From assembly GCA_016189835.1 (NCBI GenBank), contig JACPRU010000051.1:944-64943 (forward strand): DNA of 64,000 nt, written 5' to 3'. Below, one piece after another: positions 1 through 64,000 of the stretch. The DNA comes from Deltaproteobacteria bacterium. Its GTDB lineage: Bacteria; Desulfobacterota; Binatia; JACPRU01. Every line of letters begins with the position of its first letter. Positions within the stretch are counted from its first letter, which is position 1. The position numbers were made by a program, and so were the translations under genes. The notes under the pieces are model-generated. The model saw only the letters and a program-made list of their open reading frames with translations, had not been told where the DNA came from and ran no database searches.

Positions 1-863
1 CCGAGCCGGAAGCTCAGGGTGTCGACCGTGATCGCGCCGCCGCCGACCACCTCGTGCAGCGCCCGCAGGCCGACCCGCCGCCCGCGGGCGATCTCGCGCA
101 AACCGTGCTTGACCAGCACGCGGTTCTCCTCGAGCAGGGGCACGAGATCGGCCACGGTGCCGAGCGCCACCAGATCGAGCAGCCGGCGCAGATCCGGCAC
201 CGCGGCGCCGCTCTCCCGCAGGCGCATGCGCACGCCCATCAGCAGGTAGAACACCACGCCGGCCGCACTGAGCCCGGCGAACGGGAACCCCGCTTGGAAC
301 ACCACGGGATTCAGCACCGCGAGCGCCGGCGGGCGAAGCGCGGGATTCTGGTGGTGATCGCACACGATGATCTCCAACCCGAGGCGCGCCGCCTCGGCGA
401 TCTCGGCGTGGGCGGCGGCGCCGCAGTCCGCGGTGACGACCAGCCGCGCTCCACGCGCGGCGAGCTCGCGAAGCCCGCTGGCCCGCAAACCGTAGCCGTC
501 GCGGAGGCGATGCGGAATGTGCACGATCGGCTCGCAGCCGAGGTCGCGGAGAAACAGCAGGAGCTGCGTGCTCGCGGTGATGCCGTCCACGTCGTAGTCG
601 CCGTACACGGCGATTCGCTCGCGCCGCCGCACGGCGTCGACCAGCCGCTCCGCCGCACGAGGCATCTCGGCGAAGAGCATCGGTGACCGCAGGCTGCGAG
701 CCAGCGATGCGTCGAGGAAGCTCGCCGCCCGGGCCGGCTCCGTCAGTCCCCGGTTGGCCAGCAGCTGGGCGAGCAACGCGCCGATGCCGAGCTCGCGCTC
801 GAGCCGCGTTCGCGCGCTCGGCTCGTCGGCGGCAAGCGTCCAGCGGCGACTCGCTCGCGACAT
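1..863 (-). CDS. recJ: single-stranded-DNA-specific exonuclease RecJ (N-terminal portion; gene continues beyond the window start)
   Basis: My own minus-strand translation from an ATG at ~861-863 gives MSRASRRWTLAADEPSARTRLERELGIGALLAQLLANRGL...IAVYGDYDVDGITAS...VTADCGAAAHAE...IIVCDHHQ, a DHH-family RecJ N-terminus. It is absent from the ORF track because there is no stop inside the window. It lies 34 nt downstream of secF. Confidence 0.75.
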   Translation of the reverse strand, partial: MSRASRRWTLAADEPSARTRLERELGIGALLAQLLANRGLTEPARAASFLDASLARSLRSPMLFAEMPRAAERLVDAVRRRERIAVYGDYDVDGITASTQLLLFLRDLGCEPIVHIPHRLRDGYGLRASGLRELAARGARLVVTADCGAAAHAEIAEAARLGLEIIVCDHHQNPALRPPALAVLNPVVFQAGFPFAGLSAAGVVFYLLMGVRMRLRESGAAVPDLRRLLDLVALGTVADLVPLLEENRVLVKHGLREIARGRRVGLRALHEVVGGGAITVDTLSFRL

Positions 864-896
864 CCGCTGCCGCCCGTGCCGCGCCTCGGACCGGAG

Positions 897-1823
897 CTAC
901 GCCGCGGCCTTGGCGCGCGTCCGAGGCTTGAAATCCATGTACAGCACGATCGGGCTCGCCACGTAGACCGACGAGTAGGTCCCCACGAGCACGCCGACCA
1001 GCAGCGTGAACGCGAATCCGTGGATGATCTCGCCGCCGAGAAAGAACAGCGCCAGCACGACCAGGAACACCGTTCCGCCGGTCAGGATCGTCCGGCTGAG
1101 CGTCTCGTTGATGCTGCGGTTCATCACCGCGGCCAGAGGCTCGCGGCGGCTCTTGCGCATGTTCTCGCGAATCCGGTCCGACACGATCACCGTGTCGTTG
1201 ACGGAATAGCCGACGAGCGTGAGCAGCGCGGCCACCGTCGTGAGGTCGAACTCCATGCCGGTGAACGACAACGCCGCGACCGCCACCATCACGTCGTGCA
1301 GCAGCGCCACGGCGGCGCCGACGCCGAACCGCGGCTCGAAGCGAACGGCGATGTACACCCCCATGACCACCGTGGCCGCCAGCACGGCGAGCACCGCGCG
1401 CTGCCGCAAATCCTTTCCGACGCGCGGGCCGACGGTCTCGATGCGCAGCACCTCGAAGTCGCTCTTGCCGCGAAAGCGTCCGGAGAGCGTGTTGCTGATC
1501 TGTTGCGGCAGGCCGCGCTTCAACTCGGGATCGGACTCCAGCATGCGCACGATGAACTCGTTCGAGCCGCCGCTCCCGAAGTCCTGCACCGTGACGTCCT
1601 TCGCCGCGATGCTCTCCAGCGCCGAGCGGATGTCGTTGATGGACACCGCTTGGTGAAACTTGACGTGAATCAGCGTCCCACCCGCGAAGTCGATGCCGTA
1701 GTTCACTCCGCGCACCGCCAGCGACACCGCGCCGAGCACGATCACGACGATCGACACCGTCACCGCGTAGAAACGATAGCCCACGAAGTCGATGTTGGTT
1801 CCGGGCCGGATGAGTTCGAACAT
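897..1823 (-). CDS. secF: protein translocase subunit SecF
   Basis: The C-terminal 308 aa of ORF 897..3395(-) start at MFELIRPGTNIDFVGY... The start was recomputed to the cat at 1821-1823. The product is a typical SecF membrane protein. Confidence 0.9.
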   Translation of the reverse strand: MFELIRPGTNIDFVGYRFYAVTVSIVVIVLGAVSLAVRGVNYGIDFAGGTLIHVKFHQAVSINDIRSALESIAAKDVTVQDFGSGGSNEFIVRMLESDPELKRGLPQQISNTLSGRFRGKSDFEVLRIETVGPRVGKDLRQRAVLAVLAATVVMGVYIAVRFEPRFGVGAAVALLHDVMVAVAALSFTGMEFDLTTVAALLTLVGYSVNDTVIVSDRIRENMRKSRREPLAAVMNRSINETLSRTILTGGTVFLVVLALFFLGGEIIHGFAFTLLVGVLVGTYSSVYVASPIVLYMDFKPRTRAKAAA

Positions 1824-1837
1824 GGAGCGACGTCCCT

Positions 1838-3496
1838 TCAGATGCTCACCGCGCGGATCTTGTGCACCTGGACGCGGATGTCGTGCCAGACGCGGGTGCA
1901 GAAGTAGGCCGTGAAGATCGTGGTGACCAGACCGATGCAGAGCGTGACGGCGAACCCTTTCACCGGGCCGGATCCGAACTGGAAGAGGATCAATCCCGAC
2001 AGGAACGTGGTCACGTGGGTGTCGATGATCGCCGGGAAGGCCCGCTCGTAACCGGCGTCGACCGCCGCCCTCACGGTCTTGCCGAGCCGGGTCTCTTCGC
2101 GGATGCGCTCGTTGATCAGCACGTTGGCGTCCACGGCGATACCCATCGTGAGCACGATGCCGGCGATTCCGGGGAGCGTCAGCGTGGCTCCGAACGCAGC
2201 CAGGCCGGCCAGCATGTACAGCACGTTGATCAGCAGCGCCGCGTCGGCGAGCACGCCCGCGCCGCGGTAGTAGACGGCCATGAAGAGAATCACCAGCACG
2301 CTGCCGACCGCGAACGACAGCATCCCCTGCCGGATGGAGTCCCGGCCGAGCGAGGGGCCGACGGTGCGCTCCTCGGCGATCGTCACCGGCGCAGGCAGCG
2401 CGCCGGCGCGCAGCACGATCGTCAGGTCGCGTGCGTCGCGGATGTCGAAGCTGCCGGTGATGACGGCGCGGCCGCCGGCGATCCGCTCCTGGATGCGCGG
2501 CGCCGAATACACGGTGTTGTCGAGCACGATCGCCAGCCGCCGTCCGACGTTCTTGGCCGTGAGGTCTTCGAACAGGTTCGCGCCGCGCGCGTTGAAGCTC
2601 AGCTCGACCAAGTAGTTCCCCGGGACGTTGCTGTCCGGTCGCGGCCGGGCATCGGCGATGACCTCCCCCGTCATCAGCGTCTTCTTCTCCAGGAGATGAG
2701 CGATCGGCCGGCTCCGTCCCGAGAGCGGCTCGGTCTCCATGCCGCAGAGGACCTCGGAGCCCGCCCCGGCGCGCGCGGTGGCGCGGGCGAGCGACTGGCC
2801 CCGCTCCGGATCCCGTAGACGACAGGGATCCTCGCCGCCGAGCGCGCTCTCCACGGATTTGTTCTCGGCCAGCAGCTTGAACTCGAGAATCGCCGTCTTG
2901 CCGATGATGCTCTTGGCGCGATCCGGATCGGTCTCGCCGGGAAGCTGCACCAGGATGGAATCGCTGCCGCTGCGCTGGATGAGCGGCTCGGAGAGACCGA
3001 GCTGGTCGATGCGGTTGCGCACCGTCTCCAGAGACTGCTCGACGGCGAATTCCTGGATGCGCTCGATTTCCTTCGCGGTCACGACGAAGCGAAGCCGACC
3101 GGCGGGCACGTCCGCCGTCACGCGCTGTAGCGTCGGAAAGCGGTCCTTCACCACCCCGGCCACGTCCTCCGCTTTGCCCCCTTCGGCGAGGTCGATCACG
3201 ATCGCCCGGCTGCCGTCGCGGCTCACGCCGCCGACCGCTACCCGCGCGCTCTGCAGCTCGCGCTTGAGGTCTTCCGCCGAACGGTCGACGCTGAACTCCA
3301 GCGCCTTTTCGGTCTGCACCTCGAGAACGAGGTGCATACCCCCCTGCAAGTCGAGGCCGAGGCGGATTGCCTGGTCGGGAAGGAAGGATCTCCACCAGGA
3401 CGGAAGCGAGCGAACGACGGTCGGCACGAGATAGAGCAACGCCGCCAACGTCGCGCCCAGCACGAGCAACGACCGGTAGAGGAGGTTGCGCGTCAT
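1838..3496 (-). CDS. secD: protein translocase subunit SecD
   Basis: ORF 1838..3904(-) has its true start at the internal MTRNLLYRSLLVLGATLAALLYLVP (atg at 3494-3496). The product has the SecD periplasmic and TM domains, and the start overlaps the yajC stop. Confidence 0.9.
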   Translation of the reverse strand: MTRNLLYRSLLVLGATLAALLYLVPTVVRSLPSWWRSFLPDQAIRLGLDLQGGMHLVLEVQTEKALEFSVDRSAEDLKRELQSARVAVGGVSRDGSRAIVIDLAEGGKAEDVAGVVKDRFPTLQRVTADVPAGRLRFVVTAKEIERIQEFAVEQSLETVRNRIDQLGLSEPLIQRSGSDSILVQLPGETDPDRAKSIIGKTAILEFKLLAENKSVESALGGEDPCRLRDPERGQSLARATARAGAGSEVLCGMETEPLSGRSRPIAHLLEKKTLMTGEVIADARPRPDSNVPGNYLVELSFNARGANLFEDLTAKNVGRRLAIVLDNTVYSAPRIQERIAGGRAVITGSFDIRDARDLTIVLRAGALPAPVTIAEERTVGPSLGRDSIRQGMLSFAVGSVLVILFMAVYYRGAGVLADAALLINVLYMLAGLAAFGATLTLPGIAGIVLTMGIAVDANVLINERIREETRLGKTVRAAVDAGYERAFPAIIDTHVTTFLSGLILFQFGSGPVKGFAVTLCIGLVTTIFTAYFCTRVWHDIRVQVHKIRAVSI

Positions 3497-3831
3497 GACG
3501 GGGCGCCTTCCTTGTCCTCGGCCTTGACGGAGCGCTGCGGCGCCGGCTCGATGCTGCGGCGATCGACCTTGACGCGGACGTTGCTCGCCAGCTCCACCCA
3601 CGCCACCGGCCCCTTCAGGTCGACGACGCGCGCGTACAATCCGCCGGCGGCGAGCACCTCGTCGCCCTTCTTGAGCTTCGCGCGGAAAGTCTCCTTGTCC
3701 CGCTCCCGCTTCTGCTGCGGCCGCAGCACGATGAAGTAGAAGATGCCGAAGATGGCGAGCATCATGATGAGCGGCCCGAAGGCCGACGGGCCTTCCGGCC
3801 CCGCCATCTGGGCGAGCACCAGCTCCTTCAT
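3493..3831 (-). CDS. yajC: preprotein translocase subunit YajC
   Basis: The 112-aa product MKELVLAQMAGPEGPS...FGIFYFIVLRPQQKRE is YajC. It sits in the conserved yajC-secDF order. Confidence 0.9.
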   Translation of the reverse strand: MKELVLAQMAGPEGPSAFGPLIMMLAIFGIFYFIVLRPQQKRERDKETFRAKLKKGDEVLAAGGLYARVVDLKGPVAWVELASNVRVKVDRRSIEPAPQRSVKAEDKEGAPS

Positions 3832-4961
3832 TCTCTCTCCCCTTCTCCTCCGGCGAGCTCGCAGAGTATCCGCGATGTGTATTCCGGAAAGCGCCCCTGC
3901 TCAAGGGCTCGCCGCAACCCGGCCACGAGGCCGAGGTAGTACGCGAGATTGTGCACCGTGTTGAGGATCGCCGAGAGGATCTCTCCCGACACCGCGAGGT
4001 GACGGAGGTAGCCGCGGCTGAAGCGCGCGCACACCGGGCAGGGACAGCGCGGGTCGACGGGACCCGGGTCGCGGGCGAACCGGGCGTTGCGGATGTTCAG
4101 CCGTCCCCGCGAGGTGAACAGTGTTCCGTTGCGCGCGTTGCGCGTCGGCAGCACGCAATCGAAGAGATCGTAGCCCATCGACACGAGCCGAATCAGGTCC
4201 TGCGGGGTGCCGGCGCCCATGAGATAGCGGGGGCGCTCTCGCGGCAGGCGATCCGCGCCGGCCGACGCCGTCTCGTAGAACAGCTCCCGCGGTTCGCCGA
4301 CCGACAACCCGCCGACGGCGTATCCCGGCAGGTCGAGCGCCACCGACAGCTCGGCGCTGCGTTCGCGCAGCGCTGCGACCACGCCGCCCTGCACGATGCC
4401 GAACAGCGCCCCCTGGCCGCTCCAGGCGGCGCGCGATCGCTCGAGCCATCGCGCGGTCCGGGTCACCGACTCCTCGAGCCTGCCCGGCTCGGACGGATAC
4501 GGGGCGCAGTCGTCGAGCGGCATCAGGACGTCGACCCCGAGCCTCTGCTCGATCTCGACCACGCGCTCGGGCGTCAGCGACTGCAGAGAGCCGTCGAGGT
4601 GAGAGCGGATGCGCACTCCGTCGTCGTTCCGCTCGACGAGCTGCGCGAGGCTGAAGACCTGGAAGCCGCCGCTGTCGGTGAGAACCGGCCCGTCCCATCC
4701 CATGAAGCGCGACAGCCCTCCGAGCTCGTGCACCGCCTCGATGCCGGGCCGTAAGGAGAGGTGATAGGCGTTGGCGAGCAGCAGCTGAGCCCCGAGGCGC
4801 CGCAGGTCCTCGGGTGTCGCCCCTTTCACCGCCCCGCCGGTGGCGACCGGCATGAACGCCGGCGTGTCCACCGCGCCTCGCGCGGTATGGAGGCGACCGC
4901 GCCGCGCTCGACTCGACGGATCGGCGGCGAGCACCTCGAAGAAGGGCCGGGCGCCGCTCAT
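3828..4961 (-). CDS. tgt: queuine tRNA-ribosyltransferase (tRNA-guanine transglycosylase)
   Basis: The 377-aa product carries Tgt signatures (LGGLSVGEP, zinc site CPCPVC). Its start overlaps yajC by 4 nt. Confidence 0.9.
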   Translation of the reverse strand: MSGARPFFEVLAADPSSRARRGRLHTARGAVDTPAFMPVATGGAVKGATPEDLRRLGAQLLLANAYHLSLRPGIEAVHELGGLSRFMGWDGPVLTDSGGFQVFSLAQLVERNDDGVRIRSHLDGSLQSLTPERVVEIEQRLGVDVLMPLDDCAPYPSEPGRLEESVTRTARWLERSRAAWSGQGALFGIVQGGVVAALRERSAELSVALDLPGYAVGGLSVGEPRELFYETASAGADRLPRERPRYLMGAGTPQDLIRLVSMGYDLFDCVLPTRNARNGTLFTSRGRLNIRNARFARDPGPVDPRCPCPVCARFSRGYLRHLAVSGEILSAILNTVHNLAYYLGLVAGLRRALEQGRFPEYTSRILCELAGGEGERE

Positions 4962-5998
4962 ACGATCAGCATGGCGTCACCGTAGCTGTAGAAGCGGTAC
5001 TGCCGCGCCACGGCCTCCCGATACGCCGCGAGGATTCGCTCCCTGCCCGCGAACGCCGCCACCAACACCAGCAGCGTCGAGCGCGGCAGGTGGAAGTTCG
5101 TGATCAGCGCCTCGACGACGCGAAACTCGTGGCCCGGGACGATGAACAGCGAAACCTCGCCGCGAAAGCCGCGGCCGGCGAGAAGCTCCGCGGCGGCCGC
5201 CTCGAGGGCGCGGACGGTGGTCGTGCCGACCGCGACCACTCGCCGTCCCTCGCGCTTGGCCTCGGCGATGCGCGCCGCCGTGGCCGGCGGCACCTCGACC
5301 CGCTCCGGCGCCATGTGATGGTCTTCGACCCGCGCCGTGCGGACCGGCAGGAACGTTCCGGGCCCCACGTGCAACGTCAGGTCGACGATCTCCACCTCGC
5401 GCGAGCGCAGGTGATCGATCGTCTCGAGCGTGAAGTGAAGACCGGCGGTCGGCGCCGCGACGGCACCGCACGAGCGCGCATAGACCGTCTGATACGCCTC
5501 GGCGTCGCTCTCGTCCGCCGCTCGGTCGATGTACGGCGGCAGCGGCACCTCGCCGACCGCGTCGAGCAACTCGATCACCGGACGGGGGGCGGCGAGCCGT
5601 ACGCTGCGGATCGCCCCGCCGGCGCCGTCGTCGAGCCAAGTCGCGACGATTCCGCCGCGAAGCTCCGCCGAGCCGCCACGGCGCAGCCGGCGGGCGGGGC
5701 GGGCGAGGCAGGACCAGACTTCTCCGTCCGCGTCGGCGCGCTCGCAGCGCAGCAGCAGCACCTCGACCGCACCGCCGCCGCTGCGCTCGCCCCGCAGCCG
5801 CGCCGGGATCACCCGCGTGTCGTTGCGGACCAACAGGTCGCCGGGGCGCAGATACTCCGGCAAGCGCTCGAAAGAGGAATGCGCCGGACTCGCCGCCGCG
5901 CGATCGACGATCATCAGGCGTGCCGAGCCGCGCTCCGGTAGCGGCCGCTGGGCGATCCGCTCCGGCGGCAGATCGAAGTCGAACTCGTCGAGGTTCAT
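4958..5998 (-). CDS. queA: S-adenosylmethionine:tRNA ribosyltransferase-isomerase
   Basis: The 346-aa product reads MNLDEFDFDLPPERIAQRPL...TNFHLPRSTLLVLVAAFAG, which is QueA. It overlaps tgt by 4 nt in the classical queA-tgt-yajC-secDF arrangement. Confidence 0.9.
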   Translation of the reverse strand: MNLDEFDFDLPPERIAQRPLPERGSARLMIVDRAAASPAHSSFERLPEYLRPGDLLVRNDTRVIPARLRGERSGGGAVEVLLLRCERADADGEVWSCLARPARRLRRGGSAELRGGIVATWLDDGAGGAIRSVRLAAPRPVIELLDAVGEVPLPPYIDRAADESDAEAYQTVYARSCGAVAAPTAGLHFTLETIDHLRSREVEIVDLTLHVGPGTFLPVRTARVEDHHMAPERVEVPPATAARIAEAKREGRRVVAVGTTTVRALEAAAAELLAGRGFRGEVSLFIVPGHEFRVVEALITNFHLPRSTLLVLVAAFAGRERILAAYREAVARQYRFYSYGDAMLIV

Positions 5999-6019
5999 CC
6001 GCCGGGAAAGCCGAGCGCC

Positions 6020-6775
6020 TCAGGCGCGGGGCTTCGCGCTCTTCGGCAACGGCAGGCCGAGCTCCTGCATGACGAGCTGAACGTCCTCCCAGACGAGTTT
6101 CTTGTCGGCCGGATTGCGCAGGATATAGGAAGGGTGGAACGTGGGCATCAGCTTGCGGCCGCGAAACTCGAACCAACGGCCGCGCAGCTTGCTGATCGGC
6201 GTCACCGTGCCGAGCAAGGTCTGCGCCGCGAACTTGCCGAGCGCAACGATCACCTTCGGCGAGATCACGTCGATCTGCCGGAACAGGAACGGCTGGCAGG
6301 CGGCGATCTCATCGGGCTCCGGGTTGCGGTTTCCCGGCGGTCGGCACTTCACCACGTTGGCGATGTACACCTCGCTTCTCTGCAAGCCCATGCCGCGCGT
6401 GATGATGTCGGTGAGGAGCTGCCCCGCTCGTCCGACGAACGGCTCGCCCATGCGGTCCTCGTCCTCGCCGGGCCCCTCGCCGACGAACAGCAGCTCCGCA
6501 TGCGGGTTGCCGACGCCGAAGACGATCTGCGTGCGCCGCTCGCAGAGCTTGCACCGGCGGCAGTCGCCGATCTCCTCGCGTACGACCGCAAGCTCGCTCG
6601 GGGCCTCGGCCGAGCGCCCACCGACCGTCGCGCCCGCGCTCGCGCGCGCGGCGGCGAGGTGCGCGGTGCCGGCGCGGGGAAACCCCTCGACGAACGATTC
6701 GCGCGCCTCCTCGACGAACGCCCGCAGGCCGCGCAGGGCTTCACGCAAGCGCTCTTGAGGCGTGGAATCGGACAT
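6020..6775 (-). CDS. uracil-DNA glycosylase, family 4 (Fe-S UDG)
   Basis: ORF 6020..6871(-) matches family 4 UDG over [28 protein letters not shown]...HPSYILRNP. The start was chosen at the internal [10 protein letters not shown] (M33). Confidence 0.8.
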
Positions 6776-6791
6776 TGTACGTTGGCCGCGG

Positions 6792-7688
6792 ATGCCTTGG
6801 CTCGCGCTCGGCGCTGCCATGCTGATCGTGCTCGCCCTGCCCGACTCGGCCTGGGCGTGGGGCCCCGTCACTCACCTTTACCACGGCGCCGAGGTCTTGC
6901 GGAAAGCTAGCAACCTCCCCGCCGCGCTACAACAACTCCTCGCCAGCCATCGCTGGGAGTACTTCTACGGCTGCATCGCCGCCGACATCGTCCAGGTCAA
7001 GCGCTACACCCACTCGATCTACACGCACTGCCACAGCTGGCGCGTCGGCTGGAAGATCCTGGACGAGGCTCGCTCCGCGCCGCAGCGAGCGTTCGCTTAC
7101 GGCTACCTGTCCCATCTCACCTCGGACACCTATTCGCACAACTTCTACGTGCCGACGCAGCTCGTCGCCAGCTTTCCGAGCCGCGCCCGCAGACACGTCT
7201 ACTGGGAGGCGCGGTTCGACGCCCACCTCGAGGACAGCCACCGCGCCCTGCTGCGCGGTGTTGCCGGCCGTCGATTTCCCGAGTGCGACGCGCTGGTCGA
7301 GCGCGTCGTCGGCAAGACGCTGCTGTCGTTCCGCGCCAACAAGCGGATCTTCGAGTCCATGGTCGCGCTGCAGCACCTCTACCGATGGCAAGCCGCGCTG
7401 CGCCGGATCACGGCGCGCTCGCGCTTCACCCTGAGCGCCGGCGAGATCGGACGATACAATGGGCTGTGCATCGCCGCCATCCACGACTTGCTCGAGAACG
7501 GCGACCAGGCGCTCGTCCTGCGCCACGACCCGACCGGCCACGAGAACCTGCGACACGCCAAGGACGTGCGCAGGAAGCTCCGCGAGCTGCGCCGCCGTCG
7601 GCTGCCGATCGAGGAGCTGCGCCAGCGCTTCGTCGAGTCACTCGCGTCGGCCGCCCGGCACCAGCGCGCCTCCGATCGCGAATCCTAG
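6792..7688 (+). CDS. secreted zinc-dependent phospholipase C-like protein
   Basis: ORF 6762..7688(+) has the signal peptide MPWLALGAAMLIVLALPDSAWA followed by mature WGPVTHLYHGAEV. An N-terminal Trp after signal cleavage followed by His is the hallmark of Zn-PLC / alpha-toxin N-domains. The start was set to M11. Confidence 0.6.
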   Translation: MPWLALGAAMLIVLALPDSAWAWGPVTHLYHGAEVLRKASNLPAALQQLLASHRWEYFYGCIAADIVQVKRYTHSIYTHCHSWRVGWKILDEARSAPQRAFAYGYLSHLTSDTYSHNFYVPTQLVASFPSRARRHVYWEARFDAHLEDSHRALLRGVAGRRFPECDALVERVVGKTLLSFRANKRIFESMVALQHLYRWQAALRRITARSRFTLSAGEIGRYNGLCIAAIHDLLENGDQALVLRHDPTGHENLRHAKDVRRKLRELRRRRLPIEELRQRFVESLASAARHQRASDRES

Positions 7689-7768
7689 TCCACCGGAGCC
7701 GCGGGCCTCGGCCGGGGGACTCGAGCCTGGATCCACCCGGGCGGCGACCGTGCCCGGCTCGCGTGCGA

Positions 7769-9034
7769 TCACGGCTCCGCGACTCGCTCCCGCCGCGCCC
7801 GCGCCCCGGCCTTGGGCTCCGCCGGCCCCGACGCCGAGCTCCGCAGGCTCGCCACCCGCTCCATCAGACGCTCGGCGACGACCTCCTTGTCGAGCAGCGG
7901 CCAGCCTTCCGCCTCGCCCTCGGCGCTGATCAGCCACACGCGATTCGTGTCCACGTCGAATCCCGCATCCGTCTGACTCACGTCGTTCAGCACGATCAGG
8001 TCGAGGCGCTTCTCGCGCAGCTTGCGGCGTGCGTGCTCGATGCCGTGCTCGGTTTCCGCGGCGAAGCCGACCAGCAGGCGATCGGCGCGCCGCCGGGCAC
8101 CGACCTCGGAGAGGATGTCCTCGGTCTGTTCGAGCGCCAGCGACAACGAGCCGTTGCCCTTCTTGATCTTGTGGCGGGCGGGGTGGGCCGCGCGATAATC
8201 CGCGACGGCGGCGGTCATCACGACGACACTTGCCCACGGCTCACGCGCGAGCACCGCGTCGCGCATCTCGCTCGCCGTCGTCACCGCGATCCGCTCCACC
8301 CCCAGAGGAGCTTCCAACGCCGTGGGGCCGGTCACCAGCACCACCGACGCTCCGTGACGCCGGGCGGCGGCGGCGACGGCGAAGCCCATCTTTCCCGACG
8401 AGCGGTTCGAGATGAATCGCACCGGGTCGATCGCTTCGCGGGTCGGTCCCGCGGTCACCAGAACGCGCTCGCCCGCCATCACCTGCGGCGTGAGCGCCGT
8501 CTTGATTCCCTCGAGCAGGGACGCTTCGGAAGCGAGCCGCCCCTCTCCTTCGTAGCCGCACGCCAGCCAGCCGGCCTCGGGATCGACGAGGTGCATGCCG
8601 AGCTGGCGAAGCTTCGCCAGGTTCGCCTGCACGACGGGATTGCGGTACATGTTGACGTTCATCGCCGGCGCGACCACGATCGGCGCCCGCGTCGCCAGGG
8701 CCACCGTGGTCAGCAGGTCGTCGGCGATCCCGTGCGCCAGCTTGGCGATCACGTTGGCGGTCGCCGGCGCGATCACCAGCACGTCCGCGGAGTCCGCCAG
8801 ACGGATGTGGCCGATCTCGGATTCCTGCGTCAGGTCGAAGGTGTCGATCGCCACGGGGTGGCCGGACAGCGTCTGCAGCGTGAGCGACGTGATGAACTGC
8901 GCGGCGCCGCGGGTGAGCACCACCCGCACCGTGACGCCTTGCTTGACGAGCGCGCGCACCAGCTCGGCGGCCTTGTAACAGGCGATGCCGCCCGAAAGCC
9001 CGAGCACCACGGTCTTGTCATGAAGCACCGGCAT
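7769..9034 (-). CDS. coaBC: bifunctional phosphopantothenoylcysteine decarboxylase / phosphopantothenate-cysteine ligase
   Basis: The 430-aa ORF has the Dfp flavoprotein N-domain ([23 protein letters not shown]) and the CoaB C-domain. The start was chosen at MPVLHDK (M10); a GTG start 27 nt upstream is an alternative. Confidence 0.85.
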
Positions 9035-10025
9035 CTCTCCAGCTCTCACCGGCCTCGGCACGAATCTCCTTCAACGTGAAGCTCTCTCGCAGGAAGAAGT
9101 ATAGCCCAAGGAGAACCGTGCTGGCGAACTGCATCACGTGGACCAGCACCGAGTAGCTGAAGGATACGCTCTTGCCGACGCCGTACACGGCGAGGCCGAC
9201 CTCGCAACCGACCTGGAACATGCCGATGAAGCCCGGGCCTCCGGGAATCGCCACCGCGATCGCCACGATCGAGGTGAGCGACAGCGCCCCCCGCACCCAC
9301 GGCACCGGCAGGTCGAGCGCCGACAGGCCCAACCCGAAGGTGAGCGCCAGGGTCAGCCACACCGCCAACGAATAGAGCATCGCCAGACCGACCGCCGCCG
9401 CGCTGCGCAGGCTGCCGAGACCGTCGGCGAATTGCCGCACCGCATGCAGCAGCGGACCGGCGAGCCGCGCGGGGGCCGGCCGCAGAACGGCGGCGAGCAG
9501 CTCCACCGCGCGACCGGGGAAATGCTGCAGCACGACCAGCACGACGAGAAACGCCACGAACGTGGCGAGAAACAGCCAACCGTATCGCTGCCATTCCGGC
9601 GGCAAGGGCAGCGCGAGCGTGGCCACGCCGAAGAAGAGCACCAACGTGGCCATGTCGAACAGTCGCTCCACGGCGACGGTCGCCACGGTCGGGGCGAGCG
9701 GCAGCCCCTCCTTGCGCGCCAGCACGAGCGGACGCAGCACCTCGCCGGCGCGCAACGGCAGCAGCATGTTGGCGGCGAAGCCCATGGCGGTCGCTGCGAA
9801 CAGCGATCGTCGACTGACCGGCGCGAGCGGCAAGAGCAGCACCCCCCAGCGCAGCGCACGGAAGTACAACGAGACGCCCGCCGCCAGCAGGATCGGCAGC
9901 AGGTAGAGCATCCTCGCCGACGCCAGCGCCGCCGAGGTCTCCCCCCACGACACGTCGCGTACGGCGATCCACAGAAACACCGCCGAGAGCGCGAGGCTCA
10001 GGGCTATTCGCGTTAGACGCTTCAA
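9018..10025 (-). CDS. flippase-like domain membrane protein (UPF0104 / lysyl-PG-synthase TM-region family)
   Basis: The 335-aa polytopic membrane protein has the organisation typical of TIGR00374 / PF03706. It lies 37 nt downstream of ino1 and overlaps the coaBC start. Confidence 0.65.
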   Translation of the reverse strand: MKRLTRIALSLALSAVFLWIAVRDVSWGETSAALASARMLYLLPILLAAGVSLYFRALRWGVLLLPLAPVSRRSLFAATAMGFAANMLLPLRAGEVLRPLVLARKEGLPLAPTVATVAVERLFDMATLVLFFGVATLALPLPPEWQRYGWLFLATFVAFLVVLVVLQHFPGRAVELLAAVLRPAPARLAGPLLHAVRQFADGLGSLRSAAAVGLAMLYSLAVWLTLALTFGLGLSALDLPVPWVRGALSLTSIVAIAVAIPGGPGFIGMFQVGCEVGLAVYGVGKSVSFSYSVLVHVMQFASTVLLGLYFFLRESFTLKEIRAEAGESWRDAGAS

Positions 10026-10061
10026 GCGGCGCGCACGGCCCGAGAAGGGCGGATGGCTCGC

Positions 10062-11165
10062 TCAGCCTGGACCGTCGCCGCGAATGAAGCTCTCGACCTC
10101 GTCGCGCGCGATGTCGTCCGAGACCTGCCGGGGCGGATGCTTCATGAAATAGGATGAAACGCCGAGCAACGGGCCCCCGATGCCGCGGTCACGCGCCAGC
10201 TTGCAGCAACGGATGGCGTCGATCGCCACTCCCGCCGAGTTCGGACTGTCCTCGACCGACAGGCGCGCCTCGAGCTCGATCTTCGCGCCGCCGAAGCCGC
10301 GACCCTCGATGCGGAGAAAACAGACCTTGTTGTCCTTCTGCCACGGCACGTAGTCGCTCGGTCCGATGTGCACGTTCTGGCTGTCCATGCGCTCGGGGAG
10401 ATTCGACTGCACCGCCTCGGTCTTCGACAGTTTCTTGAAGCCGAGCCGTTCGCGGTTGAGCATGTTGAGGAAATCCGTGTTGCCGCCGGTATTGAGCTGG
10501 TACATGCGCTCGATCTGGATGCCGCGGTCCGCGAACAGCTTGGCGAGCGAGCGGTGGACGATGGTCGCGCCGAGCTGCGACTTGATGTCGTCGCCGACGA
10601 CGGGAATCTTCTTGCGCGCGAACTGCTCGGCCCACTCCGGGTTGGAAACGATGAACGTCGGCATGCAGTTGATGAAGCTCACTCCCTCGTCGAGGCAGGC
10701 TCGCGCATAGTGCTCGGCCGCCCGCTGGCTGCCGACGGGGAGGTAGCTGACCACCACGTCGGGCCTGGTGGCACGCAGAACCTGGGCGACGTCGACCGCC
10801 GGCGCGGAGGAAGGCACGAAGCGTTGCTCGGGCGGGTACTCCAGCAGGTGCTCCGAGAAGCCGTCGAGCATCGGCCCCATCTCGACGCGAACCTTGTAGC
10901 TCGGCAGCTTCGGGTAGATCTGCTGCGTGCAGTTCGGCGGGGCGAGCGCGGCGACCTCGAGCGGCTTGCCGACCTTGCGCTCGTCGATGTCGAACGCGCA
11001 CACGACCTGGATGTCGCCGGGACGATAGCCGGCCAGGTCGAGATGCATCAGTCCCGCGCCGGTGCCGTGCTTCGGACCCTCCCCGTCTCGGTAGTACTCG
11101 ATGCCCTGCAGCAGGCTCGAGGCGCAGTTCCCCACCCCCACGATTCCGAGACGGACTTTAGGCAT
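10062..11165 (-). CDS. ino1: myo-inositol-1-phosphate synthase
   Basis: The 367-aa product MPKVRLGIVGVGNCASSLLQGIEYYR...NTGGNTDF...SYFMKHPP is a bacterial/archaeal-type MIPS. Confidence 0.9.
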   Translation of the reverse strand: MPKVRLGIVGVGNCASSLLQGIEYYRDGEGPKHGTGAGLMHLDLAGYRPGDIQVVCAFDIDERKVGKPLEVAALAPPNCTQQIYPKLPSYKVRVEMGPMLDGFSEHLLEYPPEQRFVPSSAPAVDVAQVLRATRPDVVVSYLPVGSQRAAEHYARACLDEGVSFINCMPTFIVSNPEWAEQFARKKIPVVGDDIKSQLGATIVHRSLAKLFADRGIQIERMYQLNTGGNTDFLNMLNRERLGFKKLSKTEAVQSNLPERMDSQNVHIGPSDYVPWQKDNKVCFLRIEGRGFGGAKIELEARLSVEDSPNSAGVAIDAIRCCKLARDRGIGGPLLGVSSYFMKHPPRQVSDDIARDEVESFIRGDGPG

Positions 11166-11269
11166 GACCCGATCCCACCCCTGGTTTGGATAAAACGCAG
11201 TTAAAGACAGAATCTATAAGGAACGCCCGCTCCCTTGTAAAGCACGGCCCGCGCCGCGGCGGGCCACGC

Positions 11270-12313
11270 TTACACGGCGCCGGCAAGCGCCTGATCGAGC
11301 AACCGGGCGAGCTCCGCGAAGGACTTGCTGACCGCGTGGTCCGGCGCGGCGATGGTGATCGGCCGACCGGCGTCACCGCTCTCGCGAACCTCGGTCATCA
11401 GCGGCAGGCGGGCGAGCACGTCGACGCCGAATTGGCGCGCCAGCGAGTCGGCGCCGCCCGCGCCGAACATCTCCTCCCGCTCCCCGCAATCCGGGCACTC
11501 GTAGTAGCTCATGTTCTCGACGAGACCGAGCACGGGAACGTGCAACTGGCGGAACATCGCGATCCCCCTCTCGACGTCGGCGAGCGCCACTTCCTGCGGC
11601 GTCGTCACGATCACCGCGCCCGCCAGCGGCACCTGCTGGGCAAGGGTCAGCGCCGCGTCTCCGGTCCCGGGCGGCATGTCGACGACCAGGTAATCCTGCT
11701 CGCCCCACTCGATGTCGCGCAGGAACTGCCGGATCAGCCCCATCACCATCGGGCCGCGCCAAATCACCGGCGAGCTGTCGTCGAGAAAGAATCCCATCGA
11801 CATCACGTCGATGCCGTAGCGCTCGATCGGGGCGATCTTCCCGCCCACCGGCCGCGGGCGCGCGTCGATGCCGAACAACAGCGGTGCCGACGGTCCGTAG
11901 ACGTCGGCATCCATCAAGGCCACCTTCGCGCCGGCTTGCCGGAGCGACACCGCGAGATTGACGGCCACCGTCGACTTGCCGACGCCCCCCTTGGCGCTGG
12001 ACACCGCCAGAATCCGCCGCACGCCGGGGACGTCCGCTCTCCCCTCGGCGTGTGCATGCGGTGGCGGCGCCGCGTCGCCCGCGGTCGCGACCCGCACCGA
12101 GCGAACCTGCGGGATCGTGGCGACCGCCTCCTGCACCCGCTGGGCGATCGCCTGCGCCACCTCGCGGCGGCGGCTGGCGGCGATCAGCTCCACCACCACT
12201 TCGCCCGCCTCGACTCGCACGTCGCGCACCAGCCCGTAGCGGACGATGCCGTAGCGGAAGCCCGGAAACGCCACCTGTTCGAGGCGCGCGAAGATCTCAT
12301 CTCGCAGAGGCAC
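11270..12313 (-). CDS. apbC: Mrp/ApbC/NBP35-family iron-sulfur cluster carrier ATPase
   Basis: The 347-aa product has the P-loop SAKGGVGKST, the CPDCG motif and an N-terminal DUF59-like region. Confidence 0.85.
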   Translation of the reverse strand: MPLRDEIFARLEQVAFPGFRYGIVRYGLVRDVRVEAGEVVVELIAASRRREVAQAIAQRVQEAVATIPQVRSVRVATAGDAAPPPHAHAEGRADVPGVRRILAVSSAKGGVGKSTVAVNLAVSLRQAGAKVALMDADVYGPSAPLLFGIDARPRPVGGKIAPIERYGIDVMSMGFFLDDSSPVIWRGPMVMGLIRQFLRDIEWGEQDYLVVDMPPGTGDAALTLAQQVPLAGAVIVTTPQEVALADVERGIAMFRQLHVPVLGLVENMSYYECPDCGEREEMFGAGGADSLARQFGVDVLARLPLMTEVRESGDAGRPITIAAPDHAVSKSFAELARLLDQALAGAV

Positions 12314-12419
12314 GAAAGTGACCGCCAGGCTTACCGCACGCGCGGCGAAAACTCAATCGCGCTCCGGTCCGCCGGCCGCTCTCCGACCGCTTCGGCGAGC
12401 CGCAGCTGCGTTGACTTTG

Positions 12420-13448
12420 ATGTACCTTTGGCCGATATCTCACGCCTTCCACGGACCCACGGTGAACAGTGCCTCGAAATCCTCGGTCGCGGAAAGCCAC
12501 GCCGCGGGCGACCTGCTGACGGCCGACATGGCGGCGATCGAGCGCAAGATTCAGGAGACGATCCGCTCGCGGGAGCCCCGCCTGACCGAGATCGCTCTCC
12601 ATCTGATCGGCGCGGGCGGCAAACGGGTGCGGCCGCTGGTGGCGATGTCGGTGTTCCGCGCCTGCGGCGGCGAGGACCCCGGCGACATGATCGATCTCGG
12701 CGCCGCGCTCGAGCTGATCCACTCCGCCACGCTCCTCCACGACGACATCATCGACGGTGGGGAGGTCCGCCGCGGCCGCGCGTCCGCCTATCTCCGGTTC
12801 GGCGCTCCCGACACGCTGGTGACCGGCGACTTCCTGTTCTCGCGGGCCTTCGAGATCTGCGGACGGTTCGAGGAGACGGTCGTCCGGTGGGCGTCCGAAG
12901 CGTGCGTCGCGCTCACCGAGGGGGAGATCATGCAGGCGCGCCTGCGCCGCAACGCCGACGTTACCGTCGAGGACTATTACGAGATCATCCGGCGCAAGAC
13001 GGCGTGCTTGTTCCACGCCGGTGCTCGCATCGCGGGTCACATCGCCGGCGCCCGCCGCGACGTGGTGGAAGAGCTCGGACGCTGCGGCACCGCGATCGGT
13101 CTCGCCTTCCAGGTGATCGACGATCTGCTGGATGTCGACGGCGATCCGGCGCAGACCGGCAAGCCCGTCGGGATCGACCTGCGCGACGGTAACCCTTCGC
13201 TGCCGATCGTCCTGGCGCTGCCGCGCAGTCCTTCGCTGATGCGCGCCTGGCGCCTGGAGAGCCCGACGGACGGCGAGATCCACGCCGGCCTCGCGGAGAT
13301 CCGCACCAGCGGCGCCCTCGAACGGGTCCGCCAGGAGGCTCTGCGCTACACCCGCACGGCGACCGCCTCTCTTGCATCACTCCCCGACTCTCCGTACCGT
13401 GACTTCCTGCAGTCCCTGGTCGCGGACATGCGCGATCGGGTGTGCTGA
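12420..13448 (+). CDS. polyprenyl diphosphate synthase (IspB-like trans-isoprenyl diphosphate synthase)
   Basis: ORF 12318..13448(+) has the FARM LLHDDIIDG and the second DDxxD motif FQVIDDLLD. The start is uncertain and was set at the internal M35 (MYLWPIS...). Confidence 0.75.
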   Translation: MYLWPISHAFHGPTVNSASKSSVAESHAAGDLLTADMAAIERKIQETIRSREPRLTEIALHLIGAGGKRVRPLVAMSVFRACGGEDPGDMIDLGAALELIHSATLLHDDIIDGGEVRRGRASAYLRFGAPDTLVTGDFLFSRAFEICGRFEETVVRWASEACVALTEGEIMQARLRRNADVTVEDYYEIIRRKTACLFHAGARIAGHIAGARRDVVEELGRCGTAIGLAFQVIDDLLDVDGDPAQTGKPVGIDLRDGNPSLPIVLALPRSPSLMRAWRLESPTDGEIHAGLAEIRTSGALERVRQEALRYTRTATASLASLPDSPYRDFLQSLVADMRDRVC

Positions 13449-13452
13449 TCTC

Positions 13453-13545
13453 CTAGGACGCGACTTCGCTGTCTTGCACGAAGATATGAGATACGAGGCC
13501 TCAGTACGCGACCACCGTTTGGTTGCGGCTGTGCCGCGCTGAGAG
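13453..13545 (+). repeat. ~90-nt intergenic repeat, copy 1 (structured; candidate sRNA or REP-like element)
   Basis: The sequence ggacgcgacttcgctgtcttgcacgaagatatgagatacgaggcctcagtacgcgaccaccgtttggttgcggctgtgccgcgctgag recurs at 42690-42780 with 3 substitutions. It contains several short inverted repeats (CUUCG/CGAAG, GCGACCA/UGGUUGC, GCGGC/GCCGC). Confidence 0.6.
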
Positions 13546-13557
13546 AGCGCGTTACGC

Positions 13558-14547
13558 ATGCCGACGGATCGCTTCGGGCGAGAGATCGACTACCTGCGGA
13601 TCTCGCTGATCGATCACTGCAACTTGCGGTGCATCTACTGCATGCCCTTGACGGGCCTGCGGTTCGCTCCTTCCGCCGAGCTGCTGACCGCGGCGGAGAT
13701 CGAGACGGTGGGCCGCGCGGCCGTCGCCGCCGGATTCCGCCGCGTACGCCTGACCGGAGGCGAGCCCACGCTACGTACCGATCTCGTCGAGATCGTATCG
13801 CGGCTGGCGTCGGTCTCCGGCATGGGCGACATCGCCATGACGACCAACGGAATCCTGCTCCCGCAGCTCGCGCCCGATCTGAAGCGCGCCGGCCTGCGAC
13901 GGGTGAACATCCACATCGACACCCTCAACCCCGAGCGCGTGCGGCAGATCATGCGCTGGGGCGATCTGGCGAGGATCTGGGACGGCATCCGGGCCGCCGA
14001 GGCCGCCGGGCTGACGCCGCTCAAGCTGAACACGGTCGTGGTGCGAGACTACAACGACCAGGACGTCGTGGAGCTCGCCGCGCTCACCCTCGAGCGCGAC
14101 TGGCACGTGCGTTTCATCGAGCTGATGCCGCTCGGGGTCGACGAGGCGGCGGCCGTCGCGCGGCGGCAGTTCGTCTCCAATCGCGACACGAGGCGGCGGA
14201 TCGAACAGGCGCTCGGAGCCCTGACGCCGCTGGCTTCGCAAAACCCCTCCGACGAGTCGAAGAATTTCCGACTGCCGCGCGCGAGAGGCGTGATCGGTTT
14301 CATCAGCCCGGTCAGCGAGCCGTACTGCGGGAGCTGCAACCGCATGCGACTCACCGCCGACGGGCGCTTTCACCTGTGCCTGCTCAACGACGACGAGCTC
14401 GACGTCAAGCGGGCCATCCGCTCGGGGGGCGGAATCCCCGTGGTTCGCGACATTCTGCTGCGGGCGGTGACGGCGAAGCCCGTCGGCCACAAGCTCGACC
14501 GCGGCGAATCGACCGAGCGCCGCGACATGTATCAGCTCGGCGGCTAG
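13558..14547 (+). CDS. moaA: GTP 3',8-cyclase (molybdenum cofactor biosynthesis protein A)
   Basis: The 329-aa product has the radical-SAM motif CNLRCIYCMP and the C-terminal second cluster motif CGSCNRMRLTADG. Confidence 0.9.
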   Translation: MPTDRFGREIDYLRISLIDHCNLRCIYCMPLTGLRFAPSAELLTAAEIETVGRAAVAAGFRRVRLTGGEPTLRTDLVEIVSRLASVSGMGDIAMTTNGILLPQLAPDLKRAGLRRVNIHIDTLNPERVRQIMRWGDLARIWDGIRAAEAAGLTPLKLNTVVVRDYNDQDVVELAALTLERDWHVRFIELMPLGVDEAAAVARRQFVSNRDTRRRIEQALGALTPLASQNPSDESKNFRLPRARGVIGFISPVSEPYCGSCNRMRLTADGRFHLCLLNDDELDVKRAIRSGGGIPVVRDILLRAVTAKPVGHKLDRGESTERRDMYQLGG

Positions 14548-14609
14548 CCGGAGCCCCTCCGAGCGATCGCGCCCCTCGGCCGATCAGCCGGACGGACTCC
14601 CGGTGCGCC

Positions 14610-15005
14610 TCAGGCTCGGGCGAAGATCTCCCGCAAGTCGGCGGGGAGGCGGACGACCTTGCCGGCGCGATCGACGCACGCGTGCACCGTATAGCCCTCG
14701 ACGATCGCCTCCCGGCCGCAGGTGACTCGATAGTCGAAGCGCAGGCTCGCGCCCCGCACCTCGACCGAATCGATCGCCACGGCGAGCAGCATGTCGAAGC
14801 GCGCGAGGGAGCGATACCGGCACGACGCCTCGCGCACCGGGAAGAAGAACCCGGCGCGCTCGAACTCCTGATACGGCCGCCCCAGCGCCCGCAGTAACTC
14901 GGTCCGCGCCTCTTCGAACCACAGCAGGGCACGCGAGTGATGCGCGGCCTGGAATTGATCCGTGTCGGCGTAGCGCACGCGCCGCTGATACTCGAACACC
15001 GCCAT
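14610..15005 (-). CDS. acyl-CoA thioesterase, 4HBT (YbgC/hotdog) family
   Basis: The C-terminal 131 aa of ORF 14610..16253(-) read MAVFEYQRRVRYADTDQFQAAHHSRALLWFEEAR..., a hotdog thioesterase. The rest of that ORF is antisense to the CoA-transferase. Confidence 0.75.
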   Translation of the reverse strand: MAVFEYQRRVRYADTDQFQAAHHSRALLWFEEARTELLRALGRPYQEFERAGFFFPVREASCRYRSLARFDMLLAVAIDSVEVRGASLRFDYRVTCGREAIVEGYTVHACVDRAGKVVRLPADLREIFARA

Positions 15006-15122
15006 TCCGCGGCCGTTCCTAACCGAGGCCCGCGCGCTTGGCAACGCAGGCGGGACGCACTGAGGACGGCCGCGCGGCACGAGCGATTGGTGGCCGGGCG
15101 CCCCTGTGTTAAGGAGCGCGCC

Positions 15123-16289
15123 TTGGACGCTGGAGCGCTGGCGCATCTTCGCGTCGTCGAGGTGGGCTCGGGCCTGGCGGCGGCCCACGCGGCGAAGCTT
15201 CTCGCCGACCTCGGCGCCGACGTGGTCAAGGTCGAGTCGCCGGGCGGGGACGTGACCCGCCGCCTCGGCCCATTCCCCGGCGGCCGGCCCGATCCCGAGG
15301 CCAGTGGCCTCTTCCTCTATCTCAACGCCAACAAGCGCGGCGTCGTGCTCGATCTCGATGCCGGATCCGATCGCACGCGCTTCGGCCGGCTCCTCGACGG
15401 CGCCGACCTGTTGCTGCACGACGTCGAGCCCGCCAAGCTCGCCGGCTACGGGCTCGATCCCGAGGGCGTTCTGCGCGGCCGCCCGCGCCTGGTGGCCGCC
15501 TCGATCTCTCCCTTCGGTCTCTCCGGCCCGTATCGCGACTACAAGGCGTACGACTTGAATCTCTGGAACGCCGGCGGCATCGCGTGCCTGAACGGCGGCG
15601 GGCCGGGCACCGACGCTCTTCCTCCGCTGCGCACGTTCGGCTACCAGGCGATGTTCCAGGCCGGCCTGAACGCCGCGATCGCGTCGCTCGGCGCCCTGTA
15701 TGCGCGGGACGGGTCGGGAACCGGACAGCACGTGGAGATCTCGGTCCAAGAGTGCCTGGTGACCATCCTCGAGCTCACCTATCCCTTCTGGCCGTACTGC
15801 CGGCTGATCACTTCGCGGCTCGGCTACAAGCCGATCCAACCGCTCGACTTCTTCGCGTGCCGAGACGGCTGGGTGTTTCTGTGCGCCGTCGAGGAGCATC
15901 AGTGGAAGACCTTCGTCGAGGTGATGGGCGACCCCGCCTGGGCCGGGGTGGAGATGTTCGCCGACCGCTTGCAGCGCGCCGCCCACTGGGACGCGTTGAA
16001 GCCCCTGATCGCCGACTGGATGGCCGGGCAGACCGTCGCCGAGCTCTACGGCATGCTGCAGCGTCGTCGCGTGCCGATCGCTCCCGTCTCGACGATGGGC
16101 GACCTGCTGTCCTCCGAGCATCTCGCCGCCCGCGGCTTCTTCGTCTCCTTCGCGCATCCCCACGCCGGCCGCCATCGCATGCCCGGAGCGCCCTACCACC
16201 TGACGAGAACCCCGTGGGCGCTCCGCCGGCCGGCGCCGCTGCTCGGCCAACACACGGCCGAGGTGTTCGCCGAGGGCGCTCGCTCATGA
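15123..16289 (+). CDS. CaiB/BaiF family (class III) CoA-transferase
   Basis: ORF 14937..16289(+). The start was recomputed to the TTG at ~15123, which sits 6 nt after a perfect aaggag SD and gives (M)DAGALAHLRVVEVGSGLAAAHAAKLLADLGADVVKVE, a typical family III N-terminus. Confidence 0.8.
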   Translation: MDAGALAHLRVVEVGSGLAAAHAAKLLADLGADVVKVESPGGDVTRRLGPFPGGRPDPEASGLFLYLNANKRGVVLDLDAGSDRTRFGRLLDGADLLLHDVEPAKLAGYGLDPEGVLRGRPRLVAASISPFGLSGPYRDYKAYDLNLWNAGGIACLNGGGPGTDALPPLRTFGYQAMFQAGLNAAIASLGALYARDGSGTGQHVEISVQECLVTILELTYPFWPYCRLITSRLGYKPIQPLDFFACRDGWVFLCAVEEHQWKTFVEVMGDPAWAGVEMFADRLQRAAHWDALKPLIADWMAGQTVAELYGMLQRRRVPIAPVSTMGDLLSSEHLAARGFFVSFAHPHAGRHRMPGAPYHLTRTPWALRRPAPLLGQHTAEVFAEGARS

Positions 16290-17500
16290 GCCACAAGCCG
16301 CTCGCCGGAATCCGCGTGGCGGACTTCACCTGGGTCTGGGCCGGACCGTTCTGCACGCTCCAGCTCGCCCACCTCGGAGCCGAGGTCATCCGCGTCGAGA
16401 CGCCGCAGCGCCCGTGCGTGACCCGCCTGCTGCCGCCGTTCGCCGACCTCGAGCCGGGGCTGAACCGCAGCGGTTACTTCAATCAGTACAATCAGGGCAA
16501 GCGCTCTCTGAGCCTGAACCTCAAGAATCCGCGCGGCATCGAGATCGCCCGGCGCCTGATCGAGCGCAGCGACGTGGTGGCGGAGAACTTCGCCGCCGGT
16601 GTGATGGAGCGCATGGGCCTCGGCTACGACGACATCCGACGGCTCAAGCCCGACGTGGTGATGGTATCGATCTCCGGCTACGGACGAAGCGGCCCGGAGA
16701 AGGAGTTCGTCTCCTACGGGCCGGCGACGGTTCCGCTCGCCGGGTTCTCCGCCGTCACCGGCTACGCCGGCGGGCCGCCCATGCACGTGGGAATCTCCTA
16801 CGGGGATCCGACGGCGGGCCTGCACGCGGCCCTGGCCGTGCTGGCGGCGCTGCACCACCGTCGACGCACCGGGGAGGGGCAGTTCATCGACGTTTCGCTG
16901 TGGGAGGCCTCCGCGAGCCTGCTGCCCGACGCGTTGCTCGACCACGAGATGAACGGAATCGATCCGTCCCGCGACGGCAATCGTCACCCCCGGATGGCTC
17001 CGCACGGCGTGTTCCGCTGCGCCGGTGAAGACCGCTGGGTCTCGATCGTCGTCGGCGACGAAACCGAGTGGCGCGCGCTGTGCTCGGCGATGGAAGATCC
17101 GGCGCTCGCCGCGGACCCGCGCTTCGCGACCCTCGCGGAGCGCAAGCGAAACGAGGACGGGCTCGAGGAGCGTATCCACCAGTGGACGCGCAGCCTGGCG
17201 CCGGACGAGGTGACGCGCCGGCTGCAGGCGGCCGGCGTGGCGGCCTTCACCACGATGACCAACCAGGATCTCGCCGAGGATCCGCACCTCGCGCGGCGCG
17301 GCTTCTTCGTCGATCTGCCGCACCCGGAGGTCGGCCCCCGGCATCACGCGGGAATTCCGTGGCGGATGTCGGCGACCCCCTGCACGGTCGAGTCCCCAGC
17401 CCCATGCCTCGGCGAGCACACCCGCGACGTCCTCGAGCGCGTGCTCGCCTACGGGCCCGCGGAGATCGACGCGCTGGCCGCCGCGGGCGCACTCGGCTGA
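16286..17500 (+). CDS. CaiB/BaiF family (class III) CoA-transferase (second, tandem)
   Basis: The 404-aa product begins MSHKPLAGIRVADFTWVWAGPFCTLQLAHLGAEVIRVE. Its ATG overlaps the upstream stop (ATGA), which indicates translational coupling. Confidence 0.85.
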   Translation: MSHKPLAGIRVADFTWVWAGPFCTLQLAHLGAEVIRVETPQRPCVTRLLPPFADLEPGLNRSGYFNQYNQGKRSLSLNLKNPRGIEIARRLIERSDVVAENFAAGVMERMGLGYDDIRRLKPDVVMVSISGYGRSGPEKEFVSYGPATVPLAGFSAVTGYAGGPPMHVGISYGDPTAGLHAALAVLAALHHRRRTGEGQFIDVSLWEASASLLPDALLDHEMNGIDPSRDGNRHPRMAPHGVFRCAGEDRWVSIVVGDETEWRALCSAMEDPALAADPRFATLAERKRNEDGLEERIHQWTRSLAPDEVTRRLQAAGVAAFTTMTNQDLAEDPHLARRGFFVDLPHPEVGPRHHAGIPWRMSATPCTVESPAPCLGEHTRDVLERVLAYGPAEIDALAAAGALG

Positions 17501-17513
17501 GGGACCGGGGCGA

Positions 17514-18701
17514 TCAGCCGCCGCGGCCGAGCACGAACTCGGGCAGCGCGCGCAGGGCCCGGCGCTTGTCGGCGCCGCCCGTCACCAGGATCCACACGGT
17601 CATCGACAGGTAGAGGCCGGACAGCGCGTAGCGTACGGCGGCGTCGGTGAACACCAGCTGGCAGGCGAACAGCACCAGCAGCACGGCGGCTTCGCGAACA
17701 CTGAAGCGAAGGTCGGCGATCACCGTGACGGCGAACGCCGACTGCGCCGTGGTCAGCAGCATCTCCTCGATCTGACGCTCGTCGAGCGGCATGGCGAGCG
17801 GCGCCCCGGCCGACAGGCTGTAGACCATCGGCAGCATGCCGATCAGCAGCGTCCACTGGTTCACCGCGGACGAAACCAGCGCGCTGATTCCCGCGCTCGA
17901 CTTGCCCTGCCAGGCGAACAGGATGCAGATGATGAACTCGGGCGACTCGGAGGCGAGCGGCGCGAGCCACTGAACGAGCAGGAACTCCTCGATGCCGAAC
18001 CGGCGCCCGTTCGCGACCAGACCTTCCGCGAACGGCTCGGCGGCGGCCAGGATGGCCGTTGCCGAGTAGGCGAACAGGAACACGACGACCGCGCGTCGCC
18101 GCGCGACCGGCAGAGCGGCGATCCACTCGGCGGGGCCGCCCAGCTCCGGCTCCTCGTGCTCGGCCCGTGCGGCGAGGATCATGTAGGCCACGAACAGCGA
18201 CACCAGCACGGCGGAGTCCCACAGGCTGATCGTCTGCTTCCAGGGAATCACGAACGAATAGAGCGTCGCGACCACCAGGAAGAACACTTCCACCGACTGC
18301 GAGCGGTCGAGCGCGAACGTGCGGGCACGCGTCCTCAGCCAGGCGGTCCCCACCACGGTCGCCCAGCCGAGACCGATCAGCAGGCGGTTTCCGCCCGTCA
18401 TGTTCGCCGTCGCGAAAGCGGTGTACCCCTCGCGGTGCGGCGCTTGCCAGGCGAAGTACATGTCCACCGCGTACTCCGGCAGCACCGCGATCAGCGCCAG
18501 GAAGGCCATCGCCAGCGCGCGAGGGATGTCCACCTGGGCGGCCTCCGCGGCCCACGACAGCAGAAACGCCGAGCCGAAGATGGCCGCGCCGGCCGCGACC
18601 GTCTCGAGCAGCATGGCGCCCGCGGCAAGGTGCGTGGCCCGCAACACGAGCCACTGCAGCGCTAGTAGCGCAGCGAGGGAAAGGTAGAGGAGATTACGCA
18701 A
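17514..18701 (-). CDS. sodium/calcium exchanger (CaCA) family membrane protein
   Basis: The 395-aa polytopic protein has two internal alpha-repeat regions typical of cation/Ca2+ exchangers. Confidence 0.7.
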   Translation of the reverse strand: MRNLLYLSLAALLALQWLVLRATHLAAGAMLLETVAAGAAIFGSAFLLSWAAEAAQVDIPRALAMAFLALIAVLPEYAVDMYFAWQAPHREGYTAFATANMTGGNRLLIGLGWATVVGTAWLRTRARTFALDRSQSVEVFFLVVATLYSFVIPWKQTISLWDSAVLVSLFVAYMILAARAEHEEPELGGPAEWIAALPVARRRAVVVFLFAYSATAILAAAEPFAEGLVANGRRFGIEEFLLVQWLAPLASESPEFIICILFAWQGKSSAGISALVSSAVNQWTLLIGMLPMVYSLSAGAPLAMPLDERQIEEMLLTTAQSAFAVTVIADLRFSVREAAVLLVLFACQLVFTDAAVRYALSGLYLSMTVWILVTGGADKRRALRALPEFVLGRGG

Positions 18702-18867
18702 CGGGACCCCGGCCCGTGCGCGCGGACAAGGGTCGGTAGCGTACGGGATTCGACCAGTCCGCCCGCATCCCTCGACTCAACGGCGCCTTCCGGGCGCTGT
18801 CGCGCTCGGCGTGGGCGGAATCTGTCGAGCGCCGCGCCTGGTCCGGTCGACCCGTGCGAAGACCGTG

Positions 18868-19152
18868 TTACTTCTTCGCTCCGAGCACGGCTTCCTTGAA
18901 GCTCTTGGCGACGCTGAAACGAACCTTGACACGCGCGGGGATCTTGATGGGCTCTCCGGTCTGCGGGTTGCGTCCCATGCGGGCGCTGGTCTTTCGCTTC
19001 TTCCAGGCGCCGAGGTTCGGGATCTTGACCGAATCTCCCTTCTTCACCGCGCCGATGATCATGCCGACCATCTCGGTGAGGACGGTGTCCGCCTGCTTCT
19101 TCGACAACCCCGACTGCTCCGCCAGCTTCGCCACGAACTGCGATTTGGTCAT
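18868..19152 (-). CDS. HU-family DNA-binding protein
   Basis: ORF 18868..19188(-) gives, from its internal start, MTKSQFVAKLAEQSGLSKKQADTVLTEM...GRNPQTGEPIKIPARVKVRF, which is HU/IHF. Confidence 0.85.
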   Translation of the reverse strand: MTKSQFVAKLAEQSGLSKKQADTVLTEMVGMIIGAVKKGDSVKIPNLGAWKKRKTSARMGRNPQTGEPIKIPARVKVRFSVAKSFKEAVLGAKK

Positions 19153-19323
19153 GTGGCCCACCCTCCCTCCAAAAAGTTTCGCGGACATTAGGAAGCGGTC
19201 GAAATTTTGTCAAGCGTTTCTTCCTCCCGTCCTTGTGCCATGCGGCTCGGCGCAGCGTTCGCCGCTCTTGACTTCCGCCGCGTTCCCTGGGCGCGGATCC
19301 GTGCCGCGCGAGCGTCGACGCGC

Positions 19324-20271
19324 TCAGCGCCGACGGCCGCGCGGGGCCGGGCCATGCGCGACGTAGACCGCTCCTCCCACCAACCCGGACAGCATCACCA
19401 CCACGAACCAGGCGAGCGCGAAGGCGATCGCCGATTCGCGAGAGACGCCGATGTGGGCGAGGAAGAACACGTAGCCGCCTTCCCGCACGCCGAGGCCGTT
19501 CAGGCTCACCGGGATCGCCGCCAGGATGTTCACCAGAGGCCCGAGGATGAAGCAGTACGACCAGGGCACCGCCAAGCCGAGCGCGGAGACGAGCACGACG
19601 AGCACGCCGACCTGGGAGAGGTGAAAGCAGAGCGACAGCAGGCTCACCTCGGCGAGCAGTCGATAATCGTCCCAGTAGGGCGCCAGATCCTGCTCGATCA
19701 GGCGGCGCAGACGGCTGTCGCGCCTCAGCACCCGGGGCAACAGCCGCGGCAGCACCCGCCATCCGCCGAGCAGCGCGCCCGACAGTGCGATCACCCCCCA
19801 GTAGAGCGCCGCGGGCAGCTCGTAGTGGTGAAGCACGCCGAGCGCGACCAATGCGACGCCCAGCAGCACGACGAGGCCGCTCACGCGGTCGGCGACCACG
19901 GTATTCACCGCCAGGGCGTGCCGTCCCCCCGATCCCGCCAGATAGAGCGCGCGGACCACGTCCCCGCCCACCGTGCCGAAGCCGAAGGCGTTGAAGAACA
20001 CGCCGATGAAGTAGTACCCGACGAACGAGGCGGCGCTGCCGCCGAATCCGACGGCGCTCGCCAGCCGCCTCCATTTGAGCGCCGAGACCACCTGTCCCGC
20101 GACGTACAGCGCCACCGCGAAGGCGAACCGCCCGAGATCGAGGTGGCCGACGAACCGGGCGATCTCCGCGAAATCGACACGCCGCAGGAGATAGAGCAGG
20201 AGCCCGAGGCTGACCGCCAGCTTGGCGGCCAGCTTCCAGGGCCGTTGCGGCTGGGAAAGGTCGGCGGGCAC
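19324..20271 (-). CDS. flippase-like domain membrane protein (UPF0104 family), second copy
   Basis: The 315-aa polytopic membrane protein has the same architecture as 9018..10025. It is divergently oriented to the B12-radical SAM gene. Confidence 0.6.
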   Translation of the reverse strand: MPADLSQPQRPWKLAAKLAVSLGLLLYLLRRVDFAEIARFVGHLDLGRFAFAVALYVAGQVVSALKWRRLASAVGFGGSAASFVGYYFIGVFFNAFGFGTVGGDVVRALYLAGSGGRHALAVNTVVADRVSGLVVLLGVALVALGVLHHYELPAALYWGVIALSGALLGGWRVLPRLLPRVLRRDSRLRRLIEQDLAPYWDDYRLLAEVSLLSLCFHLSQVGVLVVLVSALGLAVPWSYCFILGPLVNILAAIPVSLNGLGVREGGYVFFLAHIGVSRESAIAFALAWFVVVMLSGLVGGAVYVAHGPAPRGRRR

Positions 20272-20392
20272 AGCGCGCTTCTAGCGGGAACGCCCTGGAA
20301 TGGAAACGCGGCTTCCTCGATCTTGCGGCGTCCGCGATCCCTCGATCGGCGCCGCCTTGGCAGGTCCCGCCCGTTGGCCTATAGCTCTGGGC

Positions 20393-21886
20393 ATGAGCGC
20401 TCGCGGCAGCATCCGCAGGGTCGCGCTCGTCGAGCCGCCTTACGTGTTCTGGGACCGCAGCATGGATCGCCTGCGCCAGAGCGAAGAATCGATCCCGGGA
20501 TTCGGCATGCTCATGCTCGCCGCCGTGGCGCGCGCCCGCGGCTACGAGGTGCGCATCTTCGACGCCAAAGGAAGCGGCGAGTCCCCCGATCGCATCGCCA
20601 CCGGCCTGCTCGCCTTCGCTCCCGACGTCGTCGGCTTCTCGGCGACGACCGTCTCGATCGCCAACGCCGACCGCATCGCGCAGCGCGTGAAGGCGGCCGC
20701 GCCGCAAACCATCACCGTCGTCGGCGGGGCGCACGTGAGCGCCGTCCCGGAGCGCACGCTCGCCGCGTTCCCCGCTCTCGACTACGGCATGATCGGCGAA
20801 GGCGAACTGTCGTTCTTCGAGTTCCTCGCCCGCCTCGGCGACGGCGGGGGAGTCGGTGACTGCGCGGGGCTCGTGCATCGGCGAGGCGAGGAGGTCGTCG
20901 CCAACCGCCGGGCGCCCTACATCACCGATCTCGACGCGCTGCCCCGGCCGGCTTGGGATCTGGTCCGCGGATTTCCTCACCGCTTCCATCCCTCGCTGCT
21001 CAGCTACCGCCGGTCTCCCGTGGCCACGTTGGTGACCAGTCGCGGCTGTCCGTTCTCGTGCTCCTTCTGCGACCGCTCCACGTCGGGAAAGCTCGGCCGC
21101 TATCACTCCACCGAATCGGTGCTGCGCCACTGCCGCCATCTCGTCGATCTCGGCGTTCGCCACATCATCTTCTACGACGACCTCTTCACCGTGAAGCGCC
21201 AGCGCGTGGTCGAGATCTGCGAGGGCTTCCTGGCCGCCGGGCTCGACTTCACTTGGAGCTGCAACAGCCATCCCAATCTGCTCGACTTCGAGACCCTGCG
21301 CTTGATGAAGCGCGCCGGCTGCTGGCAGATCGCCTACGGCATCGAGTCGGGATCCCAGCGGATCCTCGACGTCGTCAAGCGCGAGGTTCGGCTTCCGCGC
21401 ATGCGCGAGACGCTGCGCATGACGCGGGCCGCCGGCATCCGCGCGAAGGGCTATCTGATGATCGGCCATCCCACCGAGACGTTCGAGACCCTCGAGGAAA
21501 CCGCCGAGTTCCTGCGGGTCGTGGAGCTCGACCTCTGCCAGATCACGAAGTTCACGCCGTACCCGGGAACGCCGGCCTACCCGACGATCCGGGCGCACGG
21601 CGCGTTCACCGAGGATTGGGAGCGCATGAATGCCATGAACTTCGTGTTCGTGCCGAGCGGCCTGTCGGAGGCGGCTCTGGAGACGCAGTTCCATCGCCTC
21701 TATTCGATCTTCTACAGCCGACTGGACGTGCTGCGGGGCATCGCACGGATGGTGCTCGAGGAACCGCGCTTCCTGCGTCAGCTCGGATCGTCGGCATGGG
21801 TGTACCTGAAATCACAACTGCCGAATCGGCACTTCCGCCGCGGCATCCTCGGGCGGCGGTGCCCGACCGAGTCGCTTGCTTCCTGA
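20393..21886 (+). CDS. cobalamin (B12)-binding radical SAM protein (class B radical SAM)
   Basis: ORF 20300..21886(+) has an N-terminal B12-binding Rossmann-like region (RVALVEPPYVF...GYEVRIFDA) and the radical SAM CxxxCxxC motif RGCPFSCSFC. The start was set at MSARGSIRRV (M32). Confidence 0.8.
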   Translation: MSARGSIRRVALVEPPYVFWDRSMDRLRQSEESIPGFGMLMLAAVARARGYEVRIFDAKGSGESPDRIATGLLAFAPDVVGFSATTVSIANADRIAQRVKAAAPQTITVVGGAHVSAVPERTLAAFPALDYGMIGEGELSFFEFLARLGDGGGVGDCAGLVHRRGEEVVANRRAPYITDLDALPRPAWDLVRGFPHRFHPSLLSYRRSPVATLVTSRGCPFSCSFCDRSTSGKLGRYHSTESVLRHCRHLVDLGVRHIIFYDDLFTVKRQRVVEICEGFLAAGLDFTWSCNSHPNLLDFETLRLMKRAGCWQIAYGIESGSQRILDVVKREVRLPRMRETLRMTRAAGIRAKGYLMIGHPTETFETLEETAEFLRVVELDLCQITKFTPYPGTPAYPTIRAHGAFTEDWERMNAMNFVFVPSGLSEAALETQFHRLYSIFYSRLDVLRGIARMVLEEPRFLRQLGSSAWVYLKSQLPNRHFRRGILGRRCPTESLAS

Positions 21887-22007
21887 CCGCGCCGATCGCC
21901 GACGCTCGCTGCGGCGACCCCGCCCCGTGGTCGCGATCGCCGCCGGCGTCGCGCTCGCCGCCCTGCTCGGACACTCCAGCGACGACCGGCGAGCGGAGCG
22001 GGAAGAA

Positions 22008-22616
22008 ATGGTGGAGCAGCAGATCGCCGCGCGCGGCGTCGCCGATCCCCGCGTGCTCGCCGCCATGCGTTCGGTGCCGCGCCACCGCTTCGTGCCCGCG
22101 GAGTGGCAGGCCTCGGCCTACGACGACGGCCCGTTGCCGATCGGCGAAGGCCAGACGATCTCCCAGCCCTACGTGGTCGCGAAGATGACCGAGCTGCTTC
22201 GCCTGTCGCCGACAGACCGCGTCTTCGAGCTCGGCACCGGCTCGGCCTACCAGGCGGCGGTGGCGTCGTTGCTGTGCGCCCGCGTGTGGACGGTGGAGAT
22301 CCAGCCGGCGCTCGCCGAGCGCGCCCGCCGGACGCTGCGCGGGCTCGGCTACGACAACGTGACCGTGCGCGCCGGCGACGGCTTCCGCGGCTGGCCGGAA
22401 GAAGCCCCGTTCGACGCCATGGTGATCACCGCCGCCGTGCCCCGGCTTCCCGAGGAGCTGCTGAAGCAGCTGAAGCCGGGCGGCCGCGCGATCCTGCCGC
22501 TCGGCGACCCGCTCGCCGTCCAGGATCTGGTGCTGCTCGAGAAGCGCGCCGACGGCAGCGTGGTCACCCGCGAGGTCTTCCCGGTGCGGTTTGTGCCCGC
22601 TACCGGCCAGCCGTAG
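22008..22616 (+). CDS. pcm: protein-L-isoaspartate O-methyltransferase
   Basis: ORF 21876..22616(+) contains the Pcm motifs VLAAMRSVPRHRFVP and RVFELGTGSAYQAAV. The start was set at M45 (MVEQQ). A TTG at 21876 would add a hydrophobic N-terminal extension as an alternative. Confidence 0.8.
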   Translation: MVEQQIAARGVADPRVLAAMRSVPRHRFVPAEWQASAYDDGPLPIGEGQTISQPYVVAKMTELLRLSPTDRVFELGTGSAYQAAVASLLCARVWTVEIQPALAERARRTLRGLGYDNVTVRAGDGFRGWPEEAPFDAMVITAAVPRLPEELLKQLKPGGRAILPLGDPLAVQDLVLLEKRADGSVVTREVFPVRFVPATGQP

Positions 22617-22749
22617 GCGGTCGCGCCGTGGCGGCCTGCCGCGGCGAAGCCGCGGGAAACCGGCGACGGTCGCACGGCGGCGCCGACGAGCGCCGTCGCG
22701 CCCTCCTCCGCCGCCGTCGTGGTCGGTTGGCGCACTCCGGCGCGCTCTC

Positions 22750-23205
22750 TCAGGATCCCGCGCGCACGATCTCCGCTGCCGTGCTCACCGCGCAAGCGAC
22801 CGAATTGGCAATGAAGCAGCCGTCGTGGGCGGCCTCGACCAGCGCCCGCGCCTTCGCTTCGTCGGCGTTGGCGGCGATGGTGATGCGCGGGCGCAACTGC
22901 ACGTCGGTGATCCGCATCCTGCGCTCGGCGATCGTCAGCGTCGCCTCGGCACTGTCTTCGTACGCGAGCACCTGGATGCCGGCGCGGTTGGCGAACGAGA
23001 GATACGTCAGCATCTGACAGGAAGCGAGCGAGGCCAGGAACAGCTCCTCGGGATTCAGCTTGCTCGGATCGCCGCGGTACTGCGGCGCCGCGGACACCTC
23101 GATCGGCGGCCGGCCGCCGAACTCGACGCGGTGGTTTCCGGCGGCGACGCCCTCGGCCCCTGCGGCCCAGACCAGTCGAGCGTGAAAGGAATGCCTCGTT
23201 GCCAT
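22750..23205 (-). CDS. OsmC/Ohr family peroxiredoxin
   Basis: The 151-aa product has the two conserved Cys of OsmC (LASCQM ... DGCFIANS). Confidence 0.8.
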   Translation of the reverse strand: MATRHSFHARLVWAAGAEGVAAGNHRVEFGGRPPIEVSAAPQYRGDPSKLNPEELFLASLASCQMLTYLSFANRAGIQVLAYEDSAEATLTIAERRMRITDVQLRPRITIAANADEAKARALVEAAHDGCFIANSVACAVSTAAEIVRAGS

Positions 23206-23309
23206 CAGAACCTCCCGCTGCGGTCATCGCTACCACAGAATCGCGCGAGCCGCTGCCCCACCCGAAGGCGCGAGTTGGCGAGCCGCGGCCCGCGGGATAG
23301 GAACCGGCC

Positions 23310-24410
23310 ATGAGCTTGGAGGTTTTCAAGAAACTTCCGCTCGGCGGCTTGGACCGGCGCGCGCTCGCCGCATCGCTCTCCGCCCACGGACGGTCGACGG
23401 CCGCCGAGCTGCTCGATCGGCAGCGCGCCGCCGTCCGGCCCCAGGGAACGCGCATCGCCGGCGATGTCGCGGTGCTGATCCTCGGCGGATCGAACGGCAT
23501 CACCCGTGCGCTGGCGATCCAGCTCCTGTTCGGCGAACGGGCCGCGGTCTACGGCGTCCACTTCGACAGCGAGAAGCTGCAGATCGGCTGCTTTCACGTG
23601 CAGGCGCTTCGCGAGGCGGCCGCGCAGGCGCGCCTCGTCGCCGAATTCTGGAACGAGGACGCGACCAAGCCCTCGACCATCGAGGCCGTCGTGGCCGCGC
23701 TGCGCTCGCGGCACCGCGCCGTGCACCTGGTGAACGGCATCGCCGCCGGGGCGACCAAACGCTACGCGCAGCACGGACCCGCCCGGGTCAAGGATCTCGA
23801 CGTCGCCTTTCATCCGGTCCTCCAAGTCCCCGACTTCTCCAGCCCGCGGAACCTGCGCCGGCTCGGACTCGTCGACGTCGAGGTCGCCACCGAGGCCGAC
23901 GTCGAGCGCACGAACCGCTTCATGGGGACCTCGTCGCTGCCGTGGGCGGAAGCGCTCGCCGCGGCCGGCCTGCTCGCCCGCGACGAGAGCATCGTCGCGT
24001 TCTGCGACTACGACTATCCGCCGGACGATCCGGTCTATGCGATGGGGCCGCTCGCCGGCGCCAAGCAGCTGCAGCGCCGGACGGTGTCGGAGATCCGCGC
24101 ACGGTTCGCGGCGCGCACCGTGCGGCTCTGCTACCCGGCGATGGCGACCACCGCGCTCGGCGCGATCCCCGGCGGCCTGCTGATGTACGCGCTCACCGCG
24201 CAAATTCTTCTCGAGCGCGGCCAGTACAAGGATCTGCCCGAGCTCGCCGCCGAGTCGATGAGCATGTTCCGGCCCGGAGCGCAGGGTCACGAGCTGCGTC
24301 TGGACGCCGCCTACCAGCAATGCTTGCCGGAATTCTCTGCCCGCAGCGCCGCGCTCGAGCCCGGCGATCTGCCCGCCGGCCTGCATCTCGTGTTCGCGGC
24401 GCGGTCCTGA
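23310..24410 (+). CDS. putative NAD(P)H-dependent trans-2-enoyl reductase (FabV/TER-like)
   Basis: The 366-aa product has the N-terminal motif VAVLILGGSNGITRALAIQLLFGERAAVYGVHFD, which resembles the FabV nucleotide-binding segment (RVLVIGASTGYGL...GVFFE). The similarity is distant and the call is by pattern only. Confidence 0.45.
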   Translation: MSLEVFKKLPLGGLDRRALAASLSAHGRSTAAELLDRQRAAVRPQGTRIAGDVAVLILGGSNGITRALAIQLLFGERAAVYGVHFDSEKLQIGCFHVQALREAAAQARLVAEFWNEDATKPSTIEAVVAALRSRHRAVHLVNGIAAGATKRYAQHGPARVKDLDVAFHPVLQVPDFSSPRNLRRLGLVDVEVATEADVERTNRFMGTSSLPWAEALAAAGLLARDESIVAFCDYDYPPDDPVYAMGPLAGAKQLQRRTVSEIRARFAARTVRLCYPAMATTALGAIPGGLLMYALTAQILLERGQYKDLPELAAESMSMFRPGAQGHELRLDAAYQQCLPEFSARSAALEPGDLPAGLHLVFAARS

Positions 24411-24469
24411 GCCCGCCCCGGCCCGGCGCCGGCTCTTGACTCTGCCGATGCGGGAAGAAACCCTGCTCC

Positions 24470-27400
24470 ATGCGCTGCCGGGGCTGCAACGCGGAACTGG
24501 TCTCCGGGGCCAAGTTCTGCCACGTGTGCGGGACGCGGGTGGAGGCGGCCTGTCCGACCTGCGGCGCGCCGATTCGCCCGGAGTTCCGCTTCTGCCCGGA
24601 GTGCGGCACCGCGCTGCGCTCCGACGCCGCCGCGCCGCCTCCCGCCGGGACTGATCCCGACGCCGGCGCGTCGGCGCCGAACGCCGGCACGCCGAGCGAT
24701 CGCCTCGGCCGCCTCACGCGCCACATCCCCCGCGATCTCGCGCAGAAGATCCGCGGCATTCAGGGAACCCTCGCCGGCGAACGCAAGCTCGTGACGGTGC
24801 TGTTCTGCGACCTGGTCGGCTCGACGGCGATCGCCGAGCGTCTGGACCCGGAGGAGTATCGCGATCTGCTCGATCAGTACCTCGAGCTGGCATTCCACGA
24901 GATCTACCGCTTCGAGGGCATCGTCAATCAGCTCGCCGGCGACGGCATGATGGCCTTGTTCGGCGCCCCGGTGGCGCACGAGGACGCCCCGTATCGCGCC
25001 GTGCGGGCGGCGTGCGAAATCCGGGCCGCGCTCGACGCCTTCAACCGCCAGCTCGGCGCTCGTCGCGGCTTCGAGCTGCGCGCGCGCATCGGCATTCACA
25101 CCGGCCCGGTGGTGGTCGGCACGGTCGGCAACGATCTCAAGATGGACTACACGGCGATCGGCGACACCACCAATCTCGCCGCCCGCCTGCAGTCCCTGGC
25201 GGCGCCCGGGTCGATCCTGGCGAGCGAAGCGACCGTCCGTCTCGTGCACGGGTTCTTCCACCTGAGAGCCGTGGAACCCTTCACCGTGAGGGGCAAGAGC
25301 GAGCCGGTCACCGCCTACGAGGTGCTCGGCCGCAGCGAGATCACCACCGCCCTCGGCGCCGCCCGGGCGCGGGGATTGACTCCTCTGGTCGGTCGCGAGC
25401 AGGAGCTCTCGCAGCTCGCCGATTGCTTCGCGCGCGTGCGCGGCAGCCTCCCCCAGGTCGTCACCGTGATCGGCGAGGCGGGCAGCGGCAAGTCGCGCCT
25501 GCTGTTCGAGTTTCGCGAGGCGCTGGCCGCCGAGCCGGTGGTCTTCTTCGAAGGCCGCTGCTCGGCGCTCAAGCAGAAAGTCCCTTACTCGCCCTTCGTG
25601 GTCATGCTCAAGCAATATTTCGCGATCTCCGGCAACGATCCGCCGGAAGTCGCCTGCGAGAAGGTCGCCGCCAAGGTTCGGGATTTCGACCCGCGGCTCG
25701 GGGCGATCCATCCCTTCCTCTGCCGCATGCTCTCGGTCTCCGCGGCTCCGCCGACCGACCTGCCGGCCGACGAGATCAAGCGCGAGACGTTCCATGCTCT
25801 GGCCGACCTCGTCGTTCGGCTGAGCGAGCGGACGCCCGTCGTGATGGTGATCGAGGACCTCCACTGGATCGACGACGCGTCCCGCGAGCTCCTGGAGCTC
25901 TCGGTCGCCGAGCTGGCGCGCGCGCGGGTGATGATGATCTTCACCCACCGGCCCGACTTCCGCGCCGCCTGGCGCGCTCAGGTCGCCTTCACCCAGCTCT
26001 CGCTGCGGCCGCTGTCGCAGGACGAGGCGCGCACGATCATTCGCGCGGTCGCCGACGCGCCGCTCCCGGAAGATCTCGAAGCGCGCATCCTCACCAAGGC
26101 GGAGGGCAGCCCGTTCTTCACCGAGGAGATCACCCGCGCGCTGCTCGAGGAGGGCTACGTGGTGGTGACCGACGGCCGCGCGGTGCTCACCCGGCCGATC
26201 GAGGAGGTGCTGATCCCCGGCACGGTGCGCGAGGTGATCGCCGCGCGGCTCGACCGCTTGGGCGGCCCGGCCAAGCGAGCCATCCAGGTCGCCTCGGTGC
26301 TCGGCCGGCAGTTTCGCGGCGCGCAGCTCGCCCGCCTGCTCGAAGGCGAGGGCATCGACGTTTCGGCGGTGCTCGGCGTGCTCGAGAATCGCGGGATCCT
26401 GCACCGCAAGAACGTGCTGTCGGACGACGAGTTCCGGTTCGGCGAGAGCCTGACCCAGGAAGTCGCGTACGACGGCCTGCTGCTGAAGGAGCGCCGACAG
26501 CTTCACGAGCGCATCGGCTTGTTGCTCGAATCCGAGCCGGGCGACGGAAACGCCGAGCGCTTCGCCTTGCTGGCGCATCATTTCGCGCGCAGCGACAATC
26601 GCCGCAAGGCCCTGGACACGCTGCTCGCGGCGGCACGCCACGCCGAGAGCCTGCCCTCGTATCCCACCGCCATCGACCTCTACCGCCAAGCCTGGGAGGT
26701 GGGCCACAGCTCGCTCGCCGAGGGCGCGGAGGTCGACGACGGATTCCGCCGCCTCGTCTTGCGGGCCGCGCTCGACCTCTGCCGTATGGCGGTCGTCTAC
26801 GTCGCCCCCGACGCGCTCGACGTCGAGAACGCGGCCCGCGTCGGCCGCGATCTCGCCGATGCGCTCGGCGACGTTCAGACGGCGGCGAGCTTTCGCGCCT
26901 ATCACGGCATGATCGCCATGAGCGACAGCCGCGAGCGCTTCGCCGAGGGCCTGGCCCTGGTGGAGAGCGGCTACGAGCTCGCCGAGACCAACGACCTGAA
27001 GGACGTTTCGCTCGGCATCTCCCGCGCGCTCGCCTTCAGCTACCTGATCGACGGGCAGATCGAGCGTGCCCGGAAGATCGCGGAGCGGCTGATCGATGCG
27101 CTCGAGCGACAGGGACACCGCGAGCGGCTGACGGACTTCTATTTCGGCGCCCTGTGGATGCGCACCCTCGTCGCCGTTTTCGGCGCCGACGATCCGCTGC
27201 CCGCGCTCCAGGGGACCCTCGCCATTCACGATCTCGCCGTGCAAGCGAACAACCGCACGGCGCGCTCCGGGATGGCGGCGGTACTCGCCCAGCTGCATTA
27301 CCGGCGCGGCGAATACGCCGAGGCGATGCGCTGGGCCGATCAATCGCTGGAGATCGCGCAGGTCATCGGCAACGTCGCCACCCTCCGAGCCGCCTCCGCG

Positions 27401-27910
27401 ATCGCGCTCGGCGCCCGCCACGAGCTCGCAGAGCCGTTCGCGCCGGCTCGCTACCTGAAGCCGATCGAGGACGGCTTCGCGATGGCGAGCAACCTCTCGT
27501 TGGACGTGGGCGTCATCGTCGACGTGCTGCTCGGCGCCGGCGAGGTCGCCCTCGCGGAACGGGTCGCGCGCCTGGCGCTCGACCGAGCCGGCGGACGCTT
27601 GCGCGAGATGCACGCCCGCCTCGCGCTGGGAGACGTGCTGTCCCGTCTCGGCTCCGAGCATCACCGCGAAGCCGCCGAGTGCTTCGAGCAAGCGGGCGCG
27701 GTGGCGCGGGAGGTCGGGCTGCGCTCGATGGCCGCACACGCCCACCTCGGGCTCGGTCGACTGGCGACCTGGTCGGCCGATCCGATCGCGCGGGATCGCC
27801 ACCTGCGCGCCGCCCGCGAGGTCTTCGCCGAGCTCGGTCTGCGCCGCCATGCCGAGCGCGCCGAGCGCGCCCTCACCGAGCTCGATCCCGCGCTAGCGCG
27901 CTCGGCGTGA
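24470..27910 (+). CDS. large regulatory protein: N-terminal double zinc-ribbon + class III adenylate/guanylate cyclase + AAA/STAND ATPase + TPR-like C-terminal region
   Basis: The 1146-aa product has CxxC pairs (CRGCNAE..CHVCG..CPTCG..CPECG), a cyclase domain (VTVLFCDLVGST...GDGMMALFGAP), the P-loop GEAGSGKS, and a long helical repeat C-terminus. Confidence 0.85.
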   Translation: MRCRGCNAELVSGAKFCHVCGTRVEAACPTCGAPIRPEFRFCPECGTALRSDAAAPPPAGTDPDAGASAPNAGTPSDRLGRLTRHIPRDLAQKIRGIQGTLAGERKLVTVLFCDLVGSTAIAERLDPEEYRDLLDQYLELAFHEIYRFEGIVNQLAGDGMMALFGAPVAHEDAPYRAVRAACEIRAALDAFNRQLGARRGFELRARIGIHTGPVVVGTVGNDLKMDYTAIGDTTNLAARLQSLAAPGSILASEATVRLVHGFFHLRAVEPFTVRGKSEPVTAYEVLGRSEITTALGAARARGLTPLVGREQELSQLADCFARVRGSLPQVVTVIGEAGSGKSRLLFEFREALAAEPVVFFEGRCSALKQKVPYSPFVVMLKQYFAISGNDPPEVACEKVAAKVRDFDPRLGAIHPFLCRMLSVSAAPPTDLPADEIKRETFHALADLVVRLSERTPVVMVIEDLHWIDDASRELLELSVAELARARVMMIFTHRPDFRAAWRAQVAFTQLSLRPLSQDEARTIIRAVADAPLPEDLEARILTKAEGSPFFTEEITRALLEEGYVVVTDGRAVLTRPIEEVLIPGTVREVIAARLDRLGGPAKRAIQVASVLGRQFRGAQLARLLEGEGIDVSAVLGVLENRGILHRKNVLSDDEFRFGESLTQEVAYDGLLLKERRQLHERIGLLLESEPGDGNAERFALLAHHFARSDNRRKALDTLLAAARHAESLPSYPTAIDLYRQAWEVGHSSLAEGAEVDDGFRRLVLRAALDLCRMAVVYVAPDALDVENAARVGRDLADALGDVQTAASFRAYHGMIAMSDSRERFAEGLALVESGYELAETNDLKDVSLGISRALAFSYLIDGQIERARKIAERLIDALERQGHRERLTDFYFGALWMRTLVAVFGADDPLPALQGTLAIHDLAVQANNRTARSGMAAVLAQLHYRRGEYAEAMRWADQSLEIAQVIGNVATLRAASAIALGARHELAEPFAPARYLKPIEDGFAMASNLSLDVGVIVDVLLGAGEVALAERVARLALDRAGGRLREMHARLALGDVLSRLGSEHHREAAECFEQAGAVAREVGLRSMAAHAHLGLGRLATWSADPIARDRHLRAAREVFAELGLRRHAERAERALTELDPALARSA

Positions 27911-28381
27911 CGGAGGTGCCGCGGCCGGGGAGGACGCCCCGGCCGCCGACGCGCGTGGCTCCGGGATCCGGCGCGAGATCTCGAGCAGCCAGAAGAAGAT
28001 GCCCAGCAGCAGCAGGATCAGACAGCCGCCGAGGAGCTGCAACCGGGCGACGATCTCGCGGATCCGCCGATCGAGGTCGTCGAGGGCCGCGCCGGTCGCC
28101 AGGCTGTGCGTGATCTGCGCGCGGCGCAGCGCCTCGATCGCGGCCCGGTCGGCCGCCGCGGCCGCTGCCGCCGGCTGCGCCTGCCCCACCCGCGCCTCCC
28201 GGGAAAGCCGCGTGAACTTCGGCCCGGCCGGCGGGCCTGCCGGGATCGCCGCCGCGGCGATGGCACCGAAGGCGCCGAGCCAGAGCGCGGCGCCGAGCGC
28301 GGCAGTCAGCCGCCCGCTCGGTGCTGCGCGCCGCTGTGGCCCGGCGCCCTCCTCCGGCGCCCGAGGGGTTGCGGCCGCCAT
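27893..28381 (-). CDS. hypothetical small membrane protein (N- and C-terminal TM helices)
   Basis: The C-terminal 162 aa of the spurious ORF 27893..30217(-) read MAAATPRAPEEG...LWLGAFGAIAAAAIP...LLGGCLILLLLGIFFWLLEI. Its ATG lies 5 nt after the acs stop, with GAGGAG (the last two acs codons) as SD. GC3 is very high, consistent with coding sequence. Confidence 0.4.
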   Translation of the reverse strand: MAAATPRAPEEGAGPQRRAAPSGRLTAALGAALWLGAFGAIAAAAIPAGPPAGPKFTRLSREARVGQAQPAAAAAAADRAAIEALRRAQITHSLATGAALDDLDRRIREIVARLQLLGGCLILLLLGIFFWLLEISRRIPEPRASAAGASSPAAAPPSRRAR

Positions 28382-28386
28382 TCGAT

Positions 28387-30276
28387 TCACTCCTCGATCG
28401 TGCTGAGGTCTCCGGGGTCGGTTCCCAGCTCCTGCGCTTTCAAAACGCGCCGCAGGATCTTCCCCGAGCGGGTCTTCGGCAGCTTGGCGGCGAACTCGAG
28501 CTCGGCCGGCGCGGCAATCGGCCCGAGCAGCCGCCGCACGTGCTCGACGAGCTCGGCCCGCAGCGCGTCGCTCGGCGTGAAGCCGCTGCGCAACAGAACG
28601 AACGCCTTGATCACCTCGCCCTTGATGGGGTCCGGCTTGCCGATCACCGCCGCTTCGCCGACGGAGGGATGGCTGACGAGGGTCGATTCCACGTCGGCCG
28701 TGCCGATGCGGTGCCCGGCGACGTTCAGGACGTCGTCGGCTCGACCGAGCACCGCGAGGTAGCCGTCCTCGTCGACGGTGGCGACGTCCCCGGCGACGTA
28801 GACCCCGGGAATCTGGCGGAAGTACTGCTCGTAGCGCTCGTGAGCGCCCCACACCGTGCGAAACATCTGCGGCCAAGGCCCGCGCAGGCAGAGCAGGCCG
28901 CCGGTGTTCGGCGCTACGGGCTGGCCGTCGCGGTCGAGCACCTCGGCACGGTAGCCGGGGAACGGCTTGCCGACCTTTCCCGCCTTGGCCGTCATCGCCG
29001 GCCAGGTGCCGATCACCGGTGCCGCCGTCTCCGTCTGCCACCAGTTGTCGAGCACCGGGCCCCGGCCCTGCATGACGTGGCGATGCGCCCAGCGCAGCGC
29101 CTCGGGGTTCAGCGGCTCGCCGGCGCAGGCGAGCAGCCGCAGCGTCGAAAGATCGTACTTGGCCGGCCACTCCGTCCCGAGGCGCATGAACATGCGCAGC
29201 GCGGTCGGCGCGGTGAACATCTTGGTGACGCCGCATCGCTCGATCGTCTCCCAGACGATTCCCGCATGCGGGAAATCCGGGGCCCCTTCGCGGGCGACGA
29301 CCGTCGTGCCGTTGCACCACGGGCCATAGACCATCACCGAATGGCCGACGATCCAGCCGATGTCCGAGGTGCACCAGTAGACGTCGTCCTCGTGCACGTC
29401 GCAGAGCAGCTTCCAGAGATGCGTGGCCCCGACCATGTAGCCGCCGTGCACGTAGGCGCAGCCCTTCGGCTTGCCCGTCGATCCGGACGTGTAGAGGATG
29501 AACAACCAGTCCTCGCTGTCCATCGGCTCCGGGGCGCAGTTCGTCGACCCGCTCGCCAGTAGGTCCTCGAAGTCGATCTCCCGTGCGCCGAGAGCGATCT
29601 TCGGCTCCGCGCGCCGGTGGAGGATCACCCGCTCGACCGTCGGCGTCTGCGCCAGGGCCTCGTCGAGGATGCCCTTCAAGTCGACGACCTTGCCGCGTCG
29701 GTAGCCGACGTCGCTGGCGATCACCACCTTGGCGCCCGCGTCGCCGACCCGGTCGCGAACGGCGCCCGAGCCGAGGCCCGCGTAGATCACGCTGTGGACG
29801 GCGCCGATGCGCGCGCACGCCAGCATGGCGACGATTCCCTCCGGCGTGAGCGGCATGTAGATGGCGACGCGATCCCCTTTGCGGACGCCGAGTTGGCGCA
29901 GGGCCGAGCCCAGCTTGCAGACCTCGCGGTGGAGCCTCCCGAAAGTGAACGCGCGCTCCTCCCCGTCCTCGCCGAGCCACAGCAGCGCGAGCTTGTTCTT
30001 GCGATCGCCGCGCAGGTGGCGGTCCAGGCAGTTCTCGGTGATGTTGCAGCGCGCGCCGACGAACCACTTGGCGTCGGGGTACTTCCACTCGAGCACCGCG
30101 CGCCACGGCGCCATCCACTCGAATTCCCGGGCGATCTCTTGCCAGTACCCGGCGAGGTCGTCGACGCTCCGGCGGTAGTGGCGATCGGGGTCGCGCACCA
30201 GCGCGTTCGCCACCCACTCCGGCGCCGGCTCGAATCGGCTGGCTTCCTGCAGCAAGGTCTCGATCTTCTCGCTCAT
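28387..30276 (-). CDS. acs: acetyl-CoA synthetase (acetate--CoA ligase)
   Basis: ORF 28387..30312(-) has the Acs motifs YTSGSTGKPKG and the SGH/WQTET region, and the C-terminal Lys-containing PKTRSGKILRR. The start was set at MSEKIETLLQE (M13). Confidence 0.9.
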   Translation of the reverse strand: MSEKIETLLQEASRFEPAPEWVANALVRDPDRHYRRSVDDLAGYWQEIAREFEWMAPWRAVLEWKYPDAKWFVGARCNITENCLDRHLRGDRKNKLALLWLGEDGEERAFTFGRLHREVCKLGSALRQLGVRKGDRVAIYMPLTPEGIVAMLACARIGAVHSVIYAGLGSGAVRDRVGDAGAKVVIASDVGYRRGKVVDLKGILDEALAQTPTVERVILHRRAEPKIALGAREIDFEDLLASGSTNCAPEPMDSEDWLFILYTSGSTGKPKGCAYVHGGYMVGATHLWKLLCDVHEDDVYWCTSDIGWIVGHSVMVYGPWCNGTTVVAREGAPDFPHAGIVWETIERCGVTKMFTAPTALRMFMRLGTEWPAKYDLSTLRLLACAGEPLNPEALRWAHRHVMQGRGPVLDNWWQTETAAPVIGTWPAMTAKAGKVGKPFPGYRAEVLDRDGQPVAPNTGGLLCLRGPWPQMFRTVWGAHERYEQYFRQIPGVYVAGDVATVDEDGYLAVLGRADDVLNVAGHRIGTADVESTLVSHPSVGEAAVIGKPDPIKGEVIKAFVLLRSGFTPSDALRAELVEHVRRLLGPIAAPAELEFAAKLPKTRSGKILRRVLKAQELGTDPGDLSTIEE

Positions 30277-30372
30277 TGTCACGCGCTCCGGCTTTTCGCT
30301 ATGAGCAGGCAACGCTTATCGTGCGGCGGCGGTGGATTCCAGCGTTCGTCGCTCGCCGAAGGAGAACCGCCG

Positions 30373-30852
30373 ATGAACCGACTGCTCGTCTGCGCCGTGT
30401 CCGTCGTGCTCTGTCTCGCGCCGCTCGCCACGCGGGCCGAATCGAAGGAAGGCGCCGGGGTCGCCGAAACCAAGCAAGCGCTCGCCGCGGTCAACGCGCG
30501 GTACGGCAAGGCCGTCGAGCAGCGCGACGCCGCGGCGATCCGCGACCTCTACACCAAGGACGCCATCCTCCTGCCCCCCGACCAGGCGATGATCCGCGGC
30601 AACGCCGGAGTCGAGGACTTCTGGAAGGCCTCGTTCGCCGCGGGCGTGAAGACCGCCTCGCTCGACACCATCGACGTCGAGCAGGCCGGCGACGTGGCCG
30701 TCGAGACCGGCACCTACGCCATGACGGTCGCGCCGGAGGGAAAGGAAGCGCAGACCGCGACCGGCAAGTACGTCGTGATGTGGAAGCGCGTGAAGGACGG
30801 GACCTGGAAGCTCCACCGCGACATCTGGAACGCCACGCCGGCGGCGAAGTGA
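30373..30852 (+). CDS. SnoaL-like / DUF4440 (NTF2-fold) protein with signal peptide
   Basis: The 159-aa C-terminus of ORF 29617..30852(+) reads MNRLLVCAVSVVLCLAPLATRAESKEG... There is a ggagaa SD 7 nt upstream of the ATG at 30373. Confidence 0.7.
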   Translation: MNRLLVCAVSVVLCLAPLATRAESKEGAGVAETKQALAAVNARYGKAVEQRDAAAIRDLYTKDAILLPPDQAMIRGNAGVEDFWKASFAAGVKTASLDTIDVEQAGDVAVETGTYAMTVAPEGKEAQTATGKYVVMWKRVKDGTWKLHRDIWNATPAAK

Positions 30853-30874
30853 TCCGCCCACCGGAGGATCGTCC

Positions 30875-30993
30875 ATGCCGCTTCATCCGAAAGCCAAGGA
30901 ATTCCTCGACCAGATGAGCGCGGCGGGCATGCCGCCGTTCGGCGTTACCTCCCGATTAGGGGCCCCCTGCCGGTTTGGACGGAAGCCGGGCGA
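30875..30993 (+). pseudogene. remnant of an alpha/beta-hydrolase (HSL-family esterase) gene; only ~25 N-terminal codons conserved
   Basis: MPLHPKAKEFLDQMSAAGMPP matches the characteristic esterase/lipase N-terminus (MPLDP..Q.LDQ......PP). After ~aa 26 the frame degenerates into low-complexity sequence and runs into the GT2 gene. Confidence 0.4.
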
Positions 30994-32364
30994 GTGCTAT
31001 GGGAGCGCGTCGCTATGGCCGAGCCCGTTTCGCCCGCGCCGCCGGTGCCCGAGTGGAGCTGGCATGCCGATCGGCCGGCGGACGGTGGCATCGAGCCCCT
31101 GGAGATGTTCGACGGACTGCTGCGGCAGGCCTGCGCGGCGGGAGCGCCTTGTCGCGAGGCCCGTAATCCGCTGGGTTCGGCCCAGGCATACTTCGCTCTG
31201 CGTCGCCCCCATGGCTTGGCGAATCGCGCATTGCGCGTGACCGTCGAGATCTTCGCCGAGGCGCCTCACGCGGTCTGGCTGGAGTACGACTCGAGCGACC
31301 GATCGGTGCAGGTCGTTCCCGATCGTCCGGGAGCGTTCAAGCGAACCCCCAGCGTGGTGATCGCGCCGAGCGGCGACTGGGTGCAATGCCGGTTCGAGAT
31401 CGACGACGGCCGCTTCTGCCGGGCCGTCAACGGCGCGGATTTTCGTCTTGCCAGCGACCTGCCCGCAGAGCTGCCATTGCGCATTCGCCGCTGCGCCGTC
31501 GCCCCGCTCGCGGCGGACCTCTCGCGCACCACCGTCGCGGCGGCGCGCGTCGCGGCGGCGCTCGCGTTCCCCGCGGCAACCGACCCCGCCGTCTCGGTCA
31601 TCGTTCCGGTGTTCAATCGGCTCGAGCTGACGCTGCAGTGCCTGACTGCGCTGCGTGCCAACACGGGCGCGGGCTACGAGGTCCTGGTCGTCGACGACGG
31701 CTCTTCGGACGGCACCGCCGAAGCGCTGCGCGCGATCCGGGGGTTGCGCGTGCTCGAGCATGGGGCGAATCGGGGTTTCGCCGCCGCCTGCAACGCGGGC
31801 GCTGCGGCTGCGCGTGGCCGCTATTTGCTCTTTCTCAACAACGACACGGTGCCCCAGGGGGGCTGGCTCGAATCCATGGTCGCCGCGGCGGAGAGCGACC
31901 GGACCATCGGCATCGTCGGCGCCAAGCTGCTCTTCCCCGAGACCGGCGAGATCCAGCACGCCGGGGTGGAGTTCACCGCCGAGGGGGTTCCGGTTCACCG
32001 TCTCGAGCTCGCCGCCGCCGACGATCCCGCGGTTTGCCGCAGCCGCCCGGTGCCGGCGGTCACCGGCGCCTGCCTGCTGATCCGCAGAATCGTCTTCGAG
32101 CGCTGCGGCGGCTTCGACGAGCGCTTCCGCAACGGCTACGAGGACATCGATCTCTGTCTGCGCGTCCGCGAGGCCGGCCACGAGGTGCTGTACTGCGCGT
32201 CGAGCGTGCTGCTCCACCATGCTTGCGTCAGCGACGGCCGCTGGACCCACGAGGCGGCCAACCGCACGCTGTTTCTCTCGCGCTGGAAGGAGCGCCTCGG
32301 CGCGCTGACCGCGATCCGCGCGACCGACGGCCGCGGTGCCGACCGCGCGCCGCTCCGCGGCTGA
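30994..32364 (+). CDS. family 2 glycosyltransferase with an N-terminal domain of unknown function
   Basis: The 456-aa product has, in its C-terminal half, SVIVPVFNRLELT...VLVVDDGSSDGT...FLNNDT, a GT2 (GT-A fold, DxD) region. The N-terminal ~200 aa are not recognised. Confidence 0.8.
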   Translation: MLWERVAMAEPVSPAPPVPEWSWHADRPADGGIEPLEMFDGLLRQACAAGAPCREARNPLGSAQAYFALRRPHGLANRALRVTVEIFAEAPHAVWLEYDSSDRSVQVVPDRPGAFKRTPSVVIAPSGDWVQCRFEIDDGRFCRAVNGADFRLASDLPAELPLRIRRCAVAPLAADLSRTTVAAARVAAALAFPAATDPAVSVIVPVFNRLELTLQCLTALRANTGAGYEVLVVDDGSSDGTAEALRAIRGLRVLEHGANRGFAAACNAGAAAARGRYLLFLNNDTVPQGGWLESMVAAAESDRTIGIVGAKLLFPETGEIQHAGVEFTAEGVPVHRLELAAADDPAVCRSRPVPAVTGACLLIRRIVFERCGGFDERFRNGYEDIDLCLRVREAGHEVLYCASSVLLHHACVSDGRWTHEAANRTLFLSRWKERLGALTAIRATDGRGADRAPLRG

Positions 32365-32430
32365 CCGCGCAGCGGCGGTCTCTCGGTCCCCGGTGGGATC
32401 GGTGCTCGCAGCCCGCCGAGCGGCGTCCCG

Positions 32431-33081
32431 TCAGCGGGACCGACCGACGCCGACCCGACCGCATTGCGCGGCGACCGGACAGCGGCTGCACCAGGGTGAC
32501 GTCGGGTGGCAGAGGTTCTGGCCGAACGCCACCAGCAGGTCGTTGATCGTCCGCCAGTGGCGGCGCGGCAGCCGCTCTCTGAGCTGCGCCTCGGTCCCGT
32601 GCGGCGAGCGGGTGCGCACGAATCCCCAGCGGTTGCAGATGCGGTGCACGTGCGTATCGACGCAGATCCCGTAGCGGCCGAACGCCAGCGTGACGACCAG
32701 GTTCGCGGTCTTGCGCCCCACGCCCTTGAGCTTCAGCAGCTCGTCGAGGTCACCGGGCACTCGACCGCCGTGGCGCGCGATCAGCGCGCGCGAGACCTCG
32801 CGCAGGGTGCGCGCCTTGGTGCGATAGAACCCCACCGGGTAGATGAGCCGCTCGAGGCGGCGCCGCGGCACCCGCAGCATCGCCTGCGGCGTGCGCGCGA
32901 CGCGGAACAGCCGCACCGAGGCCTCGGCCGTCGTCGCGTCCTTGGTGCGCAGGCTGAGCAGGCAGGAGACCAGGGTCTCGTAGGGATCCCGACGATAGCG
33001 GCCCACCACCGGCGGCTTCCATCGCCGGACCGCGCGCTGGAGCGTCCCGAGCACGCGGTCGACGTTGTCGACGTCGACCAC
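32431..33081 (-). CDS. nth: endonuclease III (DNA-(apurinic or apyrimidinic site) lyase)
   Basis: The 216-aa product has the HhH-GPD motif LLKLKGVGRKTANLV and the C-terminal 4Fe-4S cluster CHPTSPWCSRCPVAAQC. Confidence 0.85.
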   Translation of the reverse strand: MVDVDNVDRVLGTLQRAVRRWKPPVVGRYRRDPYETLVSCLLSLRTKDATTAEASVRLFRVARTPQAMLRVPRRRLERLIYPVGFYRTKARTLREVSRALIARHGGRVPGDLDELLKLKGVGRKTANLVVTLAFGRYGICVDTHVHRICNRWGFVRTRSPHGTEAQLRERLPRRHWRTINDLLVAFGQNLCHPTSPWCSRCPVAAQCGRVGVGRSR

Positions 33082-33086
33082 TCGGC

Positions 33087-33728
33087 CTACTCGATGAGGT
33101 TCTGCCGCAAGGCGATGGCCACGGCCTGCGCGCGGTCCGACGCGCCGAGCTTCTCGTAGAGGCGCTTCAGGTGCGTCTTCACCGTCTCGTCCGAGATCGC
33201 CAGCAGGCTCGCGATCTCCTTGTTGCTCTTGCCCTCGGACACGAACTCGAGAATCTCGATCTCGCGCAGCGTGAGATTGCTCCGTTCCGCCTCGAGACGG
33301 GCGTCGAGCACCAGCCGGCGCAGCAGCGGCTTGGTGACCTCGGCCTGCAGGAATCCGGCCCCCTGCCTGACGGCGCGGATGGCGCGCAGCAGCTCCTCCC
33401 GGCTGGCGCTCTTCAGCACGTAGCCGCTGGCCCCGGCGTGCATCGCCGCGTAGACGTACACGGGGTTGTTGTACATCGTGAACACGACGATCGCCGCCTG
33501 CGGGGCGACGCGCCGGATCTCGGGGATCGCCCGCAGGCCGCCCATCCCCGGCATCTTCAGATCGACGATGGCGACGTCGGGGAGAGTATGAGCGATGCCG
33601 GCGATGCCCTCCGCGCCGTCGCCGGCTTCGCCGGCGATCTCGATGTCGGGTTCCGCCGCGAGCATCATGCGCACCGCCTGGCGCAGCACCGTGTGATCGT
33701 CGAGCAGGAATACCCGCGTGCGCTTCAT
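33087..33728 (-). CDS. NarL/FixJ (LuxR-type HTH) family response regulator
   Basis: The C-terminal 213 aa of ORF 33087..33908(-) read MKRTRVFLLDDHTVLRQ... with the receiver Asp (DVAIVDLKMPGM) and a LuxR HTH (LTLREIEILEFVSEGKSNKEIA). Confidence 0.85.
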   Translation of the reverse strand: MKRTRVFLLDDHTVLRQAVRMMLAAEPDIEIAGEAGDGAEGIAGIAHTLPDVAIVDLKMPGMGGLRAIPEIRRVAPQAAIVVFTMYNNPVYVYAAMHAGASGYVLKSASREELLRAIRAVRQGAGFLQAEVTKPLLRRLVLDARLEAERSNLTLREIEILEFVSEGKSNKEIASLLAISDETVKTHLKRLYEKLGASDRAQAVAIALRQNLIE

Positions 33729-34029
33729 GCCTCCCTGCCCTCCTTCGCCACGGTGACGCGGACCTCCATGGCGCCCTCCGGCCGCCCCCGGATCGACAAC
33801 TTGCCGCCGCACGCCTCGGCCCGCTCCTTCATGTGCAGCAGGCCGTAGTGGCCGCGCGGCAGGGCGTGCGGGTCGAAGCCCACGCCGTCGTCGCGGACCG
33901 TCAGGCACACCTCGTGGCCGTTCACGCAGCTCAGCACCACCGCCAGGCTCCGCGCGCCGGCGTGCTTGCGACGTTCAGCACCGCCTCCTGCAGGACCCGG
34001 AACAGCATCACGTTGACCTCGGGGTCGGT
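33725..34029 (-). pseudogene. histidine kinase remnant (HATPase_c domain only; frameshifted; no DHp or sensor region)
   Basis: Two frames encode ...TDPEVNVMLFRVLQEAVLNVA| and |VLSCVNGHEVCLTVRDDGVGFDP...GHYGLLHMKERAEACGGKLSIRGRPEGAMEVRVTV. They are separated by a 1-nt loss at the expected AKHAGA codons (gtcgcaagcacgcc). No upstream HisKA_3 domain is present. Confidence 0.55.
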
Positions 34030-34392
34030 CAGTTGAACGTCCGCTTGAGATGCACGGTGATCATCCGGTCCCACTGTACCTCGCTCATCTCCGCCAGGGG
34101 AACGACCCCGCCGTACCCCGCGTCGTTCACCAGGATCGTCCCCGGCCGAGCTCGCGACGCACCCGCTCCGCCGCCCGCTGCGCGTCGGCGAAGCTCGCCA
34201 CGTCCACCTCGACCGCCAGCGTGCGACGGCCGAGTTCGGAGACCTCCTGGGCACGCGCCGGGCCGCCGAGATGTCGCGGTCCCAGATCGCCACGTTGCAG
34301 CCGTCGCGAGCCAGCCGGCGACAGATCGCTCTGCCGATCCCGGACGCTCCGCCGGTCACGACCGCGGACCTGTCCTTCAGCGCCATCCGCAT
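34030..34392 (-). pseudogene. short-chain dehydrogenase/reductase (SDR) remnant with at least two frameshifts and premature stop
   Basis: My own translation gives MRMALKDRSAVVTGGASGIGRAICRRLARDGCNVAIWDRDISAA | (frame +1) AQEVSELGRRTLAVEVDVASFADAQRAAERVRRELGRG | (frame +2) TILVNDAGYGGVVPLAEMSEVQWDRMITVHLKRTFN*. This is the N-terminal ~120 aa of a classical SDR spread across three frames. Confidence 0.55.
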
Positions 34393-34629
34393 GCCCTCCC
34401 TTGCCCGGTGGCTTGCCGGGGGCCTCCCCTTACCACAGGGGCGGGAGCGACGAAGACCGAGGCGACGCGGCGCGCAACGCGGAAAAACCACGCCCGTTCG
34501 GCCGGCACCGGAGATGCCGCCCGGCGGGCGCGCCGACGGCGCGGCTCCGGCCGGGCTCGCCGCCCCGGCCCAAGCCGCGTCGTCGTACCGCTTGAACGGT
34601 CGGCGGGCGGCAGATAATCCTTTCCCCCC

Positions 34630-35511
34630 ATGAGCAAGACCAACGGATTCCTTCGCTTCAACGGTACCGCGGGCTACATCGCCTCCGGTCCGCTCGTCGA
34701 CGCGGTGAACTGCGCGATCGCCCTGGAGCGCCCATTGCTCCTCAAGGGAGAGCCGGGCACGGGCAAGACCGTGCTCGCGAGCCACGTGGCCGAGGGGCTC
34801 GGCATGCCGATGCTCTCCTGGCACATCAAGTCGACCACCAAGGCGGCCGATGGGCTTTACGTCTACGACACGGTGCAGCGCCTGAACGACAGCCGCTTCG
34901 GCACCGGCAACGTCGCCGACATCGGCCGCTACATCAAGCTCGGTCCCCTCGGCGAAGCGTTCGCGGCCGCCGAGCGCCAGGTGCTGTTGATCGACGAGGT
35001 CGACAAGGCCGATCTCGAGTTTCCGAACGACCTGCTGCGCGAGCTCGACGAGATGCGCTTCAGCATCCTCGAGACCAGCCAGGAGATCATCGCCCGGCAC
35101 CGGCCGGTCGTGCTGATCACCTCGAACAACGAGAAGGAGCTCCCCGACGCGTTCCTGCGCCGCTGCATCTTCCACTACATCGAGTTTCCCGACGTGGCGC
35201 TGATGCGCCAGATCATCGCCGTGCATCATCCGCACCTCGACGCCCAGCTCCTCGATCAGGTGCTGATCAAGTTCTACTGGCTGCGCGAGCAGCCCGAGCT
35301 GCGCAAGAAGCCCTCGACCTCGGAGCTCGTGGATTGGATCAGCGCGCTGCTGCGATCGGGCATCGCCCGCGACCAGCTCGAGGCGCACATCCCGTTCGTC
35401 GGCGCGCTGCTCAAGAAGGAGCAGGACGTCGACGGGGTCACCCGATTCGACCAACAGGGCGGCAAGTTCCCCAAGCGGTGGGCCGACCTCGGCCCGCGGT
35501 ACAACCAGTGA
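34630..35511 (+). CDS. MoxR-family AAA+ ATPase (AAA_5 type)
   Basis: The 293-aa product has Walker A LLKGEPGTGKT and Walker B VLLIDEVDKA. It is short and MoxR/CoxD-like, and a VWA protein follows 25 nt downstream. Confidence 0.85.
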   Translation: MSKTNGFLRFNGTAGYIASGPLVDAVNCAIALERPLLLKGEPGTGKTVLASHVAEGLGMPMLSWHIKSTTKAADGLYVYDTVQRLNDSRFGTGNVADIGRYIKLGPLGEAFAAAERQVLLIDEVDKADLEFPNDLLRELDEMRFSILETSQEIIARHRPVVLITSNNEKELPDAFLRRCIFHYIEFPDVALMRQIIAVHHPHLDAQLLDQVLIKFYWLREQPELRKKPSTSELVDWISALLRSGIARDQLEAHIPFVGALLKKEQDVDGVTRFDQQGGKFPKRWADLGPRYNQ

Positions 35512-35536
35512 CGGGCGCCGCGCCGAGCTGATCCGC

Positions 35537-36727
35537 ATGTTTCTCGACCTCTTCTACGGCCTGCGCGCGGACGGCGTCCCGCTCTCCATCCACGAATGGA
35601 AGACGTTTCTGCGCGCGCTCGAGGAGGGCCTGCACGGATCGAGCCTGCTGCGCTTCTATCACCTCGGGCGAGCCTGCCTGGTGAAGAGCGAGACCTACTT
35701 CGACGCCTACGACCGGGTCTTCGCCCGCGTCTTCAAGGGCGTGGAAGGTGCCTTCGGCGACCAGGTCACGGCCGAGATCCTCGATTGGCTGCGCGATCCG
35801 AAGAACTTCCCAAACCTCTCCGCCGAGGAGCTCGCCGCGCTCGAGCAATTGTCGCAGGACGAGCTCATGCGCCGCTTTCTCGAAACGCTCGAGAAGCAGA
35901 CCGAGCGCCACGACGGCGGCGACCGCTGGGTGGGCACCGGCGGCCGCTCGCCGTTCGGACACGGCGGCCAGCATTCCACCGGCATCCGCGTCGGCGGGCG
36001 CGGCGGCGGGCGCTCGGCGATGAAGGTGGCCGAGCAGCGTCTGTTCCGCGACTACCGCACCGACCGGATCCTCGACGTCCGCAGCCTCAAGGTCTCGCTG
36101 CGCCGACTGCGCCAGCTCACGCGGCTCGGCCTGGCATCGGAGCTCGACCTCGACGAGACCATCGACGAGACGTGCCGCAACGCGGGCGAGATCGAGCTGG
36201 TGTTCCGGCCGCCGCGGCGGAACAACGTGCGGCTGCTCCTGCTGATGGACGTCGGCGGCACCATGGACCCGTTCTACGAGCCGGTGAGCCAGCTGCTCAC
36301 CGCGCTGCACGAGGACCACGGCTTGCGGGAGTTCCAGCCCTACTATTTCCACAACTGCGTCTACGACCACGTCTACCGCACCGCGCGCATGACACGCGCC
36401 GATGCGGTGCCGACGGCGGACGTGCTGCGCCGCCTCGACTCGCACTGGAAGGCGGCGGTGATCGGCGACGGCGCGATGCACCCGGCCGAACTGCTCGACA
36501 ACTACGGCGGCATCGACCCGCGAACGACCACCGAGACTCCCGGCGTGGTCTGGCTGCAACGCATCGCCGGGCATTTCGAGCGCTCGGTATGGATCAACCC
36601 CGAGCCCGCGCCGCAGTGGGATCGCTGGCAGACGACCCGCGTCGTGCGCCGGCTCTTTCCGATGTTCCCGCTGACCGTCGACGGCGTCACCGATGCCATG
36701 CGAGCCTTGGTCGGCGCGCGCGCCTGA
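35537..36727 (+). CDS. VWA domain-containing protein (CoxE-like, MoxR partner)
   Basis: The 396-aa product has a VWA-like core ([16 protein letters not shown] with a MIDAS-like DxGxT). It is in the conserved MoxR-VWA gene pair arrangement. Confidence 0.7.
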
Positions 36728-36815
36728 GCGGCGCCGCCGAAGCCGCCGCAGCACGGCCACTGCGGCGAGTCGATCGATGACGAACGGGCCAGTTCTCGAG
36801 CCGCGGACGAGGCGG

Positions 36816-38153
36816 ATGCACCGGACCACGAGTCTCGCGATTCTCCTGCTGGCGGCGACGACGGCGGCGGCGCGCGGCGACCCGCCGCCGCGAAAGACCC
36901 TCGCCGAATGTGCGGCGATCGCCGTCGCCCACCACCCGGACCTGAGGGCCGCCGAGGCTTCGGCCGACGCCGCGCGGCAGCGCACCTGGCAAGCGGTCGC
37001 CGGCGCGCTGCCGCAGATCGACGCCGCCTACGGCGTCGACCGACGCCGCACCAGCGCCACGGCGCGAACCGGGGCGCAGATCGCGGCGCAGAACGCGAAC
37101 CGCTCGCAGACCTTCAACTTCTATTCGGCGGGCGTCAACCTCTCGCAGATCCTGTTCGACTTCGGGCAGAGCCTCGACGCGATCCGCGCCGCACGGGCGA
37201 CCGAGGAGTCGTTGCGGGCCGACCAGGAGACGGCCCGCGAGACGGTGCTGTTCAACGTCAAGCGGTCCTATTTCAGCTTGTTGACCGCCGATCGCCTACT
37301 CGACGTCGCCGAGAACAACGTTCGCCAGGACCAGAAGCACCTCGACCTCGCCCAGGCGCGCCTCGACGTCGGCTTGGCGACCCGCTTCGACGTCACGCAA
37401 GCGCAGGTCCAGCTCGCCGGCGCCGAGCTCGCCCGGGTGACGGCTCGCCGCAACGCGTCGGTCGCGCGCGAGAGCCTGCGCAACGCGCTCGGCCTCGACG
37501 GGCCCCTCGATTTCGACGTCGTCGACACGCTCGACGTCCACGACGTGCAGATCGACGAAGCCACGGCGCTCGCGCTCGCCTACGACCGTCGGCCCGAGCT
37601 CGTCAGCCAGCGCCTGCAGCAGCAAGCGCTCACCGAGCAGATCGCCGCGCTGCAGAAGAGCTACCTGCCGAACCTCACCGGCGACGCGAGCTACGCGTAC
37701 AGCGGGCCGGACTACCCGCTGCAATCGAGCTGGAACGTCGGCGCGAGCGTCAATCTCTCGCTCTTCAACGGCGGCCTCACGACCGCCCAGATCGGCGAGG
37801 CCAGAGCGAACCTCGCCGGCCTCAGGTCCAAGGAACGGAGCCTTCGCCAGCAGATCGGCCTGCAGGTGCGCCAGGCAGTGCTCGACCTCGCGCAGGCGCT
37901 CGAGGCGATCCGCGTCTCGGACAAGGGCCGGCAGCAGGCGCGCGAGAATCTCGCGCTCGCCGAGGGACGGTACGCAACGGGTGTGGGCAACATCATCGAG
38001 CTGACCGACGCGCAGGCTTCGCTCGCCACCGCGCAAGGCAACCACGTGCAGGCGCTCTCCAACTTCAAGACGGCGGTCGCGGCGCTCGAGCAGGCGACCG
38101 CGCAGAGCCTGGATGAGGACGCCGCGAACCGCGGAGCCGCCCCCTCCCGATGA
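36816..38153 (+). CDS. TolC-family outer membrane efflux protein
   Basis: ORF 36693..38153(+) has the signal peptide MHRTTSLAILLLAATTAAA, a tandem-repeat alpha/beta-barrel organisation, and conserved C-terminal ...GVGNIIELTDAQ... It is followed by macA and macB. Confidence 0.85.
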   Translation: MHRTTSLAILLLAATTAAARGDPPPRKTLAECAAIAVAHHPDLRAAEASADAARQRTWQAVAGALPQIDAAYGVDRRRTSATARTGAQIAAQNANRSQTFNFYSAGVNLSQILFDFGQSLDAIRAARATEESLRADQETARETVLFNVKRSYFSLLTADRLLDVAENNVRQDQKHLDLAQARLDVGLATRFDVTQAQVQLAGAELARVTARRNASVARESLRNALGLDGPLDFDVVDTLDVHDVQIDEATALALAYDRRPELVSQRLQQQALTEQIAALQKSYLPNLTGDASYAYSGPDYPLQSSWNVGASVNLSLFNGGLTTAQIGEARANLAGLRSKERSLRQQIGLQVRQAVLDLAQALEAIRVSDKGRQQARENLALAEGRYATGVGNIIELTDAQASLATAQGNHVQALSNFKTAVAALEQATAQSLDEDAANRGAAPSR

Positions 38154-39376
38154 AGATCTCGTTGCGATGGATCGGCGCGGCGGTGGGCGCGCTGGTGCTC
38201 GCCGCCGGCGGCTACGCGGTTTTCCGCTCCCAGGACCGCGACGGCGACGGCTACCGGACGGAGGCCGTGAGCCGCGGCACCGTGGCGTCCACCGTGACCG
38301 CCAGCGGCACGGTGAACCCGGTGACCAGCGTCCAGGTGGGCACCTACGTCTCCGGCCCGATCCAGGCGATCTACGCGGATTTCAACTCGCGCGTCACCCG
38401 GGGGCAGCTGGTGGCGAAGATCGATCCGGCGCCGTTCCAGGTCAAGGTCGCCGCGGCGCAGGCGGGGGTCGCCAACGCCCGCGCCAAGGTGCTCAAGGAC
38501 CGGGCGGACCTGAGGTTCCAGGACCTCAACTACGCGCGCAACCGCCAGCTCCTCGAGCGCCAGCTCGTTTCCCAGAACGACCTCGACGTCGCCCGGAACG
38601 AGCGCGACCAGGCCGCCGCCCAGCTCGCGCTCGACGAGGCGGCGGTCGAGCAGGCACGCGCCGACCTCGAGGCCGCGAAGATCAACCTCGCTTACACCAA
38701 CATCACCTCGCCGGTCGACGGCGTGGTGGTTTCGCGCAACGTCGATGTCGGACAGACCGTCGCGGCGAGCTTTCAAACGCCGACGCTCTTCCTGATCGCC
38801 CAGGACCTCACCGAGATGCAGGTCGATGCCAACGTCAGCGAGTCCGACATCGGCGCCGTGGCCACCGGCCAAGCCGCCACCTTCCGCGTCGACGCCTATC
38901 CCGAGCGCGACTTTTCGGGCACGGTCGTCCAGGTACGCAACGCGCCGATCAACGTGCAGAACGTCATCACCTACGACGTGGTCGTCGCGGTCGACAATCC
39001 GAAGCTCGAGCTGCGGCCCGGCATGACCGCGACGGTCGCCGTCACCACGGCACGAGCCGACGGGGCGCTGCGCGTTCCGCTGCGCGCGCTGCGCTTCCGC
39101 CCGGAGCGCGGCGCCCCCCCCGCGCGCCCGTCCGGCGAGAGCTCCGCCAGGCCGTCCGCGCCCTCCGCCGCCGTGTGGCGGCTCGACGCTCGCGGCGGGC
39201 TGCAGCGCGTGCCGGCGCGGATCGGGGTTCAAGACGAGAGCCACGCCGAGATCCTCTCGGGCGATCTCCGCGAGGGGGATCTGGTCGTGGTCGGCTACCG
39301 GCAGGCCGAGCCGGTGCCGGCCGGCGGCGCTCAACGACCGCCCTCCTTCCTGGGCGGCGGCCGGCGCTTTCCCTGA
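38150..39376 (+). CDS. efflux RND/MacA-type periplasmic adaptor subunit (HlyD family)
   Basis: The 408-aa product has an N-terminal TM anchor, coiled-coil and lipoyl/beta-barrel regions. Its start overlaps the TolC stop. Confidence 0.85.
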   Translation: MKISLRWIGAAVGALVLAAGGYAVFRSQDRDGDGYRTEAVSRGTVASTVTASGTVNPVTSVQVGTYVSGPIQAIYADFNSRVTRGQLVAKIDPAPFQVKVAAAQAGVANARAKVLKDRADLRFQDLNYARNRQLLERQLVSQNDLDVARNERDQAAAQLALDEAAVEQARADLEAAKINLAYTNITSPVDGVVVSRNVDVGQTVAASFQTPTLFLIAQDLTEMQVDANVSESDIGAVATGQAATFRVDAYPERDFSGTVVQVRNAPINVQNVITYDVVVAVDNPKLELRPGMTATVAVTTARADGALRVPLRALRFRPERGAPPARPSGESSARPSAPSAAVWRLDARGGLQRVPARIGVQDESHAEILSGDLREGDLVVVGYRQAEPVPAGGAQRPPSFLGGGRRFP

Positions 39377-39380
39377 GGCC

Positions 39381-40118
39381 ATGGCCGGCCCGCTCATCGA
39401 GCTCGAGGACGTGTGGAAGGTCTATCCGCTCGGCGACGTCCCCGTCACCGCGCTCGCCGGCGTGAGCCTCGCCATCGACCGCGGAGAGTTCGTGGCCGTG
39501 ACCGGCGCGTCGGGCTCGGGAAAGTCGACGTTCATGAACCTGATCGGCTGCCTCGATCGTCCGACGCGCGGCCGCTACCGTCTCGACGGCGTGGACGTCT
39601 CCACGCTCACGGCCGACGACCGTGCCGAGATCCGCAACCGCAAGCTCGGCTTCGTCTTCCAGAGCTTTCACCTGATCGCCCGAACGACCGCGCTGGAAAA
39701 CGTCGAGCTGCCGCTCTTCTACAGCGATCTGCCGTTCGACGAGCACCGCGACCGCGCCCGCCGGGCGCTGGAGATCGTCGGCCTGCGCGACCGGGAGCAT
39801 CACCTGCCGAGCCAGCTCTCCGGCGGCCAGCAGCAGCGGGTGGCCATCGCCCGCGCGCTGGTCAACCGGCCGTCGCTGATTCTCGCCGACGAGCCGACCG
39901 GCAACCTCGACACCCGCACCTCGGTCGAGATTCTCGAGGTGTTCCAGCGGCTCAACCGTGCGCAGGGCATCACCGTCGTGCTGGTCACGCACGAGGCGGA
40001 CATCGTCGCCTACGCCGGGCGCGTCGTCACGTTTCGTGACGGGCGCGTGATCTCGGACGTCCGCCACGCGTCGCAGAGCGCACCCGCCGCGGCCGGCCCG
40101 GCCGGGGCGCCGTCATGA
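39381..40118 (+). CDS. ABC transporter ATP-binding protein (MacB/LolD family)
   Basis: The 245-aa product has Walker [10 protein letters not shown], the signature [15 protein letters not shown] and Walker B LILADEPT. Confidence 0.9.
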
Positions 40119-41347
40119 AGCTGCTGCGCATGACCCTGCACGCGGCCCTGCGCGCGCTGCGGCGCAACAAGCTGCGCTCGGCCCTCACCATGCTCGGCAT
40201 CATCATCGGCGTCGCCGCGGTGATCGCCATGGTGAGCGTCGGCCAGGGCGCGAACCTCGCCGTGCAGCGGCAGATCGAGAGCCTCGGCACGAATCTGCTG
40301 ATGGTCCTGCCGGGCGCCTCGACGGCGGGAGGGGTGCGCTCGGGGGGGGGGGGCGTCACGACGCGCACCGTGCAGGACGCCGAGGCGATCCAGCGCGAGT
40401 GCGTCTCGATCGGCCAGGTCACCTACTTCCGGCGCCAGGGCGTGCAGGTGGTCTACGGCAACCGCAACTGGTCCACCGTGGCCCAGGGCACCACGGCGGA
40501 GTATCCGCGGGTGCGCAACTGGAACGTCGCCGCGGGCAGCTTCTTCACCCGGCGTGACGACGCCGCGGCGAGTCGCGTTGCGGTGCTCGGCCGGACCGTC
40601 GTCGGGCAGCTCTTCGACGAGGGCGAGGACCCCGTCGGCGCCGGGATCCGCATCCTCGACGTGCCCTTCACCGTGATCGGCGTGCTCGAAGCCAGGGGAC
40701 AGGCGGGATACGGCCAGGATCAGGACGACGTGGTGCTGATGCCGTTCCACACGGCCGTGCGCCGGGTGCTCGGCACCAAGTTCGTCGGCACCGTGGACAT
40801 GATCTTCGCCGCGGCACGCTCGGCCGAGGCCATTCCCCAGGCCGAGACCGAGGTGGTCGCGCTGCTGCGCGAGCGCCACCGCATCGCACCCAGGCAGGAC
40901 GCGGACTTCACCGTCCGCAATCTCGCCGACGTCGCCCAGGCTCGCGAATCGGCCGCGCAGGTGATGACCGCGCTGCTGCTCTCGGTGGCGTCGATCTCGC
41001 TGCTGGTCGGCGGCATCGGCATCATGAACATCCTGCTGGTGTCGGTGACCGAGCGCACCCGCGAGATCGGCATCCGCATGGCGGTCGGCGCCAAGTCGCG
41101 CCACATCCTGCTGCAGTTCCTGGTCGAGGCCATCACCCTCAGCATGGCCGGCGGGCTGGCGGGCGCGCTGCTCGGCGTCGGCAGCGCGCGGGCGATCTCG
41201 TTCTTCGCGGATTGGCCGACCCTCGTCTCGCCGACGGCGATCGTCGGCTCGATCCTCTTCTCGGGGGCCGTCGGCGTCTTCTTCGGCTTTTACCCGGCCC
41301 GCAAGGCGTCTCGGCTGGACCCGATCCTGGCGCTGCGCTACGAGTAG
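40115..41347 (+). CDS. ABC transporter permease (MacB/FtsX family)
   Basis: The 410-aa product has an N-terminal TM, a MacB periplasmic domain and a C-terminal FtsX 3-TM region. It contains a 12-G homopolymer at ~40343-40354 encoding GGGG. Confidence 0.85.
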   Translation: MKLLRMTLHAALRALRRNKLRSALTMLGIIIGVAAVIAMVSVGQGANLAVQRQIESLGTNLLMVLPGASTAGGVRSGGGGVTTRTVQDAEAIQRECVSIGQVTYFRRQGVQVVYGNRNWSTVAQGTTAEYPRVRNWNVAAGSFFTRRDDAAASRVAVLGRTVVGQLFDEGEDPVGAGIRILDVPFTVIGVLEARGQAGYGQDQDDVVLMPFHTAVRRVLGTKFVGTVDMIFAAARSAEAIPQAETEVVALLRERHRIAPRQDADFTVRNLADVAQARESAAQVMTALLLSVASISLLVGGIGIMNILLVSVTERTREIGIRMAVGAKSRHILLQFLVEAITLSMAGGLAGALLGVGSARAISFFADWPTLVSPTAIVGSILFSGAVGVFFGFYPARKASRLDPILALRYE

Positions 41348-41376
41348 CCCGGGGACCGTCGCGGCCGGGGGGACAC

Positions 41377-42456
41377 ATGGAATTCGGAATCTTCGTCGCC
41401 ACCAAGATCGACGACTGGCAGCTCGTCCAGTACGCCGAGAACCTGGGATACGACCGCGCCTGGATCCCCGACTCGCAGATGATCTGGTCCGACTGTTACG
41501 CCACGCTGGCGCTGGCGGCGGCCAACACCCGGCGCATCAAGCTCGGCACCGGCGTGGCGATTCCCGGCACGCGCATCGCGCCGGTGACGGCGCACTCCAT
41601 CGCCTCGATCGCCCGCATTGCCCCGGGGCGCGTGTTCCTGGGCATCGGCACGGGCCACACGGCGATGCGCGTCATGGGCATGGACCCGATGAAGATCCGC
41701 GCCTTCCGCGAGTATCTTCGCGTGGTGAAGGCGCTGCTCGCCGGCGAGGAGGTCGAGTACACGCTGAACGGCGTGACCCGTACCATCCGCTTCCTCCACC
41801 AGGACCTCGGCTTCCTCGACCTCGCCCACCCGATCCCGATCTACATCGCCGCCAACGGGCCGCTGGCGCTGCGCACGGTCGGGGAGTTCGGCGACGGTCT
41901 GGTGACGGTCGCCAACGACGATCCACGGCCGCTCGCCGCCCACCTCGCGACCGTGCAAGAGGGCGCGAAGCGGGTCGGCCGCGCGCTGCCGGCACCGTTC
42001 CACACCGCCGCCCTGACCAGCGCGGTGGTGCTGAGGCCGGGTGAGAAGGTCGACTCGGAGCGGGTGATCGACCAGTGCGGCTCGCAGGTCGCCGCCGTGC
42101 TGCACTTCACCTACGAGATCGTCAAGCTGACGAAGAGCGAGGACGCGATCCCGCGCGGCTTCGAAGAGGTGTGGGAGCCGTACTGCGCTTACGTCGACAA
42201 GATGGAGACGCCGCCGGAGAAGCGCTACCTGCAACGCCACAACGGTCACTGCACGTTCCTGATGCCCGAGGAGCGTCGCTTCGTGACCGCCAAGACCATC
42301 CGCGCATCCATGCTGATCGGCGAGCCGGACGAGCTGATCGCGCGGATCCGCGCGCTGGAGAAGGCGGGGCTGCGCGAGACCGGGCTGTTGCCGCCGATGG
42401 CCGAGGCGCGCACCGTGTTCCGGGAGTTCGCCGAGCACGTCATCCGCCGCTACTGA
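41377..42456 (+). CDS. LLM-class (luciferase-like) flavin/F420-dependent oxidoreductase
   Basis: ORF 41212..42456(+). The start is at the internal MEFGIFVATKIDDWQLVQYAENLGYDRAWIPDSQ (atg at 41377). The product has a TIM-barrel LLM N-terminal pattern. Confidence 0.8.
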   Translation: MEFGIFVATKIDDWQLVQYAENLGYDRAWIPDSQMIWSDCYATLALAAANTRRIKLGTGVAIPGTRIAPVTAHSIASIARIAPGRVFLGIGTGHTAMRVMGMDPMKIRAFREYLRVVKALLAGEEVEYTLNGVTRTIRFLHQDLGFLDLAHPIPIYIAANGPLALRTVGEFGDGLVTVANDDPRPLAAHLATVQEGAKRVGRALPAPFHTAALTSAVVLRPGEKVDSERVIDQCGSQVAAVLHFTYEIVKLTKSEDAIPRGFEEVWEPYCAYVDKMETPPEKRYLQRHNGHCTFLMPEERRFVTAKTIRASMLIGEPDELIARIRALEKAGLRETGLLPPMAEARTVFREFAEHVIRRY

Positions 42457-42459
42457 GCC

Positions 42460-42684
42460 GTGGACGAAACCGGCCGCGCGATTCCCTGGTACTACCGGCC
42501 ACTCGGCATCGCGCTGCTGACGCTGTTGGTCCTCGGTCCGCTCGGCCTGCCCCTGATCTGGCGCTCGCCCGCGCTCGACGCGCGCCGCAAGTGGGTGGCC
42601 AGCGCGCTCGTCCTCGGGTACACGGCGGTGCTCGTCTGGCAGGTGGTCGAGGCGTTGCGCTACGCGCTCGCGCAGCTGCCCTGA
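42460..42684 (+). CDS. hypothetical small membrane protein (2 predicted TM helices)
   Basis: The 74-aa product, from a GTG start 4 nt after the LLM stop, reads PWYYRPLGIALLTLLVLGPLGLPLIW...ASALVLGYTAVLVWQVV. GC3 is high. It ends 5 nt before repeat copy 2. Confidence 0.35.
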   Translation: MDETGRAIPWYYRPLGIALLTLLVLGPLGLPLIWRSPALDARRKWVASALVLGYTAVLVWQVVEALRYALAQLP

Positions 42685-42689
42685 GGCTA

Positions 42690-42780
42690 CCAGGACGCGA
42701 CTTCGCTGTCTTGCACGAAGAGATGAGATACGAGGCCGCAGTACGCGACCACCGTTTGGTTGCGGCTGTGCCGCGCTGAG
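42690..42780 (+). repeat. ~90-nt intergenic repeat, copy 2
   Basis: The sequence ggacgcgacttcgctgtcttgcacgaagagatgagatacgaggccgcagtacgcgaccaccgtttggttgcggctgtgccgcgctgag differs from copy 1 at 3 positions. Confidence 0.6.
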
Positions 42781-42922
42781 CATCGGCTCGGGGAACCCGC
42801 CGCCGGCCGAGCTCGGCGGCAGGCACGAGCCGGAGCGAGCCAGAGGCCGCCTGGTAGCGGGTCTACCGGCCGCCTGCGCCTCTTCCCGCACCGCCGACCG
42901 GGGTCTAGAATCGTCGATCGTC

Positions 42923-44500
42923 GTGAAGCTCGCGGTCTTCGTCGTCGCCGCGGTGGCGGCGCTGCCCACGGACCCGTCGGCCCGCGGCGACCCGGCGCCC
43001 CCCGCCGAGGGCGAGCCGGTGAGCGAGTTCCGTCGGTTGACGAAGGGCCCCGGTCTCGACGCGATGCCGTCGTGGTCCCCGGACGGCCGGCGCATCGTCT
43101 TCCACGCCCGGCGCCCGGCGCAGAAGGGCGACGCGTTGCCGACCCGCAAGATCTGGATCATCGATCGCGACGGCAGGAACGAGCGCCGGCTGTCGGACGG
43201 CGCCGCCGAAGAGTATCACCCGGTGTTCTCTCCCGACGGCTCGCGGATCGCGTTCGTCTCGGAGGCCAACGGATCGCGCGACGTCTGGCTGATGGATGCC
43301 GACGGCAAGAATCCGCTCCCGCTCACCGATGATCCGGGGCTCGAGGACCATCCCTGCTGGTCTCCCGACGGAAGCCGCCTCGCTTACGTCGCCCTGCCCA
43401 AGGACGGCGGCAACTTCGATCTGTGGATCATGAACGCCGACGGCAGCGGCAAGCGCAAGGTGACGTTCACCGCCGCCAACGAGGTGTTCCCCGCGTGGCA
43501 CCCGCAGGGGCACCGGATCGCGTTGGCGAGCGACGTGAACGGGAACTTCGACCTCTACACGGTGTCGCTGCCCGACGAGAAACTCGCCCCCCTGGTGACG
43601 GGCCCGAGCAACGACACCCGGCCCGCCTGGTCGCCCGACGGCACCAAGATCGCGTTCACGCGATGGCCGGGCGAGGGTCGCAGCCGCGACGCCACGCTGT
43701 GGATCGCCAACGCCGACGGCAGCGTGCCGACCGAGATCGCGGTCGCGGCTCCCGCCGCCCACCCGTCGTGGGCGTCGGATGGCCGGACGCTCGCCTTCCA
43801 GCGCGCCAGCGAGGGCGACTGGAATCTGTGGAGCGCGCGCCTGCCCGAGGACGTCGTGAAGGAAGGCCGGCTGCGCCTCGCCCGACAGGTGCGCGGCCGG
43901 CGTGGCGAGGATCTCGTCAAGCTGCGCCGCGGCGAGACGATCTACGGGGCGGTGGCGACCGCGCGATTCCGCCTGCGCGCTCCTTACGGCCTCGTCGAGC
44001 TGCCGCGCGCGGCGCTCGCCTCCCTGCAGTTCGACGACATGGCGAAGGGCACGGCGAAGATCGTGCTCGGCAACGGCGACACGTTCAGCGGCCTGCTGCT
44101 CGACGACGACATCGCGCTCGACGGCGCCGGCGGCCGCCAGCACCTGCGCAAGGAGAAGATCGAGGCCATCGGCTTTCGTCTCGACTCCGGCGACGCGGGG
44201 GACCGCAGCGGCCCGGCGCGGCTGCTGATGCGCAACGGGGACTCGTACAGCGCGGCGCCGCGCACTCGCGGGCTGCGCCTGCGCGTCGGCAGCCAGACCG
44301 TGGAGCTGCCGCTCGCGGACGTGGCCCGCGTGGAGTTCGCCGAAGAGGGCAAGAAGAGCCAGGTGATCACCCGCAAGGGCGATACGCTCGCCGGCACGCT
44401 CGAAACTCCGCTCCTCGAGGTCGACCTGCCGGCCGGAGCCTACCTCGGCCTCTACCCGTCGTACATCCGCAGCCTGACCCTCGCGGAGGGATCTCCATGA
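42923..44500 (+). CDS. TolB-like periplasmic beta-propeller (PD40 repeat) protein with a C-terminal four-fold repeat domain
   Basis: The 525-aa product has a signal peptide, 6-7 PD40-like blades (WSPDGRRIVF, FSPDGSRIAFVS, WSPDGSRLAYV, WHPQGHRIALAS, WSPDGTKIAFT, WASDGRTLAF), then four ~40-aa repeats (NGDTFSGLL..., KGDTLAGTL...). The start is a GTG. Confidence 0.8.
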   Translation: MKLAVFVVAAVAALPTDPSARGDPAPPAEGEPVSEFRRLTKGPGLDAMPSWSPDGRRIVFHARRPAQKGDALPTRKIWIIDRDGRNERRLSDGAAEEYHPVFSPDGSRIAFVSEANGSRDVWLMDADGKNPLPLTDDPGLEDHPCWSPDGSRLAYVALPKDGGNFDLWIMNADGSGKRKVTFTAANEVFPAWHPQGHRIALASDVNGNFDLYTVSLPDEKLAPLVTGPSNDTRPAWSPDGTKIAFTRWPGEGRSRDATLWIANADGSVPTEIAVAAPAAHPSWASDGRTLAFQRASEGDWNLWSARLPEDVVKEGRLRLARQVRGRRGEDLVKLRRGETIYGAVATARFRLRAPYGLVELPRAALASLQFDDMAKGTAKIVLGNGDTFSGLLLDDDIALDGAGGRQHLRKEKIEAIGFRLDSGDAGDRSGPARLLMRNGDSYSAAPRTRGLRLRVGSQTVELPLADVARVEFAEEGKKSQVITRKGDTLAGTLETPLLEVDLPAGAYLGLYPSYIRSLTLAEGSP

Positions 44501-45309
44501 AGCGAATCGTCCTGCTGGCCTTGACGCTCGCCGGCGCCACCGGTTGCTTTCGCACCAGCGGACTCAATCGCTACCAGCCCGACATGTACTCCGTCGACCA
44601 GGAGGTCGGCATGGGCCGGGAGATGTCCAAGGAGATCGACAAGGAGGTGACGCTGCTGCGCCATCACGCGCTCACGCAGCTGGTCCAGGGGATCGGCCAG
44701 CGCCTGCTCGCGCACGCCGCCCGCCCCGAGTTCAAGCTCTATCCCTTCACGTTCCGCGTGGTGGACAGCTCGGAGATCAACGCCTTCTCGCTGCCCGGCG
44801 GCCCGGTGTATCTGAACATGGGCCTGATCGAGATCGCCGAGACCGAGGACGAAGTCGCCGCCGTGATCGCCCACGAGATGAGCCACGTCGCGGCCCGCCA
44901 TGCCACCGAGCAGATGACCGCGTTGCAGGTCTCCCAGCTGGCGATGTTCGTCGCGCTGTCTGCCGTCGGCGGCATCTCGCCCGCCGCGCTCGAGGGCACG
45001 CGCCTCGGCTACATCCTCGGCGTCCTGCGCTACAGCCGCGGCATGGAGACCGAGGCCGATTCGCTCGGTCTGGAGCTGATGGACTCGGCGGGCTACGGCC
45101 GCAGGGGAATGCTCGCCATGTTGCGCCACATCGAGGACGAGCGGCGCGCCGAGCCGGTGCTGCTCGAGCGGCTGCTCTCCAGTCATCCGATGCCGGACCA
45201 GCGGCTCGCCGTCGTCGCGGCGCAGGTGCCCGCGGCCGACGAGGACGGCGGCGCGCGGCGCGAATCGGCGGCGTTCGCGCGCACCAAGGTGCTCTTCGTC
45301 AAGGACTGA
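44497..45309 (+). CDS. M48-family zinc metalloprotease (lipoprotein)
   Basis: The 270-aa product has the lipoprotein signal MKRIVLLALTLAGATGC and the HEXXH motif AHEMSHVAARH. Its ATG overlaps the upstream stop. Confidence 0.85.
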   Translation: MKRIVLLALTLAGATGCFRTSGLNRYQPDMYSVDQEVGMGREMSKEIDKEVTLLRHHALTQLVQGIGQRLLAHAARPEFKLYPFTFRVVDSSEINAFSLPGGPVYLNMGLIEIAETEDEVAAVIAHEMSHVAARHATEQMTALQVSQLAMFVALSAVGGISPAALEGTRLGYILGVLRYSRGMETEADSLGLELMDSAGYGRRGMLAMLRHIEDERRAEPVLLERLLSSHPMPDQRLAVVAAQVPAADEDGGARRESAAFARTKVLFVKD

Positions 45310-45318
45310 CCACCGACC

Positions 45319-45882
45319 GTGGCCGCGCTACTGGTCCTGCTGGCACTGCTCTGCTCGTGCCTGCCGTCGAGCGGGCCGCAGCGCCCGGAGCCGAGCCGCC
45401 GCCAGCAGCGGCTCCTGAAGGCCACGAGCCCGGAGGTCTGGCGGGCGACCCACGCGGTGATCGACGAGCAGCGCTTGACGATCGCCGATGAGGACGAGCG
45501 CGAGGGCCGGATCCACCTGACCCGGCGGCGCACCAGCCGCGTCCGCCCCGAGGAGATCGAGCGCGAGCTACGGCGCATCGCGGAGCTCGACAAGGCGCGC
45601 CGCATGGGGCTGCAGCGCTTGAGCGAATACCTCGTCGAGTACGCGATCGAGGTGGCCCGCCTCGGCGACGACGAGACCCGCTTCGACGTCTCCACCCGCA
45701 TCACCGCGGTGGACCGCAGCGAGGCCTTCATCGCCGGCCCCGGCCTCGTGCAGGTGATTCCCCGCAGCTTCGACGTGCCGTCGAACGGCGTGCTCGAGCG
45801 CGAGCTGGTCGACAGCATCGGAAGTCGCCTGTACCTCGGCGAGGAGATGCTCTACTGCCTCGGTGTCCTCGGCCGCGAGTAG
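45319..45882 (+). CDS. hypothetical lipoprotein
   Basis: The 187-aa product has the lipobox LLCSC. No family was recognised. Confidence 0.5.
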   Translation: MAALLVLLALLCSCLPSSGPQRPEPSRRQQRLLKATSPEVWRATHAVIDEQRLTIADEDEREGRIHLTRRRTSRVRPEEIERELRRIAELDKARRMGLQRLSEYLVEYAIEVARLGDDETRFDVSTRITAVDRSEAFIAGPGLVQVIPRSFDVPSNGVLERELVDSIGSRLYLGEEMLYCLGVLGRE

Positions 45883-46127
45883 AGGACGCGCGCCCCAACC
45901 CCGGGAAACACTCGTGCCGCAGCCGCGACGGGTCGAAGCCGGCTCCCCCGAGCGTATTCATCGATACGCACGAGGGGTACGTGCCCGAGTCCTTGGCGTG
46001 GCCGGAGCCGGACGCCGAGTCCTCGGCGAGGCTCCGTGCGCTGCCGTTCTGGACCGAAGCGCTGACCACCGCGCGCGACGCTGCGGCCGGCGTTGCAATG
46101 ACGGCCGCGATCCGGCATCGGATCTTC

Positions 46128-46817
46128 ATGATTCGGCGCGCGGTCCCATGGTCGGTCTTCGCGCTCCTGCTGGCCGCGGCGCCCGCCCGGGCGCAGTTCG
46201 GCACGGCGCCGGGCCAGGGGCCTCGCTCGGACACGCCGGAGGCGCGCCACCGCCACCAGCGCAACGGCGAGAGCCTCGATCAGTGGGTGCGCGTGCTCGC
46301 GTCCGAGGACGCGCAGCGCCGGCTCGAGGTCATGGACGACCTCGGCCGCAGCGCGGATTCACGGGCGATCACCCACCTCTTGAAGGCGCTCGACGATCCC
46401 GACCCGCGGATCCAGGCCAAGGCGATCGACTATCTCGGGCTACGGCGCGCCTCGGACGCCACGCCGGTACTGGTGCGGAAGCTGTTTTGGCGCGGCGCCC
46501 CGCTCGCGATGCGCCAGCACATCCTGAGCGCGCTCGGTAAGATCGGCGATCCGAGCGCCAGCCGCTCGATTCTCGATTTCGTCGCGCAGGAGCAGAGCGC
46601 CGACGTGCGCGGCACCGGCGTTTACGCGCTCGGCGAGATCGGCGACCTGACGATCCGCGACGACTTGAAGCGGCTCGGCGACGGCGAGGGCGACCCTCGG
46701 GTGAAGCTCCTCGTCAAGGAGGCGTTGGCCAAGATCACTCACCTCCCCCGGCCGAAGACCGAGACCTTCGTTCCCCCGTCGCAGAAGGTCGTTCCGCCCG
46801 TGAGGCCCGGCACCTAG
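46128..46817 (+). CDS. HEAT-repeat (PBS-lyase-type) protein with signal peptide
   Basis: ORF 45981..46817(+) has the internal start MIRRAVPWSVFALLLAAAPARAQ and repeated LxDPDPRIQAKAIDYLG / DVRGTGVYALGEIG HEAT-like units. Confidence 0.6.
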   Translation: MIRRAVPWSVFALLLAAAPARAQFGTAPGQGPRSDTPEARHRHQRNGESLDQWVRVLASEDAQRRLEVMDDLGRSADSRAITHLLKALDDPDPRIQAKAIDYLGLRRASDATPVLVRKLFWRGAPLAMRQHILSALGKIGDPSASRSILDFVAQEQSADVRGTGVYALGEIGDLTIRDDLKRLGDGEGDPRVKLLVKEALAKITHLPRPKTETFVPPSQKVVPPVRPGT

Positions 46818-46900
46818 TGTATTGTAACAGCCAAAACGGTAGTGGAGCGTGCGAGCAATCGCGGCCGATGTAGTCCCACGCGGCAGTCCGCGGAGCCGCC

Positions 46901-48364
46901 ATGAACGTCGCTGAATACGCCGCCCGGGACGCGCTGAGTCTCGCCGCGCTCGTGCGCGCCGGAGAGATCAGCGCCACGGACGCAGCCGAGGCCATGCTCG
47001 CCGCGGCCGAACACGTCAACCCCCGCGTCAACGCAATCATCGAGACCTATCCCGGCCGCGCGGCCGCCCCGGGGCCGGGCGTCCATCCCTCCGGCCCGTT
47101 CGCGGGCGTGCCGTTCCTGCTCAAGGATCTGGTGAGTCACGAGGCCGGCCAGCGCTACGAACTCGGTTCGCGCCTCGCCGCCGGGCTCACCGCGCCGCAC
47201 GACACCGAACTGGTGCGTCGCTTTCGCGCCGCCGGCCTCAACATCCTCGGGCGCACGACCACCGCCGAGTTCGGCTTTTCCCCGAGCACCGAGCCGCTGC
47301 TGCACGGGCCGACGCGCAACCCCTGGGACACCGCCCGCACGCCCGGCGGCTCGTCGGGCGGATCGGCCGCCGCGGTCGCGACCGGCATCGTCCCAGTGGC
47401 GCACGCCAACGACGGCGGCGGCTCGAACCGCGTTCCGGCGAGCGCCTGCGGCATCGTCGGCCTGAAGCCGACGCGCGGGCGCACGCCGGTCGGCCCGGAC
47501 TACTCGCAGCTGCTGTCCGGCTGGGGGATCGAGTTCGCCTTCAGCCGCACCATCCGCGACAGTGCCGCGCTGCTCGATGCGGTCGAGGGCCCGGAAACCG
47601 GCGCGTTCTACGCCATCGCTCGGCCGCCGCGGCCCTACCTCGAGGCGATCGCGACGACGCCGCGACCGCTGCGGCTCGCGCTCAACGTGACGCCCTGGTC
47701 GGCGCACGCGCGGGTCGACCCCGTAGTGCGGGACGCGGTCACCGCCGTCGCGCGGGTGCTCGAGGGTCTCGGTCATCGCGTCGAGGAGGCGCGGTTCACG
47801 TTCGACTTCGAGCAGTACCACGCGGCCTGCCGCGTGGTCTGGGCGAGCTTCTGCGCCGCCGGCTGCAGGCAGCTCGCGGCGCTCACCGGCCGGACGATCG
47901 ACGCCGGCACGGTCGAGCCCTGCACGCTGGAGGCTTACGAGCTGGGCTGTCGGCTGAGCGCGGCGGATCTCGCCGCCGCCGATAGCGCAGTCGCGGCTCT
48001 GTGCCGCGCGGCGGGCACGTTCTTCGAGCGGTACGACGTCATGCTCACCCCGACCTGGACCTGCCTGCCGCCGCCGCTCGGCGTGCTCGCGAACAGCCGC
48101 GGCGATCTCACCCTCGACGCCTATCTCCACCTCGTCTTGGGCACGAACACCTTCACCTCGCCGATCAACACGACCGGGCAGCCGGCCATCTCGCTGCCGC
48201 TGTCGCAGAGCCCGCCGGGAGAGGGCCACCCGGCCGGGCTGCCCATCGGTTCCCACTTCATCGGCCGCTGGGGCGACGAGGCGACGCTGCTGCAGCTCGC
48301 GGCTCAGCTCGAGACGGCTCTGCCGTGGCGGGACCGCCGGCCGCCGCTCCACGCCGCTGCCTGA
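46901..48364 (+). CDS. amidase (amidase signature family)
   Basis: The 487-aa product has the AS motif GGSSGGSAAAVATG and Ser-cisSer-Lys triad context. Confidence 0.85.
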   Translation: MNVAEYAARDALSLAALVRAGEISATDAAEAMLAAAEHVNPRVNAIIETYPGRAAAPGPGVHPSGPFAGVPFLLKDLVSHEAGQRYELGSRLAAGLTAPHDTELVRRFRAAGLNILGRTTTAEFGFSPSTEPLLHGPTRNPWDTARTPGGSSGGSAAAVATGIVPVAHANDGGGSNRVPASACGIVGLKPTRGRTPVGPDYSQLLSGWGIEFAFSRTIRDSAALLDAVEGPETGAFYAIARPPRPYLEAIATTPRPLRLALNVTPWSAHARVDPVVRDAVTAVARVLEGLGHRVEEARFTFDFEQYHAACRVVWASFCAAGCRQLAALTGRTIDAGTVEPCTLEAYELGCRLSAADLAAADSAVAALCRAAGTFFERYDVMLTPTWTCLPPPLGVLANSRGDLTLDAYLHLVLGTNTFTSPINTTGQPAISLPLSQSPPGEGHPAGLPIGSHFIGRWGDEATLLQLAAQLETALPWRDRRPPLHAAA

Positions 48365-48519
48365 CGCGCAGCGACAGCCCCGTCCGCGGCCGCGGGGCCG
48401 CCGGCGGGACCAACCGCGACTCCGCGCCATCACCCTCCTGCGTTCGAGCCGGCGCGAGAGCGCCGCGGCCCGGGCCAACCCGCGTGATTCTCGCCGGCGG
48501 CGATCGGCGACTCCCCGCG

Positions 48520-50625
48520 CTACCGCGGCGTCGCGTCGGGCAGCCCGCCGTCCACCGGGATCGTCGCGCCCGTGGTCGGCGTCTGGCGCGTGGCGAAGAA
48601 CAGCACGGCGCGGGCCACGTGCTCGGCCGTGACGCGCGCCTTCAGCAGGTTGCGGCCGCGGTAGTACTCCTCGAGCCCCGCCTCGTCGAGGCCACGGGCG
48701 CGCATCCGTTCGGGGCCGATCGCCGCCCACAAGCCCGAGCGGCGCCCCCCGTGGGAGAAGACGGCATCCGGCGCGACCATGTTCACGCGGACGTCGTGCT
48801 CGGCCAGCTCGAGGCTGGCGATCCGCGCCAGCTGGTGGGCCGCCGCCTTGGTGGCGCTGTAGGCGCCGAACTGCGCGCCGGGAGCGAACACGTTCTTGGT
48901 CGAGACCATCACGATGTCGCCGCCCGTCGCCTGCAGCCGGAAGTGCCGCGCCGCCTCGGCCATCACCAGCAGCGCCCCCTCGACGTTCACCCGCTCGAGC
49001 CGCCGGAACGCCTCGAGGTCGAGGTCCGGGAGCCCCGCCACGTGCGCGAGACCGGCGTTGACCACCACCAGGTCGGCGCCACCCCACTCGAGGGCGACGG
49101 TGCGAAACGCCTCGACGACCGAGCGTGCGTCGGTGACGTCGAGCGGCACACCCAAGACCCGCACGCCGAACGCGGCCCGCAGCTCCGCGACGAGGCCGTC
49201 GAGCGCGACGCCCGGCAGATCCGTCACGGCGACGTGGCTTCCCTCCGCGAGCAGCGCCTGCGCGATGCCCGAGCCGATCGCGCCCGCGGCGCCCGTGACC
49301 AGCGTGACGTGCCCGGGGAGCGGCGGCTCGCCGGCGCCGAGCTTGGCTTGCTGGAAGGTGTGGTACTCCATGTCGAACAGCTCGGCCTCCGGAAGCCCCT
49401 CGTAGACTCCGACCGCCGCCACCGCCGTCTTCACCGCGATCGTGTGCGCCGTGACGTCGCGCGCGATCGTGGCTGCCCCGGCGTCCCCGCCGGCGCAGAG
49501 CGCGCCCAGGCCCGGCGCGAGCACCACGCGCGGCAGCGCGTCGAAACGGTCGAGCCCCTCGGGGATGCGCGCGGCGTGGCGCTCGAGGTAAGCCTGGTAC
49601 GCGACGTCGTAGCGCCCCACGGCCTCGCGCACCTGCGCCGCCAGCCGCAGCGGGTCGTTCCACCGCGGATCGTCGAGCCACAGCGGCAGGGCCTTGGTCC
49701 GGATGAGGTGGTCCGAGGTGAGCGGCGGCGTGAGCGCCAGCTCGCGGCCATGTGCCCCGTCCACGAAGGCGAGCACGTCGGGCGTGACCAGCGGCCGCAC
49801 GACGACCCGCCGGTGCCGCCGGTCGGGATCGCCGGTGGGCCACGCGAGCGCCCCCCGTACGACGGGGGCGATGGCGGCGACGCGCGCCGTCGCGGTCTCG
49901 ACCGCCGTCCGCGCGGACACCGCGAGGCGACCCGCCGCCCGCCGAGTGAGATACGCCTCCGCGCGCGTCACGATCTCGATCATGGTCTCGTACGAGGCCC
50001 GCGCGGTCGGGCCCCAGGTCATGAGGCCGTGGCGCATCCACACCATGCCCCGCCGCCCCGGGTGCGCCTCGTACGCGTCGGCCACGGCCCGCGCGAGCTG
50101 AAAACCCGGCCGCACGTAGCCAAGGACCACGACGTCGTCTCCGAGCGCGTCGCGCGCCACCCGCTCGCCGCCGGCCTGGTTGGTGAGCGCGAGGATCGCG
50201 TCGGCGTGCGTGTGGTCGAGGAACTTCTCGGGCACGAAGGCGTGCGCGAGCGTCTCGAGCGACGGCGTGGCGCTGCGGGCGTCGAAGAGGTGCGTGCGCA
50301 GCTCGTTCGCCATCGCCGCGTCGTCGAGCGCGCTCAGCGCGCGCAGCCGCCGCAGGTAACCGAGGTCGAGCCCCGGATGCCCCTCGGGCTCGATCGCCGC
50401 CAGGTCGTGCCCCGAAGCCTTGACGAAGATCGCCGGGACGGGATCGCCGAGGCGGTTCGTGAACGTCCCCTTGACCGACGTGTTTCCTCCGCCGTGCAGC
50501 ACGAGCCGGTCGTCGGCGCCGAGGAGGCGGCTCGTGTACGTGCGCAGCGCCAGGTCCTCGCCCCAGCGGGGTGCCCAGGCGGCGACGGCGCGCGCCGCGT
50601 CGCCATCCGACCATCGCGTGTCCAT
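48520..50625 (-). CDS. bifunctional class II aldolase / short-chain dehydrogenase (RhaEW-like rhamnulose-1-phosphate aldolase / lactaldehyde dehydrogenase)
   Basis: The 701-aa product has an N-terminal class II aldolase/adducin domain and a C-terminal SDR (TLVTGAAGAIGSGIA...YSATKAA). Confidence 0.8.
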   Translation of the reverse strand: MDTRWSDGDAARAVAAWAPRWGEDLALRTYTSRLLGADDRLVLHGGGNTSVKGTFTNRLGDPVPAIFVKASGHDLAAIEPEGHPGLDLGYLRRLRALSALDDAAMANELRTHLFDARSATPSLETLAHAFVPEKFLDHTHADAILALTNQAGGERVARDALGDDVVVLGYVRPGFQLARAVADAYEAHPGRRGMVWMRHGLMTWGPTARASYETMIEIVTRAEAYLTRRAAGRLAVSARTAVETATARVAAIAPVVRGALAWPTGDPDRRHRRVVVRPLVTPDVLAFVDGAHGRELALTPPLTSDHLIRTKALPLWLDDPRWNDPLRLAAQVREAVGRYDVAYQAYLERHAARIPEGLDRFDALPRVVLAPGLGALCAGGDAGAATIARDVTAHTIAVKTAVAAVGVYEGLPEAELFDMEYHTFQQAKLGAGEPPLPGHVTLVTGAAGAIGSGIAQALLAEGSHVAVTDLPGVALDGLVAELRAAFGVRVLGVPLDVTDARSVVEAFRTVALEWGGADLVVVNAGLAHVAGLPDLDLEAFRRLERVNVEGALLVMAEAARHFRLQATGGDIVMVSTKNVFAPGAQFGAYSATKAAAHQLARIASLELAEHDVRVNMVAPDAVFSHGGRRSGLWAAIGPERMRARGLDEAGLEEYYRGRNLLKARVTAEHVARAVLFFATRQTPTTGATIPVDGGLPDATPR

Positions 50626-50725
50626 GTGCCGCGCCCGTCAGCCCGCGCCGAGCGCCCCCAGCCGCTGACGGGCGTTCTCGTCGGGCCCTGCGATCATCCG
50701 GCCCCCCGGCCCCGGACCCGCTCTC

Positions 50726-51628
50726 CTAGACGGCAACGCGGACGTCCCGCTTTTCGTGGCGGAGGGTCTGGTAGAGGTCGTGGGCCTGCTCGGGCTTCAT
50801 GAGCTGGTGCACGACCGCGCCGACCGCCCGGATCATGGCGGCGGGCGCCTCGGACTGGAAGATGTTGCGCCCCATGTCGACGCCCGCCGCACCTTCCGAC
50901 ACCGCGCGGTGGGCCATGGCGAGCGCCTCCAACTCGGGGAGCTTCTTGCCGCCGGCCATCACGATCGGCACCGGGCACGATGCGGTCACCGTCTCGAAGC
51001 CCTCGGGCACGTAGTACGTCTTCACGAAGTGCGCGCCCAGCTCCGCGCAGATCCGGCACGCCAGGCGGAAGTAGCGTGCGTCGCGCGTCATGTTCTTGCC
51101 GACCGCGGTCACGCCGAGCGTCGGGATGCCGGCGCGGATGCCGGCATCCACCAGCCGCGTCAGGTTGTGGATCGACTGCGTCTCGAACTCGCCGCCGACG
51201 AACACCTGCACGGCCATGGCCGACACGTCGAGCCGCACCGCGTCCTCGACGTCGACCGCCAGCTGCTCGTTGGACAGCTCCTTGAGAATGCTCGGGCCGC
51301 CGCTCGCCCGCAGCACGACGCCGCGGCCGAACGAGGGCGGAATGTTAGCGCGCAAGATGCCGCGCGTCAGCATCAGCGCGTTCGCCCACGGCAGCAGCGG
51401 GACGATGTCTACGTCGACGCGCTCGAGGCCCGCGGTGGGTCCCTGGAAGTAACCGTGGTCGATGGCCAGCATCACGGTGCGGCCGGAGGCGGGATCGAAG
51501 ATGTGCGCGAGGCGGTGTTGCATGCCCCAGTCGAGCGCGCCCGATCCCTTCAGGAAGAACGGCTCGCGACGCTCGGGAACGCCCACGTGGAAGTTCCTGG
51601 TGTCCTTCACGTCCTCGAGATCGGCCAC
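50726..51628 (-). CDS. class I aldolase, DhnA/LsrF (DeoC/LacD) family
   Basis: The 300-aa product contains [10 protein letters not shown] and a Schiff-base lysine context (FVKT). Confidence 0.75.
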
Positions 51629-51883
51629 CCTCGCTTCTCCTCAGCCGGGCGGCAGGCACCGCCCCGGCCGGTCCGGTCCGCGGACGATGACGTAAACCTC
51701 CGGGCTGCGTCAAGGCCGACGCCGCGCCGACGCGACGCCTGGCGGACCGGTTCGGGCGGCCCGTCGCGCGGCCGCCACGGTCGGTCTTGGCCGGTTCACG
51801 CACCGGGCCGAGCGCCCTTTGCGAACCCGCCGCGCACCGCGCCATAGTTGCCGCCTCGTCAACCAGCGAGCAGGAGGAAGCCG

Positions 51884-52408
51884 ATGGACGCAAGCCTGGA
51901 AACCCTGAGCGCCCGCGTGCAGCGTCTCGAGGACCTGGAGGCGATTCGCAGCACGTGGCGCGACTACTGCATGAGACTCGACTCCGGCGACTGGCCGGCG
52001 CTCGGCGACGTCTTCACGAAAGACGCCGTGCTCGAGATGGACGGCCTCGATCCGATCAGCCCCGGCCTGGACGGCCGATACCGCGGCCGTGACTCGATCA
52101 TCGACGACTTCTACGTTCGGGCCGTCGGCGCCGTGGTGGGAGGCGCCGAGGGGCCCTACTCCACCGGTCACATCAGCACCAACATGCAGGTCGAGCTGCG
52201 TGGCGACGAAGCGACCACGCTCGCCTACTTCTTCGAGATCGTCGCCGACGACCGCGTGTTGATCGGGACCTACCAGCACCGCTTCCGCAGGGAGGCGGAC
52301 CGCTGGCGTTTCGCCTTCCTGCGCATCTCGGTGCGCTACCGCGCGCGCCTGGAGGGGACCGACTTCGGCGGTCAACCACTCACCGCGGTCCTGGCGAAGC
52401 CGGTGTAG
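51884..52408 (+). CDS. SnoaL-like / NTF2-fold protein
   Basis: ORF 51848..52408(+). The start is at MDASLETLSARVQRLEDLEAIRSTWRDY (ggagga SD upstream), which is typical of the SnoaL_4/DUF4440 fold. Confidence 0.65.
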   Translation: MDASLETLSARVQRLEDLEAIRSTWRDYCMRLDSGDWPALGDVFTKDAVLEMDGLDPISPGLDGRYRGRDSIIDDFYVRAVGAVVGGAEGPYSTGHISTNMQVELRGDEATTLAYFFEIVADDRVLIGTYQHRFRREADRWRFAFLRISVRYRARLEGTDFGGQPLTAVLAKPV

Positions 52409-53342
52409 GCAAGCGCTGCGCCGTCCGCCTCCCGCCGTCCGGACGAGCGAGAAGCTCCGCCCCACACGCCGCCACGATGAAGACGGCGCCGACGAACTCC
52501 CGGCGGCCGAACGGCTCCTGCGTCAACAGGCTCGCCGAGGCGAGACCGATGACGACCTCGAGCATGAGCAGTACCGTCACCCGACCGGGATCGAGCCGGC
52601 TGGCGCCGAACATCGTCAGCCAGAGGACCAGCGGCATCCACAGCAGTCCGAAGGCGAGCAGCCAAGTCGCGCCGCGCCACGAGACTTGCGCCGCCGGCAG
52701 CGTCCACGGGCGGCCGCCCGGCACGAGACTGAAGAGCAAGAACAGCAGGCCCAGAAACAGGAACTGCACGAACACCTTGTCGAACTCCGACGCGTGCTGC
52801 GGGACTCGCTGCAAAGCCACCATCGACAGTCCGCACAGCAAGCCGGAGACGAGCCCCATCCAGTCCCCGGCCACCCGTGGGACCGGGGCACCGCTGCCAG
52901 CGCCGAACACGACGAACATCCCAGCCAGCCCCAGAGCGATCGTGACGATTCGGGCGGCGGTGATGCGGTCGCCAAGAAAGACCCGCGCCAGCAGCGTGCT
53001 CCATACCGGCGCGAGATAGAAGAGTAGAATGACACGAGCGACGTAGCCGCGCAGCAGCGCTTCGGCATAGAGCGCGATGCACGCGGCCATGAGAAGGCCC
53101 GCCTGCACGAGTGGCCATCCGCCGGCGATGATGGGGTGCCGCCGGATCACCCCAAACGGGAACAGGACCAGCAACGGGATGGCGAAGCCGGCGGCCGTCG
53201 CCCAGGGACCGCCGAGCCCCGCCTCGTTCAGATGACGGAGCGGAATCCACAGCGTGCCCCAGAACAGAGTCGACGCCAGGATCGCGACACTGGGCGCCAG
53301 CGTCGCCGCTCGCGAGCCGTGAGGCTCACCGCTCCGGTCCAT
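52380..53342 (-). CDS. EamA/DMT-family transporter
   Basis: The 10-TM protein has duplicated EamA halves. The start was set at M22 (MDRSG...). Confidence 0.75.
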   Translation of the reverse strand: MDRSGEPHGSRAATLAPSVAILASTLFWGTLWIPLRHLNEAGLGGPWATAAGFAIPLLVLFPFGVIRRHPIIAGGWPLVQAGLLMAACIALYAEALLRGYVARVILLFYLAPVWSTLLARVFLGDRITAARIVTIALGLAGMFVVFGAGSGAPVPRVAGDWMGLVSGLLCGLSMVALQRVPQHASEFDKVFVQFLFLGLLFLLFSLVPGGRPWTLPAAQVSWRGATWLLAFGLLWMPLVLWLTMFGASRLDPGRVTVLLMLEVVIGLASASLLTQEPFGRREFVGAVFIVAACGAELLARPDGGRRTAQRLPTPASPGPR

Positions 53343-53444
53343 CAAACCGCCGGCCGGGCCTCGAGGCTGACGGCCTGCCGAACTTCGCAGCCTGCCGCAG
53401 CCCAACGAAAGAAACCTGCCCTGGACATGGACGGCGGCCGAGGC

Positions 53445-54248
53445 CTAGTCGCGGCGCGCGATGAAGCGTCCCTGCGCGACTTCGCCGGCATGCGCCAATT
53501 CTCGAATGAACGCGAACTCGCCAGCCACCGTCTGCAGCATATCCATGTCGTAGCCGAGAATGTCGAGTGCGTCGAAGGTCAGCTGCATGTCCACCATGCT
53601 GAGATACAGGTCGATGTGGGCCGGGAAACGTCCGGTGTCGTCCGCCGCCACGACGGTGCAGCCGTTCTCTTCGAGCAGTCGGCAGTAGCCGGGGATGTCC
53701 TGCAGATTGGCGAATTTCATGCAGGTCAGGAAGCGCTCCGCCTCCGCATCGGAGAGCCCCGCCGGGCCCTCGACCCAATCGGTGAAGGCGATCGTGCCGC
53801 CGGGCTTCACCACGCGAGCGGCCTCGGCGATGAGCTTGGGCTTGTCCGTGACGTAGCACCAGGCGTCCTTACCCCAGACGAAGTCCGCGCTGCCCGTGGC
53901 GAGGCCGCTATGGCAGACGTCGCCGAGGACGAAGCGGATGCGGTCATGGACGCCTTCCTCCTGACAGCGCCGGCGGCCGCGATCGACCACCGTCTCGGTC
54001 GCATCGACGCCGGTCATCGAGGCCACGTTGCGGAAGCGGACGAGGAAGCGCATGCCCGCGCCGTTGCAGCAGCAGAGGTCGACGCCGCGCATCCCCGCAC
54101 CGATGCCCGCGCGCTCGGCCAGATCCATCGACGACTTGAATCCGCCGATGTGGATCTGCTGGCCCATGAGGAGCTCCCACAGGTCTCCTTCCTGGCCGCC
54201 ATACACGGCGGTGACCTCTTTCAGGCCGACGTTGGCGATGGCCTTCAT
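53445..54248 (-). CDS. class I SAM-dependent methyltransferase
   Basis: The 267-aa product has the motif I region VDLCCCNGAGMRFLV and the post-I acidic residue. It lies 168 nt downstream of the PlsAR-like gene on the same strand. Confidence 0.75.
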   Translation of the reverse strand: MKAIANVGLKEVTAVYGGQEGDLWELLMGQQIHIGGFKSSMDLAERAGIGAGMRGVDLCCCNGAGMRFLVRFRNVASMTGVDATETVVDRGRRRCQEEGVHDRIRFVLGDVCHSGLATGSADFVWGKDAWCYVTDKPKLIAEAARVVKPGGTIAFTDWVEGPAGLSDAEAERFLTCMKFANLQDIPGYCRLLEENGCTVVAADDTGRFPAHIDLYLSMVDMQLTFDALDILGYDMDMLQTVAGEFAFIRELAHAGEVAQGRFIARRD

Positions 54249-54416
54249 GCTCTCCCTCCTCGAGCGCCCGGGAAAAACGGCCGAGTGGCGTCGCGCTCTG
54301 GCTGCTGGTGCCGTTCGCGGAGCTGCTTACCGGTCTCGCCGATTCGGCGGCGACGGGGCGCGGCGCCCCGATCGGGCTCGCGGTCCGGGCGGCGACGGCC
54401 GGCGCCCGTGCCCCGG

Positions 54417-57400
54417 CTAGGGAACGGCGGGCGCCGGCACCTCCCGGTACGGGTCCGCGGCGCGGCCGGCGTTGCGGTGCAGCCGGTAGCAAAAGCTGCG
54501 CACGCGGCGCTCGTCGAGCGGCGTGCCGTCGTCGTAGTAGAAGAAGAACGGGATGTCCTTGCGGTGGCGCAGCAGCCCCTCGGTCACGAGGCTGTTGTCG
54601 CAGCCCCAGCAGGCGACCATCGCGACGCCGTCGTAGAGCCCGGTGTCCCAGGCTTGCAGCGCCGAGCCGATCTCGATCGTGGTGCCGCCGATGGTGTCGG
54701 GATCGAGCAGCTCCTCGGCCTTGGCGATCGCTTCCTCGACCGCCGGCTGCGGCAGCCACGGGTGCAAGACTCGCACTTCACGGTAGTAGCGCCCGCGCAG
54801 TTCCGCTTGCTGCGACACCATGAGATCCGCGACCGCCTTCGGGGTCGCCCGGCCGAACTGCAGGTGAGGATGGCGCCGGGCCAGATATTCGAAGAAATTC
54901 GTCAGCGGATCGAGCACCAGCCGCAAGCCCTGCTCGCTCATGCGCAGCAGCAGGCCGCCGTTGGCGAGGTCGTTGCCCTTGGTCATGGTTTCGCCGGCGA
55001 CGAACACGCGGCGGAACGACTTCGCACCCTGCCACGCCGCCTCCATGTCCGCGAAGCGTCGCGATGCTTCCTGCAAGACCGCGCCGATTTCGTCGGCGCG
55101 CGCCGCGATCTCGGGTTGCGCGTCGGCCGGATCGGCGAGCGGCCGCTCGATGACCGCGAGCAGGGCGGCGATCGACTCCTCGTAGAGCGCGCGCGACGCG
55201 CCGGCGCGCGGCTCGACCGGCAAGTGGTAGACGTACAACTGGCGCAGGATCTCGACGGCCGACAGGCCCGCCCAGATGAACAGCGACATCGGCGGATCGG
55301 CGCCGAAACGCATGCCCTGCTCGCTGACGAGATCGTACAGACCCATCTTGTCGAGCGAGATCTTGTCCTTGACGTCGAACACGCCGGCCCGGCACATCTG
55401 ACCGTTGAACGCCAGCAGGTGGGTCTCCTTGGTCGGCGGGTTTTTCTCGAGGTAGTCGCGGAACGCTCCCCAGATCAGCTGGTAGCCCATGCACTCCTTG
55501 CCCGAGCAATCCGCCTTGCCGCAGGTGCGCGTGCTCTCCGTATGGGCGGGCGCCGCCACGGCATCGTAGCCGTACGCGCGGTAGACGGCGGCGAAGGCCG
55601 CGCCGATGTTGTCGGCCATGCTGAGCGTGACGTACCGCGCGTCGGGGTCGAGAAAGCCGCCCGGCTTGCCGCGGCCGGGGTCGAGATAGGAAATCGTGCG
55701 CGCGTTCTCGGGCAGCGCCCGCGCGCCGCCCTCGGCGATGAACTGGCGCACCGACTGCAGGAACGCCTGGACGCGCGTGACGAAGCCGGCCTCGCCGCCG
55801 TGCCCGTCGCTCTCGAGAATGGTGTGCGGGTAGCCCTCCATCAGGGCCTGGAAGATCTGCTCGGTGAACGACGACGGCCCGCAGCCGAAGGACGCGAGCA
55901 GCACCGGGAACACGTCGCGCAGCTCGCGGGCGTGCAACGCCGCGCGCAGCGAGCGGTTGTCGTCGCCCCAGTAGGCGCGGTGCAGACGCGGGATCTTCTC
56001 GTTGACCGGGAAGCAGTCGACCGGGATCGCCATCGCGCCGTTGCGCCGCAGGATGTACGGGATCCCGGCGTTGATCGCCGGATCGCAGATCACGTGGATG
56101 TGGCCGACCAGCAGCACGGCCGGCACCGCCTGGCGGCGCGCGTAATCGAGCGCCTCGCGCCCGATGCGCTCGAGCCCGTCCTCGAAGCGCGCCTGGGCGG
56201 CGGCGGCGCGCGCGATGGCCTGCTCCATGAGTGCCGGATCGGCGCCAAGCTCGGCGGCGACACGCTGCATCTCGGCGAGCAGCCCGGGGTGGGCGAGCCC
56301 GTCGCGAAACGACAACCGCGGGCGCACCACGCGCACGTCCTTGCCGCGCCCGAGCAGCGACTTTTCGACCATCTCGGGCATGGCCTGCTCGGCGACGCAG
56401 GTTTGCCCGCCCTTGCCCTTGGTGTCGGCAACCCGAAAGATCTTCGGGAACAACAGCAGATCGACGTCGGCATCGCAGACCGCGAGCGCGATCTTCACCG
56501 GGCCGCACGAATCGAAGCTGTGGCAGAGCTGCTCGCCGGCCGCGAGCGATCCGCCGTCGGAACGCAGCAGCCGGACCGCGAAGCCGAGCTCGTCGGCGAA
56601 GGTCGCGAGCCACGGCACGTGGGGCCCCACGGCGCTGATCGCGGGGATCGCGACCACCGGCGCTCCCGGTCGCGGGCGCACGAAACTCTCGAGCAGGGCG
56701 TCGCGCTGCTCGAAGGGGTTCGGGGCCTCCTTGGCCAGCTTCGGCTGGTTCTTGGTGGGCAGCTCGAACTTCGGGCAGGCGCCACCCGAGAAGGCCTTGT
56801 GCCGGACGTCGCGGACCTGGATGGTCGTGCGCTCGATCGGGCAGAGGGTCTGGCACTGGGGGTCGCGACAGCGAAACTCCGAGCGCTCGGTGATGTCGGC
56901 GGCAAGGAGCCCCGCGAGGTCGAGCCGCGGAGCCGCCAGCAGCGCGGCCGCGCCGAGCTGTTTCCCGGCACACAGGCCGATGCCCCAGGCGCCCATCGCG
57001 CCGGGGTTCGGCGGCACCACGATCTCACGGCCGGTGACCGCCGCGAGCGTCCAGGCGAGCGACGGGTTGGCCGCGGGCTTGCCCTGGAAGAACACCCGCT
57101 CGCCGAGCGTCCGCTGCCCCATGACGCGGTTGATGTAATTGTGGATCACCGAATACTGGAAACCCGCGAAGATGTCCTCCCGGGTATAGCCCTCCTTGAT
57201 GGCGAGCGCGGCGGCGTCGGCGACGAACACCGTGCACATCTGGCCGAGATCCGGCGGGCGCTGCGCCCTCGAGGCCAGCGCGACGAACTCGTCGATGTCG
57301 CGGACGTCGTAGAGATTGGCCTGCTCCTCGAGGAACGAGCCGGTGCCCGCGCTGCAGGCCTTGTTCATGTCGCTCTCGACGATCCGCCCGCCCTGCACGC

Positions 57401-58727
57401 GGATGTACTTCGCATCCTGGCCGCCGATCTCGATGACCGACAGGTCCTCGCCGCGGCGCGCGTCGCAGCGCGTGGCGGCGGTCGCGTGCGCGACGATCTC
57501 GTTCAGCACGATGACGTGCTCGCTGTCGGGGTAGACGGCGCGCACCAGCGTCGCCACGGCCTCGCGGCCCGATCCCGTCACGCCGATGGCGCGCACGTCG
57601 GCGTCGGTCGTGTCGAGGATCGCGCGCACCAGGCGCCGCGCCGCATCGACCGGGTTGCCGCGCGTGCGGTCGTAGACGTCGAGCACGACCTCACCGGTTT
57701 CGACCGAGGTCAGTACCGCCTTGGCGCCGGTCGAGCCGAGGTCGAGCCCGAGCACGCTCGGCCGCGCGGCGGCCCCCGCGGGAACCGCCGCCGTCGGCAT
57801 GATCGTGACGCGCTCGCGCCAGCCGCTCGCCGGGCGCAGGGTCTCGAAACGGTCGCCGCCGGCGCGCACGAGCTCGGCGGGATCGGCCGGCAGCGGCGCG
57901 CGCGCCTCACCGCGAGCCTGCAACGCGGCGATGGCCGCAGCGCCCACCGCCTCGAAGCACTCGGCATGCGGCGGCATCTTGACCGGCGCGCCGAGCAGAT
58001 CCTCGAACGACCGCCGGAACGAAGCGATGCGCGCCGGGCCGCCGATCAGATAGACCGGCCCGTCGACGTGGTTGCGCGCCGCCAGCGCATAGGTGTTGCG
58101 CGCCACCGAACTGAAATAGCCCTTGAAGAGCTCGCCGGTCGGCTTACCCTGGTTGGCGAAGTGGGTCATCTCGGTCTTGGCGAACACCGAGCAGCGCGCC
58201 GTGATCGGGATGCCCTCGCCGGCCGCGAGCGCCTTGTCGTCGGCTTCGGCGACGCCGAGGCCGAAGCGATCGACGATCTTCTGGATGTTCTCGCCCGTGC
58301 CCGACGAGCACTTGTCGTTTTCGAGATACTGGTAGACGTACTTCGGGGCCGCGCCGCCGCGCCCGGCCACATCCCGCTTGCGGCTCAGCACACCGTAGCC
58401 GCGCGCACCGATGCTCACCAGATTGAGCGCGTCCTCGAGCTCGGGCGACAGCTCGAGCGCCGCTTCCTGGCACGAGTCCTCCGGCAGAACCAGCACCGGA
58501 TCGCGGAGTTCGTCGGCGTGGACCCCGGTCGCGGCGAGCACCGCGCACGAGGCGATCCCCTGCTCGCGGTACCATGCTCGAAAGAGTCCGATGGGATCGC
58601 CGTCGTGCGGCTGAGAGCGCGTGTGCTCGATCACGAGCGCGCCGTCCGCGCCCACTTGCGCGGCCACGAAGCGCGCCGATGCCTTGCCCAAATCGCAGCC
58701 CGCGATGCGCAATCCGTCGGCCTTCAC
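54417..58727 (-). CDS. fused HgdC-like double ATPase activase (BcrAD/BadFG) + HgdAB-like (2-hydroxyacyl-CoA dehydratase D-component) protein; PlsA/PlsR ('Ger')-type
   Basis: ORF 54417..58889(-). The start was recomputed to a GTG (ggagaagg SD) giving (M)[20 protein letters not shown]. The product has two BadF/BcrA-type ATPase modules (…[14 protein letters not shown]…) followed by HGD-D-like and DUF2229-like regions with conserved Cys. It is ~1436 aa. Confidence 0.75.
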
Positions 58728-58964
58728 GGTTCGACCTTCTCCGCTTCTACCCAGATATGCCCCGGCGCTTTCGCCGGTCAAGCATCTGCCCGGCACGCCG
58801 AGCCGCTGCTCGACGCTCTCCAGCCCGGTCGCCCGCGCACCGAGCACCCTGCTCCCGTCCCGGCCCTGCTTCATCGGCCGGCCCGACACGTCGACGATCG
58901 GCCGTTCAGCGATCGTCAGCCGGCATGCGATTCGCCTCGGCCACCGCGGCCGACCGGGCGGCGC

Positions 58965-60146
58965 TCACGCGCCGTCCCTCAACAGCTCCTCGGCGATGAT
59001 CAACTTGCGGACCTCGGTCGTGCCGGCGCCGATCTCGAGGAGCTTGATCGTCCGGTACAATCGGTTGATCTCGGATTCCCAGATGTAGCCGATGCCACCG
59101 TGGATCTGCAGAGCGTGGTCGAGCACCGCGTTGAGGCCGTTCGCGGCGTACAGGACGGTCGCCGCCGTCAGCTTGTGGATCGCGCCGCGACCGCCGCCGC
59201 CGATCTCCAGCTGGTTGCAGGCGGCGAGGCAGCGGAAGTTGAGCGCGCGCATCGCTTCGATCAGCGTGTACATGTCGGCGAGGCGCGACTGCACCATCTG
59301 GAAGCTCGCGATCGGTTTGCCGAACTGCTCGCGGGTCTTGGCATGCTCGAGCGCCAGCGCGAGCGCGCGCTCGGCGATGCCGACGCCGAGCGGCGCCACC
59401 ATCGCCCGCTCGAGATCGAGACCGCTCATCACCACGCGGTGGCCCTGGTTCTCCAGGCCGATCCGGTTGCGCGCCGGCACGCGACATTCGTCGAATACCA
59501 GCTCCCCGGTCGGGCTGCCGCGGAAGCCCATCTTCTCGAGCTTCTGCGCCACCGCGAACCCCGGGGTGTCGGTCTCGACGGCGAAGGCCGAGATGCCGTG
59601 CGCGCCCGCCGCCAGATCGGTCTTGGCGTAGACCAGCGCCAGGTCGGCCACCGGGCCGTTGGTGATGAACAGCTTCCGTCCGTTCAGCACGTAATCGTCG
59701 CCGTCGCGGCGCGCCGTCGTGCGCATGCTGCCGAGCGCGTCGGAGCCCGCCCCCGGCTCGGTCAGGCCGAGACAGCCGATCGACGAGCCGGTGCAGAGCC
59801 CGGGCACGAAGCGCCGGCGCTGCTCGTCGTCGCCGTTGCGCAGGATGTTGTTCAGGCAGAGGTTCTCGTGCGCGACCCACGACATCGCCAGCGCCGGATT
59901 CCAGCGCGCGAACGCCTGCGCGACGAGGCCGCTGGAGAACAGGTCGAGGCCCGCGCCGCCGAATTCGGCCGGAGCCGTGATGCCGAGATATCCGGCCTCG
60001 CCGAGCGCGCGGAACTCCACGTCCGGCCACCACTCCTCTGCGTCCATGCGCGCCGCCAGCGGATACAGGCGCTCGCGCGCGTAGCGGTCCGCGGCGTCGA
60101 GAATTTCTCGCTGCTCCCCGCCGAGATCGAAGCAAACTGGATTCAC
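58965..60146 (-). CDS. acyl-CoA dehydrogenase
   Basis: The 393-aa product has the ACAD N/M/C domains (GCLGLTEPGAGSD, catalytic-base region YIWESEINRLYR). Confidence 0.9.
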   Translation of the reverse strand: MNPVCFDLGGEQREILDAADRYARERLYPLAARMDAEEWWPDVEFRALGEAGYLGITAPAEFGGAGLDLFSSGLVAQAFARWNPALAMSWVAHENLCLNNILRNGDDEQRRRFVPGLCTGSSIGCLGLTEPGAGSDALGSMRTTARRDGDDYVLNGRKLFITNGPVADLALVYAKTDLAAGAHGISAFAVETDTPGFAVAQKLEKMGFRGSPTGELVFDECRVPARNRIGLENQGHRVVMSGLDLERAMVAPLGVGIAERALALALEHAKTREQFGKPIASFQMVQSRLADMYTLIEAMRALNFRCLAACNQLEIGGGGRGAIHKLTAATVLYAANGLNAVLDHALQIHGGIGYIWESEINRLYRTIKLLEIGAGTTEVRKLIIAEELLRDGA

Positions 60147-60273
60147 CGAACCTCCCCGCGACGGTGACGACGCCTCGATGCATCCCTAAACAACCCGCAG
60201 ACCGCGAAGTCAAGCAACGTCTCCGGATCGGCCGCGGCCGTTTGACTCGCGCGGCGAAATGTAGTGAATCCCG

Positions 60274-60285
60274 CTCACCAGTGAG
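60274..60285. promoter_or_regulatory. candidate TetR operator palindrome CTCAC-CA-GTGAG in the divergent ACAD/TetR intergenic region
   Basis: It is a perfect 5-nt inverted repeat with a 2-nt spacer, ~90 nt upstream of the tetR start. Confidence 0.2.
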
Positions 60286-60373
60286 ACCGCTCGCGCGTCC
60301 GCCCCGCCCGCCCACCGCCCGCGCCCAGCGCAGCCGGCGCGCCGGCTCGCGCCGCCGACCGAAAGCCGAGCGC

Positions 60374-61033
60374 GTGCGCGAGATCCTCGCCGCGGCGCGG
60401 ACGGTCTTCTCCGAGCGCGGCTACGAGGCTGCCGCCATCACCGAGATCGCCCGCCGCGCGGGGGTCGTCGAGGGCACGATCTACAAGCATTTCGACAGCA
60501 AGCGCGATCTCCTCCATCGGGTCGTGCGCGACTTCTACGAGGCGCTGATCGACGACGTCGACGCCGGAATCCGCGGCATTCGCGGTGCCGCCAACCGCCT
60601 GCGCTTCCTCATCGGCCGCCACCTCCAGGCGTTCAGCGCCGACCGCGGCCTGTGCCGGCTGCTGATCCGCGAGATCCGGCCCGACGGAGAGCTGTACGAT
60701 TCCTCGATCGAGAACCTCGGCCGCCGTTACACCCGTGCCGCTTCCCAGGCGCTGCAGGACGGAATCGACAGCGGCGAGCTCCGCGACGACATCGAGCCGG
60801 CGATGGTTCGGCACATGATCTACGGAGCGGTGGAGCACGTGGTGTGGCGCTTCGTGTTTCGCGGCGGCCGCCTCGACGTCGATCGCGTCGCCGACGAGCT
60901 CACGCGCGCCGTCTTGCACGGCATCGTCCCGCAGGCGTCCCCGTCCGGCGCGGTCGAGCGTCTCGAGGCGCGCATCGCCGGGCTCGAGCGCCGCTTCGGC
61001 CGCGGCCGGCCGCGCCGCACGGAGCGCGCGTGA
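60374..61033 (+). CDS. TetR/AcrR-family transcriptional regulator
   Basis: ORF 60164..61033(+) has the HTH ITEIARRAGVVEGTIYKHFDSKRDLL. The start is uncertain and was set at the GTG giving MREILAAART. Its stop overlaps the BC start (GTGA). Confidence 0.7.
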   Translation: MREILAAARTVFSERGYEAAAITEIARRAGVVEGTIYKHFDSKRDLLHRVVRDFYEALIDDVDAGIRGIRGAANRLRFLIGRHLQAFSADRGLCRLLIREIRPDGELYDSSIENLGRRYTRAASQALQDGIDSGELRDDIEPAMVRHMIYGAVEHVVWRFVFRGGRLDVDRVADELTRAVLHGIVPQASPSGAVERLEARIAGLERRFGRGRPRRTERA

Positions 61034-62490
61034 AGAAGGTGCTGATCGCCAACCGCGGCGAGATCGCGGTGCGCATCCTGCGTACGCTGCGCACGATGGG
61101 TCTGGAGAGCGTGGTGGTCCATCACGCGGCCGACGCGGCGAGCCTGGCCGTGCGCGAGGCCGACGAGGCCCGCGAGATCGCCGCGGCGACGCCGGTCGCC
61201 GCCTACCTCGACGTCGCGGCGATCCTCGCTGCGGCGCGCTCGAGCGGCGCCGACGCGATCCATCCCGGCTACGGGTTCCTCGCCGAGAACGCCGACTTCG
61301 CCGAGGCGGTGGAGCGCGCGGGGCTGACGTTCGTCGGCCCCCCGCCGCGGGTCATCCGCCTGCTCGGCGACAAGATCCACGCCCGCGAGCGCGTCGCCCG
61401 GGCCGGCTTCCCGATCACGCCGTCGGCGACCGATTCGAGCGACCGGACCGCGTTCCTGCGCGCCGCCCGGGAGGTCGGCTTCCCGCTGCTCGTCAAGGCC
61501 GCCGCGGGCGGCGGCGGCCGCGGCATGCGCATCGTGCGCTCGCCGGACGCGCTCGAGGCCGAGCTCGAGACCGCACGCCGCGAGGCCGAGCGCAGCTTCC
61601 AGGACGGCCGCGTCTACGTCGAGCGTTACGTCGAGCGGCCGCGCCACATCGAGGTACAGATCCTATCCGACGCGCACGGCAACCACCTCCACCTCGGCGA
61701 GCGCGAGTGCTCGGTGCAGCGCCGCTTCCAGAAGATCATCGAGGAGGCGCCCGCGCCCGTGCTGACCGCCGCGCAGCGCCGTCGCCTCTGCGAGGCGGCG
61801 GTCGGCATCGCGCGCGCCGTCGGGTACCGCAACGCCGGCACCGTGGAATTCCTCTTCGCGCCCTCCGGGGAGTTCTACTTCCTCGAGGTCAACACCCGGC
61901 TGCAGGTCGAGCATCCGGTGACCGAGATGGTGACCGGCATCGACCTGGTCGCCGAGCAGCTGCGCGCCGCCATGGGCGAGCCGCTGTCGCTGCGCCAGGA
62001 AGACGTGGTCGCGCGCGGCCATGCGCTGGAAGTCCGCCTGTGCGCCGAGGACCCCGGCAGCGGCCACACGCCGACCACCGGCGAGGTGGCGCTGCTGCGC
62101 GCGCCCGGCGGCCCCGGCGTGCGCTTCGACGGCGGGCTGTGCGAGGGACAGGCGGTGACGACGTCGTTCGATTCGATGCTCGCCAAGCTGATCGCCCACG
62201 GCGCCGACCGCGCGCAGGCGATCGCCCGCATGCGCCAGGCGCTGCGCGATCTGGTGCTGCTCGGGGTCGCGCACAACGGCGCCTATCTCGAGCGCGTGCT
62301 CGGGCACCCCGCGTTCGCGAGCGCCGACCTGCACACCCATTTTCTCGAGCAGCACGCCGCCGACCTCGCGCTGCCCGGCGCCGCCGGCCCGGACCTGGTC
62401 ACGCTGCTCGCCGCCGCGGTGCTGGTCGACCCGAGCGCCGGCGCCGACGTTCCCGAACCCTACGCGTCGATGGGCGAGTGGAGGAACTGA
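61030..62490 (+). CDS. biotin carboxylase subunit of an acyl-CoA carboxylase (no fused BCCP)
   Basis: ORF 60652..62490(+). The GTG start gives (M)KKVLIANRGEIAVRILRTLR, with an ATP-grasp domain (EVNTRLQVEHPVTE). Confidence 0.85.
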   Translation: MKKVLIANRGEIAVRILRTLRTMGLESVVVHHAADAASLAVREADEAREIAAATPVAAYLDVAAILAAARSSGADAIHPGYGFLAENADFAEAVERAGLTFVGPPPRVIRLLGDKIHARERVARAGFPITPSATDSSDRTAFLRAAREVGFPLLVKAAAGGGGRGMRIVRSPDALEAELETARREAERSFQDGRVYVERYVERPRHIEVQILSDAHGNHLHLGERECSVQRRFQKIIEEAPAPVLTAAQRRRLCEAAVGIARAVGYRNAGTVEFLFAPSGEFYFLEVNTRLQVEHPVTEMVTGIDLVAEQLRAAMGEPLSLRQEDVVARGHALEVRLCAEDPGSGHTPTTGEVALLRAPGGPGVRFDGGLCEGQAVTTSFDSMLAKLIAHGADRAQAIARMRQALRDLVLLGVAHNGAYLERVLGHPAFASADLHTHFLEQHAADLALPGAAGPDLVTLLAAAVLVDPSAGADVPEPYASMGEWRN

Positions 62491-62494
62491 GCCC

Positions 62495-62995
62495 ATGAGG
62501 CGCATCCTGCGGGTCGCCGACCAGCGCCACGAGGTCCTCGTGCTGCCGAGCCGCGAAGGCCGCCGGCTGCTGCTCGGCCGGGACGTCCATCCGGCGTCGC
62601 TGCGCGCGCTCGGCGGCGGCGAGTACCGGCTGGAGGTCGACGGCATGGCGCACCGCGCCTGGATCGCCGTGCGTGGCGACGCCATCCACGTACACGTCGG
62701 CGGGCGCTCCTGGACCGTCGAGTGCGTCGACGAACTGGCCGAGACCGCCGCCGCGTCCGGCGGCGCGTCCGACACCGCCGAGGCGCCGATGCCCGGCACG
62801 GTGGTCCGCGTGATGGTCGAGACCGGCCACGCCGTGAGGCGGGGCCAGACGCTGGTCGTCATCGAGAGCATGAAGATGGAGACGGCGATCGTCGCCTGGC
62901 GCGACGGCGTCGTCGCCGCCGTCCACCGGCCGCTCGGCTCGACGTTCGATCGCCGGGCGCCGCTCGTCTCGCTCGAGCCCGAGCCTTCGTCCTGA
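62495..62995 (+). CDS. biotin carboxyl carrier (biotinyl-domain) protein
   Basis: The 166-aa product has a C-terminal biotinyl domain with the attachment motif ESMKME. Confidence 0.8.
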   Translation: MRRILRVADQRHEVLVLPSREGRRLLLGRDVHPASLRALGGGEYRLEVDGMAHRAWIAVRGDAIHVHVGGRSWTVECVDELAETAAASGGASDTAEAPMPGTVVRVMVETGHAVRRGQTLVVIESMKMETAIVAWRDGVVAAVHRPLGSTFDRRAPLVSLEPEPSS

Positions 62996-63007
62996 CGCGA
63001 GGCCCCG

Positions 63008-64000
63008 ATGCGCCGCATCCAGTCCAACGTCGACACCCGCTCCGAGACCTTCCTCGAGAACCAGCGGCACAACCGGCGGCTGATCGACGAATTGCGCCGC
63101 CGTCAGGAAGAGGTGCGGTTTCGCCGGCCGCAGCGCGACATCGATCGGCTGACGCGCCAGAAGAAGCTCCTGGTCCGCGACCGCCTGTCGCTGCTGCTCG
63201 ATCCCGGCACGCCGTTCCTCGAGCTGTCCACGCTGGCCGCCAACATGGCCTACGACGGCGAGGTGCCGGGCGCCGGTCAAGTGACCGGCATCGGCATGGT
63301 CGCGGGCCGCGAGGTGGTGATCCGCGCCGACGACGCCTCGGTCAAGGGCGGCGCCTGGTACCCGCTGTCGGTCAAGAAGATCGTCCGCGCCCTCGACATC
63401 GCCATCGAGAACCGCCTGCCGGTCGTGCACATCTGCGACAGTGCCGGCGGCTTCCTGCCGCTGCAGGCCGACCTGTTCGCCGACCGCTATTACGCGGGGC
63501 GGATGTTCCGCAACCAGTGCGCGCTGTCGAAGATGGGCGTGCCGCAGGTGGCGATCGTCGTCGGCCATTGCACGGCGGGCGGCGCGTACATTCCCGCCCT
63601 CAGCGAATACTCCGTGATCGTCCGCGGCACGGGCGCCATCTTCCTCGGCGGGCCGCCGCTGGTGAAGGCGGCGACCGGCGAGGTGGTGACCGCCGACGAG
63701 CTCGGCGGCTGCGACCTGCACACCCAGGTGAGCGGTACGGCGGACTACCCCGCCGCCTCGGAGCCGGAAGCGATCGCCATCGCCCGCGACGTCGTCGCGC
63801 AGCTCCGCCGCCCCACCAAGACCGACATCGACACCGCGGATGCCGAGCCGCCGGCCTACGATCCCGAGGAGCTCTACGGGATCGTTCCGAGAGAGGTCAA
63901 AGTGCAGTTCGACATGCGGGAGATCATCGCGCGCCTGGTCGACGGCAGCCGCTTTCACGAGTACCAGCCGGCCTACGGCACCACGCTGGTCTGCGGCTTC
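63008..64000 (+). CDS. acyl-CoA carboxylase carboxyltransferase (beta) subunit (methylcrotonyl/geranyl/propionyl-CoA carboxylase type); runs off window end
   Basis: My own translation from the atg at 63008 gives MRRIQSNVDTRSETFLENQRHNRRLIDELRRRQEEV...ICDSAGGFLPLQ...GHCTAGGAYIPALSEY, an MCC-beta/PCC-beta N-terminal CT domain. No stop occurs within the window. Confidence 0.85.
   Translation, partial: MRRIQSNVDTRSETFLENQRHNRRLIDELRRRQEEVRFRRPQRDIDRLTRQKKLLVRDRLSLLLDPGTPFLELSTLAANMAYDGEVPGAGQVTGIGMVAGREVVIRADDASVKGGAWYPLSVKKIVRALDIAIENRLPVVHICDSAGGFLPLQADLFADRYYAGRMFRNQCALSKMGVPQVAIVVGHCTAGGAYIPALSEYSVIVRGTGAIFLGGPPLVKAATGEVVTADELGGCDLHTQVSGTADYPAASEPEAIAIARDVVAQLRRPTKTDIDTADAEPPAYDPEELYGIVPREVKVQFDMREIIARLVDGSRFHEYQPAYGTTLVCGF

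Follow-up and report, generated by a model that had tools for sequence, protein, structure and literature searches.

An orthologous clade of predicted cobalamin-type radical SAM enzymes in Binatia-type bacteria and its shifting association with PF03706 membrane proteins

Introduction

Few of the cobalamin radical SAM enzymes that work on lipids have an assigned function, yet the chemical traces they leave, methylhopanes and ring-bearing tetraethers among them, are durable. Several described systems lie close to the locus considered here, which comprises a B12-binding radical SAM gene and a divergently transcribed gene for a flippase-like membrane protein of family PF03706, both within a 64-kb stretch of a Binatia contig that we refer to as the window. 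The first such system is HpnJ/HpnL of the hpnI-hpnJ-hpnK-PF03706 operon, which likewise joins a B12 radical SAM gene to a PF03706 gene and which shares deacetylase and GT2 genes with a group of orthologous loci described below as cluster-type. It differs in that HpnK is a YdjC-type deacetylase, whereas the cluster-type loci carry one of NodB type, and in that neither an HpnL match for the PF03706 protein of the window nor any hopanoid gene within the window was detected. The domain architecture is also that of BchE, the anaerobic Mg-protoporphyrin IX monomethyl ester cyclase, to which the enzyme is 28-29% identical, but a genuine bchE stands beside bchJ and ppsR whereas the enzyme of the window has no bch neighbours. 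Among solved structures AprD4, the radical SAM 1,2-diol dehydratase of apramycin biosynthesis (PDB 6FD2), comes nearest whether sequence (99 bits) or fold (TM 0.68-0.74) is compared; it shares the two-domain layout and acts on an aminosugar, but it is only 22-23% identical to the enzyme and belongs to a soluble aminoglycoside pathway.

Two further systems resemble the locus in part. The family TIGR04072 comprises B12 radical SAM proteins found among genes for FabF-like ketosynthases and ACP, a setting that resembles the contexts of the homologs at loci L001 and L010, at the more distant locus L021 and in Azoarcus, but such ketosynthase and ACP neighbours are missing in the window. For the membrane protein the comparison is with the N-terminal flippase domain of MprF (UPF0104), since the PF03706 model is matched nearly end to end by the window protein; the C-terminal aminoacyl-phosphatidylglycerol synthase domain of MprF is, however, missing from the window protein, which is only 315 aa long. 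To our knowledge, PF03706 proteins outside MprF, HpnL included, have no established function.

Results and Discussion

The features of the locus are as follows.

19324..20271, minus strand: PF03706/UPF0104 flippase-like polytopic membrane protein, 315 aa, TM region only (PF03706, TIGR00374)
20272..20392, no strand: divergent intergenic region, 121 nt (between the two start codons)
20357..20385, plus strand: promoter-like motif TTGGCA, 17-nt spacer, TATAGC (sequence; alignment with L003, L005 and L006)
20393..21886, plus strand: gene of the B12-binding radical SAM enzyme, 497 aa (PF02310, PF04055, homolog lengths, fold, dN/dS)
20489..20815, plus strand: cobalamin-binding (Rossmann-type) domain of the enzyme, residues 33-141 (PF02310)
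21032..21514, plus strand: radical SAM core of the enzyme, residues 214-374 (PF04055)
21047..21070, plus strand: CxxxCxxC motif of the enzyme (C219, C223, C226), for the SAM-cleaving [4Fe-4S] cluster (translation)

A sequence-only reading of this DNA had described a B12-binding radical SAM protein of about 497 aa with the motif RGCPFSCSFC, and this description is borne out by domain matches, motif and homolog lengths alike. The plus-strand reading frame has its first ATG at 20300, which would give a protein of 528 aa; we place the start at the ATG at 20393 because homologs are 496-498 aa long. Pfam finds a B12-binding domain (PF02310) at residues 33-141 with 80 bits against a cut-off of 32.1 (E 1.6e-22) and a Radical_SAM domain (PF04055) at residues 214-374 with 85.8 bits (E 4.8e-24), the motif itself lying at residues 217-226; its three cysteines are invariant in 40 orthologs and are kept in all intact homologs compared, HpnJ and BchE among them. 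In the AlphaFold model of the enzyme (pLDDT 82.9, pTM 0.85) the alternating order of strands and helices fits a cobalamin-binding domain, and over its full length the model compares with AprD4, MgmA, TsrM, OxsB, TokK and CysS at TM 0.62-0.69. Domains, motif and predicted fold thus agree, which confirms the assignment to a predicted class-B (cobalamin-type) radical SAM architecture. AprD4, structurally the nearest, has a B12-like domain and is not known to use cobalamin, so that the domain alone is no proof of cobalamin dependence. Neither a cobalamin riboswitch nor a match to any other Rfam family was found in the 64-kb window, and the same stretch held no genes for cobalamin synthesis or transport.

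The neighbouring protein had been read as a divergently encoded, flippase-like member of UPF0104, and here too the first reading stands: PF03706 (LPG_synthase_TM) matches residues 15-294 of 315 with 120.1 bits against 33.4 (E 1.8e-34), the generic flippase-like model TIGR00374 matches with 47.8 bits, and the gap between the two genes measures 121 nt. PF03706 is the sole Pfam match of the protein, with no aminoacyl-phosphatidylglycerol synthase domain in its 315 aa. The HpnL model TIGR03476 gave nothing at E<=0.001, and phmmer linked the protein neither to two proteins in the HpnL position, nor to the PF03706 proteins of the cluster-type loci, nor to the second PF03706 gene of the window; it belongs to a Binatia-centred PF03706 subfamily. 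GC3 is 0.86-0.90 in both genes, and dN/dS is about 0.12-0.16 in the enzyme gene and 0.23-0.27 in its neighbour, so that both are real genes under purifying selection.

The intergenic region is partly conserved among close relatives. It holds the sequence TTGGCA, 17 nt and TATAGC, which is conserved in L003, L005 and L006 and which we regard as a putative promoter; a sigma-70 consensus scan of the region returned no site, and the motif becomes visible only when relatives are aligned. Since it ends 7 nt upstream of the ATG of the enzyme, the transcript may be almost leaderless.

Proteins at least 62% identical to the enzyme come almost only from Binatia-type MAGs, one copy in each of 18 genomes, and essentially all Binatia-type genomes sampled contain a member of the clade; one contig labelled Terriglobales, with a 66% ortholog, is the exception to this range. 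The clade has neighbour-joining bootstrap support of 100% in an analysis that left out L044, whose sequence looks frameshifted. In the tree the enzyme falls outside both HpnJ and BchE, and grouping with HpnJ received 0-1% bootstrap support. Two annotated, true HpnJ proteins are 27-28% identical to the enzyme and hence no closer than BchE (28-29%).

Tests against named families agree with this placement. HpnJ (TIGR03471) is the best NCBIfam match, covering model positions 67-457 of 472, but its 189.1 bits are one third of the 577.6-bit cut-off, and the ortholog at L001 scores 200 bits; the next two matches of the enzyme are ApyD, a RiPP enzyme, and then BchE. We rejected HpnJ on score, identity and its separate clade; BchE (TIGR02026) on 144.6 bits against 481.35, its separate clade and the lack of detected bch genes in the window; the ladderane-type lipid-biosynthesis family TIGR04072 on 123.2 bits, in two stretches, against 360; AprD4 on 111 bits against 500; and the hopanoid C-3 methylase HpnR (TIGR04367) on 90.7 bits against 650, a value far below its cut-off. 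Membership of the P-methyltransferases was ruled out on the curated cut-off. Since scores reach only about one quarter to one third of the cut-offs (lower for HpnR), no named family guides the chemistry. By these comparisons the enzyme belongs to an uncharacterised orthologous clade within a known enzyme class, and a literature search on Binatota radical SAM enzymes, on brGDGT radical SAM enzymes and on aryl polyenes together with B12 found nothing on this clade.

The BchE result bears on current annotation. Many orthologs carry the label Mg-protoporphyrin cyclase (BchE) in the JGI annotation, and 'bchE' is ubiquitous in Binatota according to a published survey, with the pathway otherwise incomplete (PMC8262859). 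NCBIfam cut-off, tree and gene context agree that the enzyme described here is not BchE.

The sequence-only reading had treated the enzyme and its neighbour as a pair, and the pair is indeed kept in close relatives, where the same PF03706 ortholog is found at 7 loci and in 14 further pairs inferred from contigs of identical length; contigs CAVUWD010000016.1 and JBEVNX010000075.1 are examples of the window-type arrangement. In these relatives, however, every flanking gene is syntenic as well, so that conservation of the pair there says little. Beyond them it dissolves. At 9 deeper loci the enzyme stands with a PF03706 protein of another subfamily that has no detectable pairwise similarity to that of the window, and no PF03706 gene occurs within 10 kb in L012, L014-L017 and L019, L012 having the enzyme without any partner genes. 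At L090, on ctg13148 of assembly ERZ28669063, an intact PF03706 gene lies beside a frameshifted relic of the enzyme, and the backbone persists there without a functional enzyme (PF03706-2, inositol-phosphate synthase, Mrp, polyprenyl synthase, MoaA, HU, PF03706, PCMT). Judged by these gene orders the pair appears not to be a conserved functional unit, the PF03706 neighbour being neither universal nor an obligate partner. The sequence-only reading had named a lack of conserved synteny as grounds for refuting its proposal, and such a lack is seen in part.

These observations raise the possibility that the adjacency is incidental, with the PF03706 gene part of the local backbone and the enzyme acting on a non-lipid substrate, i.e. 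a peptide, a tetrapyrrole or a soluble metabolite. The backbone at L090, the solitary enzyme at L012 and PF03706 homologs at 44-46% identity that have no radical SAM neighbour are all as this explanation would have it, and so are ApyD and BchE as second and third matches and the cyclase labels on many orthologs. We nevertheless consider it unlikely: BchE scores under its cut-off and the window yielded no bch genes, precursor peptide, protease or exporter genes do not recur near orthologs, lipid and glycan genes do recur in several independent contexts, and the enzyme adjoins PF03706 genes of two unrelated subfamilies although the background density of such genes is about one per 300 genes (a rough estimate from ~360 kb of loci).

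The deeper orthologs show a different setting for the enzyme. Nine distinct cluster-type loci share the order NosL/ThiH-like radical SAM protein, NodB deacetylase, PF03706 protein, ICMT-like protein and enzyme, followed further along by an LpxL-like protein, a halogenase-like flavoenzyme, a second B12 radical SAM protein and a PlsC-like protein, and in some loci by ketosynthases and GT2 enzymes; an ammonia-lyase is also among the contents of these clusters. Four stripped-down loci retain the enzyme next to the LpxL-like gene and the second radical SAM gene next to the PlsC-like gene. L016 has the order lyase, enzyme and a GT2 of the polyprenyl-phosphate-sugar-synthase type. Similar company is kept by distant homologs: in Azoarcus pAZKH there are ICMT-family, ketosynthase, ACP and PAP2 genes nearby, at L021 a deacetylase and three ketosynthases, and in a Geobacter MAG GT2 genes, an acetyltransferase and a PpgS-like GT2; fatty-acid desaturase and thioesterase genes also lie near orthologs or homologs. 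The second radical SAM protein, used as a query, returned at least 120 matches, and those listed were all cluster-type copies at least 80% identical, none of them matching a window-type contig by length. Genes for a glycosyltransferase, a deacetylase or an acyltransferase do not adjoin the enzyme in the window, where the closest GT2 gene lies 9 kb away, and neither a ketosynthase nor an ACP gene is among the enzyme's neighbours. Comparison across the clade indicates that the enzyme derives from a larger cluster of lipid/glycolipid genes, outside which its gene is found in the lineage of the window.

The cluster lyase passes the histidine ammonia-lyase subfamily cut-off and scores 417 against 700 with the flexirubin tyrosine ammonia-lyase model; with these scores, reading the large cluster as one for aryl polyenes is suggestive at best, and we therefore call it lipid/glycolipid-type, nothing more specific.

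The make-up of these clusters brings an HpnJ-like role into consideration, in which an HpnJ/Cds-type enzyme would contract the ring of a lipid-linked glucosamine-type head group to give a carbocyclic (cyclitol-like) one, as a non-hopanoid counterpart of hpnI-J-K-L; the chemistry proposed for this type is summarised in PMC13459092. HpnJ is the best NCBIfam match of the enzyme and of the L001 ortholog, and the cluster-type loci supply a NodB deacetylase, a GT2 and a PF03706 protein that matches HpnL weakly but over its full length (36.8 bits), exactly the make-up that genuine hpn operons share. We doubt this role all the same, given a score at one third of the cut-off, an identity to HpnJ no higher than that to BchE and 0-1% bootstrap support for the grouping; moreover, neither the window nor any of the four stripped-down loci has the NodB deacetylase, and hpnI, hpnK, hpnH, shc or other hpn genes were not detected in the 64-kb window.

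The sequence-only reading had proposed a class-B C-methylase or cyclase acting on the acyl or isoprenoid chains of membrane lipids, with the product flipped by the divergent PF03706 protein and possibly with mid-chain methyl branches of the brGDGT/iso-diabolic-acid type. The class-B architecture, the conservation of the pair among close relatives and the ketosynthase, ACP, desaturase, thioesterase and acyltransferase genes near orthologs and homologs are consistent with this proposal, as is the predominance of methylases among the cobalamin radical SAM enzymes characterised so far (PMC13598231). It appears improbable on the present evidence, as no chain-methylase family comes near its cut-off (HpnR, 90.7 against 650 bits) and the clade as a whole does not conserve the PF03706 partner, which outlives the enzyme at L090. 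The tetraether branch of the proposal is without support: there is no tetraether-synthase-type or ether-lipid gene among the annotated genes of the window, orthologs are almost all Binatia-type, the single Terriglobales-labelled contig apart, and Aminicenantes, at 41-42% identity, are the only Acidobacteriota among the best 80 of 517 genome matches, which suggests that the enzyme is absent from brGDGT-producing cultures. Nor does a methylase follow from class membership, since the nearest families and structure include the non-methylases HpnJ, BchE and AprD4. The lipid link as such remains plausible from the acyltransferase, ketosynthase, ACP, GT2, NodB and PF03706 contexts, and it is the pair as one functional unit that finds no support.

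The explanation that we favour, with a probability of about 45%, is a soluble tailoring enzyme of the cobalamin-type radical SAM class, with two domains, a lipid-linked substrate, a cluster origin and a non-obligate PF03706 neighbour. We infer the lipid-linked substrate from the position of the enzyme inside a lipid/glycolipid cluster in most other clade members; it would be a membrane-anchored molecule, and the most likely site of modification would be a sugar or aminosugar head group or a position close to it. A [4Fe-4S] cluster on C219, C223 and C226 would reductively cleave SAM, and the resulting 5'-deoxyadenosyl radical would take a hydrogen from an unactivated carbon. Methylation of the substrate radical from methylcobalamin is our single most likely guess for the next step, at not quite even odds; rearrangement of the radical, by ring contraction, cyclisation or dehydration, would be a serious though lesser candidate. 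In the lineage of the window the gene lies in a housekeeping-type backbone beside a PF03706 gene of a different subfamily, whose protein could plausibly handle the same class of lipid-linked intermediates.

A far-reaching extension, which we rate as a long shot, is that Binatia-type bacteria build an undescribed envelope glycolipid with the two cobalamin radical SAM enzymes, the NodB deacetylase, PF03706, ICMT-like, LpxL-/PlsC-like and GT2 proteins and the set of ketosynthase, ammonia-lyase and halogenase. The head group of this glycolipid would be a C-methylated or carbocyclic aminosugar and its acyl chain would be unusual (aryl-polyene-like), and the lineage of the window would have unplugged the enzyme and re-paired it with an unrelated flippase-like protein, a non-orthologous replacement of the membrane partner.

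Once defined, the product of this clade would give a widespread, uncultured phylum of soils and sediments a marker in the form of a lipid or pigment, and its definition would also clean up the routine mislabelling of orthologs as BchE. Co-location of a B12 radical SAM gene with a PF03706 gene was seen in three cases whose PF03706 subfamilies are mutually undetectable, which argues against pure chance; this recurrence with unrelated subfamilies bears on the function of HpnL-type proteins. For a B12 radical SAM gene standing together with GT2, deacetylase and PF03706 genes, the genuine hpnI-hpnJ-hpnK-PF03706 operons offer a precedent.

Identity of the enzyme

The gene pair is present as the sequence-only reading described it, as two divergent ORFs with 121 nt between their start codons. 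The + strand ORF runs from an ATG at 20300 to 21886; because homologs are 496-498 aa long, we place the true start at the ATG at 20393 (497 aa). Codon-position GC, together with dN/dS (~0.12-0.16 for the enzyme, ~0.23-0.27 for the membrane protein), shows that both are functional genes. The pair is set in a housekeeping-looking stretch of the window, whose GC content is about 70% and whose nearest relatives carry the name Candidatus Binatia.

Features of the window around the gene pair
9018-10061, -, PF03706-2, the window's second PF03706 gene; abuts the next ORF with zero gap
10062-11213, -, myo-inositol-1-phosphate synthase, adjoining PF03706-2; followed in gene order by Mrp/ParA-type Fe-S protein, polyprenyl synthase and MoaA
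14610-18701, thioesterase, two CaiB-type CoA-transferases and Na/Ca exchanger, between MoaA and HU
19324-20271, -, PF03706 LPG_synthase_TM protein, 315 aa (120 bits, near end-to-end match)
20357-20385, +, TTGGCA, 17-nt spacer, TATAGC; 7 nt from motif end to the enzyme ATG
20393-21886, +, enzyme: B12-binding domain PF02310, residues 33-141 (80 bits, Pfam); radical SAM core PF04055, residues 214-374 (86 bits, Pfam)
23310-24410, +, FabV/trans-2-enoyl-CoA-reductase-like gene (63 bits vs a family cut-off of 403)
Order from HU: HU, PF03706 gene, enzyme, PCMT, OsmC, divergent FabV-like reductase, large regulator

The enzyme is a genuine, conserved and uncharacterised radical SAM protein of the cobalamin type, encoded beside a PF03706 membrane protein. 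Its assignment to class B holds: PF02310 and PF04055 are both found, the cluster cysteines C219/C223/C226 in RGCPFSCSFC are invariant across 40 orthologs, and an AlphaFold model from those orthologs (pLDDT 82.9, pTM 0.85) aligns full-length with AprD4, MgmA, TsrM, OxsB, TokK and CysS (TM 0.62-0.69), solved enzymes that each have a B12-type domain and a radical SAM core. Three more cysteines, C276, C290 and C310 (window 21218-21322), are likewise invariant in the 40 orthologs; they are present in most homologs of 36-43% identity but not in HpnJ or BchE.

Of the NCBIfam models HpnJ scores highest (189 bits vs a cut-off of 577.6), followed by ApyD (152), BchE (145), two P-methyltransferase families (132 and 129), the ladderane-type lipid enzyme TIGR04072 (123), AprD4 (111) and HpnR (91); every score is far below cut-off. 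Annotated megaplasmid HpnJ and BchE proteins share 27-29% identity with the enzyme. Neighbour joining unites the window protein with its relatives of at least 62% identity in one clade (bootstrap 100%) that has three subclades (support 93, 100 and 100); grouping with HpnJ has a bootstrap of 0-1%. The nearest outgroup is a loose assemblage of homologs at 36-43% identity, with Geobacter, Aminicenantes, Anaerolineales and Omnitrophota among their sources. Among the matches listed, each of 18 genomes holds exactly one copy of at least 62% identity, which fits orthology rather than paralogy.

Binatia-type MAGs account for nearly all orthologs of at least 62% identity; one contig binned as Terriglobales (DASPMH010000474.1) is the exception. 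It carries a full Binatia-type cluster with enzymes of 66% and 82% identity, the former being the ortholog, and reflects either transfer or mis-binning.

Gene contexts and the PF03706 partner

The orthologs fall into three context groups. Group A (the window and fetched loci L003, L005-L007, L087 and L091; 74-87% identity) has the order Na/Ca exchanger, HU, PF03706, then divergently enzyme, PCMT, OsmC and FabV-like, and contigs of identical length in the two protein searches imply 14 additional pairs. The FabV-like gene is syntenic in all close relatives; because all flanks are conserved too, group A synteny tells little about function. The TTGGCA/TATAGC motif is kept in L003, L005 and L006, though a consensus scanner did not report it upstream of the enzyme; its position hints that the enzyme transcript might be near-leaderless.

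Group B comprises nine distinct loci (62-67% identity) ordered NosL/ThiH-like radical SAM, NodB-type deacetylase, PF03706, ICMT/PEMT-like methyltransferase, then enzyme; in L001 the deacetylase, PF03706 and methyltransferase genes overlap by 4 nt. Farther on, a histidine/tyrosine ammonia-lyase, BamE-like lipoproteins and a CmlS-like flavoenzyme are accompanied by two acyltransferases, one LpxL-like and one PlsC-like, and by a second B12 radical SAM that is better conserved; part of the loci add a FabF-like ketosynthase pair or a GT2. Group C (L014, L015, L017 and L019) is reduced to the enzyme plus LpxL-like and the second radical SAM plus PlsC-like; no PF03706 gene lies within 10 kb of the enzyme. 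The second B12 radical SAM (L001 16051-17505; L085 16457-17809; L015 15500-16945), always adjacent to the PlsC-like gene, is 80-97% conserved among the best 120 matches listed, above the enzyme's own conservation, and outside the window's lineage it accompanies the enzyme more constantly than any other gene; no copy occurs in the 64-kb window. Locus L016 has lyase, enzyme and a GT2 of polyprenyl-phosphate-sugar-synthase type, then unrelated genes, and in L012 the enzyme stands without partner genes.

Within group A the pairing is conserved along with all its flanks; deeper orthologs have either a different PF03706 subfamily or no PF03706 gene in 10 kb. No pairwise similarity is detectable between the window membrane protein, whose sole NCBIfam match is a generic flippase-like model, and the group B PF03706 protein; by phmmer these two, PF03706-2 and two HpnL-position proteins fall into four subfamilies with no link between them, and a weak full-length HpnL match (36.8 bits) is limited to the group B protein. 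Locus L090 has a PF03706 gene of the window type (55% identity) within a window-type backbone (PF03706-2, inositol-phosphate synthase, Mrp, polyprenyl synthase, MoaA, HU, PF03706, divergently PCMT), and the 560-nt gap at the enzyme's expected place holds only a frameshifted relic (L090 5589-5925). This relic, between PCMT and intact PF03706, corresponds to B12-binding-domain residues ~37-149 in three frames (50-75% identity) and is nearer group A (64-66%) than groups B and C (52-58%); since it lies beside an intact PF03706 gene, the enzyme was lost and the membrane protein kept. More distant PF03706 homologs (44-46% identity) have no radical SAM neighbour. An obligate two-gene unit is therefore weakened: some clade members have another partner or none, and in L090 the partner outlives the enzyme.

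Pure chance is also disfavoured: members of one enzyme clade have neighbours from two unrelated PF03706 subfamilies, and a third independent instance comes from genuine hopanoid operons, with the order hpnI-hpnJ-hpnK-PF03706 in Mycetohabitans and hpnJ-hpnI-PF03706-hpnK in Burkholderia. Away from the enzyme, a profile search found one further PF03706 copy in ~360 kb of fetched Binatia-type sequence, a rough background of ~1 per 300 genes; the profile may miss other subfamilies. We read the association not as a dedicated two-gene system but as a loose functional affinity, with both proteins handling intermediates anchored in the membrane. Flipping by the PF03706 neighbour, as the sequence-only reading suggested, would be a hypothetical role.

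The BchE label

JGI annotates many of the orthologs as anaerobic Mg-protoporphyrin IX monomethyl ester cyclase. The cut-off (145 vs 481 bits), the tree and the gene context rule out BchE, and these labels are likely mis-annotations; the second B12 radical SAM is likewise not BchE, because it scores only 106 bits against that model. A Binatota survey describes 'bchE' as ubiquitous and the bacteriochlorophyll pathway around it as incomplete (PMC8262859); 'bchE' calls of this kind may rest on these two enzymes.

Substrate and chemistry

Three sets of neighbours recur in independent contexts: LpxL-like and PlsC-like acyltransferases, which act on glycolipids or lysolipids; ketosynthase with ACP; and deacetylase, GT2 and PF03706. 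An Azoarcus plasmid homolog (36.5% identity) adjoins ICMT-family, ketosynthase, ACP and PAP2 genes, and a Geobacter homolog lies amid GT2 genes, an acetyltransferase, an ElyC-like gene and a PpgS-like GT2. These contexts, and the aminosugar substrate of AprD4, the nearest solved structure, favour a lipid-linked substrate, which the enzyme would modify at or near the sugar head group; such a role is plausible.

The class is dominated by methylases, with HpnJ, BchE, OxsB and the ladderane enzyme as recognised non-methylases (PMC13598231; PMC13459092). Several of these are among the enzyme's top family matches, so that the step from class to methylation of unactivated carbons is a prior only. We put methyl transfer from methylcobalamin at about 0.45; a rearrangement by radical chemistry (ring contraction or dehydration, for example) is a somewhat less probable candidate, and some other chemistry is unlikely.

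Nothing favours the suggested link to branched tetraether or iso-diabolic-acid lipids, given the near-confinement of close orthologs to Binatia-type MAGs. Among the best 80 of 517 genome matches the only Acidobacteriota are Aminicenantes (41-42% identity), and the annotated window genes include no tetraether-synthase-type or ether-lipid gene. The 64-kb window yielded no detectable genes of the hopanoid, bacteriochlorophyll, tetraether or cobalamin pathways and no detectable ketosynthase, nor any Rfam family, cobalamin riboswitches included; 9 kb downstream there is a GT2 gene.

Other features of the backbone

The pairing of PF03706-2 with inositol-phosphate synthase recurs in L090 (10855-12741), which suggests an inositol-lipid-related role for PF03706-2. 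The block from thioesterase through the CoA-transferases to the Na/Ca exchanger, found in the window and L003 and absent from the otherwise collinear L090, is a second insertion/deletion difference in the window-type backbone. Elsewhere in the window, a BadF/BcrA-type CoA-enzyme activase of 1515 aa with DUF2229 (54417-60185, -) is found immediately downstream of an acyl-CoA dehydrogenase.

Follow-up and report, generated by a model that had tools for sequence, protein, structure and literature searches.

Fused plsA genes of 4248-4920 bp (PMC12838417) and Ger, which consists of BB-D plus variable H/D pieces (PMC13159169), are the described systems closest to the fused activase-reductase gene reported here (1436 aa; positions 54417..58727, minus strand), which matches the former in size and layout and the latter in layout. 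Proteins with two PF01869 domains and PF09989 have already been termed Ger homologues (bioRxiv 10.64898/2026.06.23.733905). Listeria has been reported to form plasmalogens anaerobically via a pls orthologue, and a TetR gene is reported upstream of pls in E. faecalis (PMC9702350). Family membership does not guarantee ether-lipid activity, since expression of D. alkenivorans Ger2, which is closely paralogous to an active Ger, did not lead to ether lipids (PMC11150832). The window (the whole stretch of DNA analyzed, 64,000 nucleotides) contains the complete gene, a member of what we call clade X of the BBD (PlsA/Ger-type) family, and GenBank labels its product “hypothetical protein HYY35_07825” (Deltaproteobacteria metagenome-assembled genome [MAG]; 100% identity).

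Gene structure and domain architecture

GTG is the start codon, preceded at 8 nt by a GGAGAAGG ribosome-binding site. The mechanical open reading frame (ORF) extends to 58889, but homologues align from the first residue of the 1436-aa form onward. More than 1900 full-length homologues were found by homologue search, and the gene is therefore not a chance ORF. Pfam recovered two stretches of BcrAD_BadFG (E 7e-41), and it placed DUF2229 (PF09989) at aa 694-905 (E 8e-24 with the whole protein; 2e-24 with the C-terminal half). HGD-D (PF06050) was below significance, its sole match in a search of the C-terminal half spanning ~45 residues at E 0.077, so that it is the fold that identifies the C-terminal 797 aa as HgdAB-like (AF2 model: pLDDT 84.6, pTM 0.86). 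The earlier note had described a single minus-strand gene with two HgdC-like ATPases followed by an HgdAB/DUF2229 part, and this architecture is borne out by Pfam, by matching each half of the N-terminus and by the AF2 fold; of the three Pfam domains it named, BcrAD_BadFG and DUF2229 were detected and HGD-D stayed below significance.

Each N-terminal half matches HgdC, HadI and DCCP-R across their full length. ATPase module 1 (aa ~5-275; 57903..58715, minus strand) is HgdC-like, with matches to DCCP-R, HadI, HgdC and MbdQ/P, and module 2 (aa ~325-590; 56958..57755, minus strand) is a canonical HgdC-like activase by Pfam, homologue matches and conservation. ASKHA ATPases carry phosphate-1 and phosphate-2 motifs and have no Walker motifs. 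In module 2, “DLGSTGAK” and “EIGGQDAK” are invariant (86/86 clade members), and the cluster ligands are C458 and C498. Module 1 retains its cluster ligands, C140 and C179, together with degenerate nucleotide motifs, “CDLGKAS” standing for DxGSTxxK and “SxGARGY” for E/D-IGGQDAK; K15, S105 and G110 are conserved in 81/86, 78/86 and 85/86 members, respectively, and the acidic and Ser/Thr residues of the nucleotide site are lost from this module across clade X. The corresponding motifs of the Listeria PlsA homologue are canonical. The Fe-S cysteines that the earlier note expected are present in both modules, while in place of its Walker motifs there are ASKHA motifs, canonical in module 2 alone, and a pair of functional ATP sites was not found. 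The degenerate module 1 nucleotide site is a point against a lipid role; a half-degenerate double activase also offers a natural experiment on how many ATP sites electron injection needs.

The linker that follows (56775..56870, minus strand), recognized by alignment conservation, carries four cysteines (C620, C625, C629 and C651) that are 99-100% conserved in clade X and present 4/4 in the Listeria PlsA homologue. It probably provides an additional metal or Fe-S site where the activase half gives way to the reductase half. Reductase module 1 (aa ~690-1000; 55728..56660, minus strand), delimited by Pfam, AF2, Foldseek and conservation, comprises DUF2229 and an HGD-D-like end (the faint match at aa ~948-992) and holds a three-cysteine set (C741, C777 and C949). 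Reductase module 2 (aa ~1030-1420; 54468..55640, minus strand), the PlsR equivalent, has an HgdAB-like fold and a second such set (C1079, C1112 and C1376), and had no Pfam match when the C-terminal half was searched. The 2+2 activase cysteines (C140, C179, C458 and C498) and the 3+3 reductase cysteines are 99-100% conserved over 86 clade members, and alignment places the same activase, linker and reductase cysteines in the Listeria PlsA homologue. The best Foldseek match to the C-terminal half was the double-cubane cluster protein DCCP (7yyl, 6eno), and the fold of this half was nearest to HadC, HadB and BzdNO. A PDB sequence search with the 1436-aa protein (E ≤ 1) returned activases only, with no catalytic subunit of a dehydratase or reductase.

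Family position and clade X

Homologues from Listeria and Paraclostridium were obtained by tblastn of PLSDB. The L. monocytogenes PlsA homologue aligned colinearly over ~1300 aa (25% identity, E 1e-69). The four-module layout, this alignment and the retained cluster cysteines support assignment of the protein as a putative fused double-activase and HgdAB-like enzyme of the PlsA/Ger type, in agreement with the earlier note. That the PlsA-type comparison sequence (Listeria) is only 25% identical is a consideration against a lipid role. BBD subfamilies share only 21-31% identity among themselves, a level at which homology does not define the substrate.

Clade X is a discrete, coherent group, with representatives at 36-50% identity and the next sequences at no more than 31%, and is a large uncharacterized branch of the PlsA/Ger family: 1945 of the candidates scored reached E ≤ 1e-10, and the top 120 of these were 52-100% identical to the 1436-aa protein. 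Three large homologue searches (for the query itself, for a Desulfobacterales member of clade X and for the paralogue of locus L042) returned almost only MAG proteins; the three lists contained no cultured, named organism whose lipids have been profiled, nor was there any cultured organism among ten distant full-length representatives (C-terminal-half search, cluster look-up). The host MAGs, Desulfobacterales among them, come from OMZs, the Black Sea at 150 m, groundwater and sediments, low-oxygen habitats that suit an O2-labile enzyme. A second paralogue of 1475 aa (31% identity) coexists with clade X, in tandem in L042, and the clade X gene is itself duplicated in tandem in four Rhodospirillaceae loci (L003, L005, L007 and L008).

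Alternatively, clade X may be a paralogous fused-BBD branch with a non-glycerolipid substrate, applying the same ATP-driven ketyl chemistry to another ester, thioester or carbonyl. The discreteness of the clade, its coexistence with the 1475-aa paralogue, its own tandem copies and the degenerate module 1 all lend themselves to this explanation, for which Ger2 provides a precedent as a paralogue that is inactive or of other function (PMC11150832). However, no BBD-type function beyond ether-lipid formation was found demonstrated in the literature consulted, and the neighboring genes (below) speak on both sides; we regard a non-glycerolipid substrate as the less probable reading.

Genomic context

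On the same strand, 237 nt upstream of the big gene, lies an acyl-CoA dehydrogenase (ACAD) gene (58965..60146, minus strand) of isovaleryl-CoA dehydrogenase (IVD) type, its top five PDB matches all being IVD (E 3e-100 to 1.5e-89; other ACADs ~2e-77). Divergent from it, on the plus strand, run a FadR/YsiA-like TetR gene (from 60164, true start probably ~60344), a biotin carboxylase gene (~61030-62490), a BT-BCCP gene with BT_MCC_alpha and biotinyl domains (62495-62995) and an MCC-beta-type carboxyltransferase gene (from 63008, running past the window end at 64000). The ACAD, divergent TetR and split acyl-CoA carboxylase were thus correctly placed by the earlier note, but none of them is part of a unit with the big gene. 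IVD, an MCC-type carboxylase and a regulator, the ingredients of a liu-type cluster, are found together here, and the IVD with the divergent TetR and split methylcrotonyl-CoA carboxylase looks like a leucine/isovalerate (liu-like) cluster; no enoyl-CoA hydratase or HMG-CoA lyase of such a cluster was seen within the window. A pls-type regulator was considered for the TetR and rejected, as the protein is FadR/YsiA-like and heads the carboxylase genes; at the tblastn threshold it had no homologue in clade X loci, including those with a TetR gene adjacent to the big gene.

The ACAD matters for the proposal that the big protein is a true (R)-2-hydroxyacyl-CoA-type dehydratase acting with it, as HadBC/HadI act with AcdB. 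A C-terminal fold nearest to HadC, HadB and BzdNO and a same-strand ACAD close upstream would accord with such a pathway. Yet the ACAD is of IVD type and belongs with the divergently transcribed MCC-type carboxylase, it is absent beside the homologues of 89% and 74% identity, and no CoA-transferase or 2-hydroxyacid dehydrogenase gene lies nearby; in the protein, PDB sequence matches include no dehydratase subunit, Pfam HGD-D is under threshold, and DUF2229 with four fused modules is a feature of PlsA/Ger and not of classical dehydratases. With an IVD-type ACAD, no catalytic-subunit match and the partner genes absent, nothing specific speaks for the HadBC/AcdB-like reading of the earlier note, and we consider it very improbable.

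Downstream, domain searches confirmed the class I SAM methyltransferase (MT) gene (53445-54248, minus strand) and the EamA transporter gene (52380-53405, minus strand), 168 nt separating the MT from the big gene; an ORF at 52372-53250 is in the wrong frame. ACAD, big gene, MT and EamA form a run of four same-strand genes that stops at a convergent SnoaL gene. The earlier note had seen in this run an ACAD-dehydratase-methyltransferase operon, which the comparison with related loci does not support: by tblastn, none of the ACAD, MT, EamA, TetR and carboxylase genes recurs beside 80 homologues of 46-89% identity, and similarity to the loci of the 89% and 74% homologues stops at the gene borders. 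The closest homologue locus has opposite-strand genes on both sides of the big gene. When flanking ORFs were clustered all against all, no cluster occurred in more than 12 of 81 loci (the window together with 80 related ones), the commonest immediate neighbors in related loci being AraC/DJ-1 (10), TetR (9) and MarR (5), and no lipid-biosynthesis gene was conserved as a neighbor across the 80. A scan of the window for consensus promoters gave no promoters and no convincing terminators, and hairpins 3' of the ACAD and of the big gene were not better than shuffled sequence (z-scores +0.5 and +1.1), so these signals settle nothing about co-transcription. The big gene is autonomous and moves alone, which fits the sufficiency of single Ger and PlsA genes in E. 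coli (PMC13159169, PMC12838417). Annotators should not infer a shared pathway from the ACAD, methyltransferase and transporter genes beside it; that all neighbors lie outside the known plsAR context, as the earlier note had it, held true.

For a non-glycerolipid substrate, these neighborhoods can be read either way. Sub-clades of clade X do show recurrent SDR, ECH, ACAD, thiolase-like, acyl-CoA ligase and luciferase-like neighbors, but the best clusters reach only 12/81 loci, with no conserved neighbor across the clade. ACAD-like genes were matched in 7/80 loci over 1.37 Mb fetched (~1 Mb of flank), or roughly one in every 150 kb of flank, a frequency that we take to be background, judging by what is generally known of such genomes.

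The MT and EamA genes are a separate module, conserved as a pair in other genomes with no big gene beside it. Elsewhere, the same MT orthogroup (66-72% identical) is followed directly by three HGD-D genes and a single BcrAD_BadFG activase gene: an HGD-D gene is immediately 3' of the MT in 23/80 metagenome loci, and the full set is present in the 11 loci long enough to display it. That operon (DUF3034, MT, three HGD-D genes, activase and an AIR-synthase-like gene), of which no published description was found, is conserved in DNA of GC 47-67%, its subunits being as little as 44-58% identical. The adjacency of this orthogroup might not be accidental, an observation that weighs against a lipid role. 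HAD-superfamily genes are rare, making two independent adjacencies to one MT orthogroup unlikely by chance, and together with the same-strand run and the breadth of the MT/HGD-D operon this would suit an enzyme that acts with the downstream MT and EamA, a small molecule being made or consumed, methylated and then transported. On the other hand, 0/80 clade X loci had the MT or an EamA gene, 0/17 other MT-EamA loci had a BBD gene (L086, with 4.7 kb of upstream sequence, included), and the HGD-D proteins of the MT operons have no sequence similarity to the C-terminal half of the big protein, the activase alone matching; the 168-nt gap is a further objection. The neighbor sets of big-gene and MT loci shared one weak item, a second generic MT near L053. 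A partnership with the MT and EamA is consequently unlikely in our estimation, and so, to the same degree doubtful, is the wider notion that clade X is not an ether-lipid synthase but a fused form, with a half-degenerate activase, of an unknown ATP-driven radical reductase working with a highly conserved SDMT-like MT and EamA in a small-molecule pathway.

Proposed function and mechanism

An ether-lipid synthase remains the best explanation, drawn from distant homology: the gene may encode an autonomous ATP-driven glycerolipid ester reductase of the PlsA/PlsR-Ger type within the BCR/HAD superfamily, a reading to which we give about even confidence. Architecture, fold, cysteines, gene autonomy and neighbor identity were observed directly; the mechanism draws on work on HgdC/HadI, HadBC, BCR and PlsA/Ger, from which we infer cofactors, electron path and substrate. 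The predicted enzyme would be a self-sufficient, oxygen-sensitive, ATP-driven radical reductase. Its tandem HgdC-like modules would form an intramolecular pseudo-dimer with one [4Fe-4S] cluster bridged by C140/C179 and C458/C498, and ATP hydrolysis, in clade X probably in module 2 only, would push a low-potential electron onward through the four-cysteine linker site to the two three-cysteine [4Fe-4S] sites in the HgdAB-like modules, where an ester carbonyl may undergo ketyl-type reduction. The likeliest substrate is the sn-1 acyl ester of membrane glycerophospholipids, which would become an alkyl or alk-1-enyl ether; sequence does not distinguish the two products. Environmental and palaeoclimate studies make wide use of non-isoprenoid alkyl glycerol ethers and branched tetraethers as biomarkers, although for most of these lipids' sources no producer is known. 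Should clade X enzymes prove to form ether bonds, the candidate producers would come to include Binatia, Myxococcota, OMZ Rhodospirillaceae and groundwater Proteobacteria.

Comparison with known systems

ATP-coupled injection of low-potential electrons is presumably common to the 1436-aa protein and the HadBC, HgdAB and BCR systems, and HadBC/HadI, HgdAB/HgdC, BzdNOPQ and MbdONQP share with it the activase fold and cluster cysteines. However, 2-hydroxyacyl-CoA dehydratases and BCRs have separate PF06050-positive subunits, CoA-ester substrates and CoA-transferase/dehydrogenase partners, whereas here all modules are fused, DUF2229 is present and the partner genes are absent. What marks HgdABC, HadBCI, FldBCI and LcdABC (separate PF06050 subunits with a ~260-aa activator, sequence similarity of the catalytic part, and a clustered CoA-transferase, 2-hydroxyacid dehydrogenase and partner ACAD/ETF) was not found. 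Class I benzoyl-CoA reductases, with two ATPase and two HGD-D subunits, are likewise unlike the fused protein; NCBIfam BCR subunit models scored far below cut-offs, and there was no aromatic-degradation context. DCCP/DCCP-R came first by structure for the C-terminal half and by sequence for module 1, but DCCP forms homodimers that carry an [8Fe-9S] cluster, and the 1436-aa protein distributes 3+3 cysteines over two non-identical modules.

Among BBD-type proteins, Ger (T. maritima Tmari_0479; D. alkenivorans SHJ90043) shares the BB-D core, as judged from its description (PMC13159169), its action through a single sufficient gene and its anaerobic or low-oxygen hosts, Desulfobacterales relatives being among those of clade X; Ger has several small PF06050 matches, against one faint match here. 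Ger2 (D. alkenivorans SHK01260), a full-length paralogue of the same family without demonstrated function, serves as precedent only (PMC11150832). PlsA/PlsR (C. perfringens CPE1194/1195, and fused PlsA of E. faecalis, L. cremoris and B. longum) has two activases, DUF2229 and a second reductase module in ~1400-1480 aa, as here, often with an adjoining regulator, as in clade X. The colinear Listeria homologue has the same activase, linker and 3+3 reductase cysteines, although its module 1 is canonical where that of clade X is degenerate, identity is 25%, and PlsA hosts are Firmicutes and Actinobacteria rather than a high-GC MAG labelled Deltaproteobacteria. With two tandem BcrAD_BadFG modules, DUF2229 after the activases, a C-terminal PlsR-equivalent module and 2+2/3+3 cysteines all found, the 1436-aa enzyme, for which conversion of a glycerolipid sn-1 ester to an alkyl or alkenyl ether is predicted, falls in with the fused PlsA/Ger enzymes.

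Genomic context of the fused reductase gene

The gene for the 1436-aa fused protein stands on its own and belongs to the PlsA/Ger-type fused radical reductases, within a large, uncharacterized clade of low-oxygen habitats. It lies at 54417–58727 on the minus strand of the window (GC ∼70%); in GenBank, the identical product is recorded as “hypothetical protein HYY35_07825” of a Deltaproteobacteria MAG. The longest mechanical open reading frame (ORF) reaches 58889, past the GTG at 58727 that was taken as the start; this GTG has a good ribosome-binding site and is where homologues begin. An acyl-CoA dehydrogenase (ACAD; 58965–60146) and a class I SAM methyltransferase (53445–54248) are co-directional with it across gaps of 237 and 168 nt, respectively; an EamA transporter (52380–53405, minus strand) comes after the methyltransferase, and a convergent SnoaL-like gene closes the run. 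No transcription signals were recognizable in the sequence around the reductase, ACAD and methyltransferase genes. An earlier note had proposed that these three form an operon, but the window's neighbors adjoin none of the 80 homologues (46–89% identity) around which genome loci were fetched. By tblastx, similarity to two homologues of 89% identity and one of 74% started and stopped at the gene's borders, and in one locus (L001) opposite-strand genes stand on both sides. Across 81 loci (80 related loci plus the window), no cluster of shared flanking ORFs occurred in more than 12. In a Pfam census of 142 immediate neighbors of homologues, regulators led (AraC with DJ-1, 10; TetR, 9; MarR, 5), followed by SDR (7), MFS (5) and amine-oxidase-like (5) proteins; ECH, ACAD and thiolase each occurred twice, and neither a methyltransferase nor EamA was among them.

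The ACAD itself appears to have other partners. Isovaleryl-CoA dehydrogenases took all five top places among its PDB matches (E = 3e-100 to 1.5e-89); other ACAD classes came next, at about 2e-77. Divergent from it are a FadR/YsiA-like TetR regulator, a biotin carboxylase, a biotin carboxyl carrier protein (BCCP) with a methylcrotonyl-CoA carboxylase (MCC) BT domain, and an MCC-beta-type carboxyltransferase that extends past the window end (64000). Chains of MCC-beta and of AccD1 are among the best matches of the carboxyltransferase (about 1e-97 to 5e-93), with classical PCC-beta at 1e-50 or weaker. The region 58965–64000, ACAD included, thus looks like a liu-type leucine/isovalerate catabolic cluster, in which the alpha subunit of the MCC-type carboxylase is unusually split into separate biotin carboxylase and BT-BCCP genes. 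ACAD-like genes occurred in 7 of the 80 homologue loci (1.37 Mb fetched, ∼1 Mb of it flank), a density close to the background of such genomes by estimate rather than computed control. An acyl-CoA dehydratase acting with the ACAD, the second reading offered earlier, is disfavored and very improbable.

Several side observations concern these neighborhoods. In a Myxococcota subclade (L063, L069, L070, L073, L075), the reductase gene adjoins a block of thiolase-like, acyl-CoA ligase and ACAD genes, which is either co-directional or convergent depending on the locus; L066, L068, L070, L075 and L079 have a phytoene-desaturase-like flavoprotein upstream. Within the window, very long ORFs lacking any Pfam match were found at 53136–60167 (+), 46814–50614 (−) and 48001–50802 (+). 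The 2343-aa ORF antisense to the entire ACAD–reductase–methyltransferase stretch is the usual spurious stop-free frame of 70% GC DNA, and the remainder are probably likewise spurious; an amidase gene (46901–48364, +) overlaps the 1266-aa minus-strand ORF. The protein at 50726–51628 (−) matched LsrF, the 3-hydroxy-5-phosphonooxypentane-2,4-dione thiolase of AI-2 processing, at 478 bits (NCBIfam cutoff, 297), and no other lsr genes were recognized beside it.

The methyltransferase and EamA

Close relatives of the methyltransferase number >560 in metagenomes, and conservation is very strong (at least 66% identity in all 80 loci fetched around them), with an unusual “DLCCCNGAGM” SAM-motif region. 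Among the closest relatives with enough flank, the methyltransferase was paired with EamA (identity down to 41%) in 17 loci, in varying orientation (L083–L111, L131, L137, L141, L150). The reductase gene was absent from all 17, so the pair is a module independent of it. In 23 of the 80 methyltransferase loci, where the methyltransferase is SDMT-like and 66–72% identical to that of the window, an HGD-D gene follows immediately downstream (L113, L115, L116, L119, L122, L123, L127, L135, L136, L138, L139, L144, L146–L149, L153–L156, L159 and L162, in addition to L125). At L125:5926–11255 the Pfam order is methyltransferase, three HGD-D genes and a single BcrAD_BadFG activase, and all three HGD-D genes and the activase come after the methyltransferase in the 11 loci long enough to show them. 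Often a DUF3034 gene comes before the methyltransferase, and sometimes an AIR-synthase-like gene comes after the activase; the operon is kept across GC of 47–67%, with subunit identities down to 44–58%, and no published description of it was found. Chance alone is an unlikely reason for one methyltransferase orthogroup to adjoin enzymes of the HAD superfamily in two architectures, which speaks for a link between the fused reductase and the methyltransferase–EamA pair. However, none of the 80 homologue loci carries the methyltransferase, and the catalytic half of the fused protein is not similar in sequence to the operon's HGD-D proteins; such a link is quite unlikely.

Architecture, distribution and relation to known systems

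The architecture described in the earlier note, two HgdC-like ATPase modules, DUF2229 and an HgdAB-like part, was correct. Pfam recovered BcrAD_BadFG twice and DUF2229, and each N-terminal half separately matched HadI, HgdC, DCCP-R and MbdQ/P over its full length. The HGD-D match in the C-terminal 797 residues was not significant (E = 0.077), and by sequence this region matched none of the dehydratase or reductase subunits of solved structure. Its HgdAB-like character is instead established by fold, a confident AF2 model (pLDDT 84.6, pTM 0.86) giving two Rossmann-like modules. When 86 clade members were aligned with three outgroups, the HgdC-type cluster ligands of both modules (C140/C179 and C458/C498), the four-Cys linker (C620, C625, C629, C651) and two three-Cys sets (C741/C777/C949 and C1079/C1112/C1376) were 99–100% conserved. 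One bridging activase cluster plus one cluster per catalytic module would be expected to give this pattern, the clusters being putatively [4Fe-4S] by likeness to HgdC and HadBC. The nucleotide motifs were canonical in only one module: “DLGSTGAK” and “EIGGQDAK” are invariant in module 2, while in module 1 (57903–58715) the phosphate-1 and phosphate-2 motifs are degenerate, reading “CDLGKAS” and “SxGARGY” in nearly all 86 members, yet both Fe-S cysteines are kept. Module 1 has therefore probably lost ATPase activity and looks like the pseudo-ATPase half of a double activase.

Full-length homologues number >1900. The 80 loci fetched at 46–89% identity come from Rhodospirillaceae MAGs of oxygen-minimum zones, the Black Sea at 150 m, groundwater “Beta-” and “Deltaproteobacteria”, Binatia, Myxococcota, Actinomycetes, Gemmatimonadota and many Desulfobacterales, mostly in low-oxygen settings. 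The clade is discrete: when 1.8 billion representatives were searched with the catalytic half, identities of 36–50% fell to ≤31%. A second, large paralogue family (1475 aa, 31% identical), which carries the annotation “CoA activase” in Myxococcales and in Nitrospirae, stands in tandem with a clade member at L042:5028–9455, and tandem duplicates within the clade (∼70% identical) occur in four Rhodospirillaceae loci (L003, L005, L007, L008). Two MAGs labeled Betaproteobacteria (L001, L056), from groundwater samples of the same kind as the window's source, encode proteins 89% identical to that of the window between wholly different flanks, reflecting either recent gene transfer or mislabeled bins.

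Among characterized relatives, PlsA/PlsR makes plasmalogens (PMC9702350, PMC12838417), and Ger, with a BB-D layout plus small H/D pieces, makes alkyl ethers and works in E. coli as a single gene, anaerobically only (PMC13159169, PMC11150832). The two are held not to be distinguishable from sequence (PMC13274423), and no characterized Ger was among our homologue lists and the distant representatives looked up. Our best inference, at about an even chance, is that the fused protein would reduce glycerolipid esters to ethers. Action on another substrate is somewhat unlikely. Identity among all subfamilies of fused enzymes is only 21–31%, so alignment to the Listeria monocytogenes PlsA homologue demonstrates that the architecture is shared, not that the substrate is, and Ger2, a close paralogue of an active Ger, gave no ether lipids (PMC11150832). 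That alignment, with PlsA-type sequences drawn from mislabeled chromosomes in PLSDB, was colinear over ∼1300 residues (25% identity, E = 1e-69). The Listeria protein has the same activase, linker and 3+3 cysteines, but its motifs are canonical in both modules, whereas in our clade they are so in module 2 alone. The degenerate first ATPase module is a clade-specific feature.
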